Assembly: GCF_058153355.1 (NCBI RefSeq)
Contig: NZ_CM177019.1
Direction: 5' to 3' (one strand)
Length of the DNA stretch: 64,000 nt
A program made the translations under genes and the position numbers. Under the pieces are notes generated by a model, which saw only the letters and a list, made by a program, of their open reading frames with translations, was not told the origin of the DNA and searched no databases. This document shows, one piece after another, positions 1 through 64,000 of the stretch. Within the stretch, counting starts at the first letter, position 1; each line of letters starts with the position of its first letter.

Positions 1-424
1 GAATACCGATGGTATAAACGAACAGGATCAGGCCAAATTCCTGAATAACATGCAGCATATCGCTACTTAATGTCATCCCCGCCTGAGAAACAAAATGGCC
101 GACGATGATCCCACCAAACAGCACGCCGCCAATACCTAATCCTATGCCGCGAAATTTGACGTTGCCGATAAACAAACCGACGACTGCCACCAAAGCCAGA
201 ATACTGACCGTTAATGCTATATCACTCATCGTCCATTTCTCTTGAGATAACATTTTAATTGCTACGGATTATGGCTGAATCGGTGAAGCAGATTTGCCTT
301 ATAGCGCACATTATCACGGGAAAGAACGTGCCGAAATATCTTAAACAGGCGAAATTTAACGCTTTGTTGAGTAAGAAAGACAAAAAAAGCCCCACCAGAA
401 TGGTGGGGCAAAGAGAATAGCTAG

Positions 425-853
425 TTAGCTATTTAACGCGGGACGTTCGCTGATAGCGATACGCTGCGCTGCGATGGGTTCAGGCTCATTACGAATTAAA
501 TCAATATGCAGTAAACCGTTTACGAAGGTTGCACCAGAGACTTCCATATTTTCAGCCAGCGTAAAGCTCAGGCTAAATGGCTGATTCATAAGCCCTTGAT
601 GCAGCCATTTTTTCTCTTCTTTTGGCTGCTCCGGCGTGCCTTTTACGCTCAGGCGCGTACCTTCCAGTTGAATATCTAAATCTTCCTGACGAAAACCTGC
701 CAGCGCAAGGGTAATGCGGTAGTGGTTATCGTCGCTTTTCTCAATGTTGTACGGCGGGAAGCTCTGGCTTTCACCGGCGTTTTGCAGTGCGTTGGCCAGT
801 TTGTCAAAACCGATCCATTGACGCATCAGTGGGGATAAATCGAAGTTACGCAT
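425..853 (-). CDS. ibpB: small heat shock protein IbpB
   Basis: Track ORF 425..892; protein from [13 protein letters not shown] to the C-terminus matches IbpB (142 aa). Start trimmed to the ATG at 851-853. Confidence 0.9.
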
Positions 854-964
854 AGTCATTTCTCCTTCTAAGAAGCGAGTAAGTACCTGCAAATCCGAAG
901 ATTCGCATATGCTCCCTGACGGCGAGCATGGAGATATCAGGCCGCGCCAGGCGGCCTTAGGGAA

Positions 965-1378
965 TTAGTTGATTTCGATACGGCGCGGTTTTTTCGCTTC
1001 CGGAATCACACGTTCGAGATCGATATACAGCAAACCATTTACCAGGTTAGCACCACGAACATGAATGTTCTCAGCTAACTGGAATTTGCGTTCAAAGTTG
1101 CGTTCAGCGATGCCCTGGTACAGATAGGTGCGTTCTTTTTGTTCGTCGGCATGAGCACCTTTCACCACCAACAGATTATCCTGGGCGGTAATTTCCAGTT
1201 CGCTCTCAGCAAAACCAGCCACAGCGATAGCAATGCGGTAATGGTTTTCGTCTACCAGTTCAACGTTATACGGAGGGTAGCCGCCATTACTCTGGCTCTG
1301 GTTGTTTTCTAAGTGGTTAAACAAACGGTCAAATCCAATAGCAGAACGGTAAAGCGGGGATAAATCAAAGTTACGCAT
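965..1378 (-). CDS. ibpA: small heat shock protein IbpA
   Basis: 137 aa ORF, alpha-crystallin-type sHSP paralogous to the adjacent ibpB; length matches IbpA. Confidence 0.92.
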
Positions 1379-1480
1379 AATAAATAGCTCCTGAAATCAG
1401 CGAGAATGTAAGACCTTCCACAATGGACAGGTCAGGTAGCCAGAACACCCATCAGGCGCGTCCTCATCGGCTACGATGTA

Positions 1481-1509
1481 AAAATGGGTCTGGAAATGCA
1501 CTTTTCAAG
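1481..1509 (-). promoter_or_regulatory. sigma32 (heat shock) promoter upstream of ibpA
   Basis: Minus strand reads CTTGAAA, 14 nt spacer, CCCATTTT, matching the sigma32 -35/-10 consensus, about 100 nt upstream of the ibpA start. Confidence 0.55.
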
Positions 1510-1683
1510 CCTTATCAGCGGACTTTTTTTTGCAGTTTATGGTCTATTGCATAGACTGAGGGGGCAGCACGAAACGTTAAAGTGCGATAGCCGCCACAGT
1601 GCGACGTAATGATGATGTTATTTTCAGCAAGGGATCGCTATAACTCATCAGGCCAACACCCACGATCAACAGATGAATTTATT

Positions 1684-2016
1684 ATGATAAGAAATGTGTT
1701 GTTAGCGTTCATGATATGCAGCGGAATGACATTACTCGGAGGATGCTCCAGCGTGATGTCCCATACCGGGGGAAAAGAAGGAACGTATCCCGGCACCCGC
1801 GCCAGCGCCACCATGATTGGCGACGATGAAACCAACTGGGGCACTAAGTCGCTGGCGATTCTCGATATGCCGTTTACCGCTGTGATGGACACGCTTTTAC
1901 TGCCGTGGGATGTGTTCCGCAAAGACAGCTCGGTGCGCTCACGCGTTGAAAAAAGCGAAGCCAACGCGCAAGCCACCAATGCGGTTATTCCACCGGCCAG
2001 AATGCCTGATAACTGA
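1684..2016 (+). CDS. yidQ: small lipoprotein YidQ
   Basis: Internal ATG of track ORF 1609..2016 gives a 110 aa protein with a lipobox (LLGGC); position between ibpA and yidR as in K-12. Confidence 0.8.
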   Translation: MIRNVLLAFMICSGMTLLGGCSSVMSHTGGKEGTYPGTRASATMIGDDETNWGTKSLAILDMPFTAVMDTLLLPWDVFRKDSSVRSRVEKSEANAQATNAVIPPARMPDN

Positions 2017-2017
2017 T

Positions 2018-3268
2018 TTAGCGATCAGTTTCGGTGATCCACAGCTGGCCGCCTTCCATCCACGCTAGCCATCGACCATCCGGCGAGAAGACCACGGCGT
2101 CCGCAGAAGGGGGATTGGCGTGGTTTTCGGTTAAATACTCAACCTCGCCGCTTTGCGCATGGGCGCAAGCAATTCGATTATCCAGCACAAAGCCCAACCA
2201 TTCTCCTGACGGATGCCAGTTAAATGCAGACTGAATATCCGTTTTGTTATGGGTTAACTGGCGCGGCTCGCCGCCCTGTGGCGAGATAAGCCACAGTTGC
2301 ACAATGCCGTTATCATCACGCATTAAAAACGCGATTTGCGTACCCTGCGGATTACAGCGCACCCAGTGGCGCGGGACGTTGACTAACCCCGGATAAGCCC
2401 GATGGTGGGTAAAGGTTAAACGTCGCTGCACGACGCCACGCGGTGGCGCGGGCAGGGTTGTTTCCGTTCCACTTAACGGCGCATCACCTGCTGCTTTCCA
2501 GCCAGCTTCATCTTGCGGTAACTCAACGATGAACAGCTCCGGCACTTTCTCGCCCTTTGGCGAAAGTGTGTCGCCAATAAACGCCAGCGCGTGGTTTCCT
2601 ACCCATCCTTCTTCATAAGCACGATTAATTTCATCACTGCCAGGCTGCGGCGTGGGCGTTGTTTTACTTACCAGTACGCACCAGTGGCTACCGCTGTATT
2701 CACGCGGATGCTGCTTTTGTACGTTGACCGGGCCAAACGGTACCGCAACACTGACGTTGCGCAAATCCAGCGCCGGATCGCGTTCATGCATCACATGGTC
2801 GTTATAGGTAAAGCTCACCATTACACCGTTCGGGCTAAAGACATGTACATGGCTGCCGCCACGCAGCGCCCCTGGCGTATACGGCGCGGTAATATCCATT
2901 GCATCAAGGTTGCTCATCTTGCCGTCTTCAACAATCACGCCTCGACGGTGATGGAAATCGTAATGCCATGTTTCATCAGGATTTTCAGGTCCGTGGATAA
3001 AGACATATTTCTCTGACTTCGGATGAACGGTCACCACGCCGACGTGTGCGCCCTGTGACGCACGGTAGATAACCTCGACCTCACCGGTATGAATATTCAC
3101 ACGTTCAATAGTTTCGCCGGTAAACGACGCCCCAGAAGGACGCACGTCAAATACCAGCCACTGGCTGTCGGGCGTCCAGGTATTGGTATTAGTGAGCAGG
3201 TGATTACGGGGAGCAAAGGTTATCTGTTTCATGGCGTGGTCCTGATACAAAACGGTTTCCGCAATCAT
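2018..3268 (-). CDS. yidR: YidR, beta-propeller-like protein of unknown function
   Basis: 416 aa ORF in the conserved position. An internal ATG at 3232 has a better Shine-Dalgarno (AGGA) and may be the true start. Confidence 0.8.
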   Translation of the reverse strand: MIAETVLYQDHAMKQITFAPRNHLLTNTNTWTPDSQWLVFDVRPSGASFTGETIERVNIHTGEVEVIYRASQGAHVGVVTVHPKSEKYVFIHGPENPDETWHYDFHHRRGVIVEDGKMSNLDAMDITAPYTPGALRGGSHVHVFSPNGVMVSFTYNDHVMHERDPALDLRNVSVAVPFGPVNVQKQHPREYSGSHWCVLVSKTTPTPQPGSDEINRAYEEGWVGNHALAFIGDTLSPKGEKVPELFIVELPQDEAGWKAAGDAPLSGTETTLPAPPRGVVQRRLTFTHHRAYPGLVNVPRHWVRCNPQGTQIAFLMRDDNGIVQLWLISPQGGEPRQLTHNKTDIQSAFNWHPSGEWLGFVLDNRIACAHAQSGEVEYLTENHANPPSADAVVFSPDGRWLAWMEGGQLWITETDR

Positions 3269-3332
3269 ACTTCACAAGGACTTCACTTTCAGACAATAGT
3301 CTTTTGCCATCGTGATGAATGTGAGTGAAAAG

Positions 3333-4433
3333 ATGGAACATTTCGACGTGGCGATTATTGGCCTCGGCCCGGCAGGGTCGGCGTTGGCGCGAAAGTTAGC
3401 AGGCAAAATGCAGGTGATCGCGCTGGATAAAAAGCACCAGTGCGGTACTGAAGGTTTCAACAAGCCTTGCGGCGGTCTGCTGGCACCGGACGCTCAGCGA
3501 TCTTTTATTCGCGATGGACTGACGCTTCCTGTCGATGTGATCGCCAATCCGCAGATTTTCAGCGTCAAAACCGTCGACGTCGCCGCATCGCTTACACGTA
3601 ACTACCAGCGAAGCTATATCAATATTAATCGCCATGCTTTCGACTTATGGATGAAATCGCTGATCCCCGCCAGCGTTGAGGTTTACCACGATAGCCTGTG
3701 CCGGAAAATCTGGCGCGAGGATGATAAATGGCATGTCATTTTTCGCGCAGACGGCTGGGAGCAACACATTACCGCCCGCTATCTGGTCGGTGCCGATGGT
3801 GCAAACTCGATGGTGCGGCGACATCTCTACCCGGATCATCAGATTCGTAAATATGTTGCTATCCAGCAGTGGTTCGCAGAGAAACATCCGGTGCCGTTCT
3901 ACTCCTGCATCTTTGATAATGCGATAACTGACTGTTATTCATGGAGTATCAGCAAAGACGGTTATTTTATCTTTGGCGGTGCCTATCCAATGAAAGACGG
4001 CCAGGCGCGCTTCACGGCGCTAAAAGAGAAAATGAGCGCCTTTCAGTTCCAGTTTGGTAAGGCGGTAAAAAGCGAAAAATGCACGGTGCTGTTTCCCTCA
4101 CGCTGGCAGGATTTTGTCTGCGGTAAGGACAACGCCTTTCTGATTGGTGAAGCGGCGGGATTTATCAGCGCCAGCTCGCTGGAGGGGATTAGCTATGCGC
4201 TGGATAGTGCAGAGATTCTGCGTTCGCTGTTACTGAAGCAGCCGGAGAAGAGCAACGCCGCTTACTGGCGCGCCACCCGCAAACTGCGTTTAAAACTCTT
4301 CGGCAAAATAGTAAAAAGCCGATGCCTGACCGCACCGGCTTTAAGAAAATGGATTATGCGCAGTGGTGTGGCGCATATTCCACAGTTTAAAGATTATCCA
4401 ACGCGCTTCACATCGCCCACCAGCAGGATGTAA
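3333..4433 (+). CDS. cbrA: FAD-dependent oxidoreductase CbrA (YidS)
   Basis: N-terminal Rossmann motif [14 protein letters not shown]. Track ORF starts at 3312 (GTG); start is uncertain between 3312, 3315 and 3333. 3' end overlaps convergent dgoT. Confidence 0.8.
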
Positions 4434-5686
4434 GAGAGCGCGCCAATCAACGCGACGGCGGAGATATAAACCAGTGCAGGCGCGAAACCGTAACCCTGCG
4501 CCAGGTACCCCACCACCAGCGGAACGGTGATGCCGCCCAGACCACCGGCGAAGTTAAACACGCCGCCGGTTAAACCAATCAGCCGCATCGGTGCCAGAGA
4601 AGAGACTAACGACCAGGTAATCGAAGCAAAACCGTTGCCGAAGAATGCCAGCGCCATCAGGCACATAATCATCATCGGATCGTTGGTGTAGTTAGCACCC
4701 ATAATGCAGGTGGAGATCAGCAAACCGCAGATAATCGGCGTTTTACGCGCAAAGCCCAGTGAAAAGCCCTTACGTACCAGCAGATCCGCGACCCAGCCAG
4801 AGAGCAGGACGCCGACAAACGCCGCAAGGAAAGGCACCGTGGTCATAAAGCCCGCTTTCAACGCCGTGATGCCTTTTTCCTGGGTTAAATAGTTCGGGAA
4901 CCAGGTTAAGAAGAACCACAGTGTAGAAGCCACCGCAAATTGCCCAAGATAGACGCCGATCAGTTTACGATGGAACACCAGTTTCCAGTCTTTGGCTGTT
5001 AGCGGCTGACGCGACTCTTTTTTCACTGGCGCATCGCCATCCACCAGACCGCCGCCGTCACGAATGTAATCCAGTTCAGCTTTGCTAATGCCTTTGGTCA
5101 GGCGCGGCGGCTGATAAACCTTAAACCAAATCAGCGACCAGATAATGCCGATACCGCCGGTGACAATGAACACCCAGTGCCAGCTCAACATTTCCTGAAT
5201 CCAGATCAGCAGCGGAGTCAGAAACGCCAGACCGACAAACTGACCAGACGTATAAAAACCCACGGCAGAAGCGCGTTCATGTTCCGGGAACCAGCTGGTC
5301 ACCATCCGGTTATTGGTCGGGAACGCGGGCGCTTCGAAAATACCGGTTATCGCACGCAGACCAATTAATGACATTAAGCCCGTGGCAAAGCCCTGGAATA
5401 ACGTCGCCACTGACCAGCCAAATATCGCAATAAAATAAGTCACGCGAGAACCTACGCGATCTAAAAACCAACCGCCGGGGATCTGACATAAGGTATAAAG
5501 CCAGGCGAAGGCCGAAAATACATAGCCCATTTGCGCTTTGGTAATGCCGAACTCTTCCTGAATATGGGCGGAAGCCACGGCCAGGTTAGCGCGGTCAACA
5601 TAACAAATGACCACCGTAATAAAGATCATCACCAGCGTCAGATAACGCCGACGCCCCGGTTTTGCTGCATTAACGGGAATATCCAT
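4394..5686 (-). CDS. dgoT: D-galactonate:H+ symporter DgoT (MFS)
   Basis: 430 aa from [15 protein letters not shown] matches DgoT; track ORF is extended 15 codons upstream. Confidence 0.92.
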
Positions 5687-5805
5687 AGCGAGCTTTCTCC
5701 AGATTTTGGGCATAGCGAAGCCGCTCACCATGCCCTGTAATGTACAGAGGGTTATATTTTTGTATTGCTGTTTTAGTGCCCGATGAGGGGCTTACGTGGC
5801 AGGAA

Positions 5806-5956
5806 TTACCACTCTGCTACGCTGTTATCTTCATGACGCCAGAGCGGATTACGCCAGTCCGGGGCATTTTTACTGAACTCAATGACTTTGGCTTCGTCGA
5901 TTTCTACGCCTAAGCCCGGTTTCGTTAATGGTTTAAAGAAGCCGCCGACCATGCTG
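5806..5956 (-). pseudogene. dgoD: 3' fragment of dgoD (D-galactonate dehydratase), truncated by IS4
   Basis: Last ~49 codons ([27 protein letters not shown]...NSVAEW) match the DgoD C-terminus; reading frame runs directly into the IS4 end at 5957. Confidence 0.7.
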
Positions 5957-7382
5957 TAATGCCAGTCAGTTAAGCAACTGACTGGCTCTTTTTCGGGGCT
6001 GTGGGGTATTTCCAGGGCCTCTCCTTTACCACTCTCGGGAAGGCCCTTTCCCTTCTTGTCGGTAATTTCACAAGTTGTCCCATACTTGCAAGATCGCGCA
6101 TCAGCTCCGGTATACGTCCCGGTGAAGCGCCCTGCAATGTCATCAGCATTCTCATCACCATTCCGCATGATTCTGAGAAACTCAGTTGATTCGGCCAGTA
6201 ACCTTTCAGATGTTCCGCCATTTTAATCATCTGATATCTCACCAGATTATAAGCCAGTAAGACACCCCACAGCTCTTGCTCCACAAGCTCCGGCTTTTTA
6301 CTTCTCAGCGTCAGCCTGCTCAGTTGCATCGTCTGTTTTATCTCCCTGTATCCCAGTTCGATTTCCCAGCGATGACTGTACAGATCCGCCATTTCTCCTC
6401 CGGGGAAGCGCATGGCGTCCGTCATCGACGTCAGCAGATGGCAGACTTTTCCTTTGCGCGTCACGGTCAGCAGGCGGGCTGTCACTTCATTTCCCAGTCC
6501 CGGCCACTTTTTTCGTGCCTGCGGGCTGGTTTTCAGCTTCACCAGATGATCGCCTTTACCCAGTTTTCTGATCTCTTCATATTGCGCTCCCTTTCTGAGA
6601 GGTATCATCCAGTGGCGGTGTTCTCCCGCCAGGCTCCAGGCATTTAACAGTCCCAGTGAGTAATAACCTTTATCCATTAACGTCAGAGTGTTATCGCCGG
6701 TTTGTTCTATAAGTTGCTCAGCAAGCTCATTTTCGCTGTTCTTCATCGTGCCGAAGGCTGCAGCCGTCAGCAGATGGCTGGTCAGTTCCATCTGGCAGAC
6801 CATTTTGACCTGCGGGTAGAGCGCCGGGTTCCCGGCATGTGTCTGGCGGGGGAAGGCTGCATCGTTCTCTGGTGTATCCGGTGTGCGCCAGAACACACCA
6901 TCGATGGCCAGCAGGGTCAGGCCGCACCAGTGCGGATGCGGCGTGGCGTTATGCCAGAGCTGCGCTGTTTTCGTGAACACGCGGCGGACAGCCTCACTTC
7001 CCAGGCGCTGGCGGGCCTGAATAACGGCACTGGGGGCAACGAAGGGGCGATTGCCCGGCAGCATGATGTCCAGGCGATTCACAATCTGGTGAAGAGGTTC
7101 TTTACGCTCAAGCGCCATGCCAACAATACACCAGACCATCATTTCGAGGGGAAGACGGCGCTTGCGTAGCGTTACAGTACCTGATTCGGCAAGGCAACGA
7201 GAGATGAGTTCGGGGTCGAGGTAATCCCCCAGAGAAGTCAGTGGGTTACGCAGAGAATCGTAACGGGATACCAGATCAAGAGCCTGTCCAATGTGCATAA
7301 AAAAATCCGGAAACAAGTGAGCGTTTCCGGATTCTTACACAGCCACTGGATCGGTCAACTGATCCTTAACTGATCGGCATTA
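5957..7382 (-). mobile_element. IS4 insertion sequence, complete (1426 bp)
   Basis: Terminal inverted repeats TAATGCCAGTCAGTTAAG (5957-5974) and reverse complement of TAATGCCGATCAGTTAAG (7365-7382); single transposase ORF inside; length equals canonical IS4. Confidence 0.92.
5970..7298 (-). CDS. insG: IS4 transposase
   Basis: 442 aa from [20 protein letters not shown] matches the IS4 transposase (DDE family); track ORF 5970..7316 has 6 extra N-terminal codons. Confidence 0.88.
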
Positions 7383-7490
7383 GGCCAAATCGGTCCCGTT
7401 TTTTTTCGCCTTTATTTCGGAGAAGTGTCCAGAGGGGCAAGGGGATTCGGGGGAGTATAATTTCGCCATTCAGAAAGAATGGAAAGAATA

Positions 7491-8017
7491 ATGCAAAACA
7501 GAAAATGGATTTTGACCTCGCTGATAATGACTTTTTTCGGCATCCCCATACTGGCGCAATTACCAACTGGCGCACGGTTGGCGGTAACGATCAGGAGATC
7601 CAGACCTGGCAACGCCCGGAAGACTCTGGCAGCCAGACAGTGATGCAATCGCAGGTCATGAAAAATGTCCGCATGATCTCGCCGCAGGAAACCGAAGTGG
7701 CAAGCATGATGGAGGGAATGATTAAAGTTGTTGCCGAATACCGTAATACAAACAACTCAATAGGCTACACCTTCCGCTATTACGCAACACAAATGAACGC
7801 CGATAAAAATATAAAACTGCTAGCTATTAACGGTATTGCACCGACTGCGGAAAATATTCGTAACGGCAAATATCCGTATATCGTCGATGCCTTTATGGTA
7901 ACGCGGGAAAATACTACGTCAGAAACACAAAAACTGGTCGAATGGTTTTTAACGCCGCAGGGGCAGAGTCTGGTGGAAGATGTGGGCTATGTGCCGCTGT
8001 ATCCAACAATGAAATAA
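7491..8017 (+). pseudogene. yzgL: yzgL-like internally deleted PstS-like binding-protein gene
   Basis: ATG at 7491 encodes a signal-peptide-like start (MQNRKWILTSLIMTFFGIPILA) that runs out of frame after ~50 codons. Frame +2 (track ORF 7505..8017) encodes only the C-terminal half of a protein paralogous to the downstream 330 aa lipoprotein. Confidence 0.6.
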
Positions 8018-8042
8018 CGCTCGAGAGAAAGGAATCAGCGCA

Positions 8043-9035
8043 ATGAATAAATTCACCGGTGTTTTACTATTAGGTACGGCGTTACTGGCGGGATGTGTCG
8101 ACCGGGAAGGGTACTATAACAGCGTCAGGGAAGAAGAGAGTCATGGACTGACGTCTCTGCGGGGGCAACCTGAATTACGTTACAGCGATGATTGGTCAAG
8201 ATGGCCGAGAGTGTACGGCGCTACAGCCTTATACCCGCTGTATGCCTCCGCGTATTATGAATTAGTACCCGAGCCAAAAGATAAGGATCGAACCTCGCTG
8301 GCCTGGCAGGCGTATGGTTTGCAACAAACCCGAACAGCTGAAGCCTACGATAGTCTGATCAAGGGTACCGCGACGGTTATTTTTGTTGCACAACCGTCGG
8401 AAGGACAGAAAAAACGTGCAGAAGAAGCAGGCGTTAAACTGAAATATACCGCGTTTGCCCGCGAAGCCTTTGTCTTTATCGTTGATATCAAAAACCCGGT
8501 TAATTCACTTAGCGAACAGCAAGTCAAAGACATTTTTAGCGGTAAAGTGAGTCGCTGGAATAAAGTGGGCGGCGGTGACGAAAGTATAAAAGTCTGGCAG
8601 CGGCCAGAAGATTCTGGAAGCCAAACGGTTATGAAGGGACTGGTTATGCAAGATACTCCAATGCTGCCAGCCAAAAAATCCACTGTTATCGATCTTATGG
8701 GCGGTTTAATTACCGAAGTCGCCGACTACCAAAACACACCATCTTCCATTGGATACACCTTCCACTATTACGTCACACGTATGAATGACAATATGCTCAA
8801 AATGCGCAAACAGATCAAACTGCTGGCTATAAATGGCGTTGCACCTACAGAGGAAAATATCCGTAACGGCACTTATCCGTACATAATTGATGCTTATATG
8901 GTGACGCACGAAAACCCTACGCTGGAAACGCAGAAATTCGTCGACTGGTTTTTAAGCCCGCAGGGACAGCAATTGGTAGAGGATGTGGGGTATGTGCCGA
9001 TTCATGACGCATCATACGAATCATCAGTGCAATAA
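8043..9035 (+). CDS. putative lipoprotein with PstS/phosphate-binding-protein-like domain
   Basis: 330 aa ORF with Shine-Dalgarno AAGGA, lipobox LLAGC, and C-terminal half about 60% identical by eye to the upstream pseudogene. Family assignment is by motif impression only. Confidence 0.7.
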   Translation: MNKFTGVLLLGTALLAGCVDREGYYNSVREEESHGLTSLRGQPELRYSDDWSRWPRVYGATALYPLYASAYYELVPEPKDKDRTSLAWQAYGLQQTRTAEAYDSLIKGTATVIFVAQPSEGQKKRAEEAGVKLKYTAFAREAFVFIVDIKNPVNSLSEQQVKDIFSGKVSRWNKVGGGDESIKVWQRPEDSGSQTVMKGLVMQDTPMLPAKKSTVIDLMGGLITEVADYQNTPSSIGYTFHYYVTRMNDNMLKMRKQIKLLAINGVAPTEENIRNGTYPYIIDAYMVTHENPTLETQKFVDWFLSPQGQQLVEDVGYVPIHDASYESSVQ

Positions 9036-9637
9036 TGATGAATAAAATCAGACTTTATATTCCTCCGTTAATTCTTGGTTTTGTTATTGTGCCGTTGTTG
9101 GTGTGGCCGACGGTGGTTGCGCTGGCTGCTTCTGTTATCACGCTGAGTTTTCTGGGAGAGATACTGTTCTCTATCCCGCTCATGATCAGGCATATTTCGC
9201 TTCTGCAATTACAACTATGGTTATCGGCTGAATATGCGCTTTTCTGCTGTGCAATGGTGGGCGTTGGTTGGCAATTTGCTCGTATAACTCAATCCGAATC
9301 GAAAAGCAGACTGCATTGTTGGCTGGTATTTGCACCAGTTTATTTCTGGTTGCTCCTGTGGAATATCATTTTCTATGTCGCGCCAGCGAATATTGCGTTG
9401 CTGGAGAATATGCGCAGTTTCTTTCTGACAGTTGTCTGGCTCCCACTGAATTTTTCGCCATTTTGGTCTCAACCGTGGATTGACTTTGTCGGTCCAATAA
9501 GCGCACAGCTTGGTTTTGCGTTGGGATATTATTGCCAGTGGCGTAGCAAAAATAGAAGCCAGATACGGAAGTGGAGTGAGTGGGGAACGTGCCTGAGTTT
9601 TGTTACGTTGGGTATGATGGCGTGGGCTTTGCGGTAA
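9035..9637 (+). CDS. polytopic inner-membrane protein of unknown function
   Basis: 200 aa ORF whose start overlaps the upstream stop (TAATG), implying translational coupling; several hydrophobic segments rich in W/F/L. Confidence 0.6.
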   Translation: MMNKIRLYIPPLILGFVIVPLLVWPTVVALAASVITLSFLGEILFSIPLMIRHISLLQLQLWLSAEYALFCCAMVGVGWQFARITQSESKSRLHCWLVFAPVYFWLLLWNIIFYVAPANIALLENMRSFFLTVVWLPLNFSPFWSQPWIDFVGPISAQLGFALGYYCQWRSKNRSQIRKWSEWGTCLSFVTLGMMAWALR

Positions 9638-9689
9638 TTCCCTGACTTAAAAAGTAGGTCAGATTGTTGACAAAGTGCGCTTTGTTCAT

Positions 9690-9798
9690 GCCGGATGCGA
9701 CATGAACGTCTTATTGGCCTACAAGACCATGCAAATTCAATATATTGCATAAGCCACGTAGGCCTGATAAGCGTAGCGCATCAGGCAGTTTTTTGTTT
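9690..9798. repeat. REP / BIME-like palindromic units
   Basis: gccggatgcgacatgaacgtcttattggcctac and gtaggcctgataagcgtagcgcatcaggcag resemble the E. coli REP consensus, located 3' of glpD. Confidence 0.5.
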
Positions 9799-9849
9799 AT
9801 CATCAGTCGCAGGTCAGATTGAAATCTGACCCGGCCACCTTACGTTAAT

Positions 9850-11355
9850 TTACGACGCCAGCGACAACCTCTGCTGCGTATACTCCCCCAGCCACTGACT
9901 CACACGGGATTGTTGCTGCGCATTCAGCCACATGCCTTGTTTTGTGCGACGCCACAGGGCATCGTCGGCGCGGCGGACCCATTCGTGATCCACAAGGTAT
10001 TTCAGCTCCGCTTCGTAGAACTCATGACCGAAATCTTCCCCGAGATCGCCTATCGCCCCCGCATTGCCGAGCAGCAGCTCGCTGTTGCTGCCGTAAGTGC
10101 GCGCGTAGTGACGTGCCAGCGATTCAGTCAGGAACGGATAACGGCGGCGCAAGCGAGCGGCATAATCGTCGCGGTCGCCCTCGATGGCACCACCCGGCAG
10201 CACGCTCTCTTTCGTCCACGCCGGGCCAATGCCCTGATAATACGGCGTCAGTTTTTCCAGCGCGTGCTCCGCCAGTTTGCGGTAGGTGGTCAGCTTACCG
10301 CCGAATACCGATAACAGCGGAGCTTTGCCGTTTTCATCATGGATATCGAGCGTGTAATCACGGGTAATGGCCTGCGGCGAATCGGACTCATCATCACACA
10401 GTGGACGCACGCCGGAGTAGGTCCAGACGATATCATCCCGGCTTAGCGGCTTTTTAAAGTGCGCGTTATACACTTTCAGCAGGTAATTGATTTCACTCTC
10501 TTCAATCTTCACCGCTTTCGGATCGCCTTTATACTCCACATCGGTGGTGCCGATAATGGAAAACTCGTCCATCCACGGGATCACGAAGACAATACGTTTA
10601 TCTTCGTTTTGCAGAATGTAGGCTTGCTTCTGGGTATGCACACGCGGCACGACAATATGGCTGCCTTTGATCAGGCGAATGCCATAAGGTGAGGGTAGAT
10701 GCATACCGTCGTCGAAGAACTGCTTCACCCACGGGCCGGTGGCGTTCACGAGGCCGCGCGCTTGCCAGCTATATTTTTTGCCGGTATCGATATCTTCCGC
10801 TTCCACAATCCACAGGCCGTTTTCGCGGCGAGCAGAAGTGGCACGAGTACGGGTAAGCACTTCACCGCCTTTACGCACCACCATCTGGGCGTTGGCGAGT
10901 ACCAGACGGGCGTCGTCTACCCAACAGTCGGAATATTCGAATCCGCGCTTAATTTCCGGTTTTAACACTGAATTTGCGCCAAAACGCAAACCGGTTGATC
11001 CCGGCAGGCTGGTGCGTTTACCCAGATGATCGTACATAAACAGACCAATACGGATCATCCACGCCGGACGCAGACGCGGGCGATGCGGCAGGCGAAAACG
11101 CATCGGGAAAGCGATATGGGGAGCCATTTTCAGCAACACTTCACGTTCAGCCAGCGCCTCGCTGACCAGGCGGAATTCATAGTGCTCAAGGTAGCGCAGG
11201 CCACCATGAATGAGTTTTGAACTGGCGGAAGAGGTCGCACAAGCGAGATCCTGCGCCTCCAGCATCAGCACGGATAAACCGCGTCCAGCGGCGTCTGCCG
11301 CGATACCAGCACCATTGATGCCGCCACCTATCACAATCAGATCTTTGGTTTCCAT
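9850..11355 (-). CDS. glpD: aerobic glycerol-3-phosphate dehydrogenase
   Basis: 501 aa from METKDLIVIGGGINGAGIAADAAGRG (FAD-binding motif); track ORF is extended 5 codons. Confidence 0.94.
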   Translation of the reverse strand: METKDLIVIGGGINGAGIAADAAGRGLSVLMLEAQDLACATSSASSKLIHGGLRYLEHYEFRLVSEALAEREVLLKMAPHIAFPMRFRLPHRPRLRPAWMIRIGLFMYDHLGKRTSLPGSTGLRFGANSVLKPEIKRGFEYSDCWVDDARLVLANAQMVVRKGGEVLTRTRATSARRENGLWIVEAEDIDTGKKYSWQARGLVNATGPWVKQFFDDGMHLPSPYGIRLIKGSHIVVPRVHTQKQAYILQNEDKRIVFVIPWMDEFSIIGTTDVEYKGDPKAVKIEESEINYLLKVYNAHFKKPLSRDDIVWTYSGVRPLCDDESDSPQAITRDYTLDIHDENGKAPLLSVFGGKLTTYRKLAEHALEKLTPYYQGIGPAWTKESVLPGGAIEGDRDDYAARLRRRYPFLTESLARHYARTYGSNSELLLGNAGAIGDLGEDFGHEFYEAELKYLVDHEWVRRADDALWRRTKQGMWLNAQQQSRVSQWLGEYTQQRLSLAS

Positions 11356-11388
11356 GCTGCCCTCATTCACTTTCGTTAAAGCTCATAA

Positions 11389-11406
11389 ATGTTCGTTATC
11401 GAACAT
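11389..11406. promoter_or_regulatory. GlpR operator (perfect palindrome) in the glpD/glpEGR control region
   Basis: ATGTTCGTTATCGAACAT is a perfect inverted repeat matching GlpR half-sites, 34-51 bp upstream of the glpD start. Confidence 0.55.
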
Positions 11407-11466
11407 ATTAGCAAAGAATCGCGCTTTGGGTAACATTGAAAAAACATTTTAGAGTGATATGTATAA

Positions 11467-11871
<405 letters not shown>

Positions 11872-11903
11872 CGCTTTATACTGTCCCCTTTTGTGTGGAA
11901 TAA

Positions 11904-12746
<843 letters not shown>

Positions 12747-12762
12747 TTCCAGGGATTTATAA

Positions 12763-13521
12763 ATGAAACAAACACAACGTCACAACGGTATTATTGAACT
12801 GGTTAAACAGCAGGGTTATGTCAGCACCGAAGAACTGGTGGAACACTTCTCCGTCAGTCCGCAGACTATTCGTCGTGACCTCAACGAGCTGGCGGAGCAA
12901 AACCTGATCCTGCGTCACCATGGCGGCGCGGCACTGCCTTCCAGTTCGGTTAACACGCCGTGGCACGATCGTAAGGCCACCCAGACCGAAGAAAAAGAGC
13001 GTATTGCCCGCAAAGTGGCGGAGCAAATTCCTAACGGCTCGACGCTATTTATTGATATCGGCACCACGCCGGAAGCGGTGGCGCACGCGCTGCTTAATCA
13101 CAGCAATTTGCGCATTGTGACCAACAATCTCAACGTCGCTAACACGCTGATGGTAAAAGAAGATTTTCGCATCATTCTTGCAGGTGGCGAATTACGCAGC
13201 CGCGATGGTGGGATCATTGGCGAAGCGACGCTCGATTTTATCTCCCAGTTCCGCCTTGATTTCGGGATTCTGGGGATCAGCGGCATCGATAGCGACGGCT
13301 CGCTGCTGGAGTTCGATTACCACGAAGTTCGCACCAAACGCGCTATTATTGAGAACTCGCGCCACGTTATGCTGGTTGTCGATCACTCGAAATTTGGCCG
13401 TAATGCGATGGTCAATATGGGCAGCATCAGCATGGTCGATGCCGTCTACACCGACGCCCCGCCACCAGCGAGCGTGATGCAGGTGCTGACAGACCATCAT
13501 ATTCAGCTGGAGCTGTGCTGA
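12763..13521 (+). CDS. glpR: glycerol-3-phosphate regulon repressor GlpR (DeoR family)
   Basis: 252 aa; N-terminal helix-turn-helix; conserved position after glpG. Confidence 0.93.
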   Translation: MKQTQRHNGIIELVKQQGYVSTEELVEHFSVSPQTIRRDLNELAEQNLILRHHGGAALPSSSVNTPWHDRKATQTEEKERIARKVAEQIPNGSTLFIDIGTTPEAVAHALLNHSNLRIVTNNLNVANTLMVKEDFRIILAGGELRSRDGGIIGEATLDFISQFRLDFGILGISGIDSDGSLLEFDYHEVRTKRAIIENSRHVMLVVDHSKFGRNAMVNMGSISMVDAVYTDAPPPASVMQVLTDHHIQLELC

Positions 13522-15101
13522 TCCTGCACGGCTTCCCACGTCAGACCAAAACGCGCCAGGTATTTGCGTAGCCGATCCGCGTCGTTGACGCTGGCTTTGC
13601 CCTGGCGCGAAACATCAAAGAGTTCACGCCCGGCAGCGGAAAGCGATTTTGCCTGACGGCAGATAGCGATAACGTGTTCCAGTTGCAGCCGATCAAAGAG
13701 GTCGATGTTTTCCGCTTCAGTGCCCAGTAGCTGCTTAAGCGCAGAAGAGCGGCTATCCTGCCAGTTGTAGCGTAGACGGTTTATCTCATCTTCTACGGTT
13801 TCAAGGGTGATACGCCCACTATCGGCAAACGTCGCCATGCGTGTGACGCTGGCAGAAAGTTCGCGAAAGTTACCGCGCCATGCTGCCTGAGATGATGTCG
13901 CAAAGGCCAGCCAGGCGCGCCTCGCTTCGGTGTTAAAACGCACGCTGTCGCCGGTAAGTGAGGCGTGGCGCTCCACTTCATAATCCAGGTTCGGTTCAAT
14001 ATCTTCCTGGCGCTGGCGTAGACCCGGCAGGGTGAAGGTCCAGAGATTGATCCGCGCGTACAGGTCTTCGCGAAATTTGCCTTCGGCAACCAGCTGACGC
14101 AAATCGCGCACCGTTCCGGCGATCAGCTGAAAATCACTGCTCACCAGGCGATCGCTACCAAACGGGTAAAAGGTTTTCTCTTCAATGGCTTTTAGCAACA
14201 TTGCCTGTTCGTCTGCGCCCAGTTCGCCAATCTCATCAAGAAACAACATGCCGCCGTTGGCGCTGCGTAATAACCCTTCACGAGATTCCCGCGCCCCGGT
14301 AAACGCGCCTTTCACATGACCAAACAGCGCGGACATGGCGGTATCGCCACGCAGAGTGGCGCAGTTCACTTCCACAAACGCGCCGCTAAACTGATGCCGC
14401 GCCTGTTTTAACTCGAAGATGCGTCGTGCCAGAAACGACTTTCCCGCACCGGTTGGGCCGTTGAGCAGGATCGGTGCGCGGGATCTAATCGCCACTTTTT
14501 CGATCTGCTCAATCATGCGGTTGAAGTGGGCGTTACGCGTGGCAATGCCGGATTTGAGGAAATCGAGGGTTTGCTGGCGTTCTTCGGCAAAGCGGCTGGC
14601 AATAGCGTTATAACGGCTTAAATCGAGATCGATAATCGTCACCGCACCAGGGCTGTTGGGCTGTTCTTTTTTACGCGGTGGCGAAGATTGTATTAACCTG
14701 GCGGGCAGGTAACGTGCTTCCGCCAGCAGAAACCAGCAAATCTGCGCGACGTGGGTACCGGTGGTGATGTGAATTAAATAGTCTTCTTTATCAGGTTGGA
14801 ATGCGTAACCACGGGCAAAATCATGCAGGCAGGCGTAAACCTCCTCGAAATCCCATGGGTTATGCAGTTCAATCTCAACGCCCACCACTTCTGTTTCTGG
14901 CGAAACATTGGCGATATCGCGTTTAAGCGTTTCAAACAGCGAGCGTGAGCGGACGTCGTGCAACAATTCCAGTCGATCGATGACTAACGATTCTTGCTGG
15001 CATAGACAGAGTGACGGACGCCATTTCGACCATCGCTGACTGCCGCGCCCGGCATAATCCAGTACGGTGCCGACAAAGCCAAAAGCCACTGTTTTACGCA
15101 T
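13503..15101 (-). CDS. rtcR: sigma54-dependent transcriptional activator RtcR
   Basis: 532 aa; AAA+ sigma54-interaction domain (GPTGAGKS Walker A, GAFTGA motif); divergent from rtcBA; 3' end overlaps glpR by 19 bp. Confidence 0.9.
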   Translation of the reverse strand: MRKTVAFGFVGTVLDYAGRGSQRWSKWRPSLCLCQQESLVIDRLELLHDVRSRSLFETLKRDIANVSPETEVVGVEIELHNPWDFEEVYACLHDFARGYAFQPDKEDYLIHITTGTHVAQICWFLLAEARYLPARLIQSSPPRKKEQPNSPGAVTIIDLDLSRYNAIASRFAEERQQTLDFLKSGIATRNAHFNRMIEQIEKVAIRSRAPILLNGPTGAGKSFLARRIFELKQARHQFSGAFVEVNCATLRGDTAMSALFGHVKGAFTGARESREGLLRSANGGMLFLDEIGELGADEQAMLLKAIEEKTFYPFGSDRLVSSDFQLIAGTVRDLRQLVAEGKFREDLYARINLWTFTLPGLRQRQEDIEPNLDYEVERHASLTGDSVRFNTEARRAWLAFATSSQAAWRGNFRELSASVTRMATFADSGRITLETVEDEINRLRYNWQDSRSSALKQLLGTEAENIDLFDRLQLEHVIAICRQAKSLSAAGRELFDVSRQGKASVNDADRLRKYLARFGLTWEAVQDQHSSS

Positions 15102-15235
15102 CTTAGATATCCTTATAAAAGACGATATTTCATTATCGGCGAATTGGCTTTGCGGGAAATCTCCGTTTACGGACGTACAGATTTTATCTATTTAAAAACA
15201 ATGAATTAAAAAATTAAGCTGCTTATTTAATTTTC

Positions 15236-15251
15236 TGGCACGACGGTTGCA
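15236..15251 (+). promoter_or_regulatory. sigma54 promoter of rtcBA
   Basis: TGGCAC-N5-TTGCA, a perfect -24/-12 sigma54 element, ~40 bp upstream of the rtcB start. Confidence 0.7.
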
Positions 15252-15289
15252 ATTATCTGGACAGCAAACAACGAAAAGAGAAAAACAAA

Positions 15290-16507
15290 ATGAATTACGA
15301 ATTACTGACCACTGAAAATGTCCCGGTAAAAATGTGGACCAAAGGCGTACCGGTAGAAGACGATGCGCGTCAGCAACTGATAAATACGGCGAAGATGCCG
15401 TTTATTTTCAAACATATTGCGGTAATGCCTGATGTACATCTGGGTAAAGGTTCCACCATTGGTAGCGTGATCCCGACCAAAGGGGCGATTATTCCGGCGG
15501 CGGTGGGGGTAGATATCGGTTGTGGAATGAACGCACTGCGAACTGCGTTAACGGCGGCTGACCTGCCTGAAAACCTGGCGGAGTTGCGTCAGGCGATTGA
15601 AGCTGCCGTGCCGCACGGACGTTCCAATAATCGTAGCCGTCGTGATAAAGGCGCATGGGAGAATCCGCCTGTTAACGTCGATGCGAAATGGGCTGAGCTT
15701 GAAGCCGGTTATCAGTGGTTAACGCAAAAATATCCGCGTTTCCTTAATACCAATAACTATAAACACCTGGGAACGGGAAACCACTTTATTGAAATCTGTC
15801 TTGATGAGTCGGACCAGGTGTGGATTATGCTGCACTCCGGTTCACGCGGAATCGGTAATGCCATCGGGACTTACTTTATCGATCTGGCGCAAAAAGAGAT
15901 GCAGGAAACGCTTGAAACGTTGCCATCGCGTGACCTGGCGTACTTTATGGAAGGTACGGAATATTTTGACGATTACCTGAAAGCGGTGGCCTGGGCGCAG
16001 CTTTTTGCCAGCCTTAACCGCGATGCGATGATGGAAAATGTGGTAACGGCGTTGCAGAGCGTTACGCAGAAAACGGTAAGACAGCCACAAACGCTGGCGA
16101 TGGAAGAGATCAACTGTCACCACAACTATGTGCAAAAAGAACAGCACTTTGGCGAAGAGATCTATGTGACGCGTAAAGGCGCGGTGTCTGCGCGTGCTGG
16201 TCAATATGGAATTATTCCCGGTTCGATGGGGGCGAAAAGCTTTATTGTCCGTGGGCTGGGAAATGAAGAGTCGTTCTGTTCGTGCAGCCACGGTGCCGGG
16301 CGGGTAATGAGCCGTACTAAAGCGAAAAAACTGTTCAGCGTGGAAGATCAAATTCGTGCTACCGCGCATGTGGAATGCCGTAAAGATGCCGAAGTGATCG
16401 ACGAAATCCCGATGGCGTATAAAGATATCGACGCGGTGATGGCGGCACAAAGCGATCTGGTGGAAGTAATCTACACCCTGCGTCAGGTGGTGTGTGTAAA
16501 AGGATAA
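15290..16507 (+). CDS. rtcB: RNA-splicing ligase RtcB
   Basis: 405 aa; conserved Asp75/Cys78 (DIGCG) and GNHF motif. Three residues shorter than my recollection of the K-12 protein (see findings). Confidence 0.9.
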   Translation: MNYELLTTENVPVKMWTKGVPVEDDARQQLINTAKMPFIFKHIAVMPDVHLGKGSTIGSVIPTKGAIIPAAVGVDIGCGMNALRTALTAADLPENLAELRQAIEAAVPHGRSNNRSRRDKGAWENPPVNVDAKWAELEAGYQWLTQKYPRFLNTNNYKHLGTGNHFIEICLDESDQVWIMLHSGSRGIGNAIGTYFIDLAQKEMQETLETLPSRDLAYFMEGTEYFDDYLKAVAWAQLFASLNRDAMMENVVTALQSVTQKTVRQPQTLAMEEINCHHNYVQKEQHFGEEIYVTRKGAVSARAGQYGIIPGSMGAKSFIVRGLGNEESFCSCSHGAGRVMSRTKAKKLFSVEDQIRATAHVECRKDAEVIDEIPMAYKDIDAVMAAQSDLVEVIYTLRQVVCVKG

Positions 16508-17527
<1,020 letters not shown>

Positions 17528-17569
17528 TGCAGAGATGTAAGCCGGATCTGGCGCGTTAACCGGCTAAAC

Positions 17570-20281
<2,712 letters not shown>

Positions 20282-20794
20282 TCACTTCACTGTGGAAAAT
20301 GAGGAAATATTATTTTTTTTGCGCTTCGTAATTAATGGTTATAAGGTCGGCCAGAAACCCTTCTAATGCAAGCGATGACGTTTTTTTATGTGTCTGAATT
20401 TGCACTGTGTCACAATTCCAAATGTTTATTAACAACTCACCTAATAACGACGCTGATGCAGCGTGAATACTGGGTTTTACGGTATTTTCCTCATGTTCAT
20501 CAGTTTCATTTAAGCAAGGGAGTCTTCTCAATTCCTGATGAAAGAGCCATCTAAAAAGAGGATCTTAATAAACCTATTAAGAATGAGATGGAGCAAACTG
20601 GATGTTTTACTTATGAAACTGTTTCACTCCTTTACTTAATTTATAGAGTTACCTTCCGCCTTTTGAAAATACACAACGGCCATTTTTTGCACTTAGATAC
20701 AGATTTTCTGCGCTGTATGGCATTGATTTGCTGCTAATCCTGTGGATTGCACTAGGTTTAAGTGGTCGAGATCACATTTCCTTACTCATCCCCG

Positions 20795-23292
<2,498 letters not shown>

Positions 23293-23301
23293 GGAAGCTC
23301 G

Positions 23302-25386
23302 ATGGAAAGCAAACGTCTGGATAATGCCGCGCTGGCGGCGGGGATCAGCCCCAATTACATCAATGCCCACGGTAAACCGCAGTCGATTAGCGCCGAAACC
23401 AAACGGCGTTTGCTTGACGCGATGCATCAACGTACCGCCACGAAAGTGGCGGTAACGCCAGTCCCGAATGTCATGGTCTATACCAGCGGCAAAAAAATGC
23501 CGATGGCGGTGGAGGGCAGCGGCGAGTATAGCTGGCTGCTGACCACCGAAGAAGGAACGCAGTACAAAGGCCATGTAACGGGGGGCAAAGCGTTCAATTT
23601 ACCGACGAAGTTGCCGGAAGGTTATCACACGTTGACACTCACCCAGGACGACCAGCGCGCGCATTGTCGGGTGATTGTCGCCCCGAAACGCTGTTACGAA
23701 CCGCAGGCGTTGCTGAATAAACAAAAGCTGTGGGGCGCCTGCGTCCAGCTTTATACGCTGCGATCGGAAAAAAACTGGGGTATTGGGGATTTTGGCGATC
23801 TCAAAGTGATGCTGGTGGATGTGGCAAAACGTGGCGGGGCTTTCATCGGTCTGAACCCGATTCATGCGCTCTATCCGGCAAATCCAGAAAGTGCCAGCCC
23901 GTATAGCCCGTCTTCTCGTCGCTGGCTAAATGTGGTTTATATCGACGTTAACGCCGTCGAAGATTTCCATCTTAGCGAAGAGGCTCAGGCCTGGTGGCAG
24001 TTACCGACCACGCAACAGACGCTGCAACAGGCGCGGGATGCCGACTGGGTCGATTACTCCACCGTCACTGCGCTGAAAATGACAGCATTGCGGCTAGCGT
24101 GGAAAGGTTTTGCGCAACGTGATGATGAGCAGATGGCCGCGTTTCGCCAGTTTGTTGCAGAGCAGGGCGACAGCCTGTTCTGGCAGGCGGCGTTTGACGC
24201 GTTACATGCCCAGCAAGTGAAAGAAGACGAAATGCGCTGGGGCTGGCCTGCATGGCCAGAGATGTATCAGAACGTGGATTCACCAGAAGTGCGTCAGTTC
24301 TGCGAAGAACATCGTGATGACGTCGATTTTTATCTCTGGTTGCAGTGGCTGGCTTACAGCCAGTTTGCCGCCTGCTGGGAGATAAGCCAGGGCCATGAAA
24401 TGCCGATTGGCTTGTACCGTGATCTGGCGGTTGGCGTAGCGGAAGGTGGGGCGGAAACCTGGTGCGACCGTGAACTGTATTGCCTGAAAGCGTCGGTGGG
24501 CGCACCGCCGGATATCCTTGGCCCGCTGGGGCAGAACTGGGGATTGCCGCCGATGGATCCGCATATCATCACCGCGCGTGCCTATGAACCGTTTATCGAG
24601 CTGTTGCGTGCCAATATGCAAAACTGCGGCGCGTTGCGAATTGACCATGTGATGTCGATGCTGCGTTTGTGGTGGATACCGTATGGCGAGACGGCAGATC
24701 AGGGCGCGTATGTTCACTATCCGGTAGATGATCTGCTCTCGATTTTGGCACTCGAAAGTAAGCGCCATCGCTGCATGGTGATTGGTGAAGACCTCGGCAC
24801 TGTACCGGTAGAGATTGTCGGCAAGCTGCGCAGCAGCGGTGTGTACTCCTACAAAGTGCTCTATTTCGAAAGCGACCACGAGAAGACGTTCCGTGCACCG
24901 AAAGCGTATCCGGAGCAGTCGATGGCGGTTGCGGCGACACACGACCTGCCTACACTGCGTGGCTACTGGGAGAGCGGGGATTTAACGCTCGGCAAAACGC
25001 TGGGGCTGTACCCGGATGAAGACGTGCTGCAAGGTTTGTATGAAGATCGCGAACTGGCGAAGCAAGGGCTGCTGGATGCGCTGCATAAATATGGCTGTCT
25101 GCCAAAACGTGCCGGGCATAAGGCATCGTTGATGTCGATGACGCCGACGCTGAATCGTGGTTTGCAACGTTATATCGCTGACAGCAACAGCGCCCTGTTA
25201 GGGCTACAGCCAGAAGACTGGCTGGATATGGCGGACCCGGTGAATATCCCCGGCACCAGTTACCAGTATAAAAACTGGCGACGTAAGCTTTCTGCAACGC
25301 TTGAGACGATGTTTGCCGATGATGGCGTGAACAAGTTGATTAAGGATCTGGACAAGCGGCGCAGGGCGGTAGGGAAGAAGAAATAG
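23302..25386 (+). CDS. malQ: 4-alpha-glucanotransferase (amylomaltase)
   Basis: 694 aa; immediately downstream of malP. Confidence 0.95.
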   Translation: MESKRLDNAALAAGISPNYINAHGKPQSISAETKRRLLDAMHQRTATKVAVTPVPNVMVYTSGKKMPMAVEGSGEYSWLLTTEEGTQYKGHVTGGKAFNLPTKLPEGYHTLTLTQDDQRAHCRVIVAPKRCYEPQALLNKQKLWGACVQLYTLRSEKNWGIGDFGDLKVMLVDVAKRGGAFIGLNPIHALYPANPESASPYSPSSRRWLNVVYIDVNAVEDFHLSEEAQAWWQLPTTQQTLQQARDADWVDYSTVTALKMTALRLAWKGFAQRDDEQMAAFRQFVAEQGDSLFWQAAFDALHAQQVKEDEMRWGWPAWPEMYQNVDSPEVRQFCEEHRDDVDFYLWLQWLAYSQFAACWEISQGHEMPIGLYRDLAVGVAEGGAETWCDRELYCLKASVGAPPDILGPLGQNWGLPPMDPHIITARAYEPFIELLRANMQNCGALRIDHVMSMLRLWWIPYGETADQGAYVHYPVDDLLSILALESKRHRCMVIGEDLGTVPVEIVGKLRSSGVYSYKVLYFESDHEKTFRAPKAYPEQSMAVAATHDLPTLRGYWESGDLTLGKTLGLYPDEDVLQGLYEDRELAKQGLLDALHKYGCLPKRAGHKASLMSMTPTLNRGLQRYIADSNSALLGLQPEDWLDMADPVNIPGTSYQYKNWRRKLSATLETMFADDGVNKLIKDLDKRRRAVGKKK

Positions 25387-25398
25387 AGTGCGATTGAT

Positions 25399-25419
25399 GC
25401 CGGATGCGATGCATCCGGC
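25399..25419. terminator. intergenic hairpin between convergent malQ and gntT
   Basis: gccggatgc-gat-gcatccggc perfect stem-loop; no clear U-tract, so terminator function is uncertain. Confidence 0.35.
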
Positions 25420-25430
25420 AGTCAGTGTTA

Positions 25431-26747
25431 TCAAATCACCATATTCAGCAGCAGACAGCCTACCAGACCGCACACCGAGATAATGGTTTCCAGCATCGAC
25501 CAGGACTTGATGGTCTCGCCGATAGTCAGGTTAAAGTACTCTTTGAACAGCCAGAAGCCCGGATCGTTCACGTGAGAGAAAATCACACTACCGGAACCAA
25601 CCGCAATAACCATCAGCTCCGGGCTAACGCCTGTCGTTGCAATCAGTGGTGCCGCGATACCCCCCGCAGTGATTGCCGCAACGGTTGCGGAACCCAGCGC
25701 GATACGCAGTACGGCGGCAATCGACCAGGCCATCAGCAGCGGAGAAATGTTGGTTTCGTGCATCATGGAAGCAATGTATTTGTCCACGCCGCTGTCTACC
25801 AGCACCTGCTTGAACGCACCGCCACCACCGATGATCAACAGCATCATCGCGATGATTTTGATGGAAGAAACCAGCGTGTCGTTAATCTGATCCATTGAAC
25901 GACCACGGTTCAGACCAAAGGTGAACATCGCAATCAACACGGCAATCAGCGTTGCCATTACCGGGTCACCGAGGAACTCCGCCACTGGCAGGAAAGCGTG
26001 ACCTTTCGGCAGGATCATTTCGGCAATTGCACGCATCGCCATCAGCACAACCGGCACCAGAGAAGTCCAGACGCTGACGCCAAAGCTTGGCATCTCTTCT
26101 TCGCTGAAGGTTTTCGCGCTGTACAGACCTTCCGGGATTGGCTTATCGATACCTTTCAGCACGCGAGCGTAAACCGGACCCGCGAGAATAACGGTCGGGA
26201 TTGCCAGAATAGTCCCGTACAGCAGGGTTTTACCCATATCGGCATTGAAAATGGTGGCAATCGCAGTTGGGCCCGGATGTGGCGGCAGGAAGCCGTGGGT
26301 CACAGACAGCGCAGCCGCCATTGGTACACCAACATACAGCAGCGGAATATTCGCGGAAGCCGCGATGGTAAACACCAGCGGCAGCATTAGCACGAAGCCC
26401 ACTTCATAGAACAGGGCAAAACCGACAGTAAAACCGGTTAACACTACCGCCCATTGGATGTGTTTTTTACCAAATTTGGCAATCAGCGTGGTGGCGATAC
26501 GTTGTGCACCACCGCAGTCTGCCAGCATTTTGCCCAGCATCGCGCCAAAACCCATGATCAGGGCAAGGCTACCGAGCGTCCCGCCGACACCAGCTTTGAT
26601 GGAGCCAATAACTTTATCCAGCGGCATTCCCTGCATTAATCCAACAGCAAGCGCCACGAGGACGAGAGCGATGAATCCGTTCATTTTGAAGCGGATCATC
26701 AGGAGCAACAACAAGATTACACCGATAGCAACAATGACTAATGGCAT
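25431..26747 (-). CDS. gntT: high-affinity gluconate transporter GntT
   Basis: 438 aa GntP-family permease. Confidence 0.93.
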   Translation of the reverse strand: MPLVIVAIGVILLLLLMIRFKMNGFIALVLVALAVGLMQGMPLDKVIGSIKAGVGGTLGSLALIMGFGAMLGKMLADCGGAQRIATTLIAKFGKKHIQWAVVLTGFTVGFALFYEVGFVLMLPLVFTIAASANIPLLYVGVPMAAALSVTHGFLPPHPGPTAIATIFNADMGKTLLYGTILAIPTVILAGPVYARVLKGIDKPIPEGLYSAKTFSEEEMPSFGVSVWTSLVPVVLMAMRAIAEMILPKGHAFLPVAEFLGDPVMATLIAVLIAMFTFGLNRGRSMDQINDTLVSSIKIIAMMLLIIGGGGAFKQVLVDSGVDKYIASMMHETNISPLLMAWSIAAVLRIALGSATVAAITAGGIAAPLIATTGVSPELMVIAVGSGSVIFSHVNDPGFWLFKEYFNLTIGETIKSWSMLETIISVCGLVGCLLLNMVI

Positions 26748-26895
26748 GATTTACCTGGCCTTTCATTTGTTATGGGTAACGTCAATTTTCTGACGACAAA
26801 CTCTAATTATCCCAATCGGGAACAGAGATATTGCGGCACCACGACTGATACCCACTAAAACTAATTATTGTAGTCAGATGTCAGGAGTATGTTTG

Positions 26896-26923
26896 GTACC
26901 CGCGTGAATGATACGGGTAACAT
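26896..26923 (-). promoter_or_regulatory. putative GntR operator upstream of gntT
   Basis: Minus strand reads ATGTTACCCGTATCATTCACGCGGGTAC, containing a TGTTACCCGTA half-site; recalled from the gluconate regulon, not verified. Confidence 0.4.
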
Positions 26924-27042
26924 CTGGCGTTTGAGAATCACCAGAGCGGGGTAAATTTAAATTATGAGAGGTTGGTCATATTATCGCGGGGAAACGTAGG
27001 GACTGGATTTGCCGAGGCAATGTAGCGCCAACGCCTGGCAGA

Positions 27043-27077
27043 CGGCCCGATAAGACGCTTTAGCGTCGCATCGGGCA
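27043..27077. repeat. REP-like palindromic unit
   Basis: ccgataagacgctttagcgtcgcatcggg inverted repeat between nfuA and gntT. Confidence 0.4.
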
Positions 27078-27098
27078 ATCTATAAAAGAGAGGATAAC

Positions 27099-27674
27099 TT
27101 AGTAGTAAGAGTGTTCGCCGCGCTGGTGTTCGGTGAGATCGCGTACACCTTTCAGCTCCGGGAATTCGTTCAGCAGCTGCTTTTCGATCCCTTCTTTCAG
27201 CGTCACATCGACCATTGAACAACCGTTACAACCGCCGCCAAATTGCAGAATGGCGTAACCGTCTTCGGTGATTTCCATCAGCGAAACGCGACCACCGTGA
27301 CCGGCAAGCTGTGGGTTGATCTGCGACTGCAGCATATACTCCACGCGCTCCATCAGCGGCGCATCGTCAGCTACTTTGCGCATTTTGGCGTTTGGGGCTT
27401 TCAGCGTCAGCTGAGAACCCAACTGGTCAGTAACAAAGTCGATCTCTGCATCTTCCAGGTAAGGCGCGCTTAACTCATCAACATACGCGGTCAGCAGGTC
27501 AAATTTCAGGGCAGTGTCGGTGGCTTCCACAGCGTCCGGCGGACAATAAGAAACACCACATTCAGCGTTAGGCGTGCCAGGGTTAATCACAAATACGCGG
27601 ATTTGTGTCCCTTCTTCCTGATTTGCCAGCAGTTTGGCAAAGTGCGCTTGTGCAGCATCGGAAATACGGATCAT
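27099..27674 (-). CDS. nfuA: Fe-S cluster carrier protein NfuA
   Basis: 191 aa; C-terminal Nfu domain with CxxC (GGGCNGCS). Confidence 0.93.
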
Positions 27675-27732
27675 AGTAATGGCCTAATAGTTGACTATTT
27701 TAGTTGGTTATAATACGCCCATCATCGAGGCT

Positions 27733-28434
<702 letters not shown>

Positions 28435-28435
28435 A

Positions 28436-29224
<789 letters not shown>

Positions 29225-29252
29225 GTAGCTGTTGAAATGGCGAGACAGAATT

Positions 29253-30131
29253 TTACTGACTCGCCGCAGCCAACTCTTCTTCTGACACCCCGGTAAAGCG
29301 CATGATGTCCGCAAGAGGGACTCCGGATTCAAGCATTATTTTTGCTATATGCAAGGCTTTGGATTGTTCCCCCTCTTGCCGCAATCTTTCTGCAATAGTC
29401 ATTAAACTCTCCTTGTGTTTCGGTGAACGTTTGGCCACACCGTCGATAAAATCATTAAAACGTACTGCATCGCCAGTTTGCAGTATGTAATTAAACAGCC
29501 CTTTGATTTGTCTGTCATTAGCGTATCCACTACTTAATAAGCAGGCCATTTGCTCTACCAGCCCCATCAGGTCGCGTTGACGTATATGTTTTTGGATTAA
29601 CTCCAGCAGCGCCATACGTCGGTGCTGCATGATTTCATCATCAGGCATGACAGTGACATCAATCAGCGGGAATGCAGAGGCATAAAGCTGTCTGGCCAGT
29701 TTGGGATCGGCGAAACAATCCAGCCAACACAGTGAATAGGGATATGGGCTTTCAATGCCGTGGTAAAACAACAATGGCACCACCATCGGCAACGTTTTGT
29801 ATCCGGCATCCAGGTGATTTTGCATTGCGGCAATGGCGTAACGCATCATGCGAAATGCGATCAGTTTGTTTGAGGTGCTTTGATGTTCAATCAGACAATA
29901 GATATATCCCGGTCCTTGTTCCGTTTTCACCGACCACAGCACGTCGGAATAGCTTTCACGCAGATCGTCATCAATAAAGCTGCTCGACTCCAGCTTGAGG
30001 GTTTTCATATCACAGAGCGCGTGAATAGGTGCCGGTAAATGGAACGCAAGAAAATCGCGTGCCGTGTCCGGTTGGCGTAAAAAGAGTTTGAACAGCGCAT
30101 CATGTGGGGTGGAACTCTGCTTTTTGCTCAT
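29253..30131 (-). CDS. rpnA: recombination-promoting nuclease RpnA (YhgA, transposase_31 family)
   Basis: 292 aa; conserved position between bioH and feoC. Confidence 0.85.
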
Positions 30132-30281
30132 GGCGTTCCTTCACCTGTTGTTTGAATGCCGCGACTCTACGCGCCGTTCCACACCTGTGCATTAGCGAGT
30201 TTTCATCCCTGCGAGACGCTTTCAGAGGAACTTACGTTGTACTGCAAGAGTTGCATTATTATGGAAAGCCGCACGCAAAAA

Positions 30282-30311
30282 AGCCCGGTTGCAAACGCAT
30301 ACCGGGCTTTC
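30282..30311. terminator. hairpin terminator between yhgA and feoC
   Basis: aaagcccggt-tgcaaacgcata-accgggcttt stem-loop flanked by A/T runs. Confidence 0.45.
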
Positions 30312-30332
30312 AAAACAGGCAGTAAAACAAGG

Positions 30333-30569
30333 TTAACGTAACGCCCACCACTCACGCAGACAGGCTTTGCCTTCCGGGCAGCTTTTACAACTGCCAGAGA
30401 GGCAGCCGTCAGGTTCTTCCTGAATCCGCACGGCTTTGCCCATGCTTTCCAGCTGTTGCAGCATGGCGTAAATCATTGGCTGCGGGGTGTTCAGTGTCTG
30501 GCTTATCTGGGCCGCTTCCATACGGCCCCGTAACGCCAGCAAATCACGCACCTGAATAAGTGAAGCCAT
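30333..30569 (-). CDS. feoC: ferrous iron transport regulator FeoC
   Basis: 78 aa from [15 protein letters not shown]; Cys-rich C-terminus; start overlaps the feoB stop. Confidence 0.85.
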
Positions 30570-32890
30570 TAATGGCAATCGCCAGTGGTGCTGGCTGCAC
30601 AGCAACTGCTTACCGATTTGCGTGTTGCCAGCAGTTCGATATCGACCCGGCTACGCGCGCGACGCAGCAAACCGATAACCACGATGTTAAACAGGATAAC
30701 CGCCAGAATGCATACCAGGCTGTAGGTTGGATGCTGGCTGTAGCTGGCGACCTGGTAGAACAATGTTGCCAACGAGTAAGCGATATTTAGCCCCCACAGG
30801 ATGGAGAAGCCCATCCAGCCACGGCTGGATTCACGCGCGATAGCACCCATCACCGAGATACACGGTACGTACAGCAGGACGAAAATCAGGTAGCTGTATG
30901 CGGCAGCTGCGCTACCGAATTTCTGATCCATCACACCCATCGCTCCGGTACCCATTTCACCGTCGCCTTTGCTCGCTTCAATGGGGTTCATCAGTACGCT
31001 AAGACTGAAGGTGTCTTTCAGGCTCTGCCAGGTTTCATCTACCGCGCTGAATAGCTCTTCACCGAGGTTAAATTCCGCCGGATTGAACTCTTCGTCCTGA
31101 ATATTTTCTGCGGTGTAGAGGGTGTTGAGCGTACCCACCACCACTTCTTTCGCCATTGCGCCTGTAAACAGGCCAACAGTTGCCTGCCAGTTATCTTCAT
31201 GTACGCCAATCGGCTTGAAGACCGGGGTGATCACCCGGCTAACGGAAGCCAGCGCCGAGTCGTTGATGTTATCGACGATTTTCCCGCTCAGAGAGAAGCT
31301 GTTGAAAGCGCTCAGGAAAATGCTGACGATGATAATCACTTTACCCGCACGCAGAACGAAGCCTTTCAGACGCTGCCAGGTCTGGATAATCAGGCTTTTA
31401 ACGTGTGGTACATGGTAGACCGGTAGCTCCATGACAAACGGCGTCGCTTCACCGCGCATGATGGTGTACTTGAGCATCAGGCCAGTCAGCACCGCCATCA
31501 CAATACCCAGCATATACAGCGAGAATACCGCCAGTGCGCCGTTCTGTCCGAAGAAGGCGGCCGCAAATACTGCGAAGATGGCCAGACGTGCGCCGCAGGA
31601 CATAAACGGTGCCATCATAATGGTCATCAGGCGTTCACGCGGCGCATCAAGCGTACGCGCACCCATTACCGACGGTACGTTACAACCGAACCCGACGATC
31701 AACGGTACAAAGGATTTCCCCGGCAAGCCCAGCGCCTGCATCAGGCGGTCCATCACAAACGCCGCACGCGCCATATACCCGGAGTCCTCAAGGAAGGAGA
31801 GGAACAGGTACATCATACCGATCTGCGGCACCAGTGGTAGAACGGTGTTAATACCGCCCCCCAGGCCTTGTGCGAGGAAGATAGTCAGCCAGTCCGGGAA
31901 GTGGAGTGTGTAGCCAATCCACTGAATACCATGCACAAATAGCGCCACGGAGCCGACGTCAAACAGCGGCTGTAATGCCCCGCCGATGTTGATAGCCAAC
32001 AGGAACATCAGGTACATCACAAAGAGGAAAATCGGCAGACCGAGGAAACGGTTGAGCACGATTTTATCTACCGCAGTGGTGAAACGGCTGGGTTCTGCCG
32101 TCAGGGTGTTGCTTACCACATCACAGATGGCAGCAATGCACTGGTAACGCGCATCGGCAATGTGCAGCGCCGGATCGTCCATCTCATTACGCAGACGGGC
32201 GAGGGCGGCATCAAGATGCTGCGACGCTTCACCGGCGTAGGCGCGGCTGTAGATATCGCCTTCCAGCATTTGCAGGCCCAGCCAGCGACGTTGTTTCAGC
32301 GGGATGTCGGAAGGCATCACTTTTGCCAGTGAATCTGCTTCGTTGAGCAGCGGCTGTGCGTAATGCACCAGTTCCACATTCTCGTTAGCTTTATAGCGAT
32401 CAATCGCCAGCTTGAGCGCTTCAATACCGCGACCACGAGTTGAAACCAGCGGGATCACCGGGCAGCCAAGACGCGTCGACAGAGCATCAATTTCAATGCG
32501 AATATTTTGCTTCTCGGCAATGTCGAGCATGTTCAGCGCCACGATGCAGGGAATGCCGAGTTCCAGCAGTTGTAGCGTCAGGTACAGGTTACGCTCAAGG
32601 TTAGACGCATCCACCACGTTAATCAGCAGGTCAGCGTCGCCACTCAAAATGTAGTGACAGGCGATTTGCTCATCGAGCGAGGTCTGCGATGAGATGGTGG
32701 TCAGAGAATAGGTGCCGGGGAGGTCCACCAGCGTGACCTGATGATCGGTGGTGGAGAATTGCCCTTCTTTACGTTCGACGGTAACGCCAGCCCAGTTACC
32801 TACACGCTGACGTGCGCCAGTGAGCTGGTTAAATAAGGTTGTCTTGCCAGAATTTGGATTACCAATTAAGCCAATGGTTAATTTTTTCAT
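30569..32890 (-). CDS. feoB: ferrous iron transporter FeoB
   Basis: 773 aa from [21 protein letters not shown] (G-protein motif) followed by a polytopic membrane domain. Confidence 0.94.
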
Positions 32891-32906
32891 TGTTGTTATC
32901 ACCGTA

Positions 32907-33134
32907 TTAACAGGAAACCGCTTCCACTTCTAATAAGGCCAGATCTTTTTTGCGTAATACCAGGCTCACACGACGGGTTTCGATATGAATGGGGTCGCCA
33001 AGTGGAGCGACGCGCACCACATTAAAAGAGGAGCCAGGTAACATGCCAAGAGAAAGCAGTTTTTGGCGATATGCCGGGCTGATTTCACGGGAAAAGCCAG
33101 TGATTTTCCACGCAGTATCTGGAGTGTATTGCAT
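32907..33134 (-). CDS. feoA: ferrous iron transport protein FeoA
   Basis: 75 aa ORF immediately upstream of feoB. Confidence 0.9.
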
Positions 33135-33244
33135 AGGTGCCTACTTGTTTCTCATTAACTGGATAACTACCTCATGGGGCGTTTGACAGCGACATGAGAC
33201 CAGATGATTTGCCAATGAAGGAGAGATTAAATAATCAACAACAC

Positions 33245-33263
33245 AATGATAATGAGAATGGTT
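33245..33263. promoter_or_regulatory. putative Fur box upstream of feoA
   Basis: tgataatgagaatggtttc partially matches the Fur consensus GATAATGATAATCATTATC, ~110 bp upstream of feoA. Confidence 0.35.
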
Positions 33264-33516
33264 TCTATCAGCAATACTTAAAATGTGTGCGAATGTTGGT
33301 TTGAATAATAATCTGACTCAATGTTGATGTGGCTCAAGGTTATATCGCAGCGAAAATATAATTCGAATAGCGAATTACCAGGACTGGTTAATGTTTAATT
33401 AAGGTTTCATTTGTTAATGAAGTGATAAATATTAACGGGATATATTGTGAGTTTGGTTGTGGAATAAAAGTGCCGGAGATATTCTCCGGCACTTTTATGT
33501 CAGGCAAGGCGTTCGT

Positions 33517-33547
33517 TGCCAGATGCGGCGTGAACGCCTTATCTGGC
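33517..33547. repeat. REP palindromic unit
   Basis: gccagatgcggcgtgaacgccttatctggc closely matches the REP consensus; 3' of tex. Confidence 0.5.
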
Positions 33548-33573
33548 AGGTTTACGTTTGTCTATCAGGGCGT

Positions 33574-35895
33574 TTAACGTTTTTTGCCCATTGCTGCCGC
33601 CAGCGCATCCATCATTGCGCTATTACCGGCAGGCTGCGCTTCACGACCGCGTGGTTTGGCTGCCGGGCGGTTGTTTTGCGGACGTTCATTACCGCCGCCG
33701 CGACGGGCGTTGGTTTCGCCAGGCTGCTCGTCCAGACGCATAGTCAGGGCGATACGTTTACGCTGAAGATCCACTTCCAGCACTTTCACCTTCACAATGT
33801 CGCCCGCTTTCACCACGGTATGCGGATCTTCCACAAACTTGTTCGACAATGAAGAGATGTGAACCAGGCCGTCCTGATGCACGCCAATATCGACAAACGC
33901 GCCAAAGTTGGTGACGTTGGTCACCGCACCTTCGAGGATCATACCCGGTTGCAGGTCGTTCATTGTCTCGACGCCATCGGCAAACTGGGCGGTTTTAAAT
34001 TCCGGACGCGGATCGCGACCTGGTTTTTCCAACTCTTTGATGATGTCGGTTACCGTCGGCACACCGAATTTCTCATCAGTAAAGTCAGACGCTTTCAGGT
34101 TACGCAGTTCGCTGCTGTTACCCATCAGATCTTTCAGTGCCTGCTGTGTTGCTGCCAGAATGCGTTCCACCACCGGATAGGCTTCCGGGTGAACAGTAGA
34201 GGCGTCCAGCGGGTTGTCACCGTGGTTAATGCGCAAGAAGCCTGCGCACTGCTCGAAGGCTTTTGGCCCCAGGCGGCTGACTTTTAACAGTTGCTGACGG
34301 TTCTGGAACTGGCCGTTCTCATCGCGCCAGGCCACAATGTTTTGCGCCATCATGCGCGTCAGGCCAGCCACGCGAGTTAACAGCGGAACAGAAGCGGTAT
34401 TGAGATCGACGCCAACGGCGTTTACGCAGTCTTCTACTACTGCATCCAGTTTGCGGGCCAGTTGCGTCTGGCTGACGTCATGCTGATATTGACCTACGCC
34501 GATAGATTTCGGATCGATTTTCACCAGCTCCGCCAGCGGATCCTGCAAACGACGGGCGATAGACACCGCGCCACGCAGCGAAACATCGAGATCCGGGAAC
34601 TCCTGCGCCGCCAGTTCGGAAGCCGAGTAAACCGACGCGCCTGCTTCGCTGACGACCACTTTCTGTGCGGTCACTTTCGGAAACTGCTTCTGAACGTCGA
34701 GATAGAAACGCTCAGTTTCGCGGGAAGCCGTACCGTTACCGATTGCCACCAGTTCAACGTTATGTTTTTCACACAAGGCAGCAACGGTCATCGCTGCTTT
34801 TGCGGCTTGTCCGGTGTGCGGGTAAATGGTGTCGGTCGCCACCAGTTTACCCGTCGCATCGACTACCGCCACTTTTACCCCAGTACGCAGACCCGGATCG
34901 AGGCCCATCGTTGCACGCAGTCCGGCAGGGGCCGCCATCAGAAGATCGTGTAGGTTACGGGCAAAGACGTTGATTGCTTCATCTTCCGCGCGTTCACGCA
35001 CTGTGCCCATCAGTTCGGTTTCCAGATGCATCAGCACCTTGATGCGCCACGTCCAGCTCACCACGCCTTTGCGCCAGCTATCCGCCGGGGCATTGTTCAG
35101 GCGCAGGCCAAGGTGATCCATGATGATTTGCTCGCAATAGCTCTCTTTTGGCGGCTCATCGAACTGCGGATCGGCATTCAGCGAAAGTTGGAGTACGCCT
35201 TCGTTACGCCCACGGAACATCGCCAGCGCGCGGTGAGAAGGCACCGTTGACAGCGGTTCGTGATGATCGAAATAGTCGCGGAATTTCGCCCCTTCCTCTT
35301 CTTTACCGTTCACCACCGTAGAAACCAAATGCGCGTTCTTCCACAGATAATCACGCACTTTCGCCAGCAGCGCGGCATCTTCGGCAAACCGTTCCATCAG
35401 GATATAGCGCGCGCCGTCCAGCGCGGCTTTGGTATCTGCTACGCCTTTATCGGCATCAACATATTGTGCAGCGGCGACTTCTGGCGTGTGCGACGGATCG
35501 TTCCACAGTAGGTCGGCCAACGGCTCAAGCCCTGCTTCAATGGCGATTTGCCCGCGGGTGCGGCGTTTAGGTTTGTAGGGCAGGTAGAGGTCTTCGAGTT
35601 CGGTTTTGCTTAAGGTGGCGTTGATAGCATTCGCCAGCTCGTCGGTCAGTTTGCCTTGCTCGGAAATGGACTTGAGGATTGCCTGACGTCTCTCTTCCAG
35701 CTCGCGCAAATAGCTCAGACGCGTTTCCAGATTACGCAGCTGCGTGTCATCCAGACCGCCGGTGATTTCCTTACGATAACGTGCGATAAACGGCACGGTA
35801 TTCCCTTCGTCAAGCAGGCGAACGGCAGCGTCAACCTGTTCCGGGCGCGCCTGAATTTCACCCGCAATAATGCGGCAGAACGAATCATTCATCAT
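33574..35895 (-). CDS. tex: transcription accessory protein Tex (YhgF)
   Basis: 773 aa; C-terminal S1 domain followed by a basic tail. Confidence 0.93.
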
Positions 35896-35991
35896 GGTTT
35901 GAGTTCATCTTTTCGGATCAAAAATCAGGGGATAGTTATACGGACTGGCTGGCAAAAATGCCAGCCATCGGCAGGAGGTTAAGACTCTTCC

Positions 35992-36468
35992 TTACGGTTT
36001 CACGTACTCAATAGCATTAACATACCAGCTCGCTTCCCCGGCAGGGGTATTGACCACTGCCAGATCGCCCACTTCTTTTTTCAGCAATGCGCGGGCCATT
36101 GGGGAATCGATAGAGATGTAATCTTTACGGCCAAAAATTTCATCGTAGCCGACAATGCGAAAACGGTGAGTCACGCCATCGTCGTTTTCAATCTCCACCC
36201 ATGCGCCAAAAAAGACTTTGCCTTCCTGTTGCGGGGAGTAATCGACGATTTTGAGATTTTCCATGCATTTAGTGAGATAGCGCACGCGACGGTCGATTTC
36301 ACGCAGACGCTTTTTATTATACTGATAGTCAGCATTTTCGCTGCGGTCGCCCAGACTTGCAGCCCAGGTCACTTTTTTTGTGACCTCCGGGCGCTCTTCA
36401 CGCCAGAGATAATTTAGCTCTTGTTTGAGTTTTTCATACCCTTCCCGGGTAACCAGGGGCGTTTTCAT
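35992..36468 (-). CDS. greB: transcript cleavage factor GreB
   Basis: 158 aa from MKTPLVTREGYEKLKQEL; track ORF is extended 12 codons. Confidence 0.92.
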   Translation of the reverse strand: MKTPLVTREGYEKLKQELNYLWREERPEVTKKVTWAASLGDRSENADYQYNKKRLREIDRRVRYLTKCMENLKIVDYSPQQEGKVFFGAWVEIENDDGVTHRFRIVGYDEIFGRKDYISIDSPMARALLKKEVGDLAVVNTPAGEASWYVNAIEYVKP

Positions 36469-36695
36469 CTCGTTGATTCCCTTTGTCTGTTTGATAATGC
36501 GCACATTGGGTATAACGTGATCATATCAACAGAATCAATAATGTTTCGCCGAATAAATTGTATACTTAAGCTGCTGTTTAATATGCTTTGTAACAATTTA
36601 GGCTGAAATTCATACCAGATTTAGCTGGTGACGAACGTAAGCTTTTTTAAGAATACACGCTTACAAATTGTTGCGAACCTTTGGGAGTACAAAGA

Positions 36696-38764
<2,069 letters not shown>

Positions 38765-38766
38765 AT

Positions 38767-38804
38767 AAAACAGGAGGCGAAGGTGCCTCCCGTTTTATTT
38801 TGTG
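38767..38804 (+). terminator. rho-independent terminator after envZ
   Basis: aaaacaggaggc-gaa-ggtgcctcccgtttt stem-loop followed by a T-rich run. Confidence 0.5.
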
Positions 38805-38927
38805 CACTCAGTATCTACTGAATGAATACGGTTTCAGACATCGGCACCATACGAAGTAAAGTGTACTGTAAGCTGATTGCAGGCTAGCGTATCCTGATTA
38901 GTAAAAGCACACTAAAGGAATAGCTTG

Positions 38928-40211
38928 ATGCAACTTACCAACGAAGAACAAGTACAGATTGCTCGTATAAAAGAAAAAATCCCACGCATTGCCGCACTGG
39001 ATCCTGAATGTAAGTTATTCGGTTCTGAAGGTTGGAAATATCAATGGCCGAAGCCTGCCAGCGAGGCGGAAATAGCTTCCTGGGAGAAAAAACATAGCGT
39101 CACTTTGCCACGGGAATATCGAATTTTTCTTCGCTATATCGCTAATGGCGGTCCGGCACATGCCTACGGTCTTGAATCTTTAGGCGGTACAGATATTTAT
39201 GGCGATATAACAAAAGAAAGCCCTGTACCGCTTTATATGACGCAGCAGGATGTTGATGTGTTGAATGCAGGCCGTACAGAAGATGATGAAGAATATAGTT
39301 TTTTTGACGGCGCATTGACCATTCTCACCCTGGGATGTACTTATGATATTTGCCTGGTGGTGACGGGGCAGTATCGCGGAAGGTTAATGCTGACTGATGG
39401 TGATGAAGATTATCCGTTTGATTTTATATATGATAAAAATTTCCTCAACTGGTATGAACGCTGGCTGGACGATTTTATTGCTGGCATGAGTATGAAGGGT
39501 TTCGATAGAAGTTTGCCAGGAACGCAAATTCAACTGCGTGAGTGGTTTTTAACTGAGAAAATCCCGGATTTACGTAGATCCATTTTATTCTCGCTATGCC
39601 GTTTTCCACAGATAGAACCCGAAACATTTGCCCTTTGGGAACATGTTTGCCGCACAGAGAATGATAAAGAATTGTGTGAAGAGGCATTCATAAGATTACG
39701 CCAAAAAAAAGTTTCTTGTGCTGCAGATATTTTTCGACTCTATTTTACAATGCCAGATGAATTACGTGATATTGCTATTAAAGATCTCCGTTTTGCCTGT
39801 AGAGATAGTGTGGTGAATATTGAGGATTATATTCATTCACTGTTAATAATAATGCCTGAACTTGACGATGACACTCTATCCTCAGCTGTCTTTGCTGTAC
39901 GAGAAACAGAGTATAATAAATATGATACTTTTCTGCCGCTTCTCGAACGTATCACTGATGACCGTCAGCAAACATTATTGTGGGCGATGAGTAAGGCGCC
40001 TGATTTCAATGAAAGCCGAGGATTCGTTGAGTTGGTATTACCGCTTTTTGCATCATCAAAGATGGAGAATGTAAGGAAGGCTATTTTGTTGCTCATTGAA
40101 GTTAAAGATAATCGTATTCCACCATTGGTTGATGAAGCTGCAACTCGTTTCCCTGAACTGACCATTTTACGAGAAAACTACTATCTCAGGACGTGGGGAC
40201 ATAAGCCATAA
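38928..40211 (+). CDS. SMI1/KNR4 (SUKH-1)-like protein with C-terminal helical extension; putative immunity-type protein
   Basis: 427 aa from the ATG at 38928 with Shine-Dalgarno AAGGA. N-terminal motif EIASWEKKHSVTLPREYRIFLRYIANGG matches the LPxxYxxFLxxxNGG hallmark of the SUKH family. Visibly AT-rich; no counterpart at this site in K-12. Confidence 0.65.
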   Translation: MQLTNEEQVQIARIKEKIPRIAALDPECKLFGSEGWKYQWPKPASEAEIASWEKKHSVTLPREYRIFLRYIANGGPAHAYGLESLGGTDIYGDITKESPVPLYMTQQDVDVLNAGRTEDDEEYSFFDGALTILTLGCTYDICLVVTGQYRGRLMLTDGDEDYPFDFIYDKNFLNWYERWLDDFIAGMSMKGFDRSLPGTQIQLREWFLTEKIPDLRRSILFSLCRFPQIEPETFALWEHVCRTENDKELCEEAFIRLRQKKVSCAADIFRLYFTMPDELRDIAIKDLRFACRDSVVNIEDYIHSLLIIMPELDDDTLSSAVFAVRETEYNKYDTFLPLLERITDDRQQTLLWAMSKAPDFNESRGFVELVLPLFASSKMENVRKAILLLIEVKDNRIPPLVDEAATRFPELTILRENYYLRTWGHKP

Positions 40212-40248
40212 ATTAATGGCTCAGAAATGATCTAACGCGGAGAGAAAT

Positions 40249-40779
40249 ATGATCAGGGAACATATTCAGCAAGCGATAAATAATAGGTTAGCATTTGATG
40301 GCCCATTCAATGTTGTTCCTGAACCTGCAAGCACTGCGTTTGATAGCCGGATCCCGACATTGAAAAACGGTGTCTGGCAGAAGGCCAGCCCTATGTTGCA
40401 GGCGCGTTTTGCACATTGTGGACGTTGGTTAAGCGCTACACATGGAAGCTGGCTAAGTATAAGTGACATGGAAACGCTTTGGCAGGAACACATAGAAGAT
40501 ACGTTTCTTGATGAAATCAAAATGAATGCTGTAGCTTCAAGTGATAATTGGGATAACCATGCCTTGGGACTATTTCGTTCTCATCGCCTGTCACTTTTTG
40601 CCGGTAGTGATTACATTTATGAAATGGTTTTTCTCCTTTGGCTAGATAGTACCGTTGAGCCAGAGGTCTGGGTTTATGACTGCAATGGGGAATCACGTTA
40701 TAAAGATCTTAATGATTACCTGAATGCATATATTAATGATGACGTAAGCGCCTGTGAGCGCTCCTGGCGAGTAGAATGA
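40249..40779 (+). CDS. hypothetical protein (island gene 2)
   Basis: 176 aa ORF with Shine-Dalgarno GGAGAG; AT-rich; stop overlaps the next start (ATGA). No family recognised. Confidence 0.55.
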   Translation: MIREHIQQAINNRLAFDGPFNVVPEPASTAFDSRIPTLKNGVWQKASPMLQARFAHCGRWLSATHGSWLSISDMETLWQEHIEDTFLDEIKMNAVASSDNWDNHALGLFRSHRLSLFAGSDYIYEMVFLLWLDSTVEPEVWVYDCNGESRYKDLNDYLNAYINDDVSACERSWRVE

Positions 40780-41402
40780 ATAGCCCCCCTTGCCCCTTTG
40801 ATCCACAAACCGCACATTACCTCGGTACAGTGCAAATCCACTACACCTCAACCACCTTCAACGCTGCCGTTAAGCATTATACCTATCACATTAAAAAGCG
40901 TTTTAAAGGGTTTAAATGGGGAATTGGTACCGCTGGCTTATTGGCTATATTGCCCATGATCCCACAATGGTTGAAACCTTCTCATGACTTTAAACTCAAC
41001 GCAATCAGTACGTTAATTCTTCTATTAATGTTGCCACTCCTCTTATCAATGTTCCTGTTAATCAGCAGAAGAATTAACGATTTTAAGTCAAAAACAAAGC
41101 AAGTTACTTTTACGAAACCCGTGCGTTATGCGTTTTATTTCGAGGGGATTGTTTTTTATGAATCTCATCAGCAGGGCATACTTCGCTGGGAAGATTTTTA
41201 TAGCATTGACTATGAAGAAGATTATTTGTGGCTTTTTCTGCATTTACCGAAGAGTTTTCCCAGAGAAGCGACGAAAGCGTTTTGCGATATTTTCATTCCC
41301 GCCAGCGCGATAAAAGCGCAGCCTGAACTGGATACGTTTTTTCGTGAAACACGCCACTATCTGGATTATCTGTTTGTCCCGTTTAATTCTGACAGAAAAT
41401 AA
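40776..41402 (+). CDS. hypothetical membrane protein, two predicted TM helices (YcxB-like topology)
   Basis: 208 aa; hydrophobic segments WGIGTAGLLAILPMIPQWL and ISTLILLLMLPLLLSMFLLI followed by a ~100 aa soluble domain; translationally coupled to island gene 2. Confidence 0.55.
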   Translation: MNSPPCPFDPQTAHYLGTVQIHYTSTTFNAAVKHYTYHIKKRFKGFKWGIGTAGLLAILPMIPQWLKPSHDFKLNAISTLILLLMLPLLLSMFLLISRRINDFKSKTKQVTFTKPVRYAFYFEGIVFYESHQQGILRWEDFYSIDYEEDYLWLFLHLPKSFPREATKAFCDIFIPASAIKAQPELDTFFRETRHYLDYLFVPFNSDRK

Positions 41403-41435
41403 AAAATCCCCCGTATCTGGTGAAACGGGGGATTT
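41403..41435. terminator. bidirectional terminator between island gene 3 and pck
   Basis: aaaaaatcccccgt-atctggtga-aacgggggattt stem-loop with A/T runs on both sides. Confidence 0.55.
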
Positions 41436-41454
41436 CGTCGCTTAACTTATCGGA

Positions 41455-43077
41455 TTACAGTTTTGGACCAGCCGCTACCAGCGCGGCACCCGCAGGGGTG
41501 TCGGTGTATTTATCGAAGTTGTCGATAAACAGTTTCGCCAGAGTTTCGGCTTTTTCCTGCCACTGTTCCGGAGAAGCGTAGGTGTTACGCGGATCGAGGA
41601 TCTTAGTGTCTACGCCCGGCAGTTCAGTCGGGATCGCCAGGTTAAACATCGGCAGAGTGAAGGTTTCTGCGTTATCCAGCGAACCGTTGAGGATAGCGTC
41701 GATAATGGCGCGGGTATCTTTAATGGAGATACGTTTGCCAGTACCGTTCCAGCCGGTGTTAACCAGATATGCCTGCGCACCCGCCGCTTGCATACGTTTC
41801 ACCAGCACTTCTGCGTACTGAGTTGGGTGCAGCGACAGGAACGCCGCGCCGAAGCAAGCGGAGAAGGTTGGCGTCGGTTCGGTGATGCCACGTTCAGTAC
41901 CGGCCAGTTTGGCGGTGAAGCCAGAGAGGAAGTGGTACTGAGTTTGATCGGCAGTCAGGCGAGAAACCGGTGGCAGCACACCAAAGGCGTCTGCGGTCAG
42001 GAAGATAACTTTAGTTGCATGGCCCGCTTTGGAAACCGGTTTAACGATGTTATCGATGTGATAGATCGGATAAGAAACGCGGGTGTTCTCGGTTTTTGAA
42101 CCATCGTCAAAATCGATAGTGCCATCTTCACGTACGGTGACGTTTTCCAGCAGCGCATCGCGACGGATAGCGTTGTAGATTTCAGGTTCCGCTTCTTTCG
42201 ACAGCTTGATGGTTTTCGCGTAGCAGCCGCCTTCGAAGTTAAACACGCCGTCGTCATCCCAGCCGTGCTCGTCATCGCCAATCAGGCGACGTTTCGGGTC
42301 GGTGGAAAGGGTGGTTTTACCGGTGCCGGAAAGACCAAAGAACACCGCAACATCGCCTTTCTCGCCAACGTTGGCGGAGCAGTGCATAGAAGCGATGCCT
42401 TTCAGCGGCAGCAGGTAGTTCATCATTGAGAACATCCCTTTCTTCATTTCGCCGCCGTACCAGGTGCCGCCAATCAGCTGCATACGCTCGGTCAGGTTAA
42501 ACGCCACGAAGTTTTCAGAGTTCAGCCCCTGCTCTTTCCACTGGGGGTTAGTGCATTTTGCGCCGTTCATAACGATAAAGTCAGGTTTAAAACCAGCCAG
42601 CTCTTCATCGCTCGGGCGAATAAACATGTTTTTGACAAAATGCGCCTGCCAGGCCACTTCGGTGATGAAACGGACGGAAAGACGCGTGTCTGGGTTCGCA
42701 CCACAGAAAGCGTCGACAACGAACAGACGTTTACCGGAAAGCTGTTTGGTCACCAGGCCCTTCAGATGCTGCCAGGTTTCCGGAGAGAGAGGTTTGTTGT
42801 CGTTCTTACCTTTGCCTTTATCAGCCCACCAGAAGGTATCGCGAGTGGTATCGTCACGGACGATATATTTATCTTTTGGTGAGCGACCGGTGAATATACC
42901 GGTATCGACGGCAACGGCACCCAGATTAGTTAACACCCCGCGCTCATAACCTGTCAGGCTCGGATCGAGCTCTTCCTGATACAGCAGGTCGTAGCTTGGG
43001 TTGTAAACGATATCATGTACGTCACTGATACCATAAGCCTCGAGTTCTTGCGGGGTCAAACCATTGTTAACGCGCAT
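41455..43077 (-). CDS. pck: phosphoenolpyruvate carboxykinase (ATP)
   Basis: 540 aa from [17 protein letters not shown]; kinase motif GLSGTGKTT; track ORF is extended 23 codons. Confidence 0.95.
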
Positions 43078-43455
43078 TTCACTGCTCCTTAGCCAATATG
43101 TATTGCCTGAATAGTAAAGTCTTTTTGGGGGTGTTAACCGCGACAAGGCTCATAGATTTACGTATCTGGAGAAATTCATATTTGACAAAAAACTCCGTGA
43201 TTCCTGTCACGAAACGGTTGCTATTATCGCAGAAATAGCATTTTAGGTGTGGAAAATGTTCTTAAAAGGTTAAATCTTGGTTTATATGGCGGGAATATTG
43301 TGAGTGGAATCGCATTCCTGAATGAAATTGATGCAAATTCAATCAGTAAAGTATCGATTCACCACGCTAACTTTTTTTGATTATTTTCTGAAAAAAGCAA
43401 AATACTACGGCCCGGATGCGATAATTAACCCACTTTTTGATTCTGGATAACTAAC

Positions 43456-45180
43456 ATGGATAACGTTGAACTTTCACCCGCAACACGCTGGGGGATGATT
43501 GCTACCGGATTACTTCAGGGTCTGGTTTGCTACCTACTGATCGCCTGGCTTGCCGGAAAAAATCTCAGTTGGATTGTTTATGGCGTGCCTGCGACCGTCG
43601 CGTTTTCATCCGTTTTACTCTTCTCCGTGATCTCCTTTAAACAGAAGCGCCTTTGGGGATGGCTGGCGCTGGTGTTTATTGCCACGCTGGGAATGAGCGG
43701 CTGGCTGAAGTGGCAAACTGATGGCATGAACCCCTGGAGAGCTGAAAAGGCGCTTTGGGATTTTGGTTGCTATCTGCTGCTGATGGCAATGTTGTTGCTA
43801 CCGTGGATACAACAAAGCCTTCGCATCCGCAATGACAGTAGCCGCTATCGCTATTTTTACCAGTCAGTATGGCATAACGTACTTATATTACTGGTGATTT
43901 TTCTCGCCAATGGCCTGACGTGGCTGGTGCTATTACTGTGGAGTGAGTTGTTTAAACTTGTTGGCATCACGTTTTTCAAAACGCTCTTTTTTGCAACCGA
44001 CTGGTTTATTTATCTCACGTTAGGTCTGGTTACCACACTGGCGGTGATCCTCGCGCGTACACAGTCACGTTTAATCGACTCTATTCAAAAGTTGTTCACG
44101 TTAATCGCCACTGGGTTGCTGCCGTTAGTATCATTGCTAACCCTGATGTTTATCATCACCCTGCCGTTTACGGGCCTGAGCGCGATTTCTCGCCACATCT
44201 CCGCCGCCGGGTTGCTGTTGACGCTGGCCTTTTTGCAATTGATTTTAATGGCTATTGTCCGCGATCCGCAAAAAGCGTCACTTCCCTGGACGGGGCCGTT
44301 GCGTTGCCTGATTAAAACCGCTCTGCTGGCTGCTCCGCTGTATGTGTTCGTCGCCGCCTGGGCGTTATGGCTGCGGGTCGCTCAGTACGGCTGGACTGTC
44401 GACCGCTTGCAGGGCACGCTGGCGGTGCTGGTGTTACTGGTATGGTCGCTGGGGTATTTTGTCAGTATCGTCTGGCGTAAAGGGCAAACCCCTCTTGTTC
44501 TTCAGGGCAAAGTGAACCTTGCGGTTTCGTTATTGGTGTTGGTAATACTGGTGCTTCTTAATTCGCCGGTGCTGGATAGTATGCGCATTAGTGTGAACAG
44601 TCATATGGCACGTTATCAGAGCGGCAAGAACACGCCAGATCAGGTAAGTCTCTACATGCTCGAACAGAACGGTCGCTATGGACGTGCGGCGCTTGAGTCG
44701 CTGAAAAGCGATGCCGAGTATATGAAAGACCCGAAACGCGCACGGGATCTGCTGATGACGTTAGATGGAGAGCAACATCTTCAGGAACAGGTATCGGAAA
44801 AAGTATTAGCCGAAAATGTGTTAATTGCCCCAGGCTCTGGCAAACCGGATACGGCATTCTGGTCGGCCTTAATCCAGGATCGCTATAACGTGATGACCTG
44901 TATTGAAAAAGACGCCTGCGTACTGGTCGAGCAAGATCTGAATAGTGATGGTCAGGCGGAGCGGATCCTGTTTGCTTTTAATGATGACAGAGTCATTGTC
45001 TATGGCTTTGACCCGGCCAGAAAAGAATGGGACGCGCTTGATATGAGTTTACTTCCGCGCCAAATAACGAAAGAAAAATTACTCGCTGCTGCGAAGGATG
45101 GAAAACTGGGGACGAAGCCTAAAGCATGGTGTGATCTGACGGTAGATGGTGAAACGCTGGAAATAAACCTAAGTAAGTGA
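43456..45180 (+). CDS. yhgE: inner-membrane protein YhgE
   Basis: 574 aa polytopic membrane protein; conserved position next to pck. Confidence 0.88.
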
Positions 45181-45250
45181 CAATGCGTATTTGATTTTTT
45201 ATCGGATACGACGCTTTATCTTACCAACAATAACTTGCGAATTATTGCAT

Positions 45251-45279
45251 AGGCCTGGTAAGCGCAGCGCATCAGGCCA
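45251..45279. repeat. REP palindromic unit
   Basis: aggcctggtaagcgcagcgcatcaggcc between yhgE and hslO. Confidence 0.45.
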
Positions 45280-45324
45280 TTACGTCGTAAAATCCGGCAG
45301 AGCACTCTCTGCCGGACATACTCA

Positions 45325-46209
45325 TTAATGAACTTGCGGATCTGCCGGAGACGCGTTGTTGCGGATTTCAGCAATATCCATCGCATTGAACAGATAGTGG
45401 TTACCGCAGTAATCACAATGCATGTCAATTTCGCCTTCTTCCGCCAGAATGCTATCCACTTCTTCATCCGGCAGCGTTTTTAGCGCGTCGGCGCAACGTT
45501 CACGCGAGCAGGTGCATTTGAACTCCACATCCTGCGGATCGTAAACCGTCACCTCTTCTTCGTGATACAAACGCCACAACACTTCGTTTGCCGGTAAGGT
45601 CAGCAGTTCTTCGGTTTTGATGGTTTCGGTTAGCGTTGCCAGGTGGTCAAAGTCGTCCTGCTGGGCATTTTGCGCAGGCATTACCTGCAACAACATACCG
45701 CCTGCAGCCGGTTTGCCGTCTACGTCGCCGGTGCGAATAAACAGGCGCGTCGGCAGCTGTTCAGAACGCATAAAGTAATCTTCCAGGCAGGCCGCCAGGG
45801 TATCACCTTCCAGACCAACCACGCCCTGATAGCGTTCGCCTTCGCTCGGAGTAATGGTGATCACTACGTAACCATTGCCGACCAGCGTTTTCAGGTCGGC
45901 ATTTTCTGGAATTTCGCCCTGCACGCGCGCCACACCGCGCATCTGCTGGTTGTTGTTACCATTAATAACCGCCAGATTCATCGGTCCGTCGCCTTGCAGT
46001 TGTACGGTGATATCACCATCAAACTTCAGCGTAGCGGTTAACAGGCTGGTCGCAACCAGCAGTTCTGCCAGCACGTTTTTAACGGGCTGCGGATAATCGT
46101 GATTCTCAAGGATCTGTTGCAGGGTTTCCGAAACGGTTACCAGTTCGCCGCGAACGGCAAAGTTTTCAAACAGATAGCGATGTAATTGGTCATGTTGCGG
46201 CATAATCAT
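45325..46209 (-). CDS. hslO: redox-regulated chaperone Hsp33
   Basis: C-terminal zinc centre CTCSRERC...CDYCGNHY; N-terminus MIMPQHDQL (start may be 6 nt downstream). Confidence 0.93.
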
Positions 46210-46227
46210 CTCTCTTGCAGGTGACAG

Positions 46228-46629
46228 TTATTCACTGTCGCCATGTTTAAATCGTAACAGGTCGCGGCGCTCTTTTTTGTCCGGGCGTCGGTCCGGGTGC
46301 GGCATGGTTAAGGCATTAAGTTTACGTGCCAGCGCCATTTTTTCGCGTTTCTCTACACTTTCTGCAGTCTCTTCATACAGCAAGACTGCCTCGCTGGCGG
46401 GGCGACGCTGTTCAGTAATCGCCTTTACAATCACCGTTCGTTCGTCATTTCCCTGGCGCAGAGTGAGCGTGGCATTCAGCTCGACGATTTTGCTTGGCTT
46501 GCTGCGCTGCCCGTTGTAGTGCACCTTACCGCCTTCGATCATTTCGCGGGCCAGCGCGCGGGTTTTATAAAAACGGGCGGCCCATAGCCATTTATCCAGT
46601 CGAACCTCAACAGCAGGTTTTTCTTTCAT
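46228..46629 (-). CDS. hslR: heat shock protein Hsp15 (ribosome-associated)
   Basis: 133 aa S4-like RNA-binding protein upstream of hslO. Confidence 0.93.
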   Translation of the reverse strand: MKEKPAVEVRLDKWLWAARFYKTRALAREMIEGGKVHYNGQRSKPSKIVELNATLTLRQGNDERTVIVKAITEQRRPASEAVLLYEETAESVEKREKMALARKLNALTMPHPDRRPDKKERRDLLRFKHGDSE

Positions 46630-46639
46630 GGCGTCTCCT

Positions 46640-47308
46640 TCACATTAGCGAGGGGATCAGGCGGCGGTAGTCATTCAGTGACGGATGGTGCTGATACTGT
46701 TTCTCGGCAATCCCGGAGTCAGGATTAGTCACACCGAGGCAGTAACGAATACCAAATTGTGCGGCAGCATCGAGAATCGCTTCGCTGTCATCAATAAACA
46801 GCGTTCTTTCAGCTTTCATACCCGTAGCTTCGGCCACCGCATGCCATAACCGCTGATCCTCTTTCGGATAACCAAATGTGTGGGTGGAAAGTAATAAATC
46901 AAGGTGTGCGTCCAGACCGGTATGCTCAAGTTTTACCGCCAGGTTATGCGGATGAGCATTGGTGAGCAAAATTCGTTGCTTACCACTGGCTTTCAGTGCC
47001 TCAAGAAACGGAATGGTATCTTCACGCAGCACGGCACGCGGTCCCATCTCAGTGGTCATCGCACAGATATCCAGACCCAGTTGCTCACTCCAGTAATCAA
47101 GACAGTACCAGTTTAGCGTATGCTGCACGTCGTGATATTGCTGGCGCATATATTCCATCGCTTCCTGTGGCGTGACCCCGTTTTTCGCCCCCCATGTTTC
47201 AGGCACCAGTTTTTGCCAGAAATAGTTATCGAAGGCGAGGTCGAGCAACGTGCCGTCCATATCCAGCAGAACGGTATCTACGTCCTGCCAGGCAATGTTG
47301 ATATGCAT
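46640..47308 (-). CDS. yrfG: HAD-family nucleotidase YrfG
   Basis: 222 aa from MHINIAWQDVDTVLLDMDGTLLD (HAD motif I); Shine-Dalgarno GGAG; track ORF is extended. Confidence 0.88.
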   Translation of the reverse strand: MHINIAWQDVDTVLLDMDGTLLDLAFDNYFWQKLVPETWGAKNGVTPQEAMEYMRQQYHDVQHTLNWYCLDYWSEQLGLDICAMTTEMGPRAVLREDTIPFLEALKASGKQRILLTNAHPHNLAVKLEHTGLDAHLDLLLSTHTFGYPKEDQRLWHAVAEATGMKAERTLFIDDSEAILDAAAQFGIRYCLGVTNPDSGIAEKQYQHHPSLNDYRRLIPSLM

Positions 47309-47372
47309 GAGGGAAATCTCCAGAGTGAAGCAATTTGCGCGACAGGGTAGCATAACCTGCCGCGCAAACGTG

Positions 47373-49508
47373 TTATTCAATAAGGCTTTCTGAAGAGGTA
47401 ATCAGTTGCGGATTCAGGCAGCTTTCATAATAGGCCTGAATCTCCATCATCCTGGTGCGATGACGTTGATAACGACGCCACGCCTGCACGCCATTATAGA
47501 TGGCGCTACCCAGCATCGTCAGTAGCAAAAGTGTGGTGCTGAGATAGCGCCACAGGCCGGAACGATCCGGGATCGGATGAAGGCCTATATGCTGCGTACC
47601 ATTGGCGTCGGTGAAGATTTTTGTGACGATGCCTTCGGCGTTAAACGGCGTATGCATTAACATTTGCGCCAGTTTCTGGAAAGCGTTCCACTGTTCTTGC
47701 GGCGGGTAGTCGTAAAGTGATGTTGAAGGCCAGGGTTGATCAACAAAATCGCTGCCTTCGTCGCTGACAATCAGGAATCCGCCTGGGGCCGGACTGTTAA
47801 GTGACTGTGCCGCTCGCGCTGTTTCATGCGTGATGAACGGTGCGGTGGAGGTCGCCACCAGGTTATCCAGCGATTCCGCACTCACTGGGCGTAATAACAC
47901 ATTCACGCCATCGAGTTTCCCGGCGTTAGCGCGTTTGACCAGCGCGTCCCAGTCTTTACTGTTGCCGAGATTGACCAGCGCATTTTTCAGTCGCACACAG
48001 TCATCTTTGGCAGAACACAGATCCGCTGTCTTCAGTACTATGTCGCCAAAATCATCAAGCAATACCATGCCGGATTTTTGAATTGCTGAACGTAATGAGG
48101 CGCTGACGCGAGATTCATCTTCCGGTTTAGGGTGCAGCTGGCGATTAACTGCTTCGGTCAATGCCGTCGCTTTGTTGACCAGTTCAGATTCTGGTAATGG
48201 TAATGAACGGGCGTCATTCCAGATGATCTGCGAGCAGTCAAACGGTAAAAAAGGTGAATTGGTTTTCGCGCTCCAGGTACCGGAAGTGCGAATATTACAC
48301 ATTCCCGTACCGCTAATACGCAATGTATCGCCAACCCGCACGCCAGCGTCAGCCAGTTGTTTCACGCTGGTGGCTTCAATGGTCTGCGCGCCTTTCATCC
48401 ACGAGAGGGTGAATTTCAGCGGCATATCCAGCGGGATCCAGAATAACAGCATAAACAGCACCAGTAGCGAGCCCGCAGCGATAATCGTACTGCGCAGCCA
48501 GTGCTGTAACGGAAAGTTTTTTACTTCATCATGCAGCGAAAGATATCGCCCCTGACGCACTACGTGGCGGTCGAGATAGATATCGATATCGGTTTGTTGG
48601 CCGAGATCCTGAGCAATGTAGGGCTGCCAGTGTGCGGGATAGACCAGGTCGATAATACCGAGTGAAATATTGTTGATCTGTTCCTGATCGTTTTCGCCAA
48701 ACAATCCCCAACGACGGGGTGTACCGCGCAGACAATGAATTTCCCGCAGGGAGGATTTTGCCGGGGGCGCGAATAGCCCCCACAGTCCTGCGCCCAGCAG
48801 CAGTAACGCGCCGCCTGCCAGCCACGGAACAAATACATCCGGGGTAATCAGGCAGAAAAAGAACATCAGGAAGGAGGCGACAATCAGCAACGCTTCGCGC
48901 AGCCCGCGCGGACGACTTAGCGCATACTCTTCGTGCGTTTCTTTGCGAATATTGAGTAGCTCGATTTGCTCACTCTCTTCCCCGCGAATAGACGCCTGTG
49001 TTGACGGAACAGGTTGCAAGGCATAGCCGCGAGTTTCCTGCATGTACTCCTGCAGCGTATGACCGTTGAGTGAAATAACCAGCGGCAGCGAATCGGTATG
49101 AATCAGTTCAACGGTATTCTCATCGTTGATGTACTGCTCCCAGAAAGGGGGCAGGTGGACTTCTACCGAATCGAGGTAGTAACGCCATTTATTCGGATCG
49201 TCGGTAGAGATGCCGTAACGCGTGATAGCGTGTGTCAGCATCATGACGTTGTTGCTTTCGGCATTCAGCGCCAGAGAGATCGGTGCCGCGCTGGCTCCCG
49301 TTGGGCCCGGCACCTGTAATACCTGCGTCAGGCTCTCAAGATAATTTTCAACGGCGCTACGTTCTTCAGGTGTGAGTTTACGCGTTTGCGCATCCGCGAA
49401 GGCGTTGGTCCAGGGCAGCTGACGCCGTCTGGATCGCACTTTTATCAGCCATCCCGCAAGTAGTGAGCAGGCCAGCAAAGCAGCTAAAAAAATCACAATG
49501 GTGCTCAT
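47373..49508 (-). CDS. igaA: Rcs-system attenuator IgaA (YrfF)
   Basis: 711 aa membrane protein; conserved position. Confidence 0.9.
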   Translation of the reverse strand: MSTIVIFLAALLACSLLAGWLIKVRSRRRQLPWTNAFADAQTRKLTPEERSAVENYLESLTQVLQVPGPTGASAAPISLALNAESNNVMMLTHAITRYGISTDDPNKWRYYLDSVEVHLPPFWEQYINDENTVELIHTDSLPLVISLNGHTLQEYMQETRGYALQPVPSTQASIRGEESEQIELLNIRKETHEEYALSRPRGLREALLIVASFLMFFFCLITPDVFVPWLAGGALLLLGAGLWGLFAPPAKSSLREIHCLRGTPRRWGLFGENDQEQINNISLGIIDLVYPAHWQPYIAQDLGQQTDIDIYLDRHVVRQGRYLSLHDEVKNFPLQHWLRSTIIAAGSLLVLFMLLFWIPLDMPLKFTLSWMKGAQTIEATSVKQLADAGVRVGDTLRISGTGMCNIRTSGTWSAKTNSPFLPFDCSQIIWNDARSLPLPESELVNKATALTEAVNRQLHPKPEDESRVSASLRSAIQKSGMVLLDDFGDIVLKTADLCSAKDDCVRLKNALVNLGNSKDWDALVKRANAGKLDGVNVLLRPVSAESLDNLVATSTAPFITHETARAAQSLNSPAPGGFLIVSDEGSDFVDQPWPSTSLYDYPPQEQWNAFQKLAQMLMHTPFNAEGIVTKIFTDANGTQHIGLHPIPDRSGLWRYLSTTLLLLTMLGSAIYNGVQAWRRYQRHRTRMMEIQAYYESCLNPQLITSSESLIE

Positions 49509-49827
49509 GCTTTCCCCATCTTACTTAGTCTGTCAGGCGTGGTCAGTCGCACCGGACACAATACATGATTCTGCGGTTGGCTATCGGCAAGCGTGGAGTT
49601 TAACTTGAGCATCATTAAGCACATCACAGTAACCGCTGATCATAGCAAACCCTCTGAAGGCGGAATATCAGCAAATTCCTGGAGTTATTTCAACCTATTG
49701 ACTTTTAATTTGATTTGAGGATGATTATTTAATAAGTTACATAAATGTAAATAACATGCAATTCACATTGCCGAAAGCGTGTCCGATATCGCACAATAAC
49801 CGCTGATTTCACAGCATAGATCCCACG

Positions 49828-50388
49828 ATGAGCAAATCATTACAAAAACCCACCATTCTGAATGTTGAAACTGTAGCCCGTTCACGACTGTTTACCGTCG
49901 AAAGCGTGGATCTGGAGTTCAGCAATGGCGTGCGGCGTGTTTATGAACGAATGCGTCCAACCAACCGGGAAGCGGTGATGATTGTGCCGATTGTGGACGA
50001 TCACCTGATCCTGATCCGCGAATACGCAGTGGGAACGGAATCCTACGAATTAGGTTTTTCGAAAGGATTAATTGATCCGGGTGAAAGCGTCTACGAAGCC
50101 GCTAACCGCGAGCTAAAAGAAGAGGTTGGATTTGGTGCGAACGATCTGACTTTTTTGAAGAAGCTCAGCATGGCACCGTCTTACTTTTCCAGCAAAATGA
50201 ATATCGTAGTAGCGCAAGATCTCTACCCGGAATCGCTGGAAGGCGATGAGCCAGAGCCGCTACCACAGGTGCGCTGGCCGCTGGCGCATATGATGGATTT
50301 GCTGGAAGATCCTGACTTCAACGAAGCACGTAATGTCAGCGCACTGTTCCTCGTGCGCGAGTGGTTGAAGGAGCAGGGGCGAGTGTAA
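49828..50388 (+). CDS. nudE: ADP-sugar diphosphatase NudE (Nudix)
   Basis: 186 aa with Nudix box (GLIDPGESVYEAANRELKEEVGF). Confidence 0.9.
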   Translation: MSKSLQKPTILNVETVARSRLFTVESVDLEFSNGVRRVYERMRPTNREAVMIVPIVDDHLILIREYAVGTESYELGFSKGLIDPGESVYEAANRELKEEVGFGANDLTFLKKLSMAPSYFSSKMNIVVAQDLYPESLEGDEPEPLPQVRWPLAHMMDLLEDPDFNEARNVSALFLVREWLKEQGRV

Positions 50389-50530
50389 ATGCGTGAAGTT
50401 TGCCTGATGCACAATGCTTATCAGGCCTGCGCGGCTCCTGCAATATATTGATTTTTATCGATATTTTCAGACGGATAACGTGTTCACGCCGTATCCGGTA
50501 TAAATAAAGTGACACTTTGTCAGCAAACAG

Positions 50531-50556
50531 AAAAAGGCGCCGAAGCGCCTTTTTAA
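50531..50556. terminator. bidirectional terminator between nudE and mrcA
   Basis: aaaaaggcgc-cgaa-gcgcctttttaa GC-rich hairpin with flanking A and T runs. Confidence 0.55.
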
Positions 50557-53109
50557 TCAGAACAATTCCTGTGCCTCGCCATTATCGATAATGGTCGTTC
50601 CCACCTCGTGCACCGCCTGTTGTGTCGGCTGTGTACCTTCGATGAAATACTCTTCGCGGCTGTTGCCACCATTAGCTAACTGCCCGGTGCTGCGATCGAT
50701 ATTCACCGTCACAATACCCGGCGGCGGCGTCAGCGGCTGTTCCGGCACGCCTTCAAGAACGGCTTTCATATAAGCGTCCCATGCAGGCTGGGCACTCTTG
50801 GCACCGCCTTCGTAACCTGAGATCTGATCTTTAATCGCTCCGGAAGCCGTTGTATGACCGAGATTACGGCGGTGATCATCAAAGCCAATCCAAACCGAGG
50901 TCACAACGCCCGGACCGTAACCCGAGAACCACGCATCTTTCGAACTGTTAGTGGTACCCGTTTTTCCGCCGATATCATGCCGTTGTAAATCACGACCTGC
51001 TCGCCAGCCGGTACCCTGCCAGCCTGGCTCACCAAAAATATTGGTGTTCAGGGCGCTCTTAATCAGGAATGCCAGCGGAGTGTTGATGACGTGCGGTGCG
51101 TACTCCTGCGCGCCAGTCTTCGCGACTAACGCCTGATTCGCCTGCTCCAGCTGCGGCATTGGTACAGAAACATTCTGCTGCTCGCGGGAGATAGCGACAT
51201 CTTCAACATCGTTATTTTCCAGCACGTTCGATTTCTGCGTATCACCGTAAATCACCGGAATATCGCATTCCGGGCAGGCTACTTTCGGTTTCGCTTCGAA
51301 AATCACGCCGCCCTGATCGTTTTCAATTTTGCTGATAAACCACGGGTCCACCAGGAAGCCGCCGTTCGCCATTACCGCGTAGCCGCGCGCCACCTGCATT
51401 GGGGTGAAGGACGCTGAACCCAGCGCCAGCGATTCGGTGTGGACAATGTTTTGCGCCGGGAAGCCGAAGCGTTGCAGATATTCTGCAGCGTAGTCGACGC
51501 CCATCGCCCGCATTGCGCGTACCATCACCACGTTTTTCGACTGGCCCAGTCCCTGACGTAAGCGAATTGGACCGGCATACTGTGGTGGTGAGTTCTTCGG
51601 CTGCCAGTCAGAACCGGCACCTGCATCCCAGCGGGAAATTGGCACATCGTTCAACATACTTGCCAGCGTCAGACCTTTATCCATCGCCGCGGTGTAGAGG
51701 AACGGTTTGATGTTGGAACCTACCTGACGCAGTGCCTGGGTGGCGCGGTTAAACTTGCTCTGATTGAAATCAAAGCCACCGACCAGCGCCATAACGGCAC
51801 CGTTTTGCGGATTGATCGACACCAGCGCCGAGTTCACTTCCGGCACTTGTGCCAGCCACCATGTATCGCCAACCTGACGAACCCAGATTTGCTGACCCGT
51901 TTGCAGAACATCGGTCACTTTACGCGGCGTCGGTCCCTGCTGAGTATCCGAACGGTAAGGACGCGCCCAGCGAACGCCTTCCATACTCAATGCGACGGTC
52001 GACCCGTCCGCCAGCATCGCCGTCGCTTCCTGAGGATTGGCGCTGGTGACTGCGGCAGGCAGCAGCGGACCATAGGTCGGCAGCGCCTTCAGCGTATCGG
52101 TAATCTTGTTGTTATCCCACGCCGATTCGCCCACTTTCCACAGCACATTTGCCGGGCCGCGATAGCCGTGGCGCATGTCGTAGTCCAGCACGTTATTACG
52201 TACTGCCTGCTGTGCGGCCTGCTGTACTTTGCGGGTGATGGTGGTGTAAATGCGATAACCGTCTTCATAGGCACTTTCGCCATAACGGTTATACATCTCC
52301 TGGCGCACCATTTCGCTCAGGTACGGCGCAGAGAAAGCAATCTCCGGCGCGTGATAGTTAGCGTTAATCGCCTCAGTGCGTGTCTGATCGAACTGTTGTT
52401 GGGTGATATACCCTTCATCCAGCATCCGCGACAGTACGACGTTACGCCGCGCGACGGCACGATCCATTGAGTAGAGCGGATTAAAGGTGGAAGGCGCTTT
52501 CGGCAGCCCGGCTATCACCGCCATTTCGTTCAGCGTCAGTTGGTCGACCGTTTTACCGAAATAGACTTGTGCCGCAGCACCGACACCATAGGCGCGGTAA
52601 CCGAGGTAAATCTTGTTCAGATAAAGCTCGAGGATCTCGTCTTTCGTCAGCAACTGTTCAATGCGAATCGCGAGGAAGACTTCCTTAATCTTACGCATCA
52701 GCGTGCGTTCTGGACTGAGGAAGAAGTTTCTCGCCAGCTGCTGGGTAATGGTACTCGCCCCTTGTGACGCGTGGCCGGAGAACAGCGCCACACTTGCCGC
52801 ACGGAAGATCCCCACCGGGTCAACGCCGTGATGCTCGTAGAAGCGGCTGTCTTCCGTCGCGATAAAGGCTTTCACCATCTCCGGCGGGATTTGATCCAAC
52901 GTAACCGGAATACGACGTTTCTCACCGTATTGAGCAATCAGCTCGCCATCGGCGCTGTAAATCTGCATCGGAATTTGCAGGCGAACATCTTTTAATGTCG
53001 CCACATCCGGCAGTTGTGGCTCGATGTAGCGGTATAGGCCATAAATCGAGCCTGCTCCCAGCAGAATGCAACAGACTGCAAGGATCAAAAAATACTTTAC
53101 GAACTTCAC
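50557..53109 (-). CDS. mrcA: penicillin-binding protein 1A
   Basis: 850 aa from a GTG start (VKFVKYFLIL); glycosyltransferase and transpeptidase domains. Alternative in-frame ATG at 53133. Confidence 0.93.
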   Translation of the reverse strand: MKFVKYFLILAVCCILLGAGSIYGLYRYIEPQLPDVATLKDVRLQIPMQIYSADGELIAQYGEKRRIPVTLDQIPPEMVKAFIATEDSRFYEHHGVDPVGIFRAASVALFSGHASQGASTITQQLARNFFLSPERTLMRKIKEVFLAIRIEQLLTKDEILELYLNKIYLGYRAYGVGAAAQVYFGKTVDQLTLNEMAVIAGLPKAPSTFNPLYSMDRAVARRNVVLSRMLDEGYITQQQFDQTRTEAINANYHAPEIAFSAPYLSEMVRQEMYNRYGESAYEDGYRIYTTITRKVQQAAQQAVRNNVLDYDMRHGYRGPANVLWKVGESAWDNNKITDTLKALPTYGPLLPAAVTSANPQEATAMLADGSTVALSMEGVRWARPYRSDTQQGPTPRKVTDVLQTGQQIWVRQVGDTWWLAQVPEVNSALVSINPQNGAVMALVGGFDFNQSKFNRATQALRQVGSNIKPFLYTAAMDKGLTLASMLNDVPISRWDAGAGSDWQPKNSPPQYAGPIRLRQGLGQSKNVVMVRAMRAMGVDYAAEYLQRFGFPAQNIVHTESLALGSASFTPMQVARGYAVMANGGFLVDPWFISKIENDQGGVIFEAKPKVACPECDIPVIYGDTQKSNVLENNDVEDVAISREQQNVSVPMPQLEQANQALVAKTGAQEYAPHVINTPLAFLIKSALNTNIFGEPGWQGTGWRAGRDLQRHDIGGKTGTTNSSKDAWFSGYGPGVVTSVWIGFDDHRRNLGHTTASGAIKDQISGYEGGAKSAQPAWDAYMKAVLEGVPEQPLTPPPGIVTVNIDRSTGQLANGGNSREEYFIEGTQPTQQAVHEVGTTIIDNGEAQELF

Positions 53110-53228
53110 TGGAAATTTCCCATTTAGTTTCATTTGGGCAGTTTATAAACAAACGCGCGGTAGTATAAAGGCAAGCCAGACGCATTGATATACCCGTCAG
53201 AGTGACGGGTGATAAGGAGATCATCACG

Positions 53229-54008
53229 ATGGCATTTAAGATCTGGCAAATTGGTTTGCATTTACAACAGCAAGAAGCGGTGGCGGTTGCGATCGTGCGG
53301 GGCGCAAAAGAATGCTTTTTGCAACGCTGGTGGCGGTTGCCGCTGGCGAACGACATAATCAAAGATGGGCGGATTGTCGATGCACAGCGGCTGGCTAAAA
53401 CGTTGTTACCGTGGAGTCGCGAACTGCCGCAGCGTCATCACATTATGTTGGCGTTTCCCGCCAGTCGCACATTACAGCGGTCATTTCCGCGCCCGTCGAT
53501 GTCCCTTGGTGAGCGGGAGCAAACGGCCTGGCTGTCCGGGACGATGGCCCGCGAGCTGGATATGGATCCGGACTCCCTGCGCTTCGATTACAGCGAAGAC
53601 TCACTCAGTCCCGCCTATAACGTGACTGCCGCGCAAAGCAAAGAGCTGGCAACGCTGCTTACTTTGGCAGAAAGGTTGCGTGTTCATGTTAGTGCGATCA
53701 CCCCGGATGCCAGTGCATTACAGCGATTCCTGCCTTTTTTACCTTCTCATCAGCAATGTCTGGCCTGGCGTGATAACGAACAGTGGCTGTGGGCGACGCG
53801 CTATAGCTGGGGGCGCAAACTGGCGGTGGGGATGACTAGCGCGAAGGAGCTGGCGGCAGCGTTATCCGTTGATCCCGAAAGCGTCGCGCTATGTGGCGAA
53901 GGCGGATTTGACCCGTGGGAGGCGGTTTCTGTTCGTCAGCCGCCGCTACCGCCGCCAGGTGGAGACTTTGCCATCGCGCTGGGGCTGGCGCTAGGGAAGG
54001 CGTACTGA
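53229..54008 (+). CDS. hofM: type IV pilus / DNA-uptake assembly protein HofM (PilM-like)
   Basis: 259 aa from MAFKIWQIGL; Shine-Dalgarno AGGAGA; stop overlaps the hofN start. Confidence 0.85.
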   Translation: MAFKIWQIGLHLQQQEAVAVAIVRGAKECFLQRWWRLPLANDIIKDGRIVDAQRLAKTLLPWSRELPQRHHIMLAFPASRTLQRSFPRPSMSLGEREQTAWLSGTMARELDMDPDSLRFDYSEDSLSPAYNVTAAQSKELATLLTLAERLRVHVSAITPDASALQRFLPFLPSHQQCLAWRDNEQWLWATRYSWGRKLAVGMTSAKELAAALSVDPESVALCGEGGFDPWEAVSVRQPPLPPPGGDFAIALGLALGKAY

Positions 54009-54547
54009 TGAACCCGCCAATTAATTTTTTGCCCTGGCGACAGCAACGCCGGACCGCTTTTCTTCGTTTCTGGTTGCTGATGTTCGTTGCGCCTCTGCTG
54101 CTGACCGTCGGGATAACGCTAATATTGCGTCTGACAAGCAACGCCGAAGCTCGCGTAGATGCCGTTTTGCTTCAGGCGGAACAACAACTCGCCCACAGCT
54201 TACAAATAACGAAACCACGTTTGCTGGAGCGCCAACAAATTCGTGAGCAGCGTTTGCAAAGGCAGCGCCAGCGACAATTTACCCGTGACTGGCAATCTGC
54301 GCTGGAAGCACTGGCGGCGCTTTTACCCGAGCACGCCTGGCTGACAACGATAAGCTGGCAGCAGGGAACGCTGGAGATCAAGGGGCTAACAACAAGCATT
54401 ACCGCGTTAAACGCGCTGGAAACGTCACTCCGCCAGGATGCTTCTTTTCATCTCAATCAGCGGGGGGCCACGCAGCAGGATGCGCAGGGACGCTGGCAAT
54501 TTGAGTATCAGTTAACAAGGAAGGTTAGCGATGGACATGCTCTTTGA
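54008..54547 (+). CDS. hofN: HofN (PilN-like)
   Basis: 179 aa from MNPPINFLPWRQQRR; one TM segment; overlapping-gene operon. Confidence 0.85.
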   Translation: MNPPINFLPWRQQRRTAFLRFWLLMFVAPLLLTVGITLILRLTSNAEARVDAVLLQAEQQLAHSLQITKPRLLERQQIREQRLQRQRQRQFTRDWQSALEALAALLPEHAWLTTISWQQGTLEIKGLTTSITALNALETSLRQDASFHLNQRGATQQDAQGRWQFEYQLTRKVSDGHAL

Positions 54548-54971
54548 CTGGTGGTTCGCCACATCACCCCGCCTCCGCCAGCTTTGCTGGGCATTCTGGT
54601 TGATGATGTTAGTTACGCTCATTTTTCTGTCATCGACACACCAGGAAGAGAGCGACGCATTAATTCGACTACGGGCAAGTCATTACCAGCAGTGGGCCGC
54701 ACTGTATCGCCTGGTAAACACCACTCCCTTCAGCGAGGAAAAAACGCAGCCCTTTTCGCCACTGGATTTTCAGTTATCCGGCGCGCAACTGGTTTACTGG
54801 CATCCATCCGCGCAGGGAGGTGAGTTGGCGTTGAAAACGCTGTGGGAAGCAGTGCCGTCGGCATTTACACGGCTGGCAGAGCGCAACGTCAGCGTGAGCC
54901 GTTTTTCGTTAAGCGTGGAAGGTGATGACCTTTTGTTCACGCTACAACTGGAGACGCCGCATGAGGGTTAA
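54531..54971 (+). CDS. hofO: HofO (PilO-like)
   Basis: 146 aa; start overlaps the hofN 3' end. Confidence 0.85.
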   Translation: MDMLFDWWFATSPRLRQLCWAFWLMMLVTLIFLSSTHQEESDALIRLRASHYQQWAALYRLVNTTPFSEEKTQPFSPLDFQLSGAQLVYWHPSAQGGELALKTLWEAVPSAFTRLAERNVSVSRFSLSVEGDDLLFTLQLETPHEG

Positions 54972-55365
54972 ACGCTGGTTGTTGGCAGGTATTGCATTGT
55001 GCCTTTTAACCGGTATGCGTGACCCTTTTAAACCGCCGGAAGATCTATGCCGGATTAGCGACCTTAGCCAGTGGCGCTATCAGGGGATGGTAGGGCGAGG
55101 CGAGCGCATCATCGGTGTAATAAAAGATGGGCAAAAAAAATGGCGACGGGTGCAGCAAAACGATGTGCTGGAAAACGGCTGGACGATCTTACAGCTAACG
55201 CCAGACGTACTAACGCTGGGAACCGGGACAAACTGCGAACCGCCACACTGGTTGTGGCAACGGCAAGGAGATACAAATGAAGCAATGGATAGCCGCACTA
55301 CTGTTGATGCTGATACCCGGCGTACAGGCGGCAAAGCCGCAAAAAGTGACGCTGATGGTGGATGA
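54961..55365 (+). CDS. hofP: HofP (PilP-like lipoprotein)
   Basis: 134 aa from MRVKRWLLAGIALCLLTGM (lipobox-like). Confidence 0.83.
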   Translation: MRVKRWLLAGIALCLLTGMRDPFKPPEDLCRISDLSQWRYQGMVGRGERIIGVIKDGQKKWRRVQQNDVLENGWTILQLTPDVLTLGTGTNCEPPHWLWQRQGDTNEAMDSRTTVDADTRRTGGKAAKSDADGG

Positions 55366-56515
55366 CGTTCCGGTAGCTCAGGTGTTGCAGGCGCTGGCTG
55401 AACAGGAGAAGTTGAACCTGGTGGTGTCGCCAGACGTCAGCGGTACGGTGTCGTTACATCTAACAGATGTTCCCTGGAAGCAAGCACTACAAACTGTAGT
55501 GAAAAGCGCCGGACTGATAACGCGTCAGGAGGGCAACATTCTCTCGGTGCATTCCGTTGCCTGGCAGAATGACAATATCGCCCGTCAGGAGGCGGAGCAG
55601 GCGCGGGCGCAGGCAAATCTGCCGCTGGAAAATCGCAGTATAACCCTGCAATACGCCGACGCGGGAGAACTGGCGAAAGCGGGGGAGAAGCTACTGAGTG
55701 CCAAAGGGAGTATGACCGTCGATAAACGCACCAATCGCCTTTTGCTGCGAGATAACAAAGCGGCGTTAAGCGCGCTTGAACAGTGGGTAGCGCAAATGGA
55801 TCTGCCGGTCGGGCAGGTTGAGCTGTCGGCGCATATTGTCACCATTAATGAAAAAAGTTTGCGTGAGTTAGGCGTGAAATGGACGTTGGCTGATGCGCAA
55901 CAAGCTGGTGGCGTTGGGCAAGTCACCACGCTTGGCAGCGACCTCTCCGTAGCGACGGCGACAACGCATGTCGGTTTTAACATTGGACGCATTAACGGAC
56001 GTTTACTGGATCTTGAGCTTTCCGCGCTCGAACAAAAACAGCAGCTGGATATTATCGCCAGTCCGCGTCTGCTGGCCTCACATCTTCAGCCTGCCAGCAT
56101 TAAACAGGGGAGTGAAATTCCATATCAGGTTTCCAGCGGGGAAAGTGGCGCGACGTCGGTGGAATTTAAAGAGGCCGTCCTGGGGATGGAAGTTACGCCC
56201 ACGGTGTTACAAAAAGGTCGCATCCGGCTGAAATTACACATCAGCCAGAACGTTCCGGGGCAGGTGCTACAGCAGGCCGATGGCGAAGTGCTGGCGATTG
56301 ATAAGCAGGAGATCGAAACGCAGGTCGAGGTCAAAAGCGGAGAAACGTTGGCGCTGGGTGGCATTTTTACCCGTAAAAATAAATCGGGTCAGGATAGCGT
56401 ACCGTTGCTTGGCGACATTCCCTGGTTCGGGCAATTATTTCGTCATGACGGAAAAGAAGATGAACGACGCGAGTTAGTGGTGTTTATCACGCCACGACTG
56501 GTTTCCAGTGAGTAA
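55277..56515 (+). CDS. hofQ: secretin HofQ (PilQ/ComE-like outer-membrane channel)
   Basis: 412 aa with signal peptide; secretin-family C-terminal domain. Confidence 0.9.
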   Translation: MKQWIAALLLMLIPGVQAAKPQKVTLMVDDVPVAQVLQALAEQEKLNLVVSPDVSGTVSLHLTDVPWKQALQTVVKSAGLITRQEGNILSVHSVAWQNDNIARQEAEQARAQANLPLENRSITLQYADAGELAKAGEKLLSAKGSMTVDKRTNRLLLRDNKAALSALEQWVAQMDLPVGQVELSAHIVTINEKSLRELGVKWTLADAQQAGGVGQVTTLGSDLSVATATTHVGFNIGRINGRLLDLELSALEQKQQLDIIASPRLLASHLQPASIKQGSEIPYQVSSGESGATSVEFKEAVLGMEVTPTVLQKGRIRLKLHISQNVPGQVLQQADGEVLAIDKQEIETQVEVKSGETLALGGIFTRKNKSGQDSVPLLGDIPWFGQLFRHDGKEDERRELVVFITPRLVSSE

Positions 56516-56915
56516 ACAGCCGTAAAAGCGGTAATGTTTTTACGCTGAACGTGTTTCATCTATTTGACGCGCGCAGGTATTTAGCATACAAGGAGTACCG
56601 ATTTGAGAGTTGGTGCTCTTCGCTGCCTGCGTTCCATGATGATGATTTATCATTCAGGCGGCATTTTGCTGTCTTTTTTACGCTAATCTTACCCGGTGAT
56701 TTATCGCCAGAGCGGTGGTAGCAAGGCAGCGCGCTTGCAGCGACCAGATATGCAGAGGGATGGGTGATTTATTCAGTTGCCAAACCCGCTGGAGTATTGA
56801 GATAATTTTCAGTCTGACTCTCGCAATATCTTATGAGGTTTCAGTTCATGTCCTGCGGCGCTCTCTGAGCGAAGCGGGTTTATCATTAACGAATAGTCTT
56901 AGTAGTACCGAAAAA

Positions 56916-57437
56916 ATGGCAGAGAAACGCAATATCTTTCTGGTTGGGCCTATGGGTGCCGGAAAAAGCACTATTGGGCGCCAGTTAGCTCAACAACTCA
57001 ATATGGAATTTTACGATTCCGATCAAGAGATTGAGAAACGAACCGGAGCTGATGTGGGCTGGGTTTTCGATTTAGAAGGCGAAGAAGGCTTCCGCGATCG
57101 CGAAGAAAAGGTCATCAATGAGTTGACCGAGAAACAGGGTATTGTGCTGGCTACTGGCGGCGGCTCTGTGAAATCCCGCGAAACGCGTAACCGTCTTTCC
57201 GCTCGTGGCGTTGTCGTTTATCTTGAAACGACCATCGAAAAGCAACTTGCACGCACGCAGCGTGATAAAAAACGCCCGTTGCTGCACGTTGAAACACCGC
57301 CGCGTGAAGTTCTGGAAGCGTTGGCCAATGAACGCAATCCGCTGTATGAAGAGATTGCCGACGTGACCATTCGTACTGATGATCAAAGCGCTAAAGTGGT
57401 CGCAAACCAGATTATTCACATGCTGGAAAGCAACTAA
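56916..57437 (+). CDS. aroK: shikimate kinase I
   Basis: 173 aa from [22 protein letters not shown] (Walker A); track ORF 56715..57437 is a long upstream extension. Confidence 0.95.
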
Positions 57438-57493
57438 TTCTGGCTTTATATACACTCGTCTGCGGGTACAGTAATTAAGGTGGATGTCGCGTT

Positions 57494-58582
57494 ATGGAGA
57501 GGATTGTCGTTACTCTCGGGGAACGTAGTTACCCAATTACCATCGCATCTGGTTTGTTTAATGAACCAGCTTCATTCTTACCGCTGAAATCGGGCGAGCA
57601 GGTTATGTTGGTCACCAACGAAACCCTAGCTCCTCTGTATCTCGATAAGGTCCGCGGCGTACTTGAACAGGCGGGTGTTAACGTCGATAGCGTTATCCTC
57701 CCTGACGGCGAGCAGTATAAAAGCCTGGCTGTACTCGATACCGTTTTTACGGCGTTGTTACAAAAGCCGCATGGTCGCGATACTACGCTGGTGGCGCTTG
57801 GCGGCGGCGTAGTGGGCGATCTGACCGGCTTCGCGGCGGCGAGTTATCAGCGTGGTGTACGTTTCATTCAAGTCCCGACGACGTTACTGTCGCAGGTCGA
57901 TTCCTCCGTTGGCGGCAAAACTGCGGTCAACCATCCCCTCGGTAAAAACATGATTGGCGCGTTCTACCAGCCAGCTTCAGTGGTAGTGGATCTCGACTGT
58001 CTGAAAACGCTTCCCCCGCGTGAGTTAGCGTCGGGGCTGGCAGAAGTCATCAAATACGGCATTATTCTTGACGGTGCGTTTTTTAACTGGCTGGAAGAGA
58101 ATCTGGATGCGTTGTTGCGTCTGGACGGTCCGGCAATGGCGTACTGTATTCGCCGTTGTTGTGAACTGAAGGCAGAAGTTGTCGCCGCCGACGAGCGCGA
58201 AACCGGGTTACGTGCTTTACTGAATCTGGGACACACCTTTGGTCATGCCATTGAAGCTGAAATGGGGTATGGCAATTGGTTACACGGTGAAGCGGTTGCT
58301 GCGGGTATGGTGATGGCGGCGCGGACGTCGGAACGTCTCGGGCAGTTTAGTTCTGCCGAAACGCAGCGTATTATAACCCTGCTCACGCGGGCTGGGTTAC
58401 CGGTCAATGGGCCGCGCGAAATGTCCGCGCAGGCGTATTTACCGCATATGCTGCGTGACAAGAAAGTCCTTGCGGGAGAGATGCGCTTAATTCTTCCGTT
58501 GGCAATTGGTAAGAGTGAAGTTCGCAGCGGCGTTTCGCACGAGCTTGTTCTTAATGCCATTGCCGATTGTCAATTAGCGTAA
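57494..58582 (+). CDS. aroB: 3-dehydroquinate synthase
   Basis: 362 aa; glycine-rich NAD-binding stretch ([14 protein letters not shown]). Confidence 0.95.
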
Positions 58583-58673
58583 CAACAAGAAAGGTCAGGC
58601 CGCTTATCAAGCGGTCTATTAGCTTCAGGTTAATTGCAACGTGGTAAGCATTAACCTTTTAGTGGGGTGTTAA

Positions 58674-59960
58674 ATGGATGAATTCAAACCAGAAGACGAG
58701 CTGAAACCCGATCCCAGCGATCGTCGTACTGGTCGTTCTCGTCAATCTTCTGAACGTTCTGAGCGTACTGAACGTGGCGAACCGCAGATCAATTTTGATG
58801 ATATTGAACTTGATGACACTGACGATCGCCGTCCGACTCGTGCGCAAAAAGAGCGCAATGAGGAACCGGAAATCGAAGAAGAAATTGACGAATCCGAAGA
58901 TGAAACCGTGGATGAAGAGCGCGTAGAGCGTCGTCCGCGTAAGCGCAAAAAAGCAGCCAGTAAACCCGCTTCTCGTCAGTATATGATGATGGGCGTCGGC
59001 ATTCTGGTTCTCCTGCTGTTGATCATCGGTATCGGTTCTGCGCTAAAAGCCCCCTCGACCTCTTCCAGCGATCAAACCGCGTCTGGCGAGAAGAGTATTG
59101 ATCTTGCTGGCAATGCGACCGATCAGGCGAATGGCGTGCAGCCAGCGCCGGGAACCACGTCTGCGGAAAATACTCAGCAGGATGTTTCTCTGCCGCCGAT
59201 CTCTTCTACGCCGACTCAAGGGCAAACCCCGGCGGCAACGGATGGTCAACAACGTGTTGAAGTGCAGGGTGACCTGAACAATGCGCTGACCCAGCCACAA
59301 AATCAGCAACAGTTGAATAATGTGGCGGTCAATTCCACGTTGCCGACTGAACCCGCGACGGTCGCGCCTGTTCGCAATGGCAATGCATCGCGTGACACGG
59401 CGAAAACGCAAACCGCTGAACGTCCGGCCACTACGCGTCCAGCTCGCCAGCAGGCGGTGATTGAACCGAAAAAACCGCAAGCAACCGTGAAAACGGAACC
59501 GAAGCCGGTAACACAGACGCCGAAGCGTACTGAACCAGCTGCTCCTGTGGCGAGCACGAAGGCACCGGCTGCGACCTCTACGCCAGCACCAAAAGAGACC
59601 GCAACTACGGCTCCAGTACAGACGGCATCCCCGGCGCAAACCACGGCAACAACAGCCGCTGGAGGGAAGACCGCAGGTAATGTTGGTTCGTTGAAATCGG
59701 CACCGTCCAGCCATTACACTCTGCAGCTGAGCAGTTCCTCTAACTACGACAACCTGAACGGTTGGGCGAAGAAAGAGAATCTGAAAAACTACGTTGTCTA
59801 TGAAACGACGCGTAATGGTCAGCCGTGGTATGTCCTGGTTTCTGGCGTGTACGCTTCGAAAGAAGAGGCGAAAAAAGCGGTATCTACATTGCCAGCAGAT
59901 GTCCAGGCCAAAAACCCGTGGGCGAAACCGCTGCGTCAGGTACAGGCCGATCTGAAGTAA
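58674..59960 (+). CDS. damX: cell-division protein DamX
   Basis: 428 aa; acidic N-terminus, TM segment, long Pro/Thr/Ala/Gln-rich linker, C-terminal SPOR-like domain. Confidence 0.9.
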
Positions 59961-60066
59961 TCAAGGTTATCTCCCGCAATGGTTTATCATCGCGGGAGTT
60001 GCCTGAAGCGCTGGATGCTGTCGGAGCTTTCTCCACAGCCGGAGAAGGTGTAATTAGTTAGTCAGC

Positions 60067-60903
60067 ATGAAGAAAAATCGCGCTTTTTTGAAGTGGGCAG
60101 GGGGCAAGTATCCCCTGCTTGATGATATTAAACGGCATTTGCCCAAGGGCGAATGTCTGGTTGAGCCTTTTGTAGGTGCCGGGTCGGTGTTTCTCAACAC
60201 CGACTTTTCTCGTTATATCCTTGCCGATATCAATAGCGACCTGATCAGTCTCTATAACATTGTGAAGATGCGTACTGATGAGTACGTACAGGCCGCACGC
60301 GAGCTGTTTGTTCCCGAAACAAATTGCGCCGAGGTTTACTATCAGTTCCGCGAAGAGTTCAACAAAAGCCAGGATCCGTTCCGTCGGGCGGTACTGTTTT
60401 TATATTTGAACCGCTACGGTTACAACGGCCTGTGTCGTTACAATCTGCGCGGTGAGTTTAACGTGCCGTTTGGCCGCTACAAAAAACCCTATTTCCCGGA
60501 AGCAGAGTTGTATCACTTCGCTGAAAAAGCGCAGAATGCCTTTTTCTATTGTGAGTCTTACGCCGATAGCATGGCGCGCGCAGATGATGCATCCGTCGTC
60601 TATTGCGATCCGCCTTATGCGCCGCTGTCTGCGACCGCCAACTTTACGGCGTATCACACAAACAGTTTTACGCTTGAACAACAAGCGCATCTGGCGGAGA
60701 TCGCCGAAGGTCTGGTTGAGCGCCATATTCCAGTGCTGATCTCCAATCACGATACGATGTTAACGCGTGAGTGGTATCAGCGCGCAAAATTGCATGTCGT
60801 CAAAGTTCGACGCAGTATAAGCAGCAACGGCGGCACACGTAAAAAGGTGGACGAACTGCTGGCTTTGTACAAACCAGGAGTCGTTTCACCCGCGAAAAAA
60901 TAA
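60067..60903 (+). CDS. dam: DNA adenine methyltransferase (GATC)
   Basis: 278 aa; DPPY catalytic motif ([11 protein letters not shown]). Confidence 0.95.
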
Positions 60904-60920
60904 TTCTCAAGGAGAAGCGG

Positions 60921-61598
60921 ATGAAACAGTATTTGATTGCCCCCTCAATTCTGTCGGCTGATTTTGCCCGCCTGGGTGAAGATACCGCAAAAGCCCTGGC
61001 AGCTGGCGCTGATGTCGTGCATTTTGACGTCATGGATAACCACTATGTTCCCAATCTGACGATTGGGCCGATGGTGCTGAAATCTCTGCGTAATTATGGC
61101 ATTACTGCCCCTATTGATGTGCATCTGATGGTGAAACCGGTCGATCGCATTGTGCCAGATTTCGCTGCCGCTGGTGCCAGCATCATAACCTTTCATCCAG
61201 AAGCCTCCGAGCATGTTGACCGCACGCTGCAACTGATTAAAGAAAATGGCTGTAAAGCGGGGCTGGTATTTAACCCGGCGACACCGCTGAGCTATCTGGA
61301 TTACGTGATGGATAAGCTGGATGTGATCCTGCTGATGTCCGTCAACCCTGGTTTCGGCGGTCAGTCTTTCATTCCTCAAACACTGGATAAACTGCGCGAA
61401 GTACGTCGTCGTATCGACGAGTCTGGCTTCGACATTCGACTGGAAGTGGACGGCGGCGTGAAGGTGAACAACATTGGCGAAATCGCTGCGGCAGGTGCCG
61501 ATATGTTCGTCGCTGGTTCGGCCATTTTCGATCAGCCAGACTACAAAAAGGTCATTGATGAAATGCGCAGTGAACTGGCAAAGGTAAGTCATGAATAA
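60921..61598 (+). CDS. rpe: ribulose-phosphate 3-epimerase
   Basis: 225 aa; conserved HFDVMD motif. Confidence 0.95.
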
Positions 61599-62349
61599 GT
61601 TTGAAGATATTCGCGGCGTCGCTTTTGATCTCGATGGTACGCTGGTGGACAGTGCTCCTGGTCTGGCTGCTGCGGTAGATATGGCGCTGTATGCGCTGGA
61701 GTTGCCCGTCGCAGGTGAAGAGCGTGTTATTACCTGGATTGGTAATGGCGCAGATGTTCTGATGGAGCGTGCATTGACCTGGGCGCGTCAGGAACGTGCG
61801 ACTCTGCGTAAAACGATGGGCAAACCGCCTGTTGATGACGATATTCCGGCAGAAGAACAGGTACGTATTCTGCGTAAACTGTTTGATCGCTACTATGGAG
61901 AGGTTGCCGAAGAGGGGACGTTTTTGTTCCCACACGTTGCCGATACGCTGGGCGCATTGCAGGCTAAAGGCCTGCCGCTAGGCCTGGTTACCAACAAACC
62001 GACTCCGTTCGTCGCGCCGCTGCTCGAAGCCTTAGATATCGCCAAATACTTCAGCGTGGTGATTGGTGGTGATGATGTGCAAAACAAAAAACCGCATCCG
62101 GACCCACTGTTACTGGTGGCTGAGCGGATGGGCATTGCCCCACAACAGATGCTGTTTGTTGGCGACTCACGCAATGATATTCAGGCAGCAAAAGCGGCCG
62201 GTTGCCCTTCTGTTGGTTTAACCTATGGATATAACTACGGCGAGGCTATCGATCTTAGCCAGCCTGATGTAATTTATCAGTCTATCAATGACCTTCTGCC
62301 CGCACTAGGGCTTCCGCATAGCGAAAATCAGGAATCGAAAAATGACTAA
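61591..62349 (+). CDS. gph: phosphoglycolate phosphatase
   Basis: 252 aa HAD hydrolase ([10 protein letters not shown] motif I); overlaps the rpe 3' end. Confidence 0.93.
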
Positions 62350-63346
62350 GCCCATCGTTTTTAGTGGCGCACAGCCCTCAGGTGAATTGACCATTGGTAA
62401 CTACATGGGTGCGCTGCGTCAGTGGGTAAACATGCAGGATGACTACCATTGCATTTACTGTATCGTTGACCAACACGCGATCACCGTGCGCCAGGATGCA
62501 CAGAAGCTGCGTAAAGCGACGCTGGATACGCTGGCCTTGTATCTGGCTTGTGGTATCGATCCTGAGAAAAGCACCATTTTTGTTCAGTCCCACGTGCCGG
62601 AACATGCGCAGTTAGGCTGGGCACTGAACTGCTATACCTACTTCGGCGAACTGAGCCGCATGACGCAGTTTAAAGATAAATCTGCGCGTTATGCTGAGAA
62701 TATCAACGCGGGTCTGTTTGACTATCCGGTGCTGATGGCGGCGGATATCCTACTGTATCAAACCAACCTGGTGCCGGTGGGTGAAGACCAGAAACAGCAC
62801 CTGGAACTGAGCCGCGATATCGCCCAGCGTTTCAACGCGCTGTATGGCGATATTTTTAAAGTACCGGAGCCGTTTATTCCGAAATCTGGCGCGCGCGTAA
62901 TGTCGCTGCTGGAGCCGACCAAGAAGATGTCCAAGTCTGACGATAACCGCAATAACGTTATCGGCCTGCTGGAAGACCCGAAATCGGTAGTGAAGAAAAT
63001 CAAACGCGCGGTCACTGACTCCGACGAGCCGCCGGTAGTTCGCTACGATGTGCAGAATAAAGCGGGCGTTTCCAACCTGCTGGATATTCTTTCTGCGGTA
63101 ACTGGCCAGAGTATCCCGGAACTGGAAAAACAGTTCGAAGGCAAGATGTATGGTCATCTGAAAGGCGAAGTGGCTGATGCCGTTTCTGGTATGCTGACTG
63201 AATTGCAGGAACGTTATCACCGTTTCCGCAACGACGAAGCCTTCCTGCAACAGGTCATGAAAGACGGCGCAGAAAAAGCCAGTGCACACGCTTCCCGGAC
63301 GCTGAAAGCGGTTTACGAAGCGATTGGTTTTGTGGCGAAGCCGTAA
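62342..63346 (+). CDS. trpS: tryptophan--tRNA ligase
   Basis: 334 aa class I aminoacyl-tRNA synthetase with KMSKS motif; overlaps the gph 3' end. Confidence 0.95.
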
Positions 63347-63361
63347 TTTAACATTAATGCC

Positions 63362-63387
63362 AAAAACCGGGGAAACCCGGTTTTTTA
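63362..63387 (+). terminator. rho-independent terminator after trpS
   Basis: aaaaaccgggg-aaa-ccccggttttttat perfect hairpin followed by a T-run. Confidence 0.6.
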
Positions 63388-63505
63388 TCCTCTTTTCGCA
63401 ACAACCCGAAAAAATGTGAAGTGCCTCGCCGTTTCCACATCTCATAGTTGCCACTTATCTTCAATTTAATGAAGATATAAATATTCACTTTATTGAAAAT
63501 TTACT

Positions 63506-64000
63506 ATGCGTCGAACGTTTATCAAAAAAGAAGGCGTCGTCATCACGACTCTGGCTCGTTATCTGTTAGGTGAAAAGTGCGGTAATCGACTGAAAACCAT
63601 AGATGAACTGGCAACTGAATGCCATTCATCGGTTGGTCTGACACAGGCCGCATTGAAAACACTGGAATCTGGCGGCGCGATACGGATAGAACGCCGTGGG
63701 CGCAATGGCAGTTATCTGGTGGAAATGGATAACAAAGCGCTGCTGAGTCATGTGGATATCAATAACGTTGTGTGTGCCATGCCTTTGCCCTATACCCGCT
63801 TGTACGAAGGTTTAGCAAGCGGGCTGAAAGCCCAGTTTGATGGCATTCCTTTTTACTATGCGCATATGCGCGGCGCGGATATTCGTGTGGAGTGTTTACT
63901 TAACGGCGTGTATGACATGGCGGTGGTTTCCCGACTGGCGGCGGAAAGTTATCTCACGCAAAAAGGGTTATGCCTCGCGCTGGAGTTGGGGCCGCATACC
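63506..64000 (+). CDS. yhfZ: YhfZ (5' part; runs off the window end)
   Basis: ATG at 63506 opens a frame (MRRTFIKKEGVVITTLARYLLGEK...) still open at 64000; lies downstream of trpS as in K-12. Not in the ORF track because it is truncated. Confidence 0.6.
   Translation, partial: MRRTFIKKEGVVITTLARYLLGEKCGNRLKTIDELATECHSSVGLTQAALKTLESGGAIRIERRGRNGSYLVEMDNKALLSHVDINNVVCAMPLPYTRLYEGLASGLKAQFDGIPFYYAHMRGADIRVECLLNGVYDMAVVSRLAAESYLTQKGLCLALELGPHT

Follow-up and report, generated by a model that had tools for sequence, protein, structure and literature searches.

The segment at positions 1379-1510 (minus strand) of the DNA analysed here very probably exerts layered control over the small heat-shock gene ibpA, combining a sigma-32 promoter, a ROSE-like RNA thermometer in the leader and feedback by the IbpA protein itself. 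The window, by which the whole 64,000-nucleotide (64-kb) stretch is meant, belongs to contig NZ_CM177019.1 of RefSeq assembly GCF_058153355.1. The observations made on it comprise the promoter and leader motifs, membership in an Rfam family, the fold of the leader, its conservation and covariation across species, and the conservation of the promoter. The interpretation given in a preliminary description of this DNA, that of an ibpA heat-shock control region with a candidate RNA thermometer, is supported. The feature is already known and annotated in RefSeq, and the finding adds little: the region represents a textbook case of layered heat-shock control (sigma-32 promoter, RNA thermometer, chaperone feedback). 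It serves as a positive control for the recognition of regulatory regions from sequence alone.

The ibpA locus and its promoter

The region almost certainly comes from an E. coli/Shigella-type chromosome, in which it natively controls the ibpAB small-heat-shock operon. A stretch of 801 bases around the site finds a match of 98.5-99.5% identity in 5,417 of 5,426 complete E. coli genomes, once each and always on the chromosome, and the identity of the locus to E. coli ibpA/yidQ is 98.4-99.5%. The genes under the E. coli match are annotated as ibpA and yidQ, and there too RefSeq names a ROSE feature, which in the E. coli records examined is 73 nt long and lies at the homologous site. The open reading frame at 1378..965 matches the Pfam HSP20 family with 85.6 bits; its start codon, AUG, occupies 1378-1376 on the minus strand. 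The genes and promoter features are as follows.

965..1378, minus strand: ibpA coding sequence, open reading frame of 137 aa, HSP20/alpha-crystallin family
853..425, minus strand: ibpB, E. coli annotation mapped onto the window
..2018, minus strand: yidR, E. coli annotation mapped onto the window
1684..2016, plus strand: yidQ, E. coli annotation mapped onto the window
1509-1503, minus strand: sigma-32-type -35 element CTTGAAA, read directly, unique in the window and conserved
1502-1489, minus strand: promoter spacer of 14 nt, read directly, with G at 1499
1488-1481, minus strand: sigma-32-type -10 element CCCATTTT, from direct reading, pattern scan and conservation
1475-1471, minus strand: predicted transcription start zone, placed from published numbering and the usual spacing from the -10 element

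The minus strand reads ...GGCTTGAAAAGTGCATTTCCAGACCCATTTTTACATCGTAGCC... across the region. The sigma-32 consensus (Cowing and Nonaka definitions) places CTTGAAA at -35 and CCCCATNT at -10, with about 13-15 nt between them; when aligned to this -10 consensus, the window sequence reads ACCCATTT at 1489-1482. The promoter is an exact sigma-32 match, CTTGAAA-N14-CCCATTT. Only one instance of the pattern CTTGAAA-N13-15-CCCATNT exists in the 64-kb window, and 100 dinucleotide-preserving shuffles contained none. The motif is also retained in orthologues: 84 of 91 Enterobacterales ibpA loci carry the CTTGAAA/CCCATNT pair upstream of the gene when at most one mismatch is allowed per element, the spacer being exactly 14 nt in 82 of these 84 promoters. 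The preliminary description had noted a sigma-32 -35/-10 match with a 14-nt spacer some 100 nt upstream of the ibpA start; the match was confirmed, its -10 element stopping 102-103 nt short of the AUG. At the orthologous loci the modal distance is 105 nt. The conservation of the promoter supports its sigma-32 reading. Moreover, genomic SELEX with the sigma-32 (RpoH) holoenzyme gave a peak in the K-12 ibpA/yidQ spacer (PMC5493296). A scan for sigma-70 promoters between 300 and 2100 returned nothing, as expected for a sigma-32 promoter, and is uninformative.

The position of the transcription start can be approached in two ways. The thermometer has been described as 102 nt long with a responsive part that begins near nt 72 (PMC3981793), and the published numbering (PMC2896394) fits G71 = G1401, which would place +1 at G1471. 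A start at this position would fall 10-11 nt past the -10 element, beyond the usual spacing. The common distance of about 6-8 nt after the -10 element would predict 1475-1474. Two K-12 transcription start datasets hold no entry for ibpA or for the expected coordinates, and the +1 is therefore still an inferred position.

The ROSE-like leader and its modelled temperature response

The leader predicted from these starts is 93-97 nt long and folds into three hairpins, which agrees with the two to four hairpins and the length from 60 to more than 100 nt given for ROSE-like elements (PMC10474464). Its features, all on the minus strand, are listed below.

1474-1436, minus strand: hairpin I (SL1), stable 5' hairpin, from folds, modelled at -18.5 kcal/mol at 37 C
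1433-1412, minus strand: hairpin II (SL2), from the Rfam structure and folds, 5 + 4 bp with bulged G at 1428, modelled at -10.2 kcal/mol at 37 C
1404-1388, minus strand: hairpin III (SL3), the Shine-Dalgarno hairpin CUC-G-CUG/AUUU/CAG-GAG, from Rfam and folds, modelled at -4.1 kcal/mol at 37 C
1403-1399, minus strand: ROSE anti-Shine-Dalgarno motif UCGCU, which fits U(U/C)GCU, with bulged G1401
1392-1388, minus strand: Shine-Dalgarno core AGGAG, nine nt upstream of the AUG, inside CAGGAGC (1393-1387)
1382, minus strand: variant U (G in K-12) between the Shine-Dalgarno and the AUG, from alignment and cmscan
1444-1372, minus strand: extent of the Rfam ROSE_2 match, covering hairpins II and III and the first codons, hairpin I lying outside the model

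The Rfam family ROSE_2 (RF01832) scores 96.2 bits over 1444-1372 (gathering score 65, E = 1.4e-20). The match spans positions 1-73 of the 73-position model, is not truncated, and is the sole gathering-level Rfam match in the whole 64-kb window. The RefSeq feature, like the model, takes in hairpins II and III but not hairpin I. On the minus strand the leader matches only two Rfam families, ROSE_2 and, below threshold, ROSE_3 (19.8 bits; gathering score 43). The scan also gave weak matches to sR17 and to a Dianthovirus 3' UTR, which lie far under their gathering scores and were set aside as chance. The gene downstream of the element is a small heat-shock gene of the alpha-crystallin type, with the element in its 5' UTR; the assignment as a ROSE-like RNA thermometer of the ROSE_2 family is supported, and none of the observations contradicts it.

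Folding agrees with this assignment. The segment 1474-1376 folds at -34.1 kcal/mol compared with -25.2 +/- 3.3 kcal/mol for shuffled sequences (z = -2.69), 2 of 200 shuffles folding as well, and when the leader is folded from 1474 the minimum free energy (MFE) and centroid structures contain the same three hairpins. The graded model stabilities (I > II > III) are in line with the published description of SL1-SL3 as 'stable and unstable elements'. Within this fold AGGAG forms the 3' arm of the 6-bp, 3'-proximal hairpin III in the Rfam consensus, the MFE and the centroid alike. Its partner is CUCGCUG at 1404-1398, in which CUC pairs with GAG and CUG with CAG and G1401 is bulged, left unpaired by the Rfam consensus structure as well as by the MFE fold. 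The motif U(U/C)GCU is the defining signature of ROSE-like thermometers (PMC3669281). The preliminary description had recognised that the leader was long enough to fold and included the Shine-Dalgarno CAGGAGC, had suggested a ROSE-like thermometer, and had proposed an Rfam scan and RNA folding as checks. The full-length ROSE_2 match, the RefSeq ROSE feature at the homologous E. coli site and the sequestration of AGGAG in hairpin III all bear this out, and CUCGCUG is the Shine-Dalgarno partner that had been missed by eye.

The behaviour of hairpin III on warming was modelled. In a transcript ending at 1349, the modelled chance of finding AGGAG fully unpaired is 0.0014 at 25 C and 0.0106 at 42 C. 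Across constructs the modelled 42/25 C openness ratio varies with the 3' boundary, between 0.7 and 46, and on account of this swing the melting curves were dropped as evidence of thermosensing. Hairpin III stays closed in the MFE up to 50 C, and a Shine-Dalgarno less than 8% open in every modelled construct is the robust outcome. Deletion of G1401 in silico renders the Shine-Dalgarno about 10^4-fold less open and raises the modelled opening cost from about 3 to about 8-10 kcal/mol. This parallels the G71 deletion, which is reported to abolish thermosensing (PMC2896394). Such melting models do not separate thermometers from ordinary mRNAs (PMC2896394), and the modelling is consistent with thermometer function without counting as evidence for it. 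Experimental support comes from the K-12 allele, which differs from that of the window at 1382: a fusion of its ibpA leader to bgaB is induced 4-fold between 25 and 42 C (PMC3669281).

The comparative analysis was based on a DNA-pattern scan of one genome per bacterial species, which yielded 120 loci; 91 non-redundant Enterobacterales ibpA leaders and the window, 92 in all, were aligned with MAFFT without reference to structure, and the fold of the window was projected onto the alignment. The scan pattern fixed AGGAG and the codons for MRNFDL. Overall 83.5% of the paired cells can pair; sliding the 3' partners by 1-3 columns lowers this to 36-51%, and the observed covariation score was reached by none of 500 shuffles. 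In the 92 leaders the inner stem of hairpin I and the whole of hairpin II are 91.3% and 91.7% paired, and compensatory changes occur at 8 of 9 pairs in the former and at 6 of 9 in the latter. Support for the outer stem of hairpin I is weak in this alignment (33-48% paired), perhaps because a variable 5' end was misaligned, perhaps because the stem is truly not conserved. All 92 leaders keep the Shine-Dalgarno stem paired (100%), the invariance of the Shine-Dalgarno side being partly by construction since AGGAG and the first codons were fixed by the scan; it varies only by C-G to U.G, which corresponds to the C/U alternative within U(U/C)GCU. Comparative support is weak for the two outer Rfam pairs of hairpin III, which are 59% paired. 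All of the Enterobacterales leaders (91 of 91) and all of the other small heat-shock protein (sHSP) leaders (23 of 23) contain T[TC]GCT, the DNA form of the U(U/C)GCU motif.

Proposed IbpA feedback and rival readings of the leader

A sequence of events for the layered control can be proposed. Sigma-32 RNA polymerase would initiate from CTTGAAA-N14-CCCATTTT at about 1475-1471, and the resulting leader of 93-97 nt would form two stable hairpins (I and II) and one weak one (III). At low temperature, AGGAG would be paired with CUC-G-CUG in hairpin III and the 30S subunit would be unable to bind; on warming, the weak hairpin III would fray gradually and translation would begin. In a third layer, taken from published work, IbpA oligomers on the leader would repress translation until protein aggregates titrate IbpA away. 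For this lineage the sigma-32 dependence, the temperature-dependent translation, the IbpA binding and the exact +1 are carried over from the K-12 literature or deduced.

In published work, oligomers of IbpA occupy the ibpA leader and repress translation from it until aggregates titrate them away; for the K-12 leader, repression was observed in a reconstituted translation system and binding by filter binding (PMC10410725, PMC10474464). To bind its mRNA and repress itself, IbpA requires Arg93 and the IX(I/V) motif at its C-terminus (PMC10474464, PMC10410725). As read from its translation, the IbpA of the window keeps both R93 and the C-terminal I-E-I motif (...RRIEIN).

The sequence of hairpin II, as judged from the aligned leaders, is conserved far beyond the needs of pairing, and this is the one mildly new point. 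Of its two arms, CCUGUCC (1431-1425) and GGAAGG (1419-1414), the second is intact in 84 of the 91 Enterobacterales leaders, where shuffles would give about 3, and CUGUCC is intact in 83 of 91, where about 1.5 would be expected. Moreover, alphaproteobacterial sHSP leaders carry GGAAGG in 15 of 23 cases and CUGUCC in 14 of 23, with the median distances to the AUG unchanged at 41 and 52 nt. In hairpin I the apex GCC-N4-GGG is invariant among the 92 leaders and the rest of the stem covaries. Published mutants add a second line: SL1 and SL2 mutants are derepressed about equally whether the hairpin is weakened or strengthened. In a sample biased by the scan pattern, the motif conservation, together with this derepression, suggests sequence-specific recognition, possibly by IbpA. 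As a tentative proposal, hairpin II (1431-1414) and the apex of hairpin I could be sequence-specific recognition elements, most plausibly the operator of IbpA self-repression. If true, this would replace the view of hairpin II and the apex as merely passive stabilisers of the thermometer, and it would explain their near-invariance from Enterobacterales to Rhodobacteraceae despite freely covarying neighbour stems. It would also account for the loss of repression in both the weakened and the strengthened SL1/SL2 mutants, and for the way in which ibpB leaders, which have no such motifs, may respond differently. The conservation of hairpin II and the apex is the sole lead from this region that may be worth work, and it could locate the IbpA-binding site on the leader.

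Taken further, these observations lead to a rival reading of the whole leader, a possible one though clearly less probable than layered control: the leader would be mainly an IbpA operator, serving aggregation sensing, self-repression and regulated mRNA decay, with direct melting as a minor component. Such a role complements a thermometer. Repression of ibpA-leader reporters by purified IbpA in the reconstituted system and the R93 requirement for mRNA binding (PMC10410725, PMC10474464) argue for it, as do the intact R93 and IEI of the window protein, the equal derepression of weakened and strengthened SL1/SL2 mutants, the conservation of the hairpin II arms and hairpin I apex as sequence, and a modelled thermal response that is weak and boundary-dependent. 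However, the K-12 leader is thermoregulated in a heterologous reporter and is reported to lose this property when the bulged G is deleted (PMC3669281, PMC2896394). The published strengthened SL3 mutant gives no expression under any condition, which indicates that masking of the Shine-Dalgarno is itself decisive, and the ibpB leaders are also repressed by IbpA, yet 0 of 4 carry the hairpin II motifs. It is rather unlikely that hairpins I and II act mainly as 5' stabilisers against RNase E or 5'-end-dependent decay, or as folding chaperones of hairpin III, and take no part in sensing. This would suit the position of hairpin I, at or within 3 nt of the inferred 5' end, its high stability (-18.5 kcal/mol) and the free covariation of its stem, which points to selection on structure there and not on sequence. 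In Pseudomonas, ibpA thermometers work with the 3' hairpin alone, and upstream hairpins are thus not needed for sensing generally (PMC3669281); but a purely structural role leaves unexplained the near-invariant sequence of hairpin II and of the hairpin I apex. Both of these readings are compatible with layered control, from which they differ as matters of emphasis.

The remaining alternatives fare much worse. That the hairpins constitute a transcription attenuator or terminator, or that the leader encodes a small peptide, is highly improbable. Only the presence of stable hairpins speaks for it; the attenuator fails for want of a U-run after any of the three hairpins, and between 300 and 2100 the only terminator-like sites are at 409-389 and 709-696, with none in 1379-1510. 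As to a leader peptide, the minus-strand leader contains no AUG with a ribosome-binding site. Two open reading frames on the plus strand, 1423..1554 and 1484..1609, overlap the promoter on the opposite strand and have no support. The idea that the promoter match and folds are chance intergenic features is refuted and has a negligible probability. A z-score of about -2.7 for a single sequence is indeed not rare genome-wide, but the promoter pattern is absent from 100 of 100 shuffles and kept in 84 of 91 loci, the Rfam match has E = 1.4e-20, and the stems covary over 92 leaders.

The allele of the window and related thermometers

The element corresponds to the published E. coli ibpA thermometer (Waldminghaus, Gaubig, Klinkert and Narberhaus 2009, RNA Biol 6:455, as cited in PMC3669281). 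It shares with the K-12 version the locus, the three hairpins, the UCGCU/AGGAG pairing with its bulged G and the sigma-32 promoter, and differs from it in U1382 (G in K-12) and G1499 (T in K-12). From the -35 element to the AUG these are the only two positions at which the window differs from K-12, from O157 and from the closest E. coli hit; all three of these carry T at promoter-spacer position 1499. The 1499 and 1382 variants are both absent from the complete E. coli genomes: across the 5,417 that match, the highest identity over 221 nt is 99.1%. A G at 1499 is also seen in another Escherichia lineage, E. coli strain E69, and position 1382 is G, A or U depending on the genus.

In the window the U at 1382 breaks the outermost Rfam pair, C1408-G1382, which cmscan marks as non-canonical. 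A loosening of the thermometer by U1382 was considered and rejected: this pair is absent from the isolated-hairpin MFE of both alleles and is only 59% paired across genera. The C1408-G1382 pair of K-12 appears in a suboptimal fold 0.6 kcal/mol above the MFE, and among the constructs extending into the coding sequence none is modelled as more open with U than with G. Furthermore, the surrounding 3 kb are 1.2-1.6% divergent from K-12 and from the closest hit, a level at which two changes in the region amount to background. On the comparison and the modelling together, G1499 and U1382 are both probably neutral. As a lesser alternative, the private U1382 or G1499 may shift the set-point of the heat-shock response of this lineage.

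Related thermometers share the principle and differ in architecture. The founding ROSE element, ROSE1 of Bradyrhizobium japonicum hspA, is likewise a multi-hairpin sHSP leader with an imperfect U(U/C)GCU/Shine-Dalgarno pairing in the 3'-proximal hairpin and a critical bulged G (PMC3669281). It differs, however, in having four hairpins and in belonging to a separate Rfam family. Rhizobial ROSE genes are, in addition, transcribed from sigma-70-type promoters and are not known to use sigma-32 promoters. The short ROSE-like ibpA thermometers of Pseudomonas belong to the same gene family, have the UYGCU/Shine-Dalgarno hairpin and show a comparable 4-6-fold induction (PMC3669281), but comprise two hairpins in a leader of about 61-62 nt with G-C pairs flanking the Shine-Dalgarno core, whereas the leader of the window has three hairpins in 93-97 nt. 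The Salmonella agsA fourU element and the E. coli rpoH thermometer also control translation of heat-shock genes through melting around the ribosome-binding site, by architectures that are absent here: UUUU pairs with the Shine-Dalgarno in the former, and in rpoH a structure in the coding region masks the start codon (PMC10410725). A fourU thermometer was specifically considered and discarded, the criterion being four U residues paired with AGGA and the partner here being CUCGCUG. Within the same operon there is also the leader thermometer of ibpB (Gaubig et al. 2011, as cited in PMC3669281), which has the same CUC-G-CU.../...AGGAG pairing with a bulged G at 879-862 of the window; it differs in its upstream hairpins, has no CCUGUCC/GGAAGG hairpin and reaches only 15.2 bits with ROSE_2.

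Conserved sequence in the ibpA leader

In the ibpA leaders of Enterobacterales, the sequence itself, beyond the pairing, is kept in three segments of hairpins I and II:

1448-1457, minus strand: hairpin I apex, GCC-N4-GGG
1431-1425, minus strand: hairpin II arm CCUGUCC, within 1412-1433
1419-1414, minus strand: hairpin II arm GGAAGG, within 1412-1433

In a leader sample skewed by the pattern of the DNA scan (AGGAG followed by MRNFDL codons), 84 of the 91 ibpA leaders from Enterobacterales contain GGAAGG, where about 3 would be expected, and 83 contain CUGUCC; each motif also recurs in 14-15 of 23 alphaproteobacterial sHSP leaders, as far from the AUG as in Enterobacterales. Both are missing from all four ibpB leaders checked. 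Judged from this sequence conservation, the hairpin II arms and the hairpin I apex may constitute a recognition site for the IbpA protein.

At the DNA level, sHSP genes of Rhodobacteraceae and other Alphaproteobacteria (scan loci L018-L122, e.g. L043, L072 and L074) begin with the same codons as ibpA of Enterobacterales (MRNFDL...). Their leaders are also built alike, with UYGCU opposite AGGAGG coming after a CCUGUCC..GGAAGG hairpin. Such a likeness of both coding start and leader would imply either a very old co-inheritance of the two or horizontal transfer.

The ibpB leader and other hairpins of the operon

Further hairpins are found downstream in the ibpA-ibpB operon:

939-957, minus strand: 7-bp G+C-rich stem-loop AGGCCGC / CUGGC / GCGGCCU, immediately 3' of the ibpA stop codon
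847-919, minus strand: ibpB leader with its own ROSE-like Shine-Dalgarno hairpin (UCGCU 878-874, Shine-Dalgarno 867-862, AUG 853)
389-409, minus strand: strong intrinsic-terminator-like hairpin followed by TTTTTTT, immediately 3' of the ibpB stop codon

The ibpB leader hairpin pairs as CUC-G(876)-CUUC / UUA / GAAG-GAG. Its ROSE_2 score is just 15.2 bits (E = 3.9), so neither Rfam nor RefSeq annotates it. Gaubig (2011), as cited in PMC3669281, describes a thermometer for ibpB. In the mechanical ORF list, ibpB is a 155-aa ORF at 425..892 (minus strand) that opens with the TTG at 892 and would span the leader hairpins. This TTG is almost certainly unused; the start annotated in E. coli corresponds to the ATG at 853, for a protein of 142 aa.

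No U-run follows the stem-loop in the ibpA-ibpB spacer, which could serve in RNA processing or stability or act as a weak terminator. The hairpin after ibpB, with a 9-bp stem in which seven pairs are G-C, is presumably the operon terminator.

Synteny break and divergence from E. coli

Synteny is interrupted at a transposase gene:

5970..7316, minus strand: IS4-family transposase ORF (Pfam Nterm_IS4 and DDE_Tnp_1), within the interval of about 5950-7390

On one side lies ibpBA-yidQ-yidR through an MFS-transporter gene, to about 5.9 kb; on the other, from about 7.4 kb, the glpD/malT/rtc and malPQ/feoB/envZ region, which lies about 0.3 Mb away on the K-12 map. No complete E. coli genome spans this junction. 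The best match among 5,426 such genomes reaches only about 98.6-98.8% identity, over stretches of 15-20 kb, and around ibpA the best E. coli identity is 98.4-98.8%. Taken together, this low best identity and the IS-mediated rearrangement suggest that the window derives from an Escherichia lineage that is Shigella-like or otherwise not represented among these genomes.

Follow-up and report, generated by a model that had tools for sequence, protein, structure and literature searches.

Inversions that arise by homologous recombination of inverted IS copies have been described in Shigella genomes and in long-term evolved E. coli lines. IS4 is usually a low-copy IS in E. coli. Elements of the IS4 subgroup are 1400-1650 bp long, have -AATR- termini and imperfect terminal inverted repeats, and generate direct repeats of 10-13 bp (PMC2266710). 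For the dgo operon (dgoRKADT), the characterised promoter is located upstream of dgoR, with DgoR as repressor and CRP as activator (PMC6003448, PMC11705089, PMC12288454). A dgoT::MudK fusion in Salmonella is constitutive, i.e. derepressed, upon deletion of dgoR, and dgoD of Salmonella Typhimurium LT2 carries a -1 frameshift, for which the operon is written as 'dgoRKAT' (PMC3573128).

We describe here a dgo locus in which a copy of IS4 stands between the 3' end of dgoD and sequences that belong downstream of glgP. The DNA analysed is a single stretch of 64 kb, referred to as the window. The IS4 copy is probably a recombinant one that marks one boundary of an inverted chromosomal segment of about 0.3 Mb. 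The locus shares with the IS-IS inversions of Shigella and of evolved E. coli an IS at the breakpoint, distant flanks of opposite orientation, the lack of a target duplication and perhaps a discontinuity in GC skew. It differs from them in that a single breakpoint is in view, in that the element is IS4, and in that the 64 kb contain only this one IS, unlike an IS-rich genome of the Shigella type.

IS4 and the truncated dgo operon

Coordinates of all features are listed in Table 1.

Table 1. Features at and around the IS4 junction, in window coordinates.
Feature	Position	Strand	Description
dgoT, D-galactonate:H+ symporter gene	4394..5686	minus	430 aa + stop, intact
Native dgoD-dgoT spacer	5687..5805	minus	119 bp; inside gap-free 97.1% K-12 alignment
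dgoD 3' stub	5806..5956	minus	last 151 nt of 1149 nt
IS4, complete	5957..7382	minus	1426 bp
Hairpin in IS4 left end	5961..5986	+	11-pair stem, then TCTTTTTCGG (terminator-like scan, + strand only)
IS4 transposase gene	5970..7298	minus (same direction as dgoT)	intact 442-aa ORF
Promoter-like site in IS4 right end	7331..7358	minus	TTGACC-16-AAGAAT with TG; consensus match only
glgP terminator, right half	7383..7406	+	GGCCAAATCGGT CCCG TTTTTTTT
First PstS-family (PBP_like_2) gene remnant	7479..8017	+	frameshifted, 979-bp internal deletion (alignment to reference L002; Pfam)
PstS-like gene 2	8043..9035		
200-aa ORF	9035..9637		
glpD	9850..	minus	

The element corresponds to IS4 of E. coli (K-12 insG type) in its length of 1426 bp, its TAATGCC... 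repeats, and its one 442-aa transposase with both characteristic domains. It differs from it in lacking the direct repeat of 10-13 bp typical of a fresh insertion and in having flanks that come from separate loci. The terminal inverted repeats read TAATGCCAGTCAGTTAAG (5957..5974) and TAATGCCGATCAGTTAAG (reverse complement of 7365..7382). Size and termini, the latter beginning with TAATGCC..., are those of the IS4 subgroup, and the transposase is encoded by a single DDE ORF, in which Nterm_IS4 (E=3e-33) and DDE_Tnp_1 (E=9e-32) domains are recognised by Pfam. DNA identity is 99.4% with the copy of strain NCTC10444 and 99.86% with that of GCA_900448625.1, and 2 residues distinguish the transposase from the one annotated for the IS4 of NCTC10444. 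This is the only IS4 copy in the 64-kb window, and also the sole IS found there. A Shigella origin of the DNA was considered and rejected, on the grounds of the single IS in 64 kb and of closest matches that are E. coli strains with 99.2-99.6% identity.

What remains of dgoD on the left side of IS4 amounts to 49 codons (334-382), preceded by a single base of codon 333 and followed by the stop codon, and its translation is the exact C-terminus of DgoD. The alignment with K-12 dgoD stops at position 8001 of the reference segment, in which the gene occupies 7851..8999. The protein is thereby broken at residue 333/334, within the MR_MLE_C barrel domain (residues 134-355; Pfam). The dgoT product is identical to K-12 DgoT in 428 of 430 residues, with no gaps, and carries a full MFS_1 domain (E=6e-66, Pfam). 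The ribosome-binding region of dgoT is kept within the spacer that separates it from dgoD. A 445-aa ORF version of dgoT differs only in the use of an upstream in-frame ATG.

Among the members of dgoRKADT, the transporter gene dgoT is thus present and intact, while dgoD is left with 151 of its 1149 nt. The genes dgoR, dgoK and dgoA, together with the DgoR/CRP-controlled promoter, are not contiguous upstream of the dgoD stub and dgoT, and BLAST searches with K-12 queries gave no match to dgoD 5', dgoA, dgoK or dgoR within the 64-kb window. The sequence-only reading had described an intact dgoT and a dgoD cut to a 3' stub beside IS4, and this description proved accurate, coordinates included: dgoT aligns with its K-12 counterpart without gaps and retains the MFS_1 domain, and the 151-nt stub adjoins the element directly. 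The same reading placed the splitting of the dehydratase gene at this locus. The gene is indeed broken here, but the far flank of IS4 is composed of the glgP terminator, PstS-like sequences and glpD, and not of dgoD.

Origin and orientation of the two flanks

Positions 1..5956 of the window correspond to MG1655 3,866,045..3,872,000 in ascending order, gap-free and with 97.1% identity (BLAST), and include ibpB-ibpA-yidQ-yidR-cbrA-dgoT-dgoD'. The K-12 alignment of this left arm ends exactly where IS4 begins. From 7383 to 64000, the window tracks K-12 downward from 3,564,112. In K-12, the two flanks of the element are therefore 308 kb apart and in opposite orientation relative to the window, i.e. 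they represent distant loci oppositely oriented, as in IS-IS inversions. These matches are not due to chance because they are thousands of bases long at identities of at least 97%.

The six closest complete genomes have the dgo locus and the PstS-like locus in K-12-like relative orientation, matching the window on opposite strands, at distances of 331-346 kb and with identities of 99.2-99.6% at the dgoT-dgoD flank and 97.9-99.6% at the PstS-like flank. Since all six share the K-12-like arrangement, that of the window is derived. Judged from the order of the aligned segments, the ascending-then-descending pattern is what an inversion is expected to leave as its signature, and not a deletion. 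The 3' end of dgoD comes from inside the interval between the two sites, and the PstS-like/glpD side, to which it is now attached, from outside; one inversion gives such a join whereas one deletion cannot. Over 1..6000, on the left side of IS4, GC skew takes values of -0.01 to -0.03, and over 6000..64000 it is mostly positive, reaching +0.09; the left arm measures only 6 kb. The switch fits a recent inversion within one replichore, but with so short a left arm it is weak evidence.

The right flank, from 7383 on, starts with GGCCAAATCGGTCCCGTTTTTTTT and contains the right half of the glgP terminator. The corresponding empty site in strain R32_14_1F reads AACGGGGCCAAATCGGTCCCGTTTTTTTT and is located 22 bp past the glgP stop codon. 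In NCTC10444, an IS4 occupies the identical position in the glgP terminator, and its orientation towards the PstS-like gene is that seen in the window. The segment 7383..7406 is consequently a half target site belonging to an IS4 insertion downstream of glgP. Beyond it, the glgP-glpD intergenic block begins with the remnant of the first PstS-like gene, and further to the right the window continues through glpE, glpG, glpR, rtc, malT and malPQ on to trpS and yhfZ.

The 979-bp deletion in the PstS-like remnant is bounded by two copies of TGGCGCAATT, and none of the 30 best complete-genome matches carries it. A 2.3-kb Logan contig (SRR8656992) contains the same junction between the IS4 end and the PstS-like block, with 28 bp of the IS4 end, as well as the 979-bp deletion. 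Because this short-read assembly reproduces both junction and deletion exactly, the strain or a close relative of it has been sequenced independently.

Comparison of the sequences flanking IS4 in the window did not disclose a target duplication of 10-13 bp. The left flank ends with GCCGACCATGCTG and the right one starts with GGCCAAATCGGTC, and only 5 of 13 bases match. Two IS4 copies used as controls are flanked by duplications, one of 12 bp (GGCCACAAGGTC) in NCTC10444, where the element sits in the loop of the glgP terminator, and one of 13 bp (CACCTGGCTGGTG) around the copy in yidP of GCA_900448625.1. The missing duplication reflects rearrangement after insertion and is not an argument against the identity of the element as IS4. 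Each flank of the window IS4 is a half target site of a different insertion.

A putative target consensus of IS4 is 'AAA-N20-TTT'. The half target sites are found in an AAA...TTT context, as in other IS4 insertions, a descriptive observation on three sites.

These data bear on the simplest accounts of the locus, which are implied by the sequence-only reading and according to which IS4 inserted into dgoD at its native position or mediated a deletion of dgoD5'-dgoAKR. A dgoD stub that ends precisely at the IS4 terminus is what both would give. The right flank, however, is the glgP terminator, and the target duplication is absent; moreover, a single deletion would fuse the PstS-like side to dgoD5' rather than to dgoD3', and no one deletion can produce the orientation seen here from either a K-12-like or a closest-relative backbone, so that a backbone rearranged beforehand would be required. 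Simple insertion is refuted by the identity of the flank, its orientation and the missing duplication, and these accounts taken together are in our estimate very improbable.

Proposed inversion and competing explanations

The arrangement is best described by a history of three steps. An ancestral IS4 would first have resided in the loop of the glgP terminator, a site that at least one further E. coli lineage also has occupied by IS4. A second IS4, in opposite orientation, would then have landed between nt 998 and 999 of dgoD, inactivating the dehydratase. Finally, as the topology suggests, homologous recombination between the two inverted copies would have flipped the interval between them. 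The junction in the window would thus be composed of dgoT-dgoD3' / IS4 / glgP-terminator-right-half-PstS-like-glpD, and the predicted reciprocal junction of glgP / IS4 / dgoD5'-dgoA-dgoK-dgoR, with the operon promoter included. The sequence predicted for the latter is ...AATAGAACGG GGCCAAATCGG(T) / TAATGCCAGTC...IS4...GATCGGCATTA / (C)CGACCATGCTG AAGTCTTCTTTATTTTTCAC...

This recombination model is supported by the orientation of IS4 with respect to the PstS-like gene, which matches that of the un-rearranged copy in NCTC10444, as the model requires. Against it counts the fact that natural E. coli seldom show inversions of 0.3 Mb confined to a single replichore. The far-off flank in opposite orientation and the absence of a target duplication lead us to expect the remaining dgo operon at the distant reciprocal junction, neither adjacent to the stub nor necessarily lost.

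A junction-spanning BLAST found the dgoD/IS4 junction in none of 5,426 complete E. coli genomes. For the predicted partner junction, an exact pattern composed of the IS4 right end, a duplication of 11-13 bp and dgoD 5' was scanned. It had no match in GTDB representative genomes, where the window's own junction is equally absent, so that this result is uninformative, and none in JGI metagenome contigs, in which the exact-pattern scan was run for the partner only. Exact-protein look-ups returned no record for the three truncated DgoD products predicted with duplications of 11, 12 and 13 bp, nor for a 120-aa chimeric ORF that spans the junction. The stub ORF of 48 aa, by contrast, is recorded for hundreds of assemblies, and at the places inspected it derives from frameshifted or IS1-disrupted dgoD and not from the junction seen in the window.

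The same structure could have been produced during assembly, if two simple insertions, dgoD::IS4 and glgP-terminator::IS4, had their flanks mis-joined through the 1.4-kb repeat. Both half-junctions would then look as they do here. Only the half that links the right end of IS4 to the PstS-like block is confirmed outside the window, over just 28 bp of IS4, and the joined structure occurs in none of the complete genomes. On the other hand, the element sits within 64 contiguous kb, which suggests an assembly that spans repeats, and a mis-join would also need two inverted IS4 copies, which are the very substrate for a real inversion. We consider such an artefact unlikely. If it nevertheless occurred, the disruption of dgoD would stand but the inversion would not, and just beyond IS4 one would find dgoA, dgoK and dgoR.

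A further route leads to the inversion in one step, by intramolecular replicative transposition in which the IS4 of the glgP terminator attacks dgoD on the same chromosome, duplicating itself and inverting the interval without passing through a dgoD::IS4 intermediate. Topology and distribution of half target sites would be identical to those observed, and it agrees with this route that a simple dgoD::IS4 at the site of the window was found in 0 of 5,426 complete genomes. IS10 and IS50, however, move by conservative cut-and-paste. The same mode is given, as a general statement, for transposition in the IS4 family (PMC2266710), and it yields no replicative inversion from a single copy. The one-step route is accordingly judged improbable, and recombination between two inverted IS4 copies remains the preferred reading.

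Possible expression of dgoT and predicted loss of D-galactonate use

The claim that dgoT is severed from its native promoter is borne out, as the gene is no longer contiguous with dgoR, upstream of which the sole characterised dgo promoter lies (PMC6003448). With the proposed inversion, the distance between dgoT and the DgoR/CRP-controlled promoter would be about 0.3 Mb.

Consensus and terminator-like scans revealed neither a promoter-like nor a terminator-like site on the minus strand of the dgoD-dgoT spacer (5687..5805). The consensus scan likewise disclosed no outward hybrid promoter where IS4 meets dgoD. Over the 1.7 kb of upstream sequence scanned for dgoT, the minus strand has a single promoter-like site, that in the right end of IS4 (7358..7331), and it precedes the start of the transposase gene. 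The hairpin at the opposite end of the element has its T-run on the + strand, directed into IS4, while the minus side toward dgoT has ATTACAGCATGG and no T-run. From the transposase stop (5970) to the start of dgoT, no terminator-like site was found by the scan on the minus strand.

The IS4 transposase gene accordingly appears to be the only visible upstream source of transcription on the dgoT strand. Any expression of dgoT would be weak and constitutive, by read-through from IS4, which is possible because the transposase gene is co-directional and no terminator-like site intervenes. A more far-reaching reading holds that the inversion is real and that read-through from the transposase promoter keeps dgoT, as the gene of an orphan sugar-acid transporter, functional, constitutively expressed and independent of DgoR, so that IS4 would have rewired the gene and not merely stranded it. 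We give little credence to this combination. The sequence-only reading had also proposed an outward promoter of IS4 as a compensation for the damage. Such a promoter could at most restore expression of dgoT; it cannot mend dgoD, and growth would not be rescued.

Because the break in DgoD lies within the catalytic barrel domain, the strain is predicted, reasonably in our view, to be unable to dehydrate D-galactonate to 2-dehydro-3-deoxy-galactonate, and hence to grow on D-galactonate. Complete E. coli genomes that carry dgoD 5' have it at a median of one place per genome, which makes the prior for a second copy of dgoD low.

Loss of dgoD is not unusual, since among 5,426 complete E. coli genomes 406 (about 7%) lack the 5' part of the gene. 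In GCA_900448625.1, dgoD is interrupted by IS1 at a distance of ~35 bp from the IS4 break in the window. The locus resembles this dgoD::IS1, the frameshift of Salmonella LT2 and the dgoD-less E. coli in that the dehydratase is lost and the other dgo genes are kept. In those natural defects, however, the operon is contiguous and dgoT remains under the dgoR-proximal promoter, whereas here dgoT has been moved away.

The event represents ordinary insertion-sequence damage, most likely accompanied by an inversion; it adds a further case to a well-known kind and does not constitute a new system. For annotation, dgoD-negative and D-galactonate-negative are the appropriate scores for this strain, and its dgo operon is better described as divided between two IS4 copies than as 'dgoD truncated, rest missing'. 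Where a gene stub is found beside an IS, a missing target duplication should be checked for before a simple insertion is called. Use of D-galactonate has been linked to gut colonisation, as the mouse gut selects for loss of dgoR (summary in PMC12288454). Given the link to colonisation, loss of the pathway is a small ecological marker.

Disruption and absence of dgoD

In E. coli assembly GCA_900448625.1, dgoD is interrupted by an IS1 whose site lies only ~35 bp from the IS4 break in the window (the IS1, like the features described below, is listed in the table). It is a simple insertion, and the remaining operon is contiguous. An IS4 is present at this locus as well, within yidP.

A megablast search through 5,426 complete E. 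coli genomes did not detect the 5' part of dgoD in 406 of them. In a few genomes the same search returned up to five match places for this part, and five match places were located on plasmids.

At the IS4/dgoD junction of the window, a mechanically predicted ORF of 120 aa overlaps the 3' end of the transposase in a different frame. A look-up of its product found no gene on record.

Features in the window and in the GCA_900448625.1 locus (L008)
Feature	Position	Strand	Remarks
Predicted 120-aa ORF (mechanical)	5806..6168	minus	begins within IS4, ends as last 49 dgoD codons in frame
IS4 left-end hairpin, strong, followed by T-run	5961..5986	+	
First PstS-family (PBP_like_2) gene, glgP-glpD interval	7479..8017		deletion junction 7552..7561
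2.6-kb insertion, envZ-pck interval	38797..41453		low GC, ~0.47
IS1 in dgoD, GCA_900448625.1	L008 9187..9954		at dgoD nt 958-966, 9-bp overlap

Other differences in the window

The first PstS-family gene between glgP and glpD has lost 979 bp internally, with a frameshift, and the deletion is bounded by two copies of TGGCGCAATT. This deletion is absent from all 30 of the best E. coli matches. A Logan contig of the independent short-read set SRR8656992 carries the identical allele. In K-12, the same block shows a larger deletion, which leaves the yzgL remnant.

K-12 also differs in being without the insertion between envZ and pck. This segment encodes a 428-aa protein of the SUKH-1/SMI1_KNR4 type, a domain frequent among immunity proteins of toxin systems, and two further ORFs (176 and 208 aa) for which no Pfam match was found.

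IS4 in the glgP terminator

IS4 occupies the identical position in the hairpin loop of the glgP terminator in the window (right junction at 7383) and in NCTC10444, where the locus (L006) is un-rearranged (element at 4001..5426). Flanking sequences of the two are only ~92% identical, and the loop sequence at the insertion site differs (GGCCAAATCGGT versus GGCCACAAGGTC in the window/NCTC10444 comparison). Because of these two differences, sequence comparison suggests that the loop is a hot spot for IS4, struck independently in the lineage of the window and in NCTC10444. An A-run 5' and a T-run 3' of the duplication accompany both intact IS4 target sites examined (n = 2), as well as the empty dgoD site.

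Judged from its sequence, the hairpin at the left end of IS4, together with its T-run, is oriented so as to stop transcription into the element. In NCTC10444, where the glgP site is un-rearranged, it would stand in for the glgP terminator that was split by the insertion.

Follow-up and report, generated by a model that had tools for sequence, protein, structure and literature searches.

In the window, as we call the whole stretch of 64,000 nucleotides of E. coli DNA that was analysed, a complete IS4 element joins the truncated end of the dgoD gene to the region that normally follows glgP, and we consider it probable (roughly 0.65) that this arrangement is a real inversion, brought about by two inverted IS4 copies recombining with each other; events of this kind are known. 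The junction was found in none of the GTDB representative genomes and in 0 of 5426 complete E. coli genomes. Although the arrangement is therefore absent from the latter, it is not new in kind; IS-bounded inversions are textbook examples. The analysis accounts for the lack of a target-site duplication around this IS4 and predicts that the dgo operon of the clone is split and non-functional. The features on which the argument is based are the following:

4394-5686, minus strand: dgoT, encoding the D-galactonate transporter (430 aa, start codon ATG at 5686), collinear with R32_14_1F and K-12 dgoT
5806-5956, minus strand: 3' remnant of dgoD, 151 nt, with the last 49 codons, the stop codon and one base of the preceding codon
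5945-5956: presumed left duplication copy, ccgaccatgctg, from an IS4 insertion into dgoD; its true length may be 11-14 bp
5957-7382, minus strand: complete IS4 of 1426 bp; its imperfect inverted repeats, 18 bp each, are located at 5957-5974 and 7365-7382
5973-7298, minus strand: IS4 transposase gene, intact, 442 aa from the ATG at 7298 or 448 aa from the TTG at 7316
7383-7395: right flank, ggccaaatcggtc, duplication copy of the insertion at the glgP terminator, followed by ccgTTTTTTTT
7491-8017, plus strand: what remains of the first PstS-family (yzgL-like) gene, the reading frame of which is shifted by an internal deletion of 979 bp at 7552-7561

Geometry of the proposed rearrangement

When the window was compared by BLAST with R32_14_1F, the closest collinear complete genome, two blocks only were obtained, and both break exactly at the ends of the IS4. 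The first block (1-5956, 98.3% identity) is collinear throughout in the order ibpB-ibpA-yidQ-yidR-cbrA-dgoT-dgoD'. The second (7383-64000, 98.6-98.9% identity) is collinear with the region from directly after glgP to trpS and contains the yzgL-like genes, glpD, glpEGR and the rtc, mal, feo, ompR, pckA and aroKB genes. In K-12 MG1655 the break sites are separated by 308 kb, and in R32_14_1F, the nearest relative of the window, by 341 kb. The orientation of the blocks is opposite, the left one following the K-12 order in ascending and the right one in descending direction. No further IS and no further breakpoint was detected within the 64-kb window.

The GC skew amounts to -0.020 left of the IS4 (1-5956) and to +0.041 right of it (7383-64000). 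Such a switch of sign at the junction would fit a reversal, on one of the sides, of the direction in which the DNA used to be replicated. With oriC near 3.93 Mb on the K-12 map, an inversion between the two sites would sit wholly on one replichore.

An original prediction, which had been made by inspection of the window, was correct in its coordinates, its gene names and the approximately 49 codons of dgoD that it recognized, as judged from the BLAST of the window and the profile NCBIfam NF010624. It had also described the IS4 as complete, 1426 bp long and devoid of a target-site duplication, and had placed the two neighbourhoods about 0.3 Mb apart in K-12. Inspection of the flanks bore out the former, no repeat of 8-14 bp being present, and the K-12 comparison, with its 308 kb and opposite orientation, agrees with the latter.

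The IS4 element

The element in the window is a canonical IS4. Its terminal inverted repeats of 18 bp (TAATGCCAGTCAGTTAAG / CTTAACTGATCGGCATTA) match at 16 of 18 positions, and its transposase reaches 304 bits against the NCBIfam profile NF033592 (IS4 family transposase, cut-off 115), with the full profile being covered. In addition, the Pfam domains Nterm_IS4 and DDE_Tnp_1 are matched by a product identical to this transposase. The IS4 subgroup has been defined by a size of 1400-1650 bp and by terminal inverted repeats of the -AATR- type (PMC2266710, Table 1); with 1426 bp, ends reading TAATGCC... and a single unframeshifted DDE transposase of the IS4 type, the element of the window falls into this subgroup.

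Compared with five other E. coli copies of IS4, the element shows 2-9 differences in 1426 nt, and it is 99% identical to IS4-like elements that are annotated in thousands of E. coli records. The 442-aa transposase represents a common IS4 allele, the exact product of which is found in 6926 blocks of the collection, and since it is the commonest allele its use as a marker of the clone was dropped. A mosaic structure inside the IS4 was also considered as evidence for a crossover and was dropped because the copies are too similar (2-9 differing positions).

Missing duplication and target sites of IS4

A simple insertion of IS4 is accompanied by a direct repeat of 10-13 bp on both sides (De Palmenaer et al. 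2008, PMC2266710), and a duplication of 11-14 bp was indeed present around 14 of 14 other IS4 copies that had been extracted from E. coli loci. The copy of the window resembles such a simple insertion in the element as such, in both ends and the transposase, and in the target-arm pattern of each flank. It differs, however, in that it lacks the direct repeat and in that its flanks stem from different insertions: across the left (...gccgccgaccatgctg) and the right flank (ggccaaatcggtcccg) no direct repeat of 8-14 bp exists. The missing duplication is a property of the history of this copy and not of the IS4 element. As transposition within the IS4 family is of the cut-and-paste type (PMC2266710), a copy without a duplication requires a secondary event.

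The 14 duplication-flanked copies, which include ten loci of the NCTC assembly GCA_900448835.1 (L029-L038), obtained by way of the common transposase allele, as well as the loci L003 and L025, display a common target geometry, namely an A-run, 3-4 nt, the duplicated 11-14 nt, another 3-4 nt and a T-run. Most of these 14 targets resemble the hairpins of intrinsic terminators and directly follow genes such as adhE, eno, rpoD and degS; IS4 tends to land where coding sequence suffers little. The strong preference for such hairpins, composed of an A-run, a stem and a T-run, leads to identical positions, e.g. the glgP terminator, being hit in unrelated strains, and IS4 copies at shared positions are ready-made recombination partners, as in strain XH988 described below.

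Both flanks of the IS4 in the window are halves of genuine but different IS4 target sites, suggesting two normal insertions whose flanks were exchanged later and not an illegitimate one-ended event.

The dgoD side

The remnant of dgoD aligns to positions 17806-17956 of locus L006, which contains an intact dgoD, and its residues 335-382 correspond to positions 336-382 of 382 in the galactonate dehydratase profile NCBIfam NF010624. The intact site in L006 reads tttAAAGAAG-ccg-[ccgaccatgctg]-aagt-CTTCTTTattttt, with inverted arms that are 19 nt apart, and this is the geometry of the 14 duplication-flanked IS4 copies. The left break of the window lies exactly where a 12-bp duplication would end in the intact dgoD, and from the geometry of the intact site a second copy of this duplication is predicted. 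The similarity of the dgoD flank to an IS4 target was also evident from a BLAST alignment with the IS4 downstream of eno in strain PK6, which extended 28 nt into the flank.

Among the 5426 complete E. coli genomes none carries an IS4 at this site, and the exact 430-aa DgoT allele of the window occurs in many E. coli contigs, where it is accompanied by an intact dgoD. The insertion into dgoD is therefore specific to the clone from which the window originates. In the arrangement of the window, dgoT is severed from the promoter-proximal part of the operon, dgoR-K-A-D. With dgoD interrupted and dgoT deprived of its promoter, a loss of D-galactonate use is predicted, and this applies under the assumption of an inversion and of a simple insertion alike.

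The 48-aa ORF encoding the C-terminus of DgoD was tried as a marker of the junction and was rejected, as it occurs in 331 blocks and the ten listed places are due to frameshifts in error-prone assemblies or to IS1 and not to IS4. A 120-aa hybrid ORF has no occurrence in the collection. In other E. coli strains an IS1 is inserted in dgoD (L003, 12108-14033; L008, approximately 8221-10147), leaving a 3' remnant of about 150-190 nt and lying within about 40 nt of the IS4 break of the window. It seems that dgoD has repeatedly been struck by insertion sequences.

The glgP side

The empty site at the glgP terminator is found in R32_14_1F (L004, approximately 7990-8015), where it reads ...aaaaaatagaacgg / ggccaaatcggtcccgtttttttt. 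In 18 of the 5426 complete E. coli genomes an IS4 occupies precisely the nucleotide position of the right junction of the window, with its orientation also unchanged, and for 17 of these 18 the match coordinates place the IS4 between glgP and the yzgL-like gene. In two of these genomes the sequence was followed through the IS4, and duplications were present, GGCCAAAGGGTC (12 bp) in N25 and GCCAAAGGGTC (11 bp) in PK8568. As the two differ in length, IS4 has probably inserted at this nucleotide independently at least twice. The terminator hairpin of glgP is a recurrent hotspot of IS4.

The 979-bp deletion in the first yzgL-like gene is located between two copies of TGGCGCAATT and leaves a pseudogene. 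The same deletion is found in contigs of the same clone (L007, L026). The yzgL gene of K-12 is likewise a remnant of this gene cluster, but a different and larger one.

Junctions in other sequences of the clone

The clone can be recognized by its specific alleles of RtcR and YidR, each of which is present in five contigs of a large assembly collection that are labelled E. coli. Contigs with the YidR allele are at most 47 kb and those with the RtcR allele at most 92 kb long, and they end at the IS4. Logan contigs from the runs SRR8656992 and SRR31441161 start 25 nt inside one end of the IS4 and continue into dgoD' and dgoT; a second Logan contig from SRR8656992 starts 28 nt inside the other end and continues into the yzgL-like genes. 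In the NCBI assembly GCA_043012465.1, the contig ends lie within 3-6 nt of the two junctions. Identity to the window is 100% for the Logan contigs and for the NCBI contig on the dgoD side, and the NCBI contig on the yzgL side (L007) shows 2 mismatches in 17.7 kb. The sequences of both the dgoD/IS4 and the IS4/yzgL junction are real and occur in separately accessioned runs of the same clone.

In this clone the IS4 is a multicopy repeat, as all of the short-read contigs break at it. The linkage dgoD'-IS4-yzgL is spanned by the contig of the window alone, all related short-read contigs being interrupted there. A Shigella origin of the window was considered and rejected on the grounds that only one IS is present in 64 kb and that the clone-specific proteins are labelled E. 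coli.

Comparison with known rearrangements

A precedent is provided by the complete genome of XH988 (NZ_CP019355.1), in which an inversion of about 103 kb is bounded by two IS4 copies, one site being the glgP terminator and the other treF/yhjB. The copies are located at approximately 220.4-221.9 kb and 323.2-324.7 kb (L040, L041), and the glgP/IS4 junction lies about 103 kb from the IS4/yzgL junction on the opposite strand. In detail, one copy is arranged as treF...CTTCAGGAGGAG/IS4/GGCCAAAGGGTC...yzgL and the other as glgP...GGCCAAAGGGTC/IS4/CTTCAGGAGGAG...yhjB. The 12-bp sequences GGCCAAAGGGTC and CTTCAGGAGGAG are thus exchanged between the two copies, which is the swapped-duplication signature. 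XH988 shares with the window the same IS4 insertion at the glgP terminator, the same logic of orientation and an IS4 that has no duplication of its own but one half of each target. It differs in the partner site, which is the treF/yhjB intergenic region instead of dgoD, and in the size of the segment (about 103 kb versus about 0.3 Mb). Furthermore, both junctions are visible in the complete genome of XH988, whereas the case of the window is known from one junction.

Large inversions bounded by IS elements have reportedly also arisen in the long-term evolution experiment. For IS26, inversions by replicative intramolecular transposition are said to occur. These resemble the model proposed here in that two inverted IS copies bound the inverted segment and the target duplication is split between them; they differ, however, in that the transposase has to be replicative and to form cointegrates, and IS4 is not expected to have such an enzyme.

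Homologous recombination between inverted IS copies has been documented in E. coli (Lee et al. 2016, PMC5009759). As proposed for the window, an IS of 1-1.5 kb serves as portable homology, inverted copies yield an inversion with one IS at each end and no new junctions are formed; unlike in the window, the IS elements involved in the reported cases are mostly IS1, IS5 and IS150. In the mutation-accumulation lines of that study no recombination event of IS4 was recorded, IS4 being single-copy there (PMC5009759).

Proposed inversion and alternatives

In the inversion that we favour, one IS4 would have inserted into the terminator hairpin just downstream of glgP, in the clone or in its ancestors, and another one into an IS4-type target inside dgoD. 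The two copies would have pointed in opposite directions on one replichore, at a distance of about 0.31-0.34 Mb, and RecA-type homologous recombination between these 1.4-kb sequences would have inverted the segment between them. The IS4 of the window would then be one of the two recombinant copies, with its flank on the dgoD side derived from one parent and its flank on the yzgL side from the other, and it would lack a duplication because its flanks come from two parent insertions. The partner copy would be expected to have the structure glgP...ggccaaatcggtc/IS4/(c)cgaccatgctg-aagtcttc...dgoD 5' part-dgoA-dgoK-dgoR, with the junction reading in full glgP...aacggggccaaatcggtc/TAATGCCAGTCAG...CTGATCGGCATTA/(c)cgaccatgctgaagtcttctttatt...dgoD 5' part, dgoA, dgoK, dgoR. 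We infer that this second IS4 copy exists at the reciprocal junction, that the two copies recombined and that the two flanks are physically linked through the IS4 in this genome.

Of what is expected of an inversion by homologous recombination, the following is found in the window: the flanks come from two distant loci in opposite orientation, the breaks are exactly at the ends of the IS4, and either flank represents half of a genuine IS4 target. The reciprocal junction was searched for as a DNA pattern, CAGCATGGTCG-N(0-2)-TAATGCCGATCAGTTAAG, which had no match in the contigs of representative genomes, a collection without the genome of the window. Thirteen exact look-ups gave no hit; they used DgoD(1-331...337) either as such or extended by the predicted tail NADQLRIS or VMPIS. 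A search with a 42-aa junction peptide yielded short DgoD fragments only, none of them with the tail. Little weight attaches to these negative results, since the DgoD alleles of different strains vary at 1-4 residues.

Recombination between IS copies neither creates nor removes junctions between IS and flank (PMC5009759). A true inversion and an assembly mis-join would consequently give an identical sequence here, so that even the reciprocal junction in the same assembly could not separate them, and spanning reads or amplicons are needed; the IS4 junction of the window is therefore flagged as a spot at which the assembly deserves a check with long reads.

The original prediction of an IS4-IS4 recombination that gave rise to an inversion has thus gained the half-sites, the geometry and the precedent of XH988 in its favour, while its reciprocal junction was not found in our searches and a mis-join would have the same sequence. 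Its alternative of an assembly chimera at the repeat stands, for this very reason (PMC5009759), as an explanation that we regard as unlikely. In that case two simple, duplication-flanked insertions (dgoD'-IS4-dgoD 5' part and glgP-IS4-yzgL) would exist in the clone and the wrong flanks would have been threaded through the repeat. Given the orientation of the IS4 copies, such a wrong join would appear structurally flawless. Inversion between IS copies yields no junction that a mis-join would lack (PMC5009759), and the independent short-read contigs of the clone all stop at the edges of the multicopy IS4. On the other hand, a contig that runs through a multicopy IS of 1.4 kb usually rests on long reads, which are probably rarely mis-joined at such short repeats, and XH988 demonstrates that real inversions of exactly the same kind exist in nature; for these reasons the inversion is favoured.

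A more complex history with three or more IS4 copies, in which successive inversions or a translocation took place, would leave the junction of the window real and give glgP a partner other than the dgoD 5' part. It would be in line with the multicopy state of IS4 in the clone, with the up to 24-26 matching places per genome in some E. coli, most of which are IS4 copies, and with the absence of the predicted reciprocal products from the exact look-ups. Nothing specific points to it, however, the failed look-ups are explained by the variation of DgoD alleles between strains, and one inversion explains the data most simply and is not without precedent, so that we regard the complex history as quite improbable.

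IS26, IS1 and Tn3 are able to duplicate themselves and to invert adjacent DNA by intramolecular replicative transposition. In a one-step event of this type, the IS4 at the glgP terminator would have attacked dgoD with duplication of itself and inversion; an intramolecular transposition had also been put forward in the original prediction. The end product would be identical in sequence to that of the two-step model, but the event is highly improbable, as the IS4-family elements studied move by cut-and-paste without being duplicated (PMC2266710) and as IS4 rarely moves in E. coli: of 758 insertions that arose in mutation-accumulation lines, 8 were due to IS4 (PMC5009759).

Returning to the inversion by homologous recombination, it would have consequences beyond the dgo operon. 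Several hundred genes would be reversed relative to replication, and we tentatively suggest, without great confidence, that a rare natural clone represented by at least two runs stably carries an IS4-bounded inversion of about 0.3 Mb on one replichore near oriC by which D-galactonate catabolism is abolished. Against an inversion it counts that an intra-replichore inversion of 0.3 Mb reverses many genes with respect to replication and is usually selected against. If true, the case would, together with XH988, make the IS4 hotspot at the glgP terminator a recurrent and possibly reversible pivot for chromosome inversions.

Other features of the window

Between envZ and pckA, which are adjacent in K-12 with a distance of 75 nt, three ORFs (428, 176 and 208 aa) are located at 38925-41402 of the window. 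None of the three was matched by an NCBIfam profile; in R32_14_1F they are annotated as an SMI1/KNR4 family protein and two hypothetical proteins. The short-read contig L026 of the same clone stops at approximately 9697, between the end of a 200-aa ORF at 9637 and glpD (9850-11370), suggesting a small repeated intergenic element at this position.

Follow-up and report, generated by a model that had tools for sequence, protein, structure and literature searches.

An accessory island of Escherichia coli between glgP and glpD with a PstS-like lipoprotein gene, a coupled membrane-module gene and a broken gene that fuses both domains

Results

Layout and borders of the island

The window analysed here is a stretch of 64,000 nucleotides from contig NZ_CM177019.1 (assembly GCF_058153355.1). 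On the glpD side of its glgP–glpD interval lies a three-gene accessory island of E. coli that varies between strains. The island is bordered on the left by an IS4 element (5957–7382, minus strand; transposase ORF of 448 aa at 5970–7316), which adjoins it at 7382/7383 and is described for context only, as it lies outside the system. Many E. coli genomes share the identical IS4 insertion between glgP and gene 1. The island starts with a leader (7383–7490, plus strand) that contains the right arm and T-run of the glgP terminator followed by the 5′ UTR of gene 1, and that is collinear, at 99.4%, with positions 6001–6108 of L001 from E. coli R32_14_1F. No Pho box was seen by eye in 7383–7490, and a promoter scan upstream of gene 1 returned nothing above chance. 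Between IS4 and glpD there is no ABC permease or ATPase gene, as an earlier note made from the sequence alone had stated.

Gene 1 is a deleted fusion gene

The first in-frame ATG of gene 1 is at 7479, and translation from the ATG at 7491 begins with MQNRKW, as is typical of the family. The 5′ piece of the gene (7491–7561, plus strand; L001 6109–6179) consists of 23 codons and 2 nt and encodes the start of helix 1 of a membrane module. The 3′ piece (7553–8017, plus strand; L001 7150–7614) holds the last 154 codons and the stop codon, encodes part of a PstS-like domain, and is out of frame with the 5′ piece. In E. coli R32_14_1F gene 1 is intact, and its 502-aa product combines a polytopic membrane module of about 215 aa with a PstS-like domain. 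This intact allele carries the 10-bp direct repeat TGGCGCAATT twice, at L001 6170–6179 and 7149–7158, 979 bp apart. One copy is left in the window, at the deletion junction (7552–7561), and the two BLAST segments between the window and the intact allele overlap by exactly these 10 bases. Gene 1 of the window is thus a pseudogene, formed by a 979-bp frameshifting deletion between the two TGGCGCAATT copies. The deletion took away the N-lobe of the binding domain and the greater part of the membrane module. None of 5426 complete E. coli genomes has this junction, and 3346 of them contain the segment from the centre of gene 1 that is deleted in the window.

The comparison with the intact allele changes how the broken gene is to be read. 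The stretch that had been read as the retained start of a signal peptide forms the first helix of the membrane domain, and the frame breaks 23 codons past ATG 7491 (27 past ATG 7479) rather than after about 50. In the remnant ORF (7505–8017) the C-terminal 156 aa are 60% identical to residues 166–321 of the gene 2 product (E 8e-70), the value previously estimated by eye. The binding domains of genes 1 and 2 are indeed paralogs (58–60% identity), but the broken gene is a fusion of membrane module and binding domain and not a second lipoprotein gene. Of the tandem duplication followed by internal deletion that the earlier note had proposed, the deletion stands. The duplication, however, is old and not a recent tandem event in this strain: the stand-alone lipoproteins from different genera of Enterobacteriaceae group together in a clade of their own, and dS between E. 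coli alleles is 0.3–1.0.

In K-12 MG1655 yzgL alone lies between glgP and glpD, which agrees with the expectation that the intact pair is strain-variable. The first ~72 codons of yzgL (b3427, "putative uncharacterized protein") are the start of gene 1, and yzgL is the scar of a 2.84-kb deletion that begins in gene 1 and stops within the 3′ end of gene 3. The island accounts for the origin of this K-12 orphan. Whereas yzgL lost 2.84 kb, the window has its 979-bp deletion inside gene 1 and has kept genes 2 and 3. The literature on yzgL and Ybl142 contained nothing functional.

Gene 2 encodes a PstS-like lipoprotein

Gene 2 (8043–9035, plus strand) is intact and encodes a lipoprotein of 330 aa whose type II binding-protein domain is PstS-like (Pfam PBP_like_2, PF12849, 1.7e-29). 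Its translation opens with MNKFTGVLLLGTALLAG directly followed by Cys, a lipobox (LLAG-C) that was read from the sequence and conforms to the pattern [LVI][ASTVI][GAS]C. The Pseudocitrobacter and Salmonella homologs have lipoboxes as well. Since the residue at +2 after the lipid-modified Cys is Val and not Asp, the classical +2 rule predicts sorting to the outer membrane, away from an inner-membrane partner. All PDB sequence matches of the protein are phosphate-binding proteins (E down to 4e-16), and the exact protein is encoded on 25 public contigs.

Gene 3 is a stand-alone copy of the membrane module

Gene 3 (9035–9637, plus strand) encodes an intact 200-aa membrane protein. The TAA stop codon of gene 2 (9033–9035) shares its final A with the ATG of gene 3 (9035–9037), so that both ORFs and their TAATG coupling, already described from the sequence, were confirmed. 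What had been missed is that the coupled membrane protein is homologous to the N-terminal domain of gene 1, i.e. to the module deleted there (hhalign probability 98.1%, E 1.1e-13, 166 columns). In addition, a profile built exclusively from fusions matches the gene 3 homolog P0141 in hmmsearch (E 3.5e-8). Because of this homology the layout of the island is [TM-PBP][PBP][TM]: a fusion gene, a gene for a PstS-like lipoprotein and a gene for the membrane module by itself.

No Pfam or NCBIfam model matched gene 3, and no Pfam family, ABC permease families included, matched any of 45 module sequences. An AF2 model of the module (pLDDT 88.9, pTM 0.86) found no solved structural counterpart and no match outside its own family in the structure search. 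The AFDB50 matches at E<1 are annotated phosphate-binding/PBP proteins or Escherichia proteins, with the single exception of an uncharacterised 228-aa Mesobacillus protein. Among 1.84 billion representatives only 183 clusters match the module, and these are mostly 470–520 aa long. The module is an undescribed domain family that occurs almost only together with this type of PBP.

The exact gene 3 protein is found on 9 contigs. Gene 3 has a dN/dS of 0.20 against a 78%-identical allele, gene 1 a dN/dS of 0.13 and the module part of gene 1 of 0.175; genes 1 and 3 are under purifying selection. As a separate module gene persists even though its partner is lipid-anchored, and is under selection, the module is probably more than an anchor. 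Module-only ORFs beside fusion genes recur in one Campylobacteraceae and one Opitutaceae genome. Between the long and short forms of the family no polar residue of the module is conserved: the residues shared by both forms all lie in the binding domain and none in the membrane part, which is unlike what a conserved translocation path would predict. As to topology, six helices with the N-terminus inside would place the PBP inside the cell, and the charge pattern and the three-segment Bacillales form give conflicting answers on which helices span the membrane.

The binding domain has a PstS-type fold and keeps most PstS ligand positions

Profile searches and structure prediction, which the earlier note had suggested as a check, point to the same fold. 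The domain matches the type II periplasmic binding protein family PBP_like_2, and the AF2 model of the intact fusion (pLDDT 90.2, pTM 0.80) has PstS structures as its best Foldseek matches, with target TM-scores up to 0.80. Likewise, the family profile finds only phosphate-binding proteins in the PDB (E down to 6e-25). The intact fusion consists of the helical module (residues 1–202) and the PBP domain and nothing else; it has no cytoplasmic transmitter or signalling domain, the cytoplasmic loops of the module are about 15 residues or shorter, and gene 3 stops after the last helix.

Aligned with E. coli PstS by hhalign (a weak match: 82%, E 1e-5), the pocket residues T10, S38, R135 and D137 correspond to T61, T98, R187 and E189, and S139-G140-T141 to S191-G192-S193. 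The mapped positions vary little or not at all within the family, Bacillales included. T10, S38, R135, S139, G140 and T141 of PstS are all kept or conservatively replaced, whereas D56 aligns to Ala116 or Gln117, so the ligand need not be orthophosphate. The family also has invariant residues of its own (E322, N332, W353, Q367, Q375, Y410, N412 and W478 in gene 1 numbering). Against the NCBIfam PstS-family model TIGR02136, the intact gene 1 product scores 118.8 bits and the gene 2 product 120.8 bits, both below the curated cut-off of 206.6 bits.

Relatives, neighbours and other alleles

Relatives occur in at least 562 species. In hundreds of species the family is represented by one gene that is complete in itself and has no ABC permease or ATPase gene next to it. 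Nine related contexts with called genes contained neither an ABC partner nor a conserved neighbour, and no neighbour recurred in 79 further loci, the best neighbour cluster being present in 10 of the 79. A conserved operon partner was rejected on the basis of these 79 loci.

In most E. coli genomes gene 3 is preceded by two unrelated cytoplasmic-looking genes instead of a PBP gene, and most carry a YbbD_head-like gene within the island. In other E. coli, the proteins of the alternative cassette (236 aa and 255 aa) match no Pfam family and have only a weakly YbbD-head-like N-terminus. PADLOC gave no match to these proteins or to the three island proteins, and a known defence system was rejected. 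Toxin fusions were rejected for two long variants: P0395 (675 aa) is a hybrid of genes 1 and 2 fused to gene 3, and P0013 contains no toxin domain. In P0013 a 231-aa N-terminal extension annotated as Pfam PF01594 replaces the first 44 residues of the module. The island could not be linked to OI-133, whose papers do not name the genes of the island. E. coli has fused, split, hybrid (675 aa) and deleted alleles.

Discussion

The locus is a three-gene island with a broken fusion gene, for which we tentatively propose an ATPase-free mechanism that involves a binding protein and a membrane module. Our best guess is a putative stand-alone system, independent of an ATPase, in which binding of a phosphate-type anion is followed by transfer of the anion, or of a signal, to the module. 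The binding domain would be located outside the cytoplasmic membrane and would close, via the conserved Thr/Thr/Arg/Ser-Gly-Ser pocket, around an oxyanion of the phosphate type or around a larger ligand at its phosphoryl group. The ligand-loaded domain would then dock on its cognate membrane module, which would, with no ATPase involved, either let the ligand pass or signal the bound state to other membrane proteins. The split pair, lipoprotein (gene 2) and module (gene 3), would be made together and do the equivalent job in trans. The strain studied here would have to rely on the split pair only, and expression of the pair may be lowered by polarity from the broken upstream gene. The wider proposition, that the module is the membrane half of an unrecognised ATPase-free two-part system for uptake or sensing of phosphate or phosphoryl compounds, carried as one self-contained gene by at least several hundred species across phyla, is possible but doubtful. 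If it is true, E. coli has both versions, fused and split, next to each other.

The proteins may instead have an auxiliary role as membrane-tethered phosphate-binding proteins that supply the housekeeping PstCAB encoded elsewhere, with the module as a tether only, a reading that we also regard with considerable doubt. The PstS-family fold and pocket and the presence of pstSCAB elsewhere in E. coli are in line with it. The confinement of the residues conserved across phyla to the PBP would suit a domain that docks on a universal partner, for instance PstCA. The poor conservation of the membrane part between long and short forms also speaks for this reading. However, a tether leaves unexplained why a separate, translationally coupled, purifying-selected module-only protein is encoded beside a lipid-anchored PBP. 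Moreover, TIGR02136 scores of 119–121 bits are far below the PstS cut-off, Asp56 is not conserved, and adjacency to pstCAB was never found in the contexts read.

The absence of an energy-coupling component, and a Rahnella gene located directly upstream of phoPQ, would be compatible with a periplasmic sensor, in which the module reports PBP occupancy to another membrane protein, e.g. a histidine kinase, and gene expression changes as a result. This seems unlikely, since the proteins have no cytoplasmic domain beyond their short loops and no regulator recurs among the neighbours; the putative equation of the island with OI-133 is based on locus-tag numbering only.

It is very unlikely, in our view, that these genes belong to inter-bacterial conflict islands, with a role in immunity or as decoy or receptor instead of nutrient handling. 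The pairwise dN/dS of 0.1–0.2 gives no sign of diversifying selection, the anion pocket is conserved across phyla, most relatives have ordinary chromosomal contexts, and neither a PADLOC match nor a toxin domain was found, the latter in the long variants examined. This conflict role nevertheless has the YbbD_head-like gene of most E. coli islands and the great age of the alleles in its favour. It is also consistent with a Salmonella island in which two gene 2-like lipoprotein genes alternate with a PAAR-like fragment, an HExxH protein, an Ntox34 fragment and a HEAT-repeat protein; that neighbourhood is the only link to toxin–immunity families. Finally, it is very hard to believe that everything in the island is junk that decays in this lineage and that mutations have so far merely spared genes 2 and 3. 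Gene 1 is dead here, K-12 has lost nearly all of the island and IS4 adjoins it, but 25 and 9 other contigs encode proteins identical to those of genes 2 and 3, respectively, gene 3 and the gene 1 alleles show purifying selection, and 3346 of 5426 complete genomes retain the central gene 1 segment that is deleted here.

Public annotation describes these proteins as [quoted passage not shown] and "hypothetical protein". These names hide that the binding domain has a conserved module of its own, that the "hypothetical" neighbour is the same module, and that there is no ABC transporter. If the pair works alone, as the preferred ATPase-free mechanism would have it, it would be a new bacterial way of handling phosphate-type anions at the membrane, for which the E. 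coli alleles, from fused to deleted, are natural test material. The glgP–glpD gap itself is a hot spot of old, exchangeable cassettes.

Comparison with known systems

The binding proteins of the island share their type II fold with PstS of the ABC importer PstSCAB (E. coli b3728; PDB 1ixh/2abh class), and Thr10, Ser38, Arg135, Asp137 and Ser139-Gly140-Thr141 of PstS have conserved or conservative counterparts in the family. Unlike PstS, they are tethered by a module of 5–6 helices or by a lipid anchor, Asp56 is replaced and no pstCAB is adjacent. The best sequence and structure matches are PstS proteins of the TIGR02136 type, namely 4gd5 and 4q8r (Clostridium perfringens), 4n13 (Borrelia), 1twy (Vibrio) and 9l8j (Synechocystis Sll0540), from which the island family differs by its N-terminal membrane module and its own invariant residues. 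According to its title, 4gd5 was solved with bound phosphate. ABC importers of the OpuA and GlnPQ type have a binding domain that is linked covalently to a polytopic membrane domain and lies outside the cytoplasmic membrane; the membrane domain of the island, in contrast, matches no Pfam family and is not accompanied by an ATPase gene. TRAP (DctPQM) and TTT (TctABC) systems combine a binding protein with membrane proteins and work without an ATPase. These secondary transporters would be the nearest analogy for the proposed mechanism, although the module, at about 200 aa, is much smaller and resembles neither DctQ/M nor TctA/B in sequence or fold.

A strain-variable island between glgP and glpD

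The island is bounded on the left by an IS4 element (5957-7382) and on the right by the convergent glpD. Gene 1 is represented by two overlapping plus-strand ORFs in different frames, one of 54 codons starting at 7479 and one of 170 codons ending at 8017. Two intact genes follow on the same strand, gene 2 (8043-9035, 330 codons) and gene 3 (9035-9637, 200 codons). The stop of gene 2 and the start of gene 3 share one base (TAATG), which confirms the coupling of a lipoprotein gene to a membrane protein gene described in the earlier note. The gene 2 product carries an N-terminal lipobox signal peptide (LLAG↓C) with Val at +2, and the classical rule for this residue predicts an outer-membrane lipoprotein. 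It matches PBP_like_2 in Pfam (1.7e-29), and within the PDB only phosphate-binding proteins are related to it in sequence. The 200-aa gene 3 product is hydrophobic along its whole length and matched no family in Pfam or NCBIfam. Alignment of the 170-codon ORF product with the C-terminal half of the gene 2 product gave 60% identity (E 8e-70), as had been estimated by eye for a paralog reduced to that half. The gene 3-glpD spacer (9640-9850) looks like REP/BIME-type palindromic repeats, which is probably why the region query matched 5-43 places per genome (median 18).

The complete genome nearest to the window region is that of E. coli R32_14_1F (99.5% identity), in which an intact 1509-bp gene takes the place of the two short ORFs. 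Window positions 7383-7561 correspond to 6001-6179 of this locus (L001) and 7552-9900 to 7149-9497, with 10 bases shared by both matches. The intact allele has two copies of these bases, TGGCGCAATT, at a distance of 979 bp. Therefore, 979 bp were lost from the window between short direct repeats. Since 979 is not a multiple of three, the deletion is frameshifting, and the first 23 and last 154 codons of gene 1 are left. The junction occurs in 0 of 5426 complete E. coli genomes, thus the lesion is private to the window's lineage. In the intact 502-aa product, a polytopic membrane domain (the module, first ~215 residues) precedes a PstS-like binding domain (PBP), which rules out gene 1 as a second lipoprotein gene. 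Polarity from the frameshift may lower the expression of genes 2 and 3. The RefSeq CDS of the intact fusion gene begins at an ATA codon (L001 6106-6108). ATG codons lie 9 bases before and 3 bases after it, and the second of these gives the family-typical MQNRKW.

The right flank of IS4 is the glgP-gene 1 spacer. On its left, in place of glgP, is the end of dgoD (~50 codons), with dgoT, cbrA and yidR before it (window 5806-7382). The dgoD-IS4-spacer junction was found in no complete E. coli genome. Since the two flanks are ~340 kb apart in R32_14_1F, this looks like recombination between two IS4 copies, probably an inversion, with dgoD truncated by the same event.

Comparison of the glpD-glgP interval among the 5426 complete genomes showed that the locus is a strain-variable island, annotated and uncharacterised. 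The segment of gene 1 deleted in the window, its central part, is present in 3346 of them, and the whole three-gene arrangement seen in the window in 878. Most other E. coli genomes have gene 1, then a 236-aa gene with a YbbD_head-like N-terminus and a 255-aa gene without known family (or the latter only), then an allele of gene 3 with 78% identity at the DNA level (loci L007 4627-6715, L008, L009 and L017). The island's middle part behaves like an exchangeable cassette. As the earlier note stated, only yzgL remains in K-12. In this strain, a 2.84-kb deletion begins at gene 1 codon ~73 and ends within the final 60 bp of gene 3. Compared with L001 6332-9174, yzgL (MG1655 3563724-3564005, locus L006) is a chimera in which ~72 codons from the start of the module-PBP gene are joined, with an 8-bp overlap at the deletion, to the 3′ end of gene 3 read out of frame; its sequence identifies it as the deletion scar. 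The dN/dS values of gene 1 (0.13; module 0.175, PBP 0.096; dS 0.33) and gene 3 (0.20; dS about 1.0) indicate old alleles under purifying selection.

The glpD gene of the window (9850-11355) has a dS of 0.23 against K-12 and 0.058 against R32_14_1F. This divergence seems to us high for a core gene of E. coli and suggests that the lineage is divergent or that the flanks at this hot spot were imported. In the glgP-glpD gap of another Escherichia locus (L018 3487-6981, Logan SRR024119), the PBP part is expanded further: a 516-aa fusion gene precedes two stand-alone PBP genes (of 307 and 326 aa) and three small uncharacterised genes.

One membrane module, fused and stand-alone

We built one profile from 80 fusion proteins, restricted to their N-terminal 215 residues, and a second from 51 gene 3 protein homologs. 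The two profiles aligned over 166 columns (probability 98.1%, E 1.1e-13), and among 1.84 billion representative proteins the fusion-only profile matched a homolog of the gene 3 protein near full length (E 3.5e-8). Therefore, the layout of the island is [module-PBP][PBP][module], and by this homology the same two parts are present once fused and once as separate genes.

The module is an undescribed family. None of 45 diverse members matched a Pfam family, and only 183 clusters of the representative library, mostly of 470-520 aa, match it. The AlphaFold2 model (pLDDT 88.9, pTM 0.86) is a bundle of six long helices with short connecting helices; its AFDB50 matches at E<1 are almost all annotated as phosphate-binding or PBP, or come from Escherichia. 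By charge counts, the C-terminus would be outside and the N-terminus inside, together with loops 2-3 and 5-6, an arrangement incompatible with six full spans. Yet the three-segment form of Bacillales implies that the last three module helices all span the membrane. New here are the recognition of this module, the finding that the 'hypothetical' neighbour is homologous to it, and the precise lesions of the window strain and K-12.

At the same locus in Pseudocitrobacter, a lipoprotein PBP gene overlaps a gene for the module and an internally shortened PBP. This suggests that E. coli gene 3 arose from a fusion gene by loss of the PBP part. On five E. coli contigs we found a natural 675-aa hybrid (P0395) of the module, a gene 1/gene 2 hybrid PBP and gene 3 from residue ~21, presumably the product of recombination between the two PBP paralogs and a deletion. 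In Pseudocitrobacter, the island-to-glpD gap holds a gene for a 142-aa secreted protein with ~8 tandem 'RD(R/A)NGN(T/D)xG(S/T)' repeats (L016 6231-6659); 142-aa genes occupy this position in L018.

Distribution across bacteria

Relatives occur in at least 562 species, as counted in a scan with one genome for each. The long form (480-530 aa, 5-6 hydrophobic segments) occurs in Enterobacterales, Betaproteobacteria, Campylobacterota, Clostridia, Synergistaceae, Treponema, Actinomycetota and Planctomycetes. The short form (~380-400 aa, three hydrophobic segments) aligns from profile position ~112 and dominates in Bacillales; the residues that are conserved in both forms all fall within the PBP domain. 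In distant lineages (L042, L090, L043, L027), fusion genes again occur in tandem or with a module-only ORF next to them. In a metagenomic locus, a fusion gene and the secreted PBP after it are each other's nearest relatives, which makes this an independent duplication.

Stand-alone lipoprotein copies from several genera form one clade beside the enterobacterial fusion PBPs (neighbour-joining tree, no bootstrap), thus the duplication is older than E. coli. The sequence observation of the earlier note was confirmed, and its interpretation, a tandem duplication followed by internal deletion, is partly supported: the internal deletion stands, but the duplication predates E. coli and the broken gene is a module-PBP fusion. 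Two Salmonella enterica loci (L014 1234-6909 and L019 6001-11671) have the organisation of an orphan toxin/immunity array, with two gene-2-like lipoprotein genes set among one PAAR-like and one Ntox34 fragment, an HExxH protein of 135 aa, a lipoprotein of 154 aa and a HEAT-repeat protein.

Among 79 loci, no neighbour family recurred beyond taxon-specific synteny (best cluster, 10 of 79), and pstCAB-like genes were in none of nine contexts read in detail. The claim that no ABC-transporter gene is adjacent was also borne out, as none lies between IS4 and glpD in the window.

Binding pocket and proposed working

The full-length fusion model (pLDDT 90.2, pTM 0.80) superposes best on PstS structures (9l8j, 4gd5, 1twy, 4n13, 4q8r), which agrees with the expected phosphate- or oxyanion-binding fold. 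The family profile was aligned to E. coli K-12 PstS. Thr10, Ser38, Arg135, Asp137 and Ser139-Gly140-Thr141 of PstS correspond to Thr61, Thr98, Arg187, Glu189 and Ser191-Gly192-Ser193 of the family, and these phosphate-ligand positions are invariant or near-invariant in each subgroup examined. The binding domain thus looks competent, as judged from model and alignment.

The two-part composition, the lack of a nearby ABC partner, the conserved anion pocket and the purifying selection on a module that is retained even where its partner PBP has its own lipid anchor lead us to the reading that we favour, at somewhat less than even odds, that the module is more than a tether. Once loaded with ligand, the PBP would dock on the module, and the two together would take up or sense a phosphate-type ligand as a self-contained, ATPase-independent unit.

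Scored with the NCBIfam PstS-family model, whose cut-off is 206.6 bits, the island proteins reach about 120 bits. They also differ from PstS at a ligand residue: Asp56, the hydrogen-bond acceptor from protonated phosphate, aligns to Ala or Gln in the module-PBP family. The likeliest ligand is a phosphoryl group or a tetrahedral anion of the phosphate type, of which orthophosphate would be one candidate.

Follow-up and report, generated by a model that had tools for sequence, protein, structure and literature searches.

Do convergent genes that share their last bases do so for a purpose, or is the sharing what remains when genes are packed tightly? Two gene pairs raise this question in the stretch of DNA that we analysed, 64,000 nucleotides of contig NZ_CM177019.1 (NCBI RefSeq assembly GCF_058153355.1; hereafter the window), which is a piece of an Escherichia chromosome. 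In the first pair glpR converges on rtcR, in the second cbrA converges on dgoT, and in both the coding sequences overlap at their 3' ends.

The two gene pairs and their shared bases

Both overlaps lie exactly where the first-pass annotation had put them (Table 1). That between glpR and rtcR agrees with the list of open reading frames and with the RefSeq annotations of K-12 and of strain 2020CK-00188, to which this segment is closest among public genomes; in that strain, too, it measures 19 bp. The cbrA/dgoT overlap, previously given as about 40 bp, agrees with the list and with the RefSeq annotation of E. coli SF-166.

Table 1. Features of the two convergent gene pairs (positions in the window) and lengths of the glpR/rtcR overlap in other taxa.
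Feature	Position	Strand	Description and basis
cbrA coding sequence, long allele	3333..4433	+	366 aa (K-12: 354 aa); open reading frame and NF008519
Intrinsic terminator-like element, putatively of the dgo operon	4305..4342	-	Within the cbrA coding sequence; scan and folding
dgoT coding sequence	4394..5686	-	430 aa from the K-12-equivalent start; open reading frame and TIGR00893
cbrA/dgoT overlap	4394..4433	both	40 bp; open reading frame coordinates
Polymorphic base setting the overlap length	4397		T here, G in K-12
glpR coding sequence	12763..13521	+	252 aa, intact; six-frame open reading frame list and NF008154
rtcR coding sequence	13503..15101	-	532 aa, predicted sigma-54 activator of rtcBA; open reading frame and NF038308
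glpR/rtcR overlap	13503..13521	both	19 bp, TCAGCTGGAGCTGTGCTGA; open reading frame coordinates
Junction hairpin	13509..13535	both	10 bp, straddles the glpR stop, no U-run on either strand
K-12 Rho termination region, projected	~13855	+	334 nt past the glpR stop, antisense to rtcR
glpR/rtcR overlap, other taxa			19 bp in E. albertii, E. whittamii, two further Escherichia lineages and Klebsiella oxytoca
glpR/rtcR overlap, other taxa			4 bp (CTAA) in Superficieibacter electus
glpR/rtcR overlap, other taxa			35 bp in Intestinirhabdus alba

The glpR product is identified as GlpR, the DeoR-family repressor of the glycerol-3-phosphate regulon, by its match to the NCBIfam equivalog NF008154 (553.5 bits, cut-off 331, with residues 1-252 spanning all 252 positions of the model) and has the Pfam domains HTH_DeoR (6-61) and DeoRC (74-231). 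Likewise, NF038308 (847.8 bits, cut-off 650, residues 1-527 of 532) assigns the rtcR product to RtcR, with the domains RtcR at 2-185 and Sigma54_activat at 187-354; its final five residues fall beyond the model. Two further open reading frames, 15290-16507 and 16508-17527, match rtcB and rtcA as annotated in a 98%-identical strain. Within the overlap, the plus strand encodes the GlpR end ...QLELC* and the minus strand the RtcR end ...(D)QHSSS*. The annotation of K-12 MG1655 (rtcR at 3558268-3559866, the glpR pseudogene at 3559848-3560605) gives an overlap of the same 19 bp, in which a single base departs from the window without altering either protein (Gln, CAA/CAG, in glpR; Ser, AGT/AGC, in rtcR).

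For the second pair, the start of cbrA that agrees with its family is the ATG at 3333 instead of the GTG at 3312, and the dgoT start equivalent to that of K-12 is 5686, not 5731, to which the open frame runs upstream. CbrA scores 684.2 bits against the equivalog NF008519 (cut-off 303) over residues 1-354 of 366, with the last 12 residues outside the model, and is 96-98% identical to E. coli CbrA clusters; its product is thus assigned, by the equivalog match, as CbrA, the FAD-dependent reductase of colicin M resistance. The dgoT product matches TIGR00893, the D-galactonate transporter subfamily, with 495.3 bits over residues 23-423 (cut-off 395), and a dgoD remnant lies upstream of the gene. 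The model and the location in the dgo operon together identify it as DgoT, the D-galactonate:H+ symporter of the MFS.

The dgoD remnant ends at an insertion sequence. A copy of IS4 (5957-7382, 1426 bp, with 18-nt terminal inverted repeats) truncates dgoD (region 5806-7561), and on its other side abuts sequence found immediately after glgP in strain 2020CK-00188; the bases flanking the element show no target-site duplication. The dgo region, at 3.87 Mb in K-12, is set here beside the glpD/glpEGR region, at 3.56 Mb in K-12, a juxtaposition that points to the inversion or deletion of some 310 kb in association with IS4. Between IS4 and glpD (7383-9637) are three open reading frames (7505-8017, 8043-9035 and 9035-9637) that match parts of a variable island of 2020CK-00188 encoding PstS-family and hypothetical proteins, and in the window this island has internal deletions relative to that strain.

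Read from the coordinates, both overlaps have codon position 3 opposite codon position 3, with positions 1 and 2 swapped. Because third positions face each other, neither difference from K-12 alters the protein of the partner gene, and a silent change in one gene can create or remove the stop codon of the other. In each pair the shared bases encode the fixed end of one protein (GlpR or DgoT) and the unmodelled, variable tail of the other (RtcR or CbrA). The extensions amount to five codons in RtcR and 12 in CbrA. By a rough estimate neither overlap exceeds chance, the extensions being within a random walk to the next antisense stop.

Overlap lengths within E. coli and across genera

The two overlaps of K-12 involve the same genes in the same orientation and reading phase as those of the window, but K-12 cbrA (3869377-3870441) and dgoT (3870438-3871730) share only 4 bp, TTAG. 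The difference lies in one base, the third position of the final dgoT sense codon. With the T of the window, dgoT reads GGA (Gly) and cbrA reads TAT (Tyr), whereas with the G of K-12 dgoT reads GGC (Gly) and cbrA reads TAG (stop). A difference that is silent in dgoT thus removes the cbrA stop, and cbrA without the K-12 stop continues for 12 more codons antisense to the end of dgoT, up to the TAA at 4431-4433.

We counted the two alleles with 33-mer probes for which every 28-base megablast seed was forced to include the variable base. The TAT allele is present in 1305 and the TAG allele in 3443 of 5426 complete E. coli genomes, counts that do not include the cbrA allele of the approximately 678 genomes matching neither probe. 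In SF-166, a genome with TAT, RefSeq gives a CbrA of 366 aa and a 40-bp overlap. The first-pass annotation took 40 bp to be the invariant length of this overlap, but the length depends on a common G/T polymorphism, of which the window carries one allele; in K-12, as in the majority of E. coli genomes, the two genes share 4 bp. CbrA consequently occurs within E. coli in two common lengths, 354 and 366 aa, and the locus offers a textbook illustration of how the gain or loss of a stop through a single base creates convergent overlaps and changes their length: a silent change in one gene can add 12 residues to the protein of its neighbour. About one E. coli genome in four has the extension; that it alters CbrA function or its coupling to dgo expression is conceivable but improbable.

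The homologues give mixed signs as to which form came first. CbrA proteins of Enterobacterales and Orbales are mostly 351-356 aa long and are conserved to about ...AHI(P), after which short hypervariable tails follow; this typical length favours the short form as the original. For the opposite direction of change speaks the presence of the long form in one other genus, on an enterobacterial contig with 78% nucleotide identity to the window (L026), where cbrA and dgoT also overlap by 40 bp and dgoT stops with TGA. In Citrobacter amalonaticus the cbrA stop is at the same TTAN position and the overlap is 4 bp (TTAA); the CbrA tail there is longer and unrelated. Enterobacter soli has cbrA without a dgo neighbour, and DgoT ends in RVG in all cases compared.

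The longer Citrobacter tail (L027, ~4040-4107) may have an origin of its own. Its 14 extra C-terminal residues, ...DRQSAATAGGLASEN, are encoded by hairpin-forming sequence, CAGTCCGCC...GGCGGACTG, between the conserved end of cbrA and the dgoT stop, and this looks like a former intergenic hairpin that is now read through by the cbrA frame.

A scan of RtcR homologues with one genome per species yielded 21 loci, and wherever glpR adjoins rtcR among them the two genes are tail to tail and overlapping. GlpR ends in LELC* in every taxon in which it lies beside rtcR, while the RtcR tails differ between genera: DQHSSS*, SVKEMAN* and ISTAPAEYGDR* go with the overlaps of 19, 4 and 35 bp, respectively (Table 1). 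No glpR neighbour was found for the more distant RtcR homologues of Pseudomonas, Iodobacter, Desulfovibrio and others.

The pairing with rtcR is also broken within E. coli. Strain SCPM-O-B-8794 (L025, 990-7802) is without the equivalent of 13595-17388, that is, most of rtcR together with rtcB and rtcA, and keeps the last 93 nt of rtcR, the glpR overlap included, fused to the sequence that follows malT. Coverage of the glpR-rtcR query falls below 80% in 577 of the 5425 E. coli genomes that match it, perhaps through the same rtc deletion.

The surrounding DNA differs from K-12 to an uneven degree. The segment rtcB-rtcR-glpR-glpG (11868-15858) shares just 93.6% identity with K-12; over it 5407 E. 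coli genomes lie at 90-95%, and only 18 reach 95-99% over glpR-rtcR. The cbrA-dgoT segment (1456-5956) is 96.5% identical to K-12, and the mrcA-igaA segment (45000-53000) is 95-99% identical to nearly all E. coli genomes. From these identities, the rtcB-rtcR-glpR-glpG segment possibly represents a locally divergent, recombinant segment or lineage.

Transcription ends on the two strands

The first-pass annotation held that convergent overlap leaves no room for an intergenic terminator. There is indeed no intergenic space in either pair, but terminators do not appear to be lacking: they would be sited inside the partner gene, and no intergenic space does not equal no terminator. A consensus scan detected no terminator-like or promoter-like site at either junction, nor did it reveal promoter-like sites for antisense transcription in either region.

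On the dgoT strand, the candidate lies within cbrA. A hairpin at 4342-4315, with an 11-bp stem that includes six G-C pairs and a 6-nt loop, is followed by the tail UUACUAUUUU; the hairpin with its U-run lies 52-79 nt beyond the dgoT stop. The 131-nt stretch containing this element folds better than its shuffles (z -2.25). Over both strands of the window, strong terminator motifs number 11 against 3.0 expected from Markov shuffles, which puts the chance of finding one on the right strand within 100 nt downstream of a given stop at about 0.002-0.009. The element also occurs in K-12 and on contig L026, where a silent change from CGA to CGG turns a G-U pair into a G-C pair and silent changes also alter the loop; a sequence comparison found it absent from C. 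amalonaticus. With its G+C-rich stem-loop and its U-rich tract downstream of a stop codon, the motif at 4342-4305 has the sequence of an intrinsic terminator, and we take it to be the terminator of the dgo operon, presumably active in vivo. The published Term-seq and SMRT-Cappable-seq tables that we searched contain no 3' ends for glpR, rtcR, dgoT or cbrA except one Rho region, and the dgo operon was probably not induced in the media of the Term-seq datasets. On the opposite strand, the sequence downstream of cbrA is moderately C-rich (C 0.39-0.40 at +40 to +140).

An intrinsic terminator at the glpR/rtcR junction was considered and rejected, as the consensus scan shows none near the 19 shared bases. 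The one Rho region concerns the glpR strand: in the tables of Adams et al. (2021, PMC7815308), Rho termination is placed at K-12 position 3559514, minus strand, and assigned to the class antisense to rtcR. Reads upstream and downstream of this position number 154 and 29 without bicyclomycin and 153 and 256 with it (supplementary file 2), the Rho score is 8.89 (p 2.7e-27), and the position marks where a comparison of the two flanking 800-nt windows scored best, which is not the same as a mapped 3' end. We projected this K-12 measurement onto the window by its distance from the rtcR stop, rtcR being 1599 nt long in both genomes (Table 1). The same table lists regions antisense to gntT and mrcA, which are convergent partners in the window, so the Rho pattern is a general one. 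Like the other cases of Rho suppressing read-through into convergent neighbours in that study, this one lies antisense to the neighbour, here rtcR, and downstream of the converging gene, here glpR.

The data of Adams et al. come from MG1655 grown in LB. In this strain glpR is a frameshifted pseudogene, whereas the gene is whole in the window, and the contrast matters for carrying MG1655 transcript ends over to the window strain. The frameshifted gene may invite Rho by presenting untranslated RNA that an intact glpR would not. The C-over-G composition expected of rut-like sequence is weak or ambiguous downstream of both glpR and rtcR: a modest excess of C marks the first 80 nt beyond the glpR stop (C 0.35, G 0.26), and C/G is about 0.8-1.05 in the remainder.

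An Rfam search of the whole window at gathering scores found no family at the overlaps. The sole family above the gathering score is the RNA thermometer ROSE_2 (RF01832, 96 bits) at 1372-1444 on the minus strand, which lies, judging from related loci, between a yidQ homologue and two HSP20-family (ibpA/ibpB-like) genes.

By-product or device

We consider it very likely that both overlaps are passive by-products of tail-to-tail gene packing, and not dedicated devices. Each pair would combine one fixed C-terminus (LELC in GlpR, RVG in DgoT) with one unconstrained tail (that of RtcR or CbrA), and the unconstrained tail would extend antisense to its partner until it meets the first in-frame stop. 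Transcription of the dgo operon would be ended by the intrinsic terminator embedded in cbrA, and that of the glpEGR strand by Rho a few hundred nucleotides into rtcR, if, by analogy, the transcription-end picture of K-12 also holds in the window strain. With transcription ending inside the neighbour, the 3' ends of the mRNAs would overlap, and some antisense pairing or polymerase collision is then to be expected; interference between the two regulons, which the first-pass annotation thought possible, is plausible. Several points favour the view that the overlaps are tolerated by-products: their length varies between taxa, both cbrA alleles are common, at least one E. coli genome is without the rtc locus, and the cbrA of Enterobacter soli is without a dgo neighbour. 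We infer that the overlaps have no selected regulatory role.

Overlaps of this kind are already known and are an ordinary result of tight gene packing. Lillo and Krakauer (2007, PMC2174442) described 58 convergent overlaps in E. coli, ascribed their origin to mutation of stop codons, and placed the terminators of 21 of the 58 within the partner's coding sequence. They found the (123:213) phase to be the commonest overall, owing to 4-bp overlaps, but, among convergent overlaps of at least 5 nt, to account for no more than 18%. The pairs studied here show no material difference from theirs: they are likewise tail to tail, stop loss or gain sets their length, a putative rho-independent terminator lies inside the partner's coding sequence, K-12 cbrA/dgoT carries the TTAG tetramer, and both overlaps are in the (123:213) phase. 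In both pairs, adjacency and overlap have been kept across several enterobacterial genera, for which selection, and not only inertia, could be responsible.

This conservation of both adjacencies is among the points in favour of the alternative that the pairs are functional convergent excludons, in which each gene represses its partner through polymerase collision or through RNase III cleavage of the paired 3' ends. ExcludonFinder (PMC12288877) places cbrA-dgoT in the core excludome of MG1655, among 165 convergent excludons and in at least 50% of 58 MG1655 transcriptomes, and its authors hold that embedded terminators imply function. For this pair, overlap of the transcripts is thereby documented in K-12. 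The candidate dgoT terminator inside cbrA fits their class of overlapping terminators, and with it the transcripts would overlap whenever dgo is transcribed; on the other pair, glpR-strand transcripts of K-12 run about 330 nt antisense into rtcR before the Rho stop. If excludons they were, they would link glycerol regulation with RNA repair, and the use of galactonate with resistance to colicin M. However, the evidence behind the listing is RNA-seq coverage from MG1655, a strain with the 4-bp cbrA allele, and glpR-rtcR is absent from the list. Reciprocal expression has been reported for neither pair, and the literature that we searched yielded no pair-specific data on mutually exclusive expression or RNase III processing. 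A functional overlap also sits poorly with lengths of 4, 19 or 35 bp for glpR/rtcR and 4 or 40 bp for cbrA/dgoT, with two common cbrA alleles, with at least one E. coli genome without the rtc locus, and with cbrA lacking its dgo neighbour in Enterobacter soli. Taken together, we regard the excludon explanation as unlikely.

We give considerably less credence to a narrower version, in which read-through from glpEGR acts as a regulated antisense or collision brake on rtcR. If this were the case, then transcription of the glycerol regulon would set the threshold for RNA repair by RtcR, and the overlap would have been retained in Enterobacteriaceae for that reason.

An even less probable alternative would make the glpR/rtcR junction a bidirectional terminator driven by polymerase collision, such as SEnd-seq has revealed, with the junction hairpin as its stem-loop. 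In the published model, termination needs a stem-loop and converging polymerases, does not need a U-tract, and is Rho-independent (Ju et al. 2019; Wang et al. 2022 preprint). The window shares with these terminators a convergent pair and a 10-bp stem-loop over the shared stop region that can form on both strands. However, the hairpin is no more stable than its shuffles (z -0.48 and -0.68), its pairing over 10 taxa (84.2%, with one compensatory pair) equals that of shuffles (83.5%), and its right arm changes with the residues of RtcR, so that we do not regard it as a selected structure. Moreover, K-12 transcription on the glpR strand passes the junction, and its termination 334 nt further downstream is Rho-dependent; we therefore rejected the junction as a terminator of this type.

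That the overlaps are annotation artefacts that would vanish once stop positions were corrected, as the first-pass annotation allowed for, has practically no chance of being right, since the full-length matches to curated equivalog models fix the frames, the stops are the first in-frame stops of those frames and cannot move, independent RefSeq annotations yield matching coordinates, and only starts were adjusted. Overlapping stops should hence not be "corrected" in annotation.

Other convergent pairs in the window have published transcript ends of similar kinds. At malQ/gntT (25386-25431), transcription antisense to gntT meets a Rho termination region in K-12, at 3547196 on the minus strand. 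At bioH/rpnA (28454-30131) and yidQ/yidR (~1500-3268), overlap of 3' transcripts has been published for K-12, and both pairs are also in the excludon list (PMC12288877).

Follow-up and report, generated by a model that had tools for sequence, protein, structure and literature searches.

The divergent genes rtcR and rtcB raise the question of whether a perfect sigma-54 promoter between them indicates an intact RNA-repair system. The stretch of DNA analyzed here (64 kb, below "the window") was described in a first-pass annotation as carrying an exact TGGCAC-N5-TTGCA match at 15236-15251, upstream of rtcB and in keeping with the divergently encoded activator RtcR, and this match was taken as an internal control for an intact regulatory architecture. 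We examined the promoter, the elements around it, and the genes that it is expected to serve.

Organization of the rtc locus

The gene order is that of K-12, glpR-rtcR/rtcBA-malT, with the following components.

12763-13521, plus strand: glpR-like DeoR regulator
13503-15101, minus strand: rtcR, sigma-54 enhancer-binding activator, 532 aa, full length (open reading frame and Pfam)
15102-15289: rtcR-rtcB intergenic region, 188 bp
15290-16507, plus strand: rtcB, RNA 3'-phosphate/5'-OH ligase, 405 aa versus the usual 408 (PF01139, E 1e-129)
16511-17527, plus strand: rtcA, RNA 3'-terminal phosphate cyclase, 338 aa (PF01137, PF05189)
17570-20275, minus strand: malT

The identification of the neighboring genes proved correct: PF01139 and PF01137 genes lie downstream of the motif, and the divergent gene encodes a sigma-54 activator. 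RtcR consists of a CARF-like N-domain (PF06956, RtcR/CARF, 8e-85), an AAA+ sigma-54 interaction domain (PF00158, Sigma54_activat, 4e-50), and a C-terminal region, with the AAA lid matching PF25601 (AAA_lid_14). Its alignment with K-12 RtcR is gap-free at 95% identity, and both the Walker A motif (GPTGAGKS) and the sigma-54-contacting GAFTGA loop are intact. RtcA is 97% identical to its K-12 counterpart and keeps the catalytic His308 in its SCH context; its reading frame is also open from an ATG at 16508, and the rtcB/rtcA junction is the same as in K-12.

Using window positions 13400-17600 as the query, we found that at least 80% of the rtc locus is retained in 4837 of 5426 complete E. coli genomes. 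In approximately 590 genomes (~10%) most of rtcR-rtcBA is missing, and only remnants are present, annotated as a truncated cyclase or regulator. The rtc operon is often lost and is dispensable in nature; thus, purifying selection on the locus is not absolute.

The sigma-54 element

The intergenic region contains the following elements, three of which are candidates or resemblances.

15102-15138, no strand assigned: conserved block adjoining the rtcR start codon, candidate RtcR enhancer (UAS), 100% identical to K-12, from comparative analysis
15123-15138, no strand assigned: inverted repeat CGATA-TTTCAT-TATCG, best candidate RtcR site, centered ~131 bp upstream of the start
15196-15208, plus strand: IHF-like site AAACAATGAATTA, one mismatch to WATCAANNNNTTR, centered ~60 bp upstream of the start
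15236-15251, plus strand: sigma-54 -24/-12 element TGGCAC-GACGG-TTGCA, with GG at 15237-15238 and GC at 15249-15250
15262, plus strand: predicted transcription start C, preceded by A15261 (Bonocora rule and ApC primer)
15262-15289, plus strand: 5' leader, 28 nt, with the purine-rich, Shine-Dalgarno-like AAAGAGA at 15275-15281

The sequence TGGCACGACGGTTGCA occupies 15236-15251 of the plus strand in the context ...ttttcTGGCACgacggTTGCAattatc..., and is made up of TGGCAC (15236-15241), the spacer GACGG (15242-15246), and TTGCA (15247-15251). All 11 specified bases are present, and exactly 10 bp separate the GG and GC dinucleotides. An extended consensus, which Barrios et al. are said to have proposed in 1999 as YTGGCACG-N4-TTGCW, is satisfied as well (C-TGGCACG-ACGG-TTGCA). 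The pattern TGGCACNNNNNTTGCA has one exact match when both strands of the 64-kb window are searched.

The expected number of exact TGGCAC-N5-TTGCA matches in 64 kb is 0.05, at least one match having been obtained in 5 of 100 dinucleotide-preserving shuffles of the window. When up to two mismatches were allowed, 25 sites were found versus 27.2 expected by chance; therefore, the exact site alone is informative. The motif has the orientation of rtcB; it lies 38 bp upstream of the rtcB ATG and 135 bp from the start codon of the divergent rtcR. This placement between the two genes brings the chance expectation far below the window-wide figure: according to our own arithmetic, an 11-base specification over ~170 positions on one strand gives ~4e-5 expected matches. 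The only site with a single mismatch, TGGCGCTGCCTTTGCA at 54255-54270 (minus strand), lies inside the hof gene cluster; it was dropped because it is absent from the K-12 sigma-54 ChIP-seq sites in the main text of PMC4591121. The rpoN and ihf genes are outside the window.

Identity with the K-12 promoter

Positions 15235-15251 match the K-12 sigma-54 ChIP-seq site OS35, CTGGCACGACGGTTGCA, in 17 of 17 bases. According to Bonocora et al. 2015 (PMC4591121), OS35 is located upstream of rtcB (b3421), its start is predicted at a distance of 28 bp from the gene, and the promoter is marked as one with experimental confirmation in EcoCyc. Citing Genschik 1998, both PMC9650030 and PMC5175333 (Engl et al. 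2016) attribute to the rtcBA promoter an RtcR UAS, an IHF site, and a dependence on sigma-54 and RtcR. The K-12 promoter, rtcBp (Genschik et al. 1998, J Biol Chem 273:25516, as cited in PMC5175333), shares with the window the 17-nt motif, the 28-nt leader, the divergent rtcR, and the flanking glpR and malT.

The 188-bp intergenic region can be aligned to K-12 without gaps, at 95.2% identity. None of the nine substitutions, eight at 15140-15194 and one at 15258, falls in a putative functional block. Identity to K-12 is 100% over positions 15195-15257 (63 bp, IHF-like site to -12 element) and over the 38 bp adjoining rtcR, whereas the coding genes of the locus are only 92-95% identical at the DNA level. 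Among the complete E. coli genomes, a 70-bp promoter core is present in 4850 of 5426, and the identity is at least 95% in 4530 of the 4851 best matches. A close relative, E. coli EC42405 (locus L015, 1961-1976), has the natural variant TGGCACGGCGGATGCA, with A in place of the first T of TTGCA and an altered spacer.

[quoted passage not shown] This gives C15262 and a 28-nt leader, in agreement with the published 28-bp distance between the start and rtcB (PMC4591121). The dinucleotide A15261-C15262 fits the ApC that primed the native PrtcBA at -1/+1 (Kotta-Loizou et al. 2022, PMC9650030). The start ~12 nt downstream of the GC element that had been anticipated for this site agrees with the predicted C15262. 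No Rfam family was found in the rtcB leader.

It should be noted that a consensus match does not imply strength, since the native K-12 rtcBA promoter is reported to be very weak in vitro (PMC9650030). This weakness would also fit another reading, namely that rtcBA is transcribed mainly from a different promoter (of sigma-70 type, or by read-through) and that the sigma-54 site is occupied and largely inert. RtcR-independent induction and possible alternative promoters have been reported for E. coli and Salmonella (PMC9650030), and many E. coli sigma-54 sites are transcriptionally inactive (PMC4591121). However, no sigma-70-like -35/-10 pair was found on either strand at 14900-15500, versus 1.2 expected, and read-through is excluded by the divergent orientation of the upstream gene. 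Reporters in K-12 and Salmonella depend on RtcR and rpoN from the same sequence, and the hexamers and their spacing are strictly conserved beside rtcR in nine taxa. We consider transcription mainly from another promoter very improbable. A terminator scan of the same segment (14900-15500) yielded one terminator-like hairpin, inside rtcB and at chance level.

The sigma-54 reading of 15236-15251 is, by contrast, close to certain: judged by its sequence identity, the site is almost surely the -24/-12 element of PrtcBA and the ortholog of the confirmed K-12 promoter. The promoter itself is already known and well characterized, and is ordinary.

Comparison of nine rtcR loci

Eight further rtcR loci were obtained through RtcB homologs, making nine with the window: a Salmonella-like locus (with rsr and YrlA/YrlB), Enterobacter, K. 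oxytoca, Pantoea, Cronobacter, Serratia, Kosakonia, and the beta-proteobacterium Chitinilyticum. In all nine, the best sigma-54 match has 9-11 of the 11 bases and is situated on the operon strand, beyond the divergent rtcR. The -24 and -12 hexamers are kept, whereas the N5 spacer varies. The -24 element lies 134-137 bp from the rtcR start codon in the eight Enterobacterales loci, including the window, and 148 bp away in Chitinilyticum, irrespective of the gene that comes after the promoter.

These comparisons bear on the possibility that the motif is a functionless chance occurrence. The 5 of 100 shuffled windows with an exact match are the point in favor of that reading, which is set against the position, the strand, and the distances to both genes, all exactly as in the characterized K-12 promoter, and against the conservation of the motif in nine taxa whose surroundings are otherwise unalignable. 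We regard the probability of chance occurrence as negligible, and this reading appears to be effectively refuted by the comparative data.

The conserved sigma-54 promoter has a counterpart with experimental support in Salmonella. The Salmonella-like locus, L004, carries the published rsr promoter sequence TGGCACGCTGGTTGCAAT, which was found to be sigma-54-bound (ChIP) and rpoN-dependent (PMC3844500). The Salmonella Typhimurium rsr-yrlBA-rtcBA promoter (rsrp; PMC3844500, PMC9879122), for which sigma-54 binding and rpoN/RtcR dependence were shown experimentally, has the same -24/-12 hexamers, a distance of ~134-135 bp to the rtcR start, the rtcR-proximal block, and the IHF-like site. It differs from the window in the N5 spacer (GCTGG versus GACGG) and in that rsr (Ro60-like) and two Y-RNA-like elements, YrlA and YrlB, come before rtcBA under its control. 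The YrlA/YrlB assignment in the Salmonella-like locus was confirmed by Rfam, whereas neither rsr nor Y RNAs were found among the open reading frames and Rfam matches of the window.

Several leaders in the comparison set are long. In K. oxytoca (L007, 3327-3500), a 174-nt leader extends from the sigma-54 promoter to rtcB and starts with ATGGCTAATC, which corresponds to the first rsr codons of the Salmonella-like and Enterobacter loci; this leader seems to be what is left of an rsr/Y-RNA segment that was deleted. In Cronobacter, Kosakonia, and Chitinilyticum, 325-446 nt separate the promoter from the first called gene (Band_7), at L010 2040-2364, L013 2041-2368, and L012 1836-2281, and the Chitinilyticum leader has a tRNA-like Rfam match (L012 2005-2069, 39.6 bits). 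These leaders may contain a so far undescribed non-coding RNA belonging to the Rtc operon.

Candidate enhancer and IHF-like site

The Salmonella-like, Enterobacter, and K. oxytoca loci have the block at 15102-15138 in almost unchanged form, whereas the next ~55 bp are unalignable. It contains the ribosome-binding region of rtcR (AAGGA on the minus strand). We infer this block to be the enhancer for RtcR, overlapping the translation start of rtcR; such an overlap suggests possible autoregulation by RtcR. Related GATA/TATC sites adjoin the rtcR start codon in all nine loci. In five more distant loci, palindromes of the form TTATC-N6-GATAA are found at the same offset, and the Chitinilyticum counterpart of CGATA-N6-TATCG is GATATTAAATTATCG. 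The coordinates of the GATA/TATC blocks are 3318-3360 in L008, 1890-1930 in L010, 3210-3250 in L011, 1675-1715 in L012, and 1892-1932 in L013. Paired GATA/TATC palindromes at a fixed distance of ~135 bp from the -24 element are a candidate for the RtcR enhancer across Enterobacterales. No sequence of an RtcR site was found in PMC9650030 (main text, methods, and supplements), in PMC9879122, or in the accessible literature, and the repeat at 15123-15138 provides a concrete candidate binding site for footprinting.

The IHF-like site at 15196-15208 is identical to K-12. Sites of this type, with 0-1 mismatches, are centered 24-35 bp upstream of the -24 element in eight of the nine loci, and an IHF site of the rtc promoter is mentioned in PMC9650030. 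Taken together, the comparison delimits a compact module of constant length that comprises the candidate enhancer, the IHF-like site, and the -24/-12 element.

A deletion in the active-site loop of RtcB

The length of RtcB (405 aa) is accounted for by one feature within the gene.

15767-15775, plus strand: a single CTGGGAACG where relatives have two tandem copies, an in-frame loss of 9 bp

RtcB was aligned to the K-12 and E200086 proteins. The deletion removes Leu-Gly-Thr, changing HLGTLGTGNHF to HLGTGNHF (LGTLGTGNH to LGTGNH). A different start or stop codon as the source of the shorter protein was rejected, the rtcB/rtcA junction being as in K-12 and the 9-bp deletion internal. The nearest relatives (98-99% identity) carry both copies of the repeat. 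The deletion was seen in none of the 120 closest cluster representatives, all of which have the double motif, and a search of 5426 complete E. coli genomes gave no match spanning the deletion junction. The exact 405-aa protein is nevertheless present in NCBI (EGO8351887.1, HFG3508640.1; assembly GCA_043012465.1) and on five contigs, and therefore it is not an artefact of one assembler. On these sequence comparisons, we consider the deletion to be real, rare, and recent.

The deletion sits directly before the active-site residues Asn167 and His168. His168 is a ligand of Mn2, whereas Asn167 positions the 5'-OH and contacts the GTP phosphates; in the N167A mutant, guanylylation is 70-fold slower and sealing is abolished (PMC8051266, PMC9745838). 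The affected loop, LG(T/S)LG(S/T/A)GNH, is conserved in the solved RtcB structures from Thermus, Pyrococcus, and animals. In the window, the RtcR domains, the RtcA histidine, and the metal, GTP, and nucleophile residues of RtcB are all in place, but the LGxLGxGNH loop before Asn167/His168 reads LGTGNH instead. Asp75, Cys78, Asn167, His168, His185, His281, and His337 are present, shifted by -3 after the deletion.

Structure prediction pointed in the same direction, as a weak sign of a deletion effect. AlphaFold models had a mean pLDDT of 83.3 and a pTM of 0.87 for K-12 RtcB, versus 74.9 and 0.82 for the deleted protein, which has new segments below 50 pLDDT at the active-site regions 47-56 and 333-339; the five models scatter widely. 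NCBIfam was uninformative, as both the deleted and the wild-type RtcB are below every curated cut-off.

The deletion matters for the promoter because RtcR-dependent induction strictly requires catalytically active RtcB (PMC9650030). It is conceivable that the promoter is genuine and that the circuit is broken, i.e., that RtcB without Leu-Gly-Thr is dead or strongly impaired and the promoter stays silent under inducing stresses. This possibility, which we take seriously although we hold it to be the less probable outcome, would dispute only the conclusion that the system is intact, and not the identity of the promoter. It is consistent with the contraction of the 9-bp repeat in a loop conserved from Thermus and Pyrococcus to animals and invariant in the 120 close relatives, with the absence of the junction from complete genomes and the two copies in the nearest relatives, and with the location of the deletion next to the residues for 5'-OH strand contact and Mn2 coordination (PMC8051266, PMC9745838). 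The fall in mean pLDDT (weakly) and the loss of most of the locus from ~10% of E. coli genomes are in line with it. Conversely, every known catalytic residue is kept; one LGT copy is left, and the residues flanking GNH are therefore unchanged; the models place the deleted stretch in a loop, and proteins can sometimes accommodate a shorter loop; the rtcB reading frame and rtcA are intact; and AlphaFold is unreliable for mutational effects. On balance, serious impairment of this RtcB allele is plausible but short of probable.

Other features of the window

Rfam matched ROSE_2 alone in the whole window, with no Y RNA, and a tRNA search found none. The ROSE_2 RNA thermometer is located in the ibpA leader (1372-1444, minus strand, 96 bits) and is ordinary and expected. 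An IS4-family transposase (5970-7316, minus strand) separates the flanks 1-5731 and 7505-9637. To its left is the ibpB-ibpA(ROSE_2)-yidQ-yidR-cbrA-dgoT block, found at ~3.86 Mb in K-12, and to its right is a disrupted PstS-like gene next to glpD, at ~3.56 Mb in K-12. None of the complete E. coli genomes contains the dgoT-IS4 junction, which reflects either an inversion of ~300 kb mediated by IS4 or a join made at a repeat during assembly.

Between envZ and pck, the window carries a 2.66-kb islet (38797-41453) that K-12 lacks and that only 19 of the 5426 complete E. coli genomes share. Its coding content is a 428-aa SMI1/KNR4 protein (SUKH-1, immunity-protein-like) together with two open reading frames of 176 and 208 aa, neither of which had a Pfam match.

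The identity to K-12 is mosaic, being ~92-96% across glpD-rtc-mal-gnt-feo (9500-32000) and 97-100% across igaA-mrcA-hof-aroKB-damX (45000-60500). The RtcA sequence has also been deposited under the name E. fergusonii, and the rtc-malT region is ~93% identical to most genomes. An assignment to a non-coli Escherichia, considered from the latter value, was rejected because mrcA is 95-100% identical to all E. coli. These identities indicate an otherwise typical E. coli in which the left half of the window is occupied by a divergent, probably recombined, haplotype.

Proposed mechanism and implications

The mechanism has been established for K-12 and Salmonella and is extended to this strain by sequence identity. 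The sigma-54 holoenzyme would bind GG (-24) and GC (-12) and form a stable closed complex that does not open by itself. RtcR, encoded divergently, would occupy an enhancer ~100-135 bp upstream, putatively 15102-15138, with IHF bending the intervening A/T-rich DNA at about -60, and would reach the holoenzyme through the resulting loop. A signal derived from RNA damage, which needs active RtcB and sometimes RtcA, would lift the self-inhibition by the CARF-type N-domain, upon which the AAA+ ring of RtcR would hydrolyze ATP and remodel the holoenzyme. Transcription from C15262 would then produce an mRNA consisting of the 28-nt leader and rtcB-rtcA. Both RtcR and the cis elements seem to be intact in this strain, and RtcB would be made without three residues of the invariant active-site loop.

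With general sigma-54 promoters (glnAp2, pspAp, nifH), this arrangement shares GG/GC elements spaced by one helical turn, an AAA+ activator with GAFTGA, and, putatively, a remote enhancer and an IHF-assisted loop. RtcR differs from the general activators in its CARF-type sensor and in its input, which consists of RNA-damage signals and the operon's own products (PMC9650030), whereas the general activators respond to a kinase or a small metabolite. Another difference is that the candidate rtc enhancer appears to overlap the translation-start region of the activator's own gene.

The statement that the regulatory architecture is intact therefore stands in part. It applies to the cis elements and to RtcR; however, it does not extend to the function of the system, since induction through RtcR needs active RtcB and RtcB is altered here. 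Being part of the induction loop, the altered RtcB also means that the promoter match is no valid internal control for a working system in this strain.

One possible, rather unlikely, interpretation is that the strain is a natural "open-loop" Rtc mutant, in which a slipped-strand loss of LGT inactivates RtcB and leaves the promoter, the enhancer, and the activator permanently uninduced. If true, the strain would represent an early stage in the decay of a locus that ~10% of E. coli genomes have already lost for the most part.

Follow-up and report, generated by a model that had tools for sequence, protein, structure and literature searches.

A rare one-unit allele of a length-variable, in-frame 9-bp repeat in rtcB of Escherichia coli

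An rtcB gene of Escherichia coli with a single unit of a 9-bp coding repeat is described from a stretch of DNA of 64,000 nucleotides (the window; contig NZ_CM177019.1 of assembly GCF_058153355.1). The gene very probably contains a coding tandem repeat in contracted form, shortened by slippage within a conserved active-site loop. The repeat unit is CTGGGAACG, encoding Leu-Gly-Thr. E. coli strains vary at this site between 1 and 4 units, which goes beyond the reading of an earlier note on this DNA. The allele is a rare natural contraction of a known length-variable, slippage-prone repeat in rtcB; the finding is modest and is not a new system.

The features of the locus are the following (window coordinates, strand, description, source).

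13503..15101, minus strand: rtcR, sigma-54 activator, divergent from rtcB; intact, 532 aa (ORF list).
15236..15251, plus strand: sigma-54-type promoter element TGGCAC-N5-TTGCA, putative, upstream of rtcB, intact (read from the sequence).
15290..16507, plus strand: rtcB, RNA 3'-phosphate/5'-OH ligase; ATG to TAA, 405 aa plus stop (ORF list).
15512..15523, plus strand: GAT ATC GGT TGT, Asp75-Ile-Gly-Cys78, unchanged; metal-binding Asp and bridging Cys (sequence, alignment).
15767..15775, plus strand: sole remaining repeat unit CTGGGAACG, Leu160-Gly161-Thr162 (alignments, per-sequence copy counts).
15776..15787, plus strand: GGA AAC CAC TTT, Gly163-Asn164-His165-Phe166, corresponding to Gly166-Asn167-His168-Phe169 of K-12 (sequence, alignment).
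15833..15835, plus strand: CAC, His182, corresponding to the Mn1 ligand His185 of K-12; shift of 3, in numbering only (sequence, alignment).
16511..17527, plus strand: rtcA, RNA 3'-phosphate cyclase; intact, 338 aa, 3 bases past the rtcB stop.

Gene order is glpR-rtcR-rtcB-rtcA-malT, common to the window and K-12. The arrangement is that of an rtcBA operon, with rtcB followed by rtcA, a divergent rtcR and a sigma-54 promoter element. The sequence TGGCAC-N5-TTGCA is taken by us to be the rtcBA promoter, from the known RtcR/sigma-54 dependence of this operon. rtcR has the length of the annotated rtcR of K-12 and N96; for the L007 gene identical to it, the Pfam domains RtcR and Sigma54_activat are recorded. 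rtcA is represented in L007 by a 338-aa gene call with PF01137 and PF05189, in the same layout as in K-12. In EC21Z-048, one of the two other genomes with a one-unit rtcB, rtcA is annotated as frameshifted. The rtc region of the window belongs to a diverged allele class, with 90-95% identity to most E. coli.

The product of rtcB matches Pfam PF01139 from residue 29 to residue 405 (profile positions 1-426) with 433.5 bits and an E-value of 1.4e-129, at a cut-off of 27. The matching gene in complete E. coli genomes is annotated 'RNA-splicing ligase RtcB'. Identity to K-12 RtcB is 98% by protein alignment, with 10 amino-acid substitutions beyond a 3-aa gap, as is typical of the diverged allele class. 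RtcB of strain N96 differs by 1 residue and the 3-aa gap.

K-12 MG1655 rtcB (b3421) is 1227 bp in length and encodes 408 aa, compared with 405 aa in the window. Both the DNA and the protein alignment contain a single gap, of 9 bp and 3 aa respectively, which is the sole difference in length. The K-12 DNA reads CAC-CTGGGAACG-CTGGGAACC-GGT (H-LGT-LGT-G; protein HLGTLGTGNHF), and the window reads CAC-CTGGGAACG-GGA (H-LGT-G; protein HLGTGNHF). The gap amounts to one 9-bp unit. The ligands of the binuclear metal site, Asp75, Cys78, His165, His182 and His278, are all present and aligned in the window. The nucleophilic histidine, His334 in the motif CSHGAGR, is invariant in the alignment; it presumably corresponds to His337 in E. 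coli numbering.

The earlier note had described a 405-aa ORF with Asp75 and Cys78 in DIGCG, Asn164 and His165 in GNHF and His182 in LHSGSRG, all confirmed by alignment. The K-12 numbering with which it had compared these positions is correct: the published residues are Asp75, Cys78, Asn167, His168, His185 and His281 (PMC8051266, PMC9745838). The in-frame 9-bp difference that it placed between residues 78 and 164 is borne out by the DNA and protein alignments, and its suggestion that a short tandem repeat near HLGTGNHF may have lost a copy agrees with them. Of the two outcomes that it named, a benign allele or an effect on the metal site, the present evidence leans to impairment. The claim depended on K-12 RtcB not being itself a protein of 405 aa with an identical sequence here; K-12 RtcB was found to have 408 aa, so the claim stands.

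The allele is real and is common to at least two assemblies. Across the locus, a single base in 7218 separates the window from contig DAXYJU010000015.1 of GCA_043012465.1, and the exact protein of the window is public as EGO8351887.1 and HFG3508640.1. The window's own allele is absent from the 5,426 complete E. coli genomes surveyed. It is very improbable that the short form is an artefact of sequencing or assembly, the true gene having two units (read-level sequence CTGGGAACGCTGGGAACG) of which one was collapsed. Assemblers can collapse short tandem repeats, and Tandem Repeats Finder reports no repeat in the window gene; this null result is expected because only one unit is left, and is no evidence against an origin from a repeat. 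Against an artefact, an array of 18 bp is far below any read length, and the same contraction is present on other backgrounds in two complete genomes. An artefact is unlikely because a separate public assembly carries the same deletion (1 SNP in 7.2 kb), as do the two protein accessions.

Whole units of CTGGGAACG were seen between strains in numbers of 1, 2, 3 and 4, which makes the site a coding VNTR. The series is the following (allele, repeat, copy number, length of the protein).

Window: CTGGGAACG at 15767-15775; 1 unit; 405 aa.
K-12: CTGGGAACG-CTGGGAACC; 2 units; 408 aa.
N96, the nearest allele among the complete genomes: TTGGGAACG-CTGGGAACG; 2 units; 408 aa.
O157:H7 FRIK944: three perfect units; 3 units; 411 aa.
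O157:H7 N8B7-2: four perfect units; 4 units; 414 aa.

One unit is also present in strains EC21Z-048 and ETEC1747. Alleles of 1, 3 and 4 units were counted among the 5,426 complete genomes by blastn at strict E-values, with a short query designed for each copy number. The counts for 1, 3 and 4 units are lower bounds, as alleles with several mismatches in the flanks escape the queries. A 111-bp megablast across the junction was replaced by these queries because BLAST joined two overlapping pieces and copy numbers were not separable; the longer O157:H7 alleles were uncovered by that search.

rtcB is present in 4,857 of the 5,426 complete genomes and lacking in about 570. In the complete-genome census, about 97% of rtcB genes have two units. 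Sixty records sampled evenly down the ranking comprised 58 genes of 1227 bp, one of 1236 bp and one remnant (58/59 full-length genes of 1227 bp). In one genome an IS1 element adjoins a 105-bp remnant of rtcB. The one-unit junction (44-nt query) was found in 2 genomes, those of EC21Z-048 (human, China) and of ETEC1747 (pig, Belgium); rtcB is 1218 bp long in each. The three-unit array occurs in at least 79 genomes, mostly of cattle-associated O157:H7, but also of isolates from pig, yak, giant panda and sediment. The four-unit array occurs in at least 45 genomes, one of O157:H7 and the rest mostly human clinical, several labelled ST361 or '361'. In the complete genomes the expanded alleles outnumber the one-unit allele about 60-fold. 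Clonal sampling distorts such counts, so an argument from this rarity is only suggestive.

From the comparison of sequences we regard it as settled that the two-unit state is ancestral and that the window carries a deletion, rather than K-12 an insertion, because every other relative examined has two units. The reverse polarity, with a one-unit form ancestral or typical of this divergent E. coli lineage and a duplication in K-12, is improbable in the extreme. The diverged character of the rtc region of the window would suit it. It is already contradicted by N96 and the remaining top matches, the nearest neighbours within that class, all of which are 1227 bp with two units, and by the two-unit state of 260/260 distant relatives with the motif region and of the archaeal and eukaryotic structures.

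Outside the repeat, rtcB of the window differs from that of N96 (two units) by 10 bases, and from the other two one-unit alleles by 65 and 67 bases; those of EC21Z-048 and ETEC1747 differ from each other by 16 bases. The distances of 65 and 67 bases, set against 10, indicate that the contraction arose at least twice independently. The same length change on unrelated backgrounds, that is homoplasy, is found for the 1-, 3- and 4-unit alleles.

In most E. coli two near-identical 9-bp units encode the conserved Leu-Gly-Thr-Leu-Gly-Thr before Gly-Asn-His-Phe. Slipped-strand mispairing in replication, or unequal recombination between units, would be expected to add or remove whole units in frame. 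The resulting alleles would have 1, 2, 3 or 4 units and proteins of 405, 408, 411 or 414 aa. Replication slippage is the most likely and the simplest mechanism, judging by the anatomy of the repeat. A one-unit allele is unable to regain two units by slippage because no repeat is left. Frame-shift phase variation was rejected, as the unit is 9 bp and every allele is in frame.

The contraction falls in a motif of two units, (Q/H)LG(T/S)LGxGNH(F/Y), that is family-wide. The motif is intact in 260/260 cluster representatives containing the motif region, and none of these has a shortened form. HLG[TS]LGTGNHF is present in 119/119 other cluster representatives down to 70% identity; at the 50% clustering level, each of the 141 representatives in which the region is present shows the two-unit spacing. 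Numbered backwards from the Gly in GNH, these 141 have Gly at position -2 (141/141), Leu at -3 (140/141), Thr or Ser at -4 (141/141), Gly at -5 (136/141) and Gln or His at -7 (131/141). Sequences of solved structures read IGTLGSGNHF (Thermus), LGSLGSGNHF (Pyrococcus, residues 195-204) and LGTLGAGNHY (animal). The window protein retains positions -1 to -3; at -4 to -7 it carries His, Lys, Tyr and Asn. Its loop is not of full length: it reads YKHLGTGNHF, with Lys and His in place of Gly and Thr/Ser at -5 and -4. Tyr-Lys-His stands where almost all other RtcB proteins have Leu-Gly-(Thr/Ser).

Structural statements in this work rest on Pyrococcus numbering and on AlphaFold models; a PDB search returned no E. 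coli RtcB. His168 of the E. coli enzyme (Pyrococcus His203), with Asp75 and Cys78, holds the second manganese, and Asn167 (Pyrococcus Asn202) forms hydrogen bonds to the 5'-OH nucleophile and to the phosphates of GTP; in E. coli N167A, guanylylation of the 3'-phosphate is 70-fold slower and ligation fails (PMC8051266, PMC9745838). In the Pyrococcus enzyme with a 5'-OH strand, the first two phosphodiesters are bound by Gln194, the main-chain amide of Ser200 and Arg190 (PMC8051266, PMC9745838). Pyrococcus His404 is the guanylylated nucleophilic histidine (PMC9745838). Pyrococcus residues 194-203 align to His159-His168 of E. coli, which is the stretch shortened in the window.

The contraction would leave six residues (LGTGNH) of a nine-residue non-regular loop (LGTLGTGNH). 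The shortened loop would run up to the His that ligates Mn2 and to the Asn by which the 5'-OH nucleophile is held. The counterpart segment in Pyrococcus contacts the 5'-OH strand via Gln194, the main-chain amide of Ser200 and Asn202. On balance, the one-unit RtcB is predicted, with moderate confidence, to be a hypomorphic or dead ligase, with strand joining reduced or lost.

Family-profile scores, obtained with a profile from 116 relatives and with the window background held constant, are 630.2 bits for 1 unit, 647.4 for 2 units, 640.9 for 3 units and 640.0 for 4 units. Relative to two units the contraction costs 17 bits, and the expansions cost 6.5-7.4 bits. Scores against Pfam PF01139 are 433.5 for the one-unit protein of the window versus 447-450. 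In an NCBIfam scan the proteins of 1 to 4 units all score below the curated cut-offs of the RtcB models, and the database names 'RtcB family protein' and 'RNA-splicing ligase RtcB' are therefore unreadable as a functional call.

The AlphaFold model of the one-unit window RtcB has a mean pLDDT of 93.3 and a pTM of 0.92, and that of the two-unit protein a mean pLDDT of 95.3. In residue blocks 151-160 and 161-170 the mean pLDDT is 94 and 95 with two units versus 80 and 83 with one unit; both models were made from the same alignment, and AlphaFold confidence is weak evidence on the effect of a deletion. In the two-unit model the motif is a coil running into a beta-strand from Phe169. The one-unit model lacks the short turn that the two-unit model forms at 157-159. 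The RtcB fold is recovered by Foldseek, with matches to 8ODO, 4DWQ, 1UC2 and 7P3B at TM 0.78-0.80 and E-values of about 1e-29 to 1e-26.

Several observations speak against impairment. Leu-Gly-Thr still directly precedes Gly-Asn-His, no metal ligand is missing, the nucleophile His334 is in place, and the protein is still modelled with confidence by AlphaFold in the RtcB fold (pLDDT 93.3). The allele has lasted long enough for a SNP to separate the two assemblies that contain it. With rtcR, rtcA and the promoter element all intact in the window, the operon shows no sign of decay. The 3- and 4-unit alleles persist in successful clones, and the loop therefore tolerates a change of length in at least one direction.

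A benign length polymorphism, with a flexible loop, a fully competent one-unit ligase and a selectively neutral copy number, is possible but unlikely. It is favoured by the frequency of 3- and 4-unit alleles in thriving lineages, by the LGT-GNHF kept beside the catalytic residues, by the overall confidence of the AlphaFold model and by the intact neighbouring genes of the operon. The contraction, unlike the expansions, replaces invariant positions (-4 Thr/Ser, 141/141; -5 Gly, 136/141); it costs 17 bits as compared with 6.5-7.4, and local pLDDT drops by 12-14 points. A neutral one-unit allele should accumulate, because slippage cannot re-expand it, yet the allele is very rare.

Impairment of the ligase is still preferred. 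The rtc operon of E. coli is dispensable, being conditionally useful and not essential. Roughly one in ten of the complete E. coli genomes is without rtcB, which is consistent with a dispensable operon. An impaired allele would be tolerated for this reason.

It is improbable that repeat number is a selected switch of RtcB activity or substrate choice, the function of the one-unit enzyme being altered and not lost. Changes in copy number recur on several backgrounds, some copy numbers are fixed in clones, and the loop touches the 5'-OH strand, all of which would fit such adaptive tuning. Set against it, copy number has no known link to any phenotype, slippage alone predicts the recurrence, and the types of the LSPA-6 assay (see below) are not congruent with phylogeny, as for a homoplastic neutral marker (PMC5320567). 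The related proposal that the number of Leu-Gly-Thr units is a natural tuning element, and the one-unit enzyme a separation-of-function variant, is likewise doubtful and is put forward with low confidence. If tuning were true, the one-unit enzyme might guanylylate itself or RNA 3' ends and yet fail, or shift specificity, in 5'-OH joining (compare N167A). The 3- and 4-unit enzymes of O157:H7 lineage II and of ST361-like clinical clones would then differ in RNA repair capacity, and a typing marker would be tied to a stress-response phenotype.

RtcB is conserved from bacteria to humans and is, to our knowledge, the only known family of 3'-phosphate/5'-OH RNA ligases. With GTP and Mn2+, its members join RNA ends that bear a 3'-phosphate or a 2',3'-cyclic phosphate to 5'-OH ends. 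Natural alleles of different loop length are ready-made probes of the positioning of the 5'-OH strand and of the second metal. A repeat that probably serves as an anonymous typing marker in O157:H7 sits within the catalytic motif of RtcB; differently typed strains may therefore differ in RNA repair after damage by toxins or antibiotics. Should the one-unit allele be no more than inactive, it would be a further instance of E. coli dispensing with the rtc operon, of little wider consequence.

Length variation at this site of rtcB is probably already known in practice. [quoted passage not shown] 2004 in PMC4609728, PMC5320567 and PMC8762402. Strains of O157:H7 are typed in it by amplicon size at insertion/deletion polymorphisms of six loci, of which rtcB is one (PMC4609728, PMC8762402, PMC10893428, PMC5320567). 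In one study LSPA-6 types were not congruent with genome phylogeny (PMC5320567), as expected of a slippage-prone marker. In the literature consulted, neither the place of the repeat in the active-site motif nor the one-unit allele is discussed. A primer pair that is presumably that of LSPA-6 for rtcB flanks the repeat. These primers match O157 rtcB exactly, and one to four units would give products of 261, 270, 279 and 288 bp, respectively; a full-text literature search for their sequences gave no match. On the secondary papers and the in-silico check with these primers, the LSPA-6 size polymorphism at rtcB may be this 9-bp repeat.

The LSPA-6 alleles of rtcB resemble that of the window in being in-frame insertions or deletions, and O157:H7 genomes differ here by whole 9-bp units (2, 3 or 4). 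The LSPA-6 alleles checked are the two-unit form and its expansions (3-4 units), whereas the window carries a one-unit contraction. Unlike the LSPA-6 strains, the window has a non-O157 background and a diverged site for the forward primer. With K-12 RtcB, a GTP/Mn2+-dependent 3'-phosphate/5'-OH ligase encoded in the RtcR-controlled rtcBA operon, the window shares the gene, the locus and all catalytic residues; it differs in having a single Leu-Gly-Thr in the loop ahead of GNHF, where K-12 has LGTLGT. RtcB of Pyrococcus horikoshii (4DWQ, 4ISZ, 7LFQ, 8DC9) and human RTCB (7P3B, 8ODO) have the same fold and active-site motifs. They are proteins of 480-505 aa with the full LG(S/T)LG(S/A)GNH(F/Y), whereas the window protein belongs to the proteobacterial subfamily of about 405 aa and has a loop three residues short. 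The rtcB repeat has in common with bacterial slippage VNTRs a unit that is a multiple of three, variation between strains by whole units and recurrence across backgrounds. Unlike the usual coding VNTRs, its array is very short (1-4 units) and lies inside a universally conserved catalytic motif, not in a surface protein or linker.

The rtc neighbourhood of the window (12000-21000, glpR-rtcR-rtcBA-malT) is 90-95% identical to 5408 of the 5470 matching E. coli records, the top match overall reaching 98.7% identity. For comparison, the stretch at window 40000-46000 shares 95-99% identity with most genomes. By this contrast, E. coli harbours deeply diverged allele classes at the rtc neighbourhood. 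Accessory genes lie near yhgE, pckA and hslO within 40000-46000: a SMI1/KNR4 family protein and two hypothetical proteins. At least 80% of this stretch is covered in only 19 of 5426 complete E. coli genomes.

The 4-unit allele of rtcB (four copies of the 9-bp coding repeat, 414 aa) is carried by at least 45 complete E. coli genomes (matches including H193-H232). Nearly all carriers were isolated from human clinical cases and several bear the label ST361 or '361', which suggests fixation of the allele in a clinical clone; one is an O157:H7 strain. In protein P0012 (HAV8428854.1 / MGD2709158.1), an RtcB of 408 aa from E. coli, Cys takes the place of Gly166 in the GNHF motif (LGTLGTCNHF), a further natural change adjoining the catalytic Asn/His pair. 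Proteins P0043, P0046 and P0048, 623-637 aa in length and one of them attributed by name to Shigella sonnei, combine RtcB and RtcA domains in a single chain and look like rtcB/rtcA read-through or fusion products.

Absence of rtcB is recorded for about 570 of the 5426 complete genomes. The locus of strain 2013C-4991 (L008) is a case of natural rtcB loss: a 105-bp 3' remnant of rtcB adjoins an IS1A element (L008 3291-4107), rtcR, glpR and the upstream neighbours of both are missing, and glgP is adjoined by a truncated pstS-like gene. Strain EC21Z-048 is one of two complete E. coli genomes with 1-unit rtcB. Downstream of the gene, rtcA is annotated as frameshifted (locus L005, 3757-4772), which could reflect operon decay or an assembly error.

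On the glpR side of rtcB, the window has the following features.

12763-13521, glpR, intact ORF of 252 aa.
15236-15251, sigma-54-type -24/-12 element, TGGCAC-N5-TTGCA; the start codon of rtcB follows about 40 bases downstream.

In the record of K-12 MG1655 glpR is marked as a pseudogene, whereas the window has the complete reading frame.
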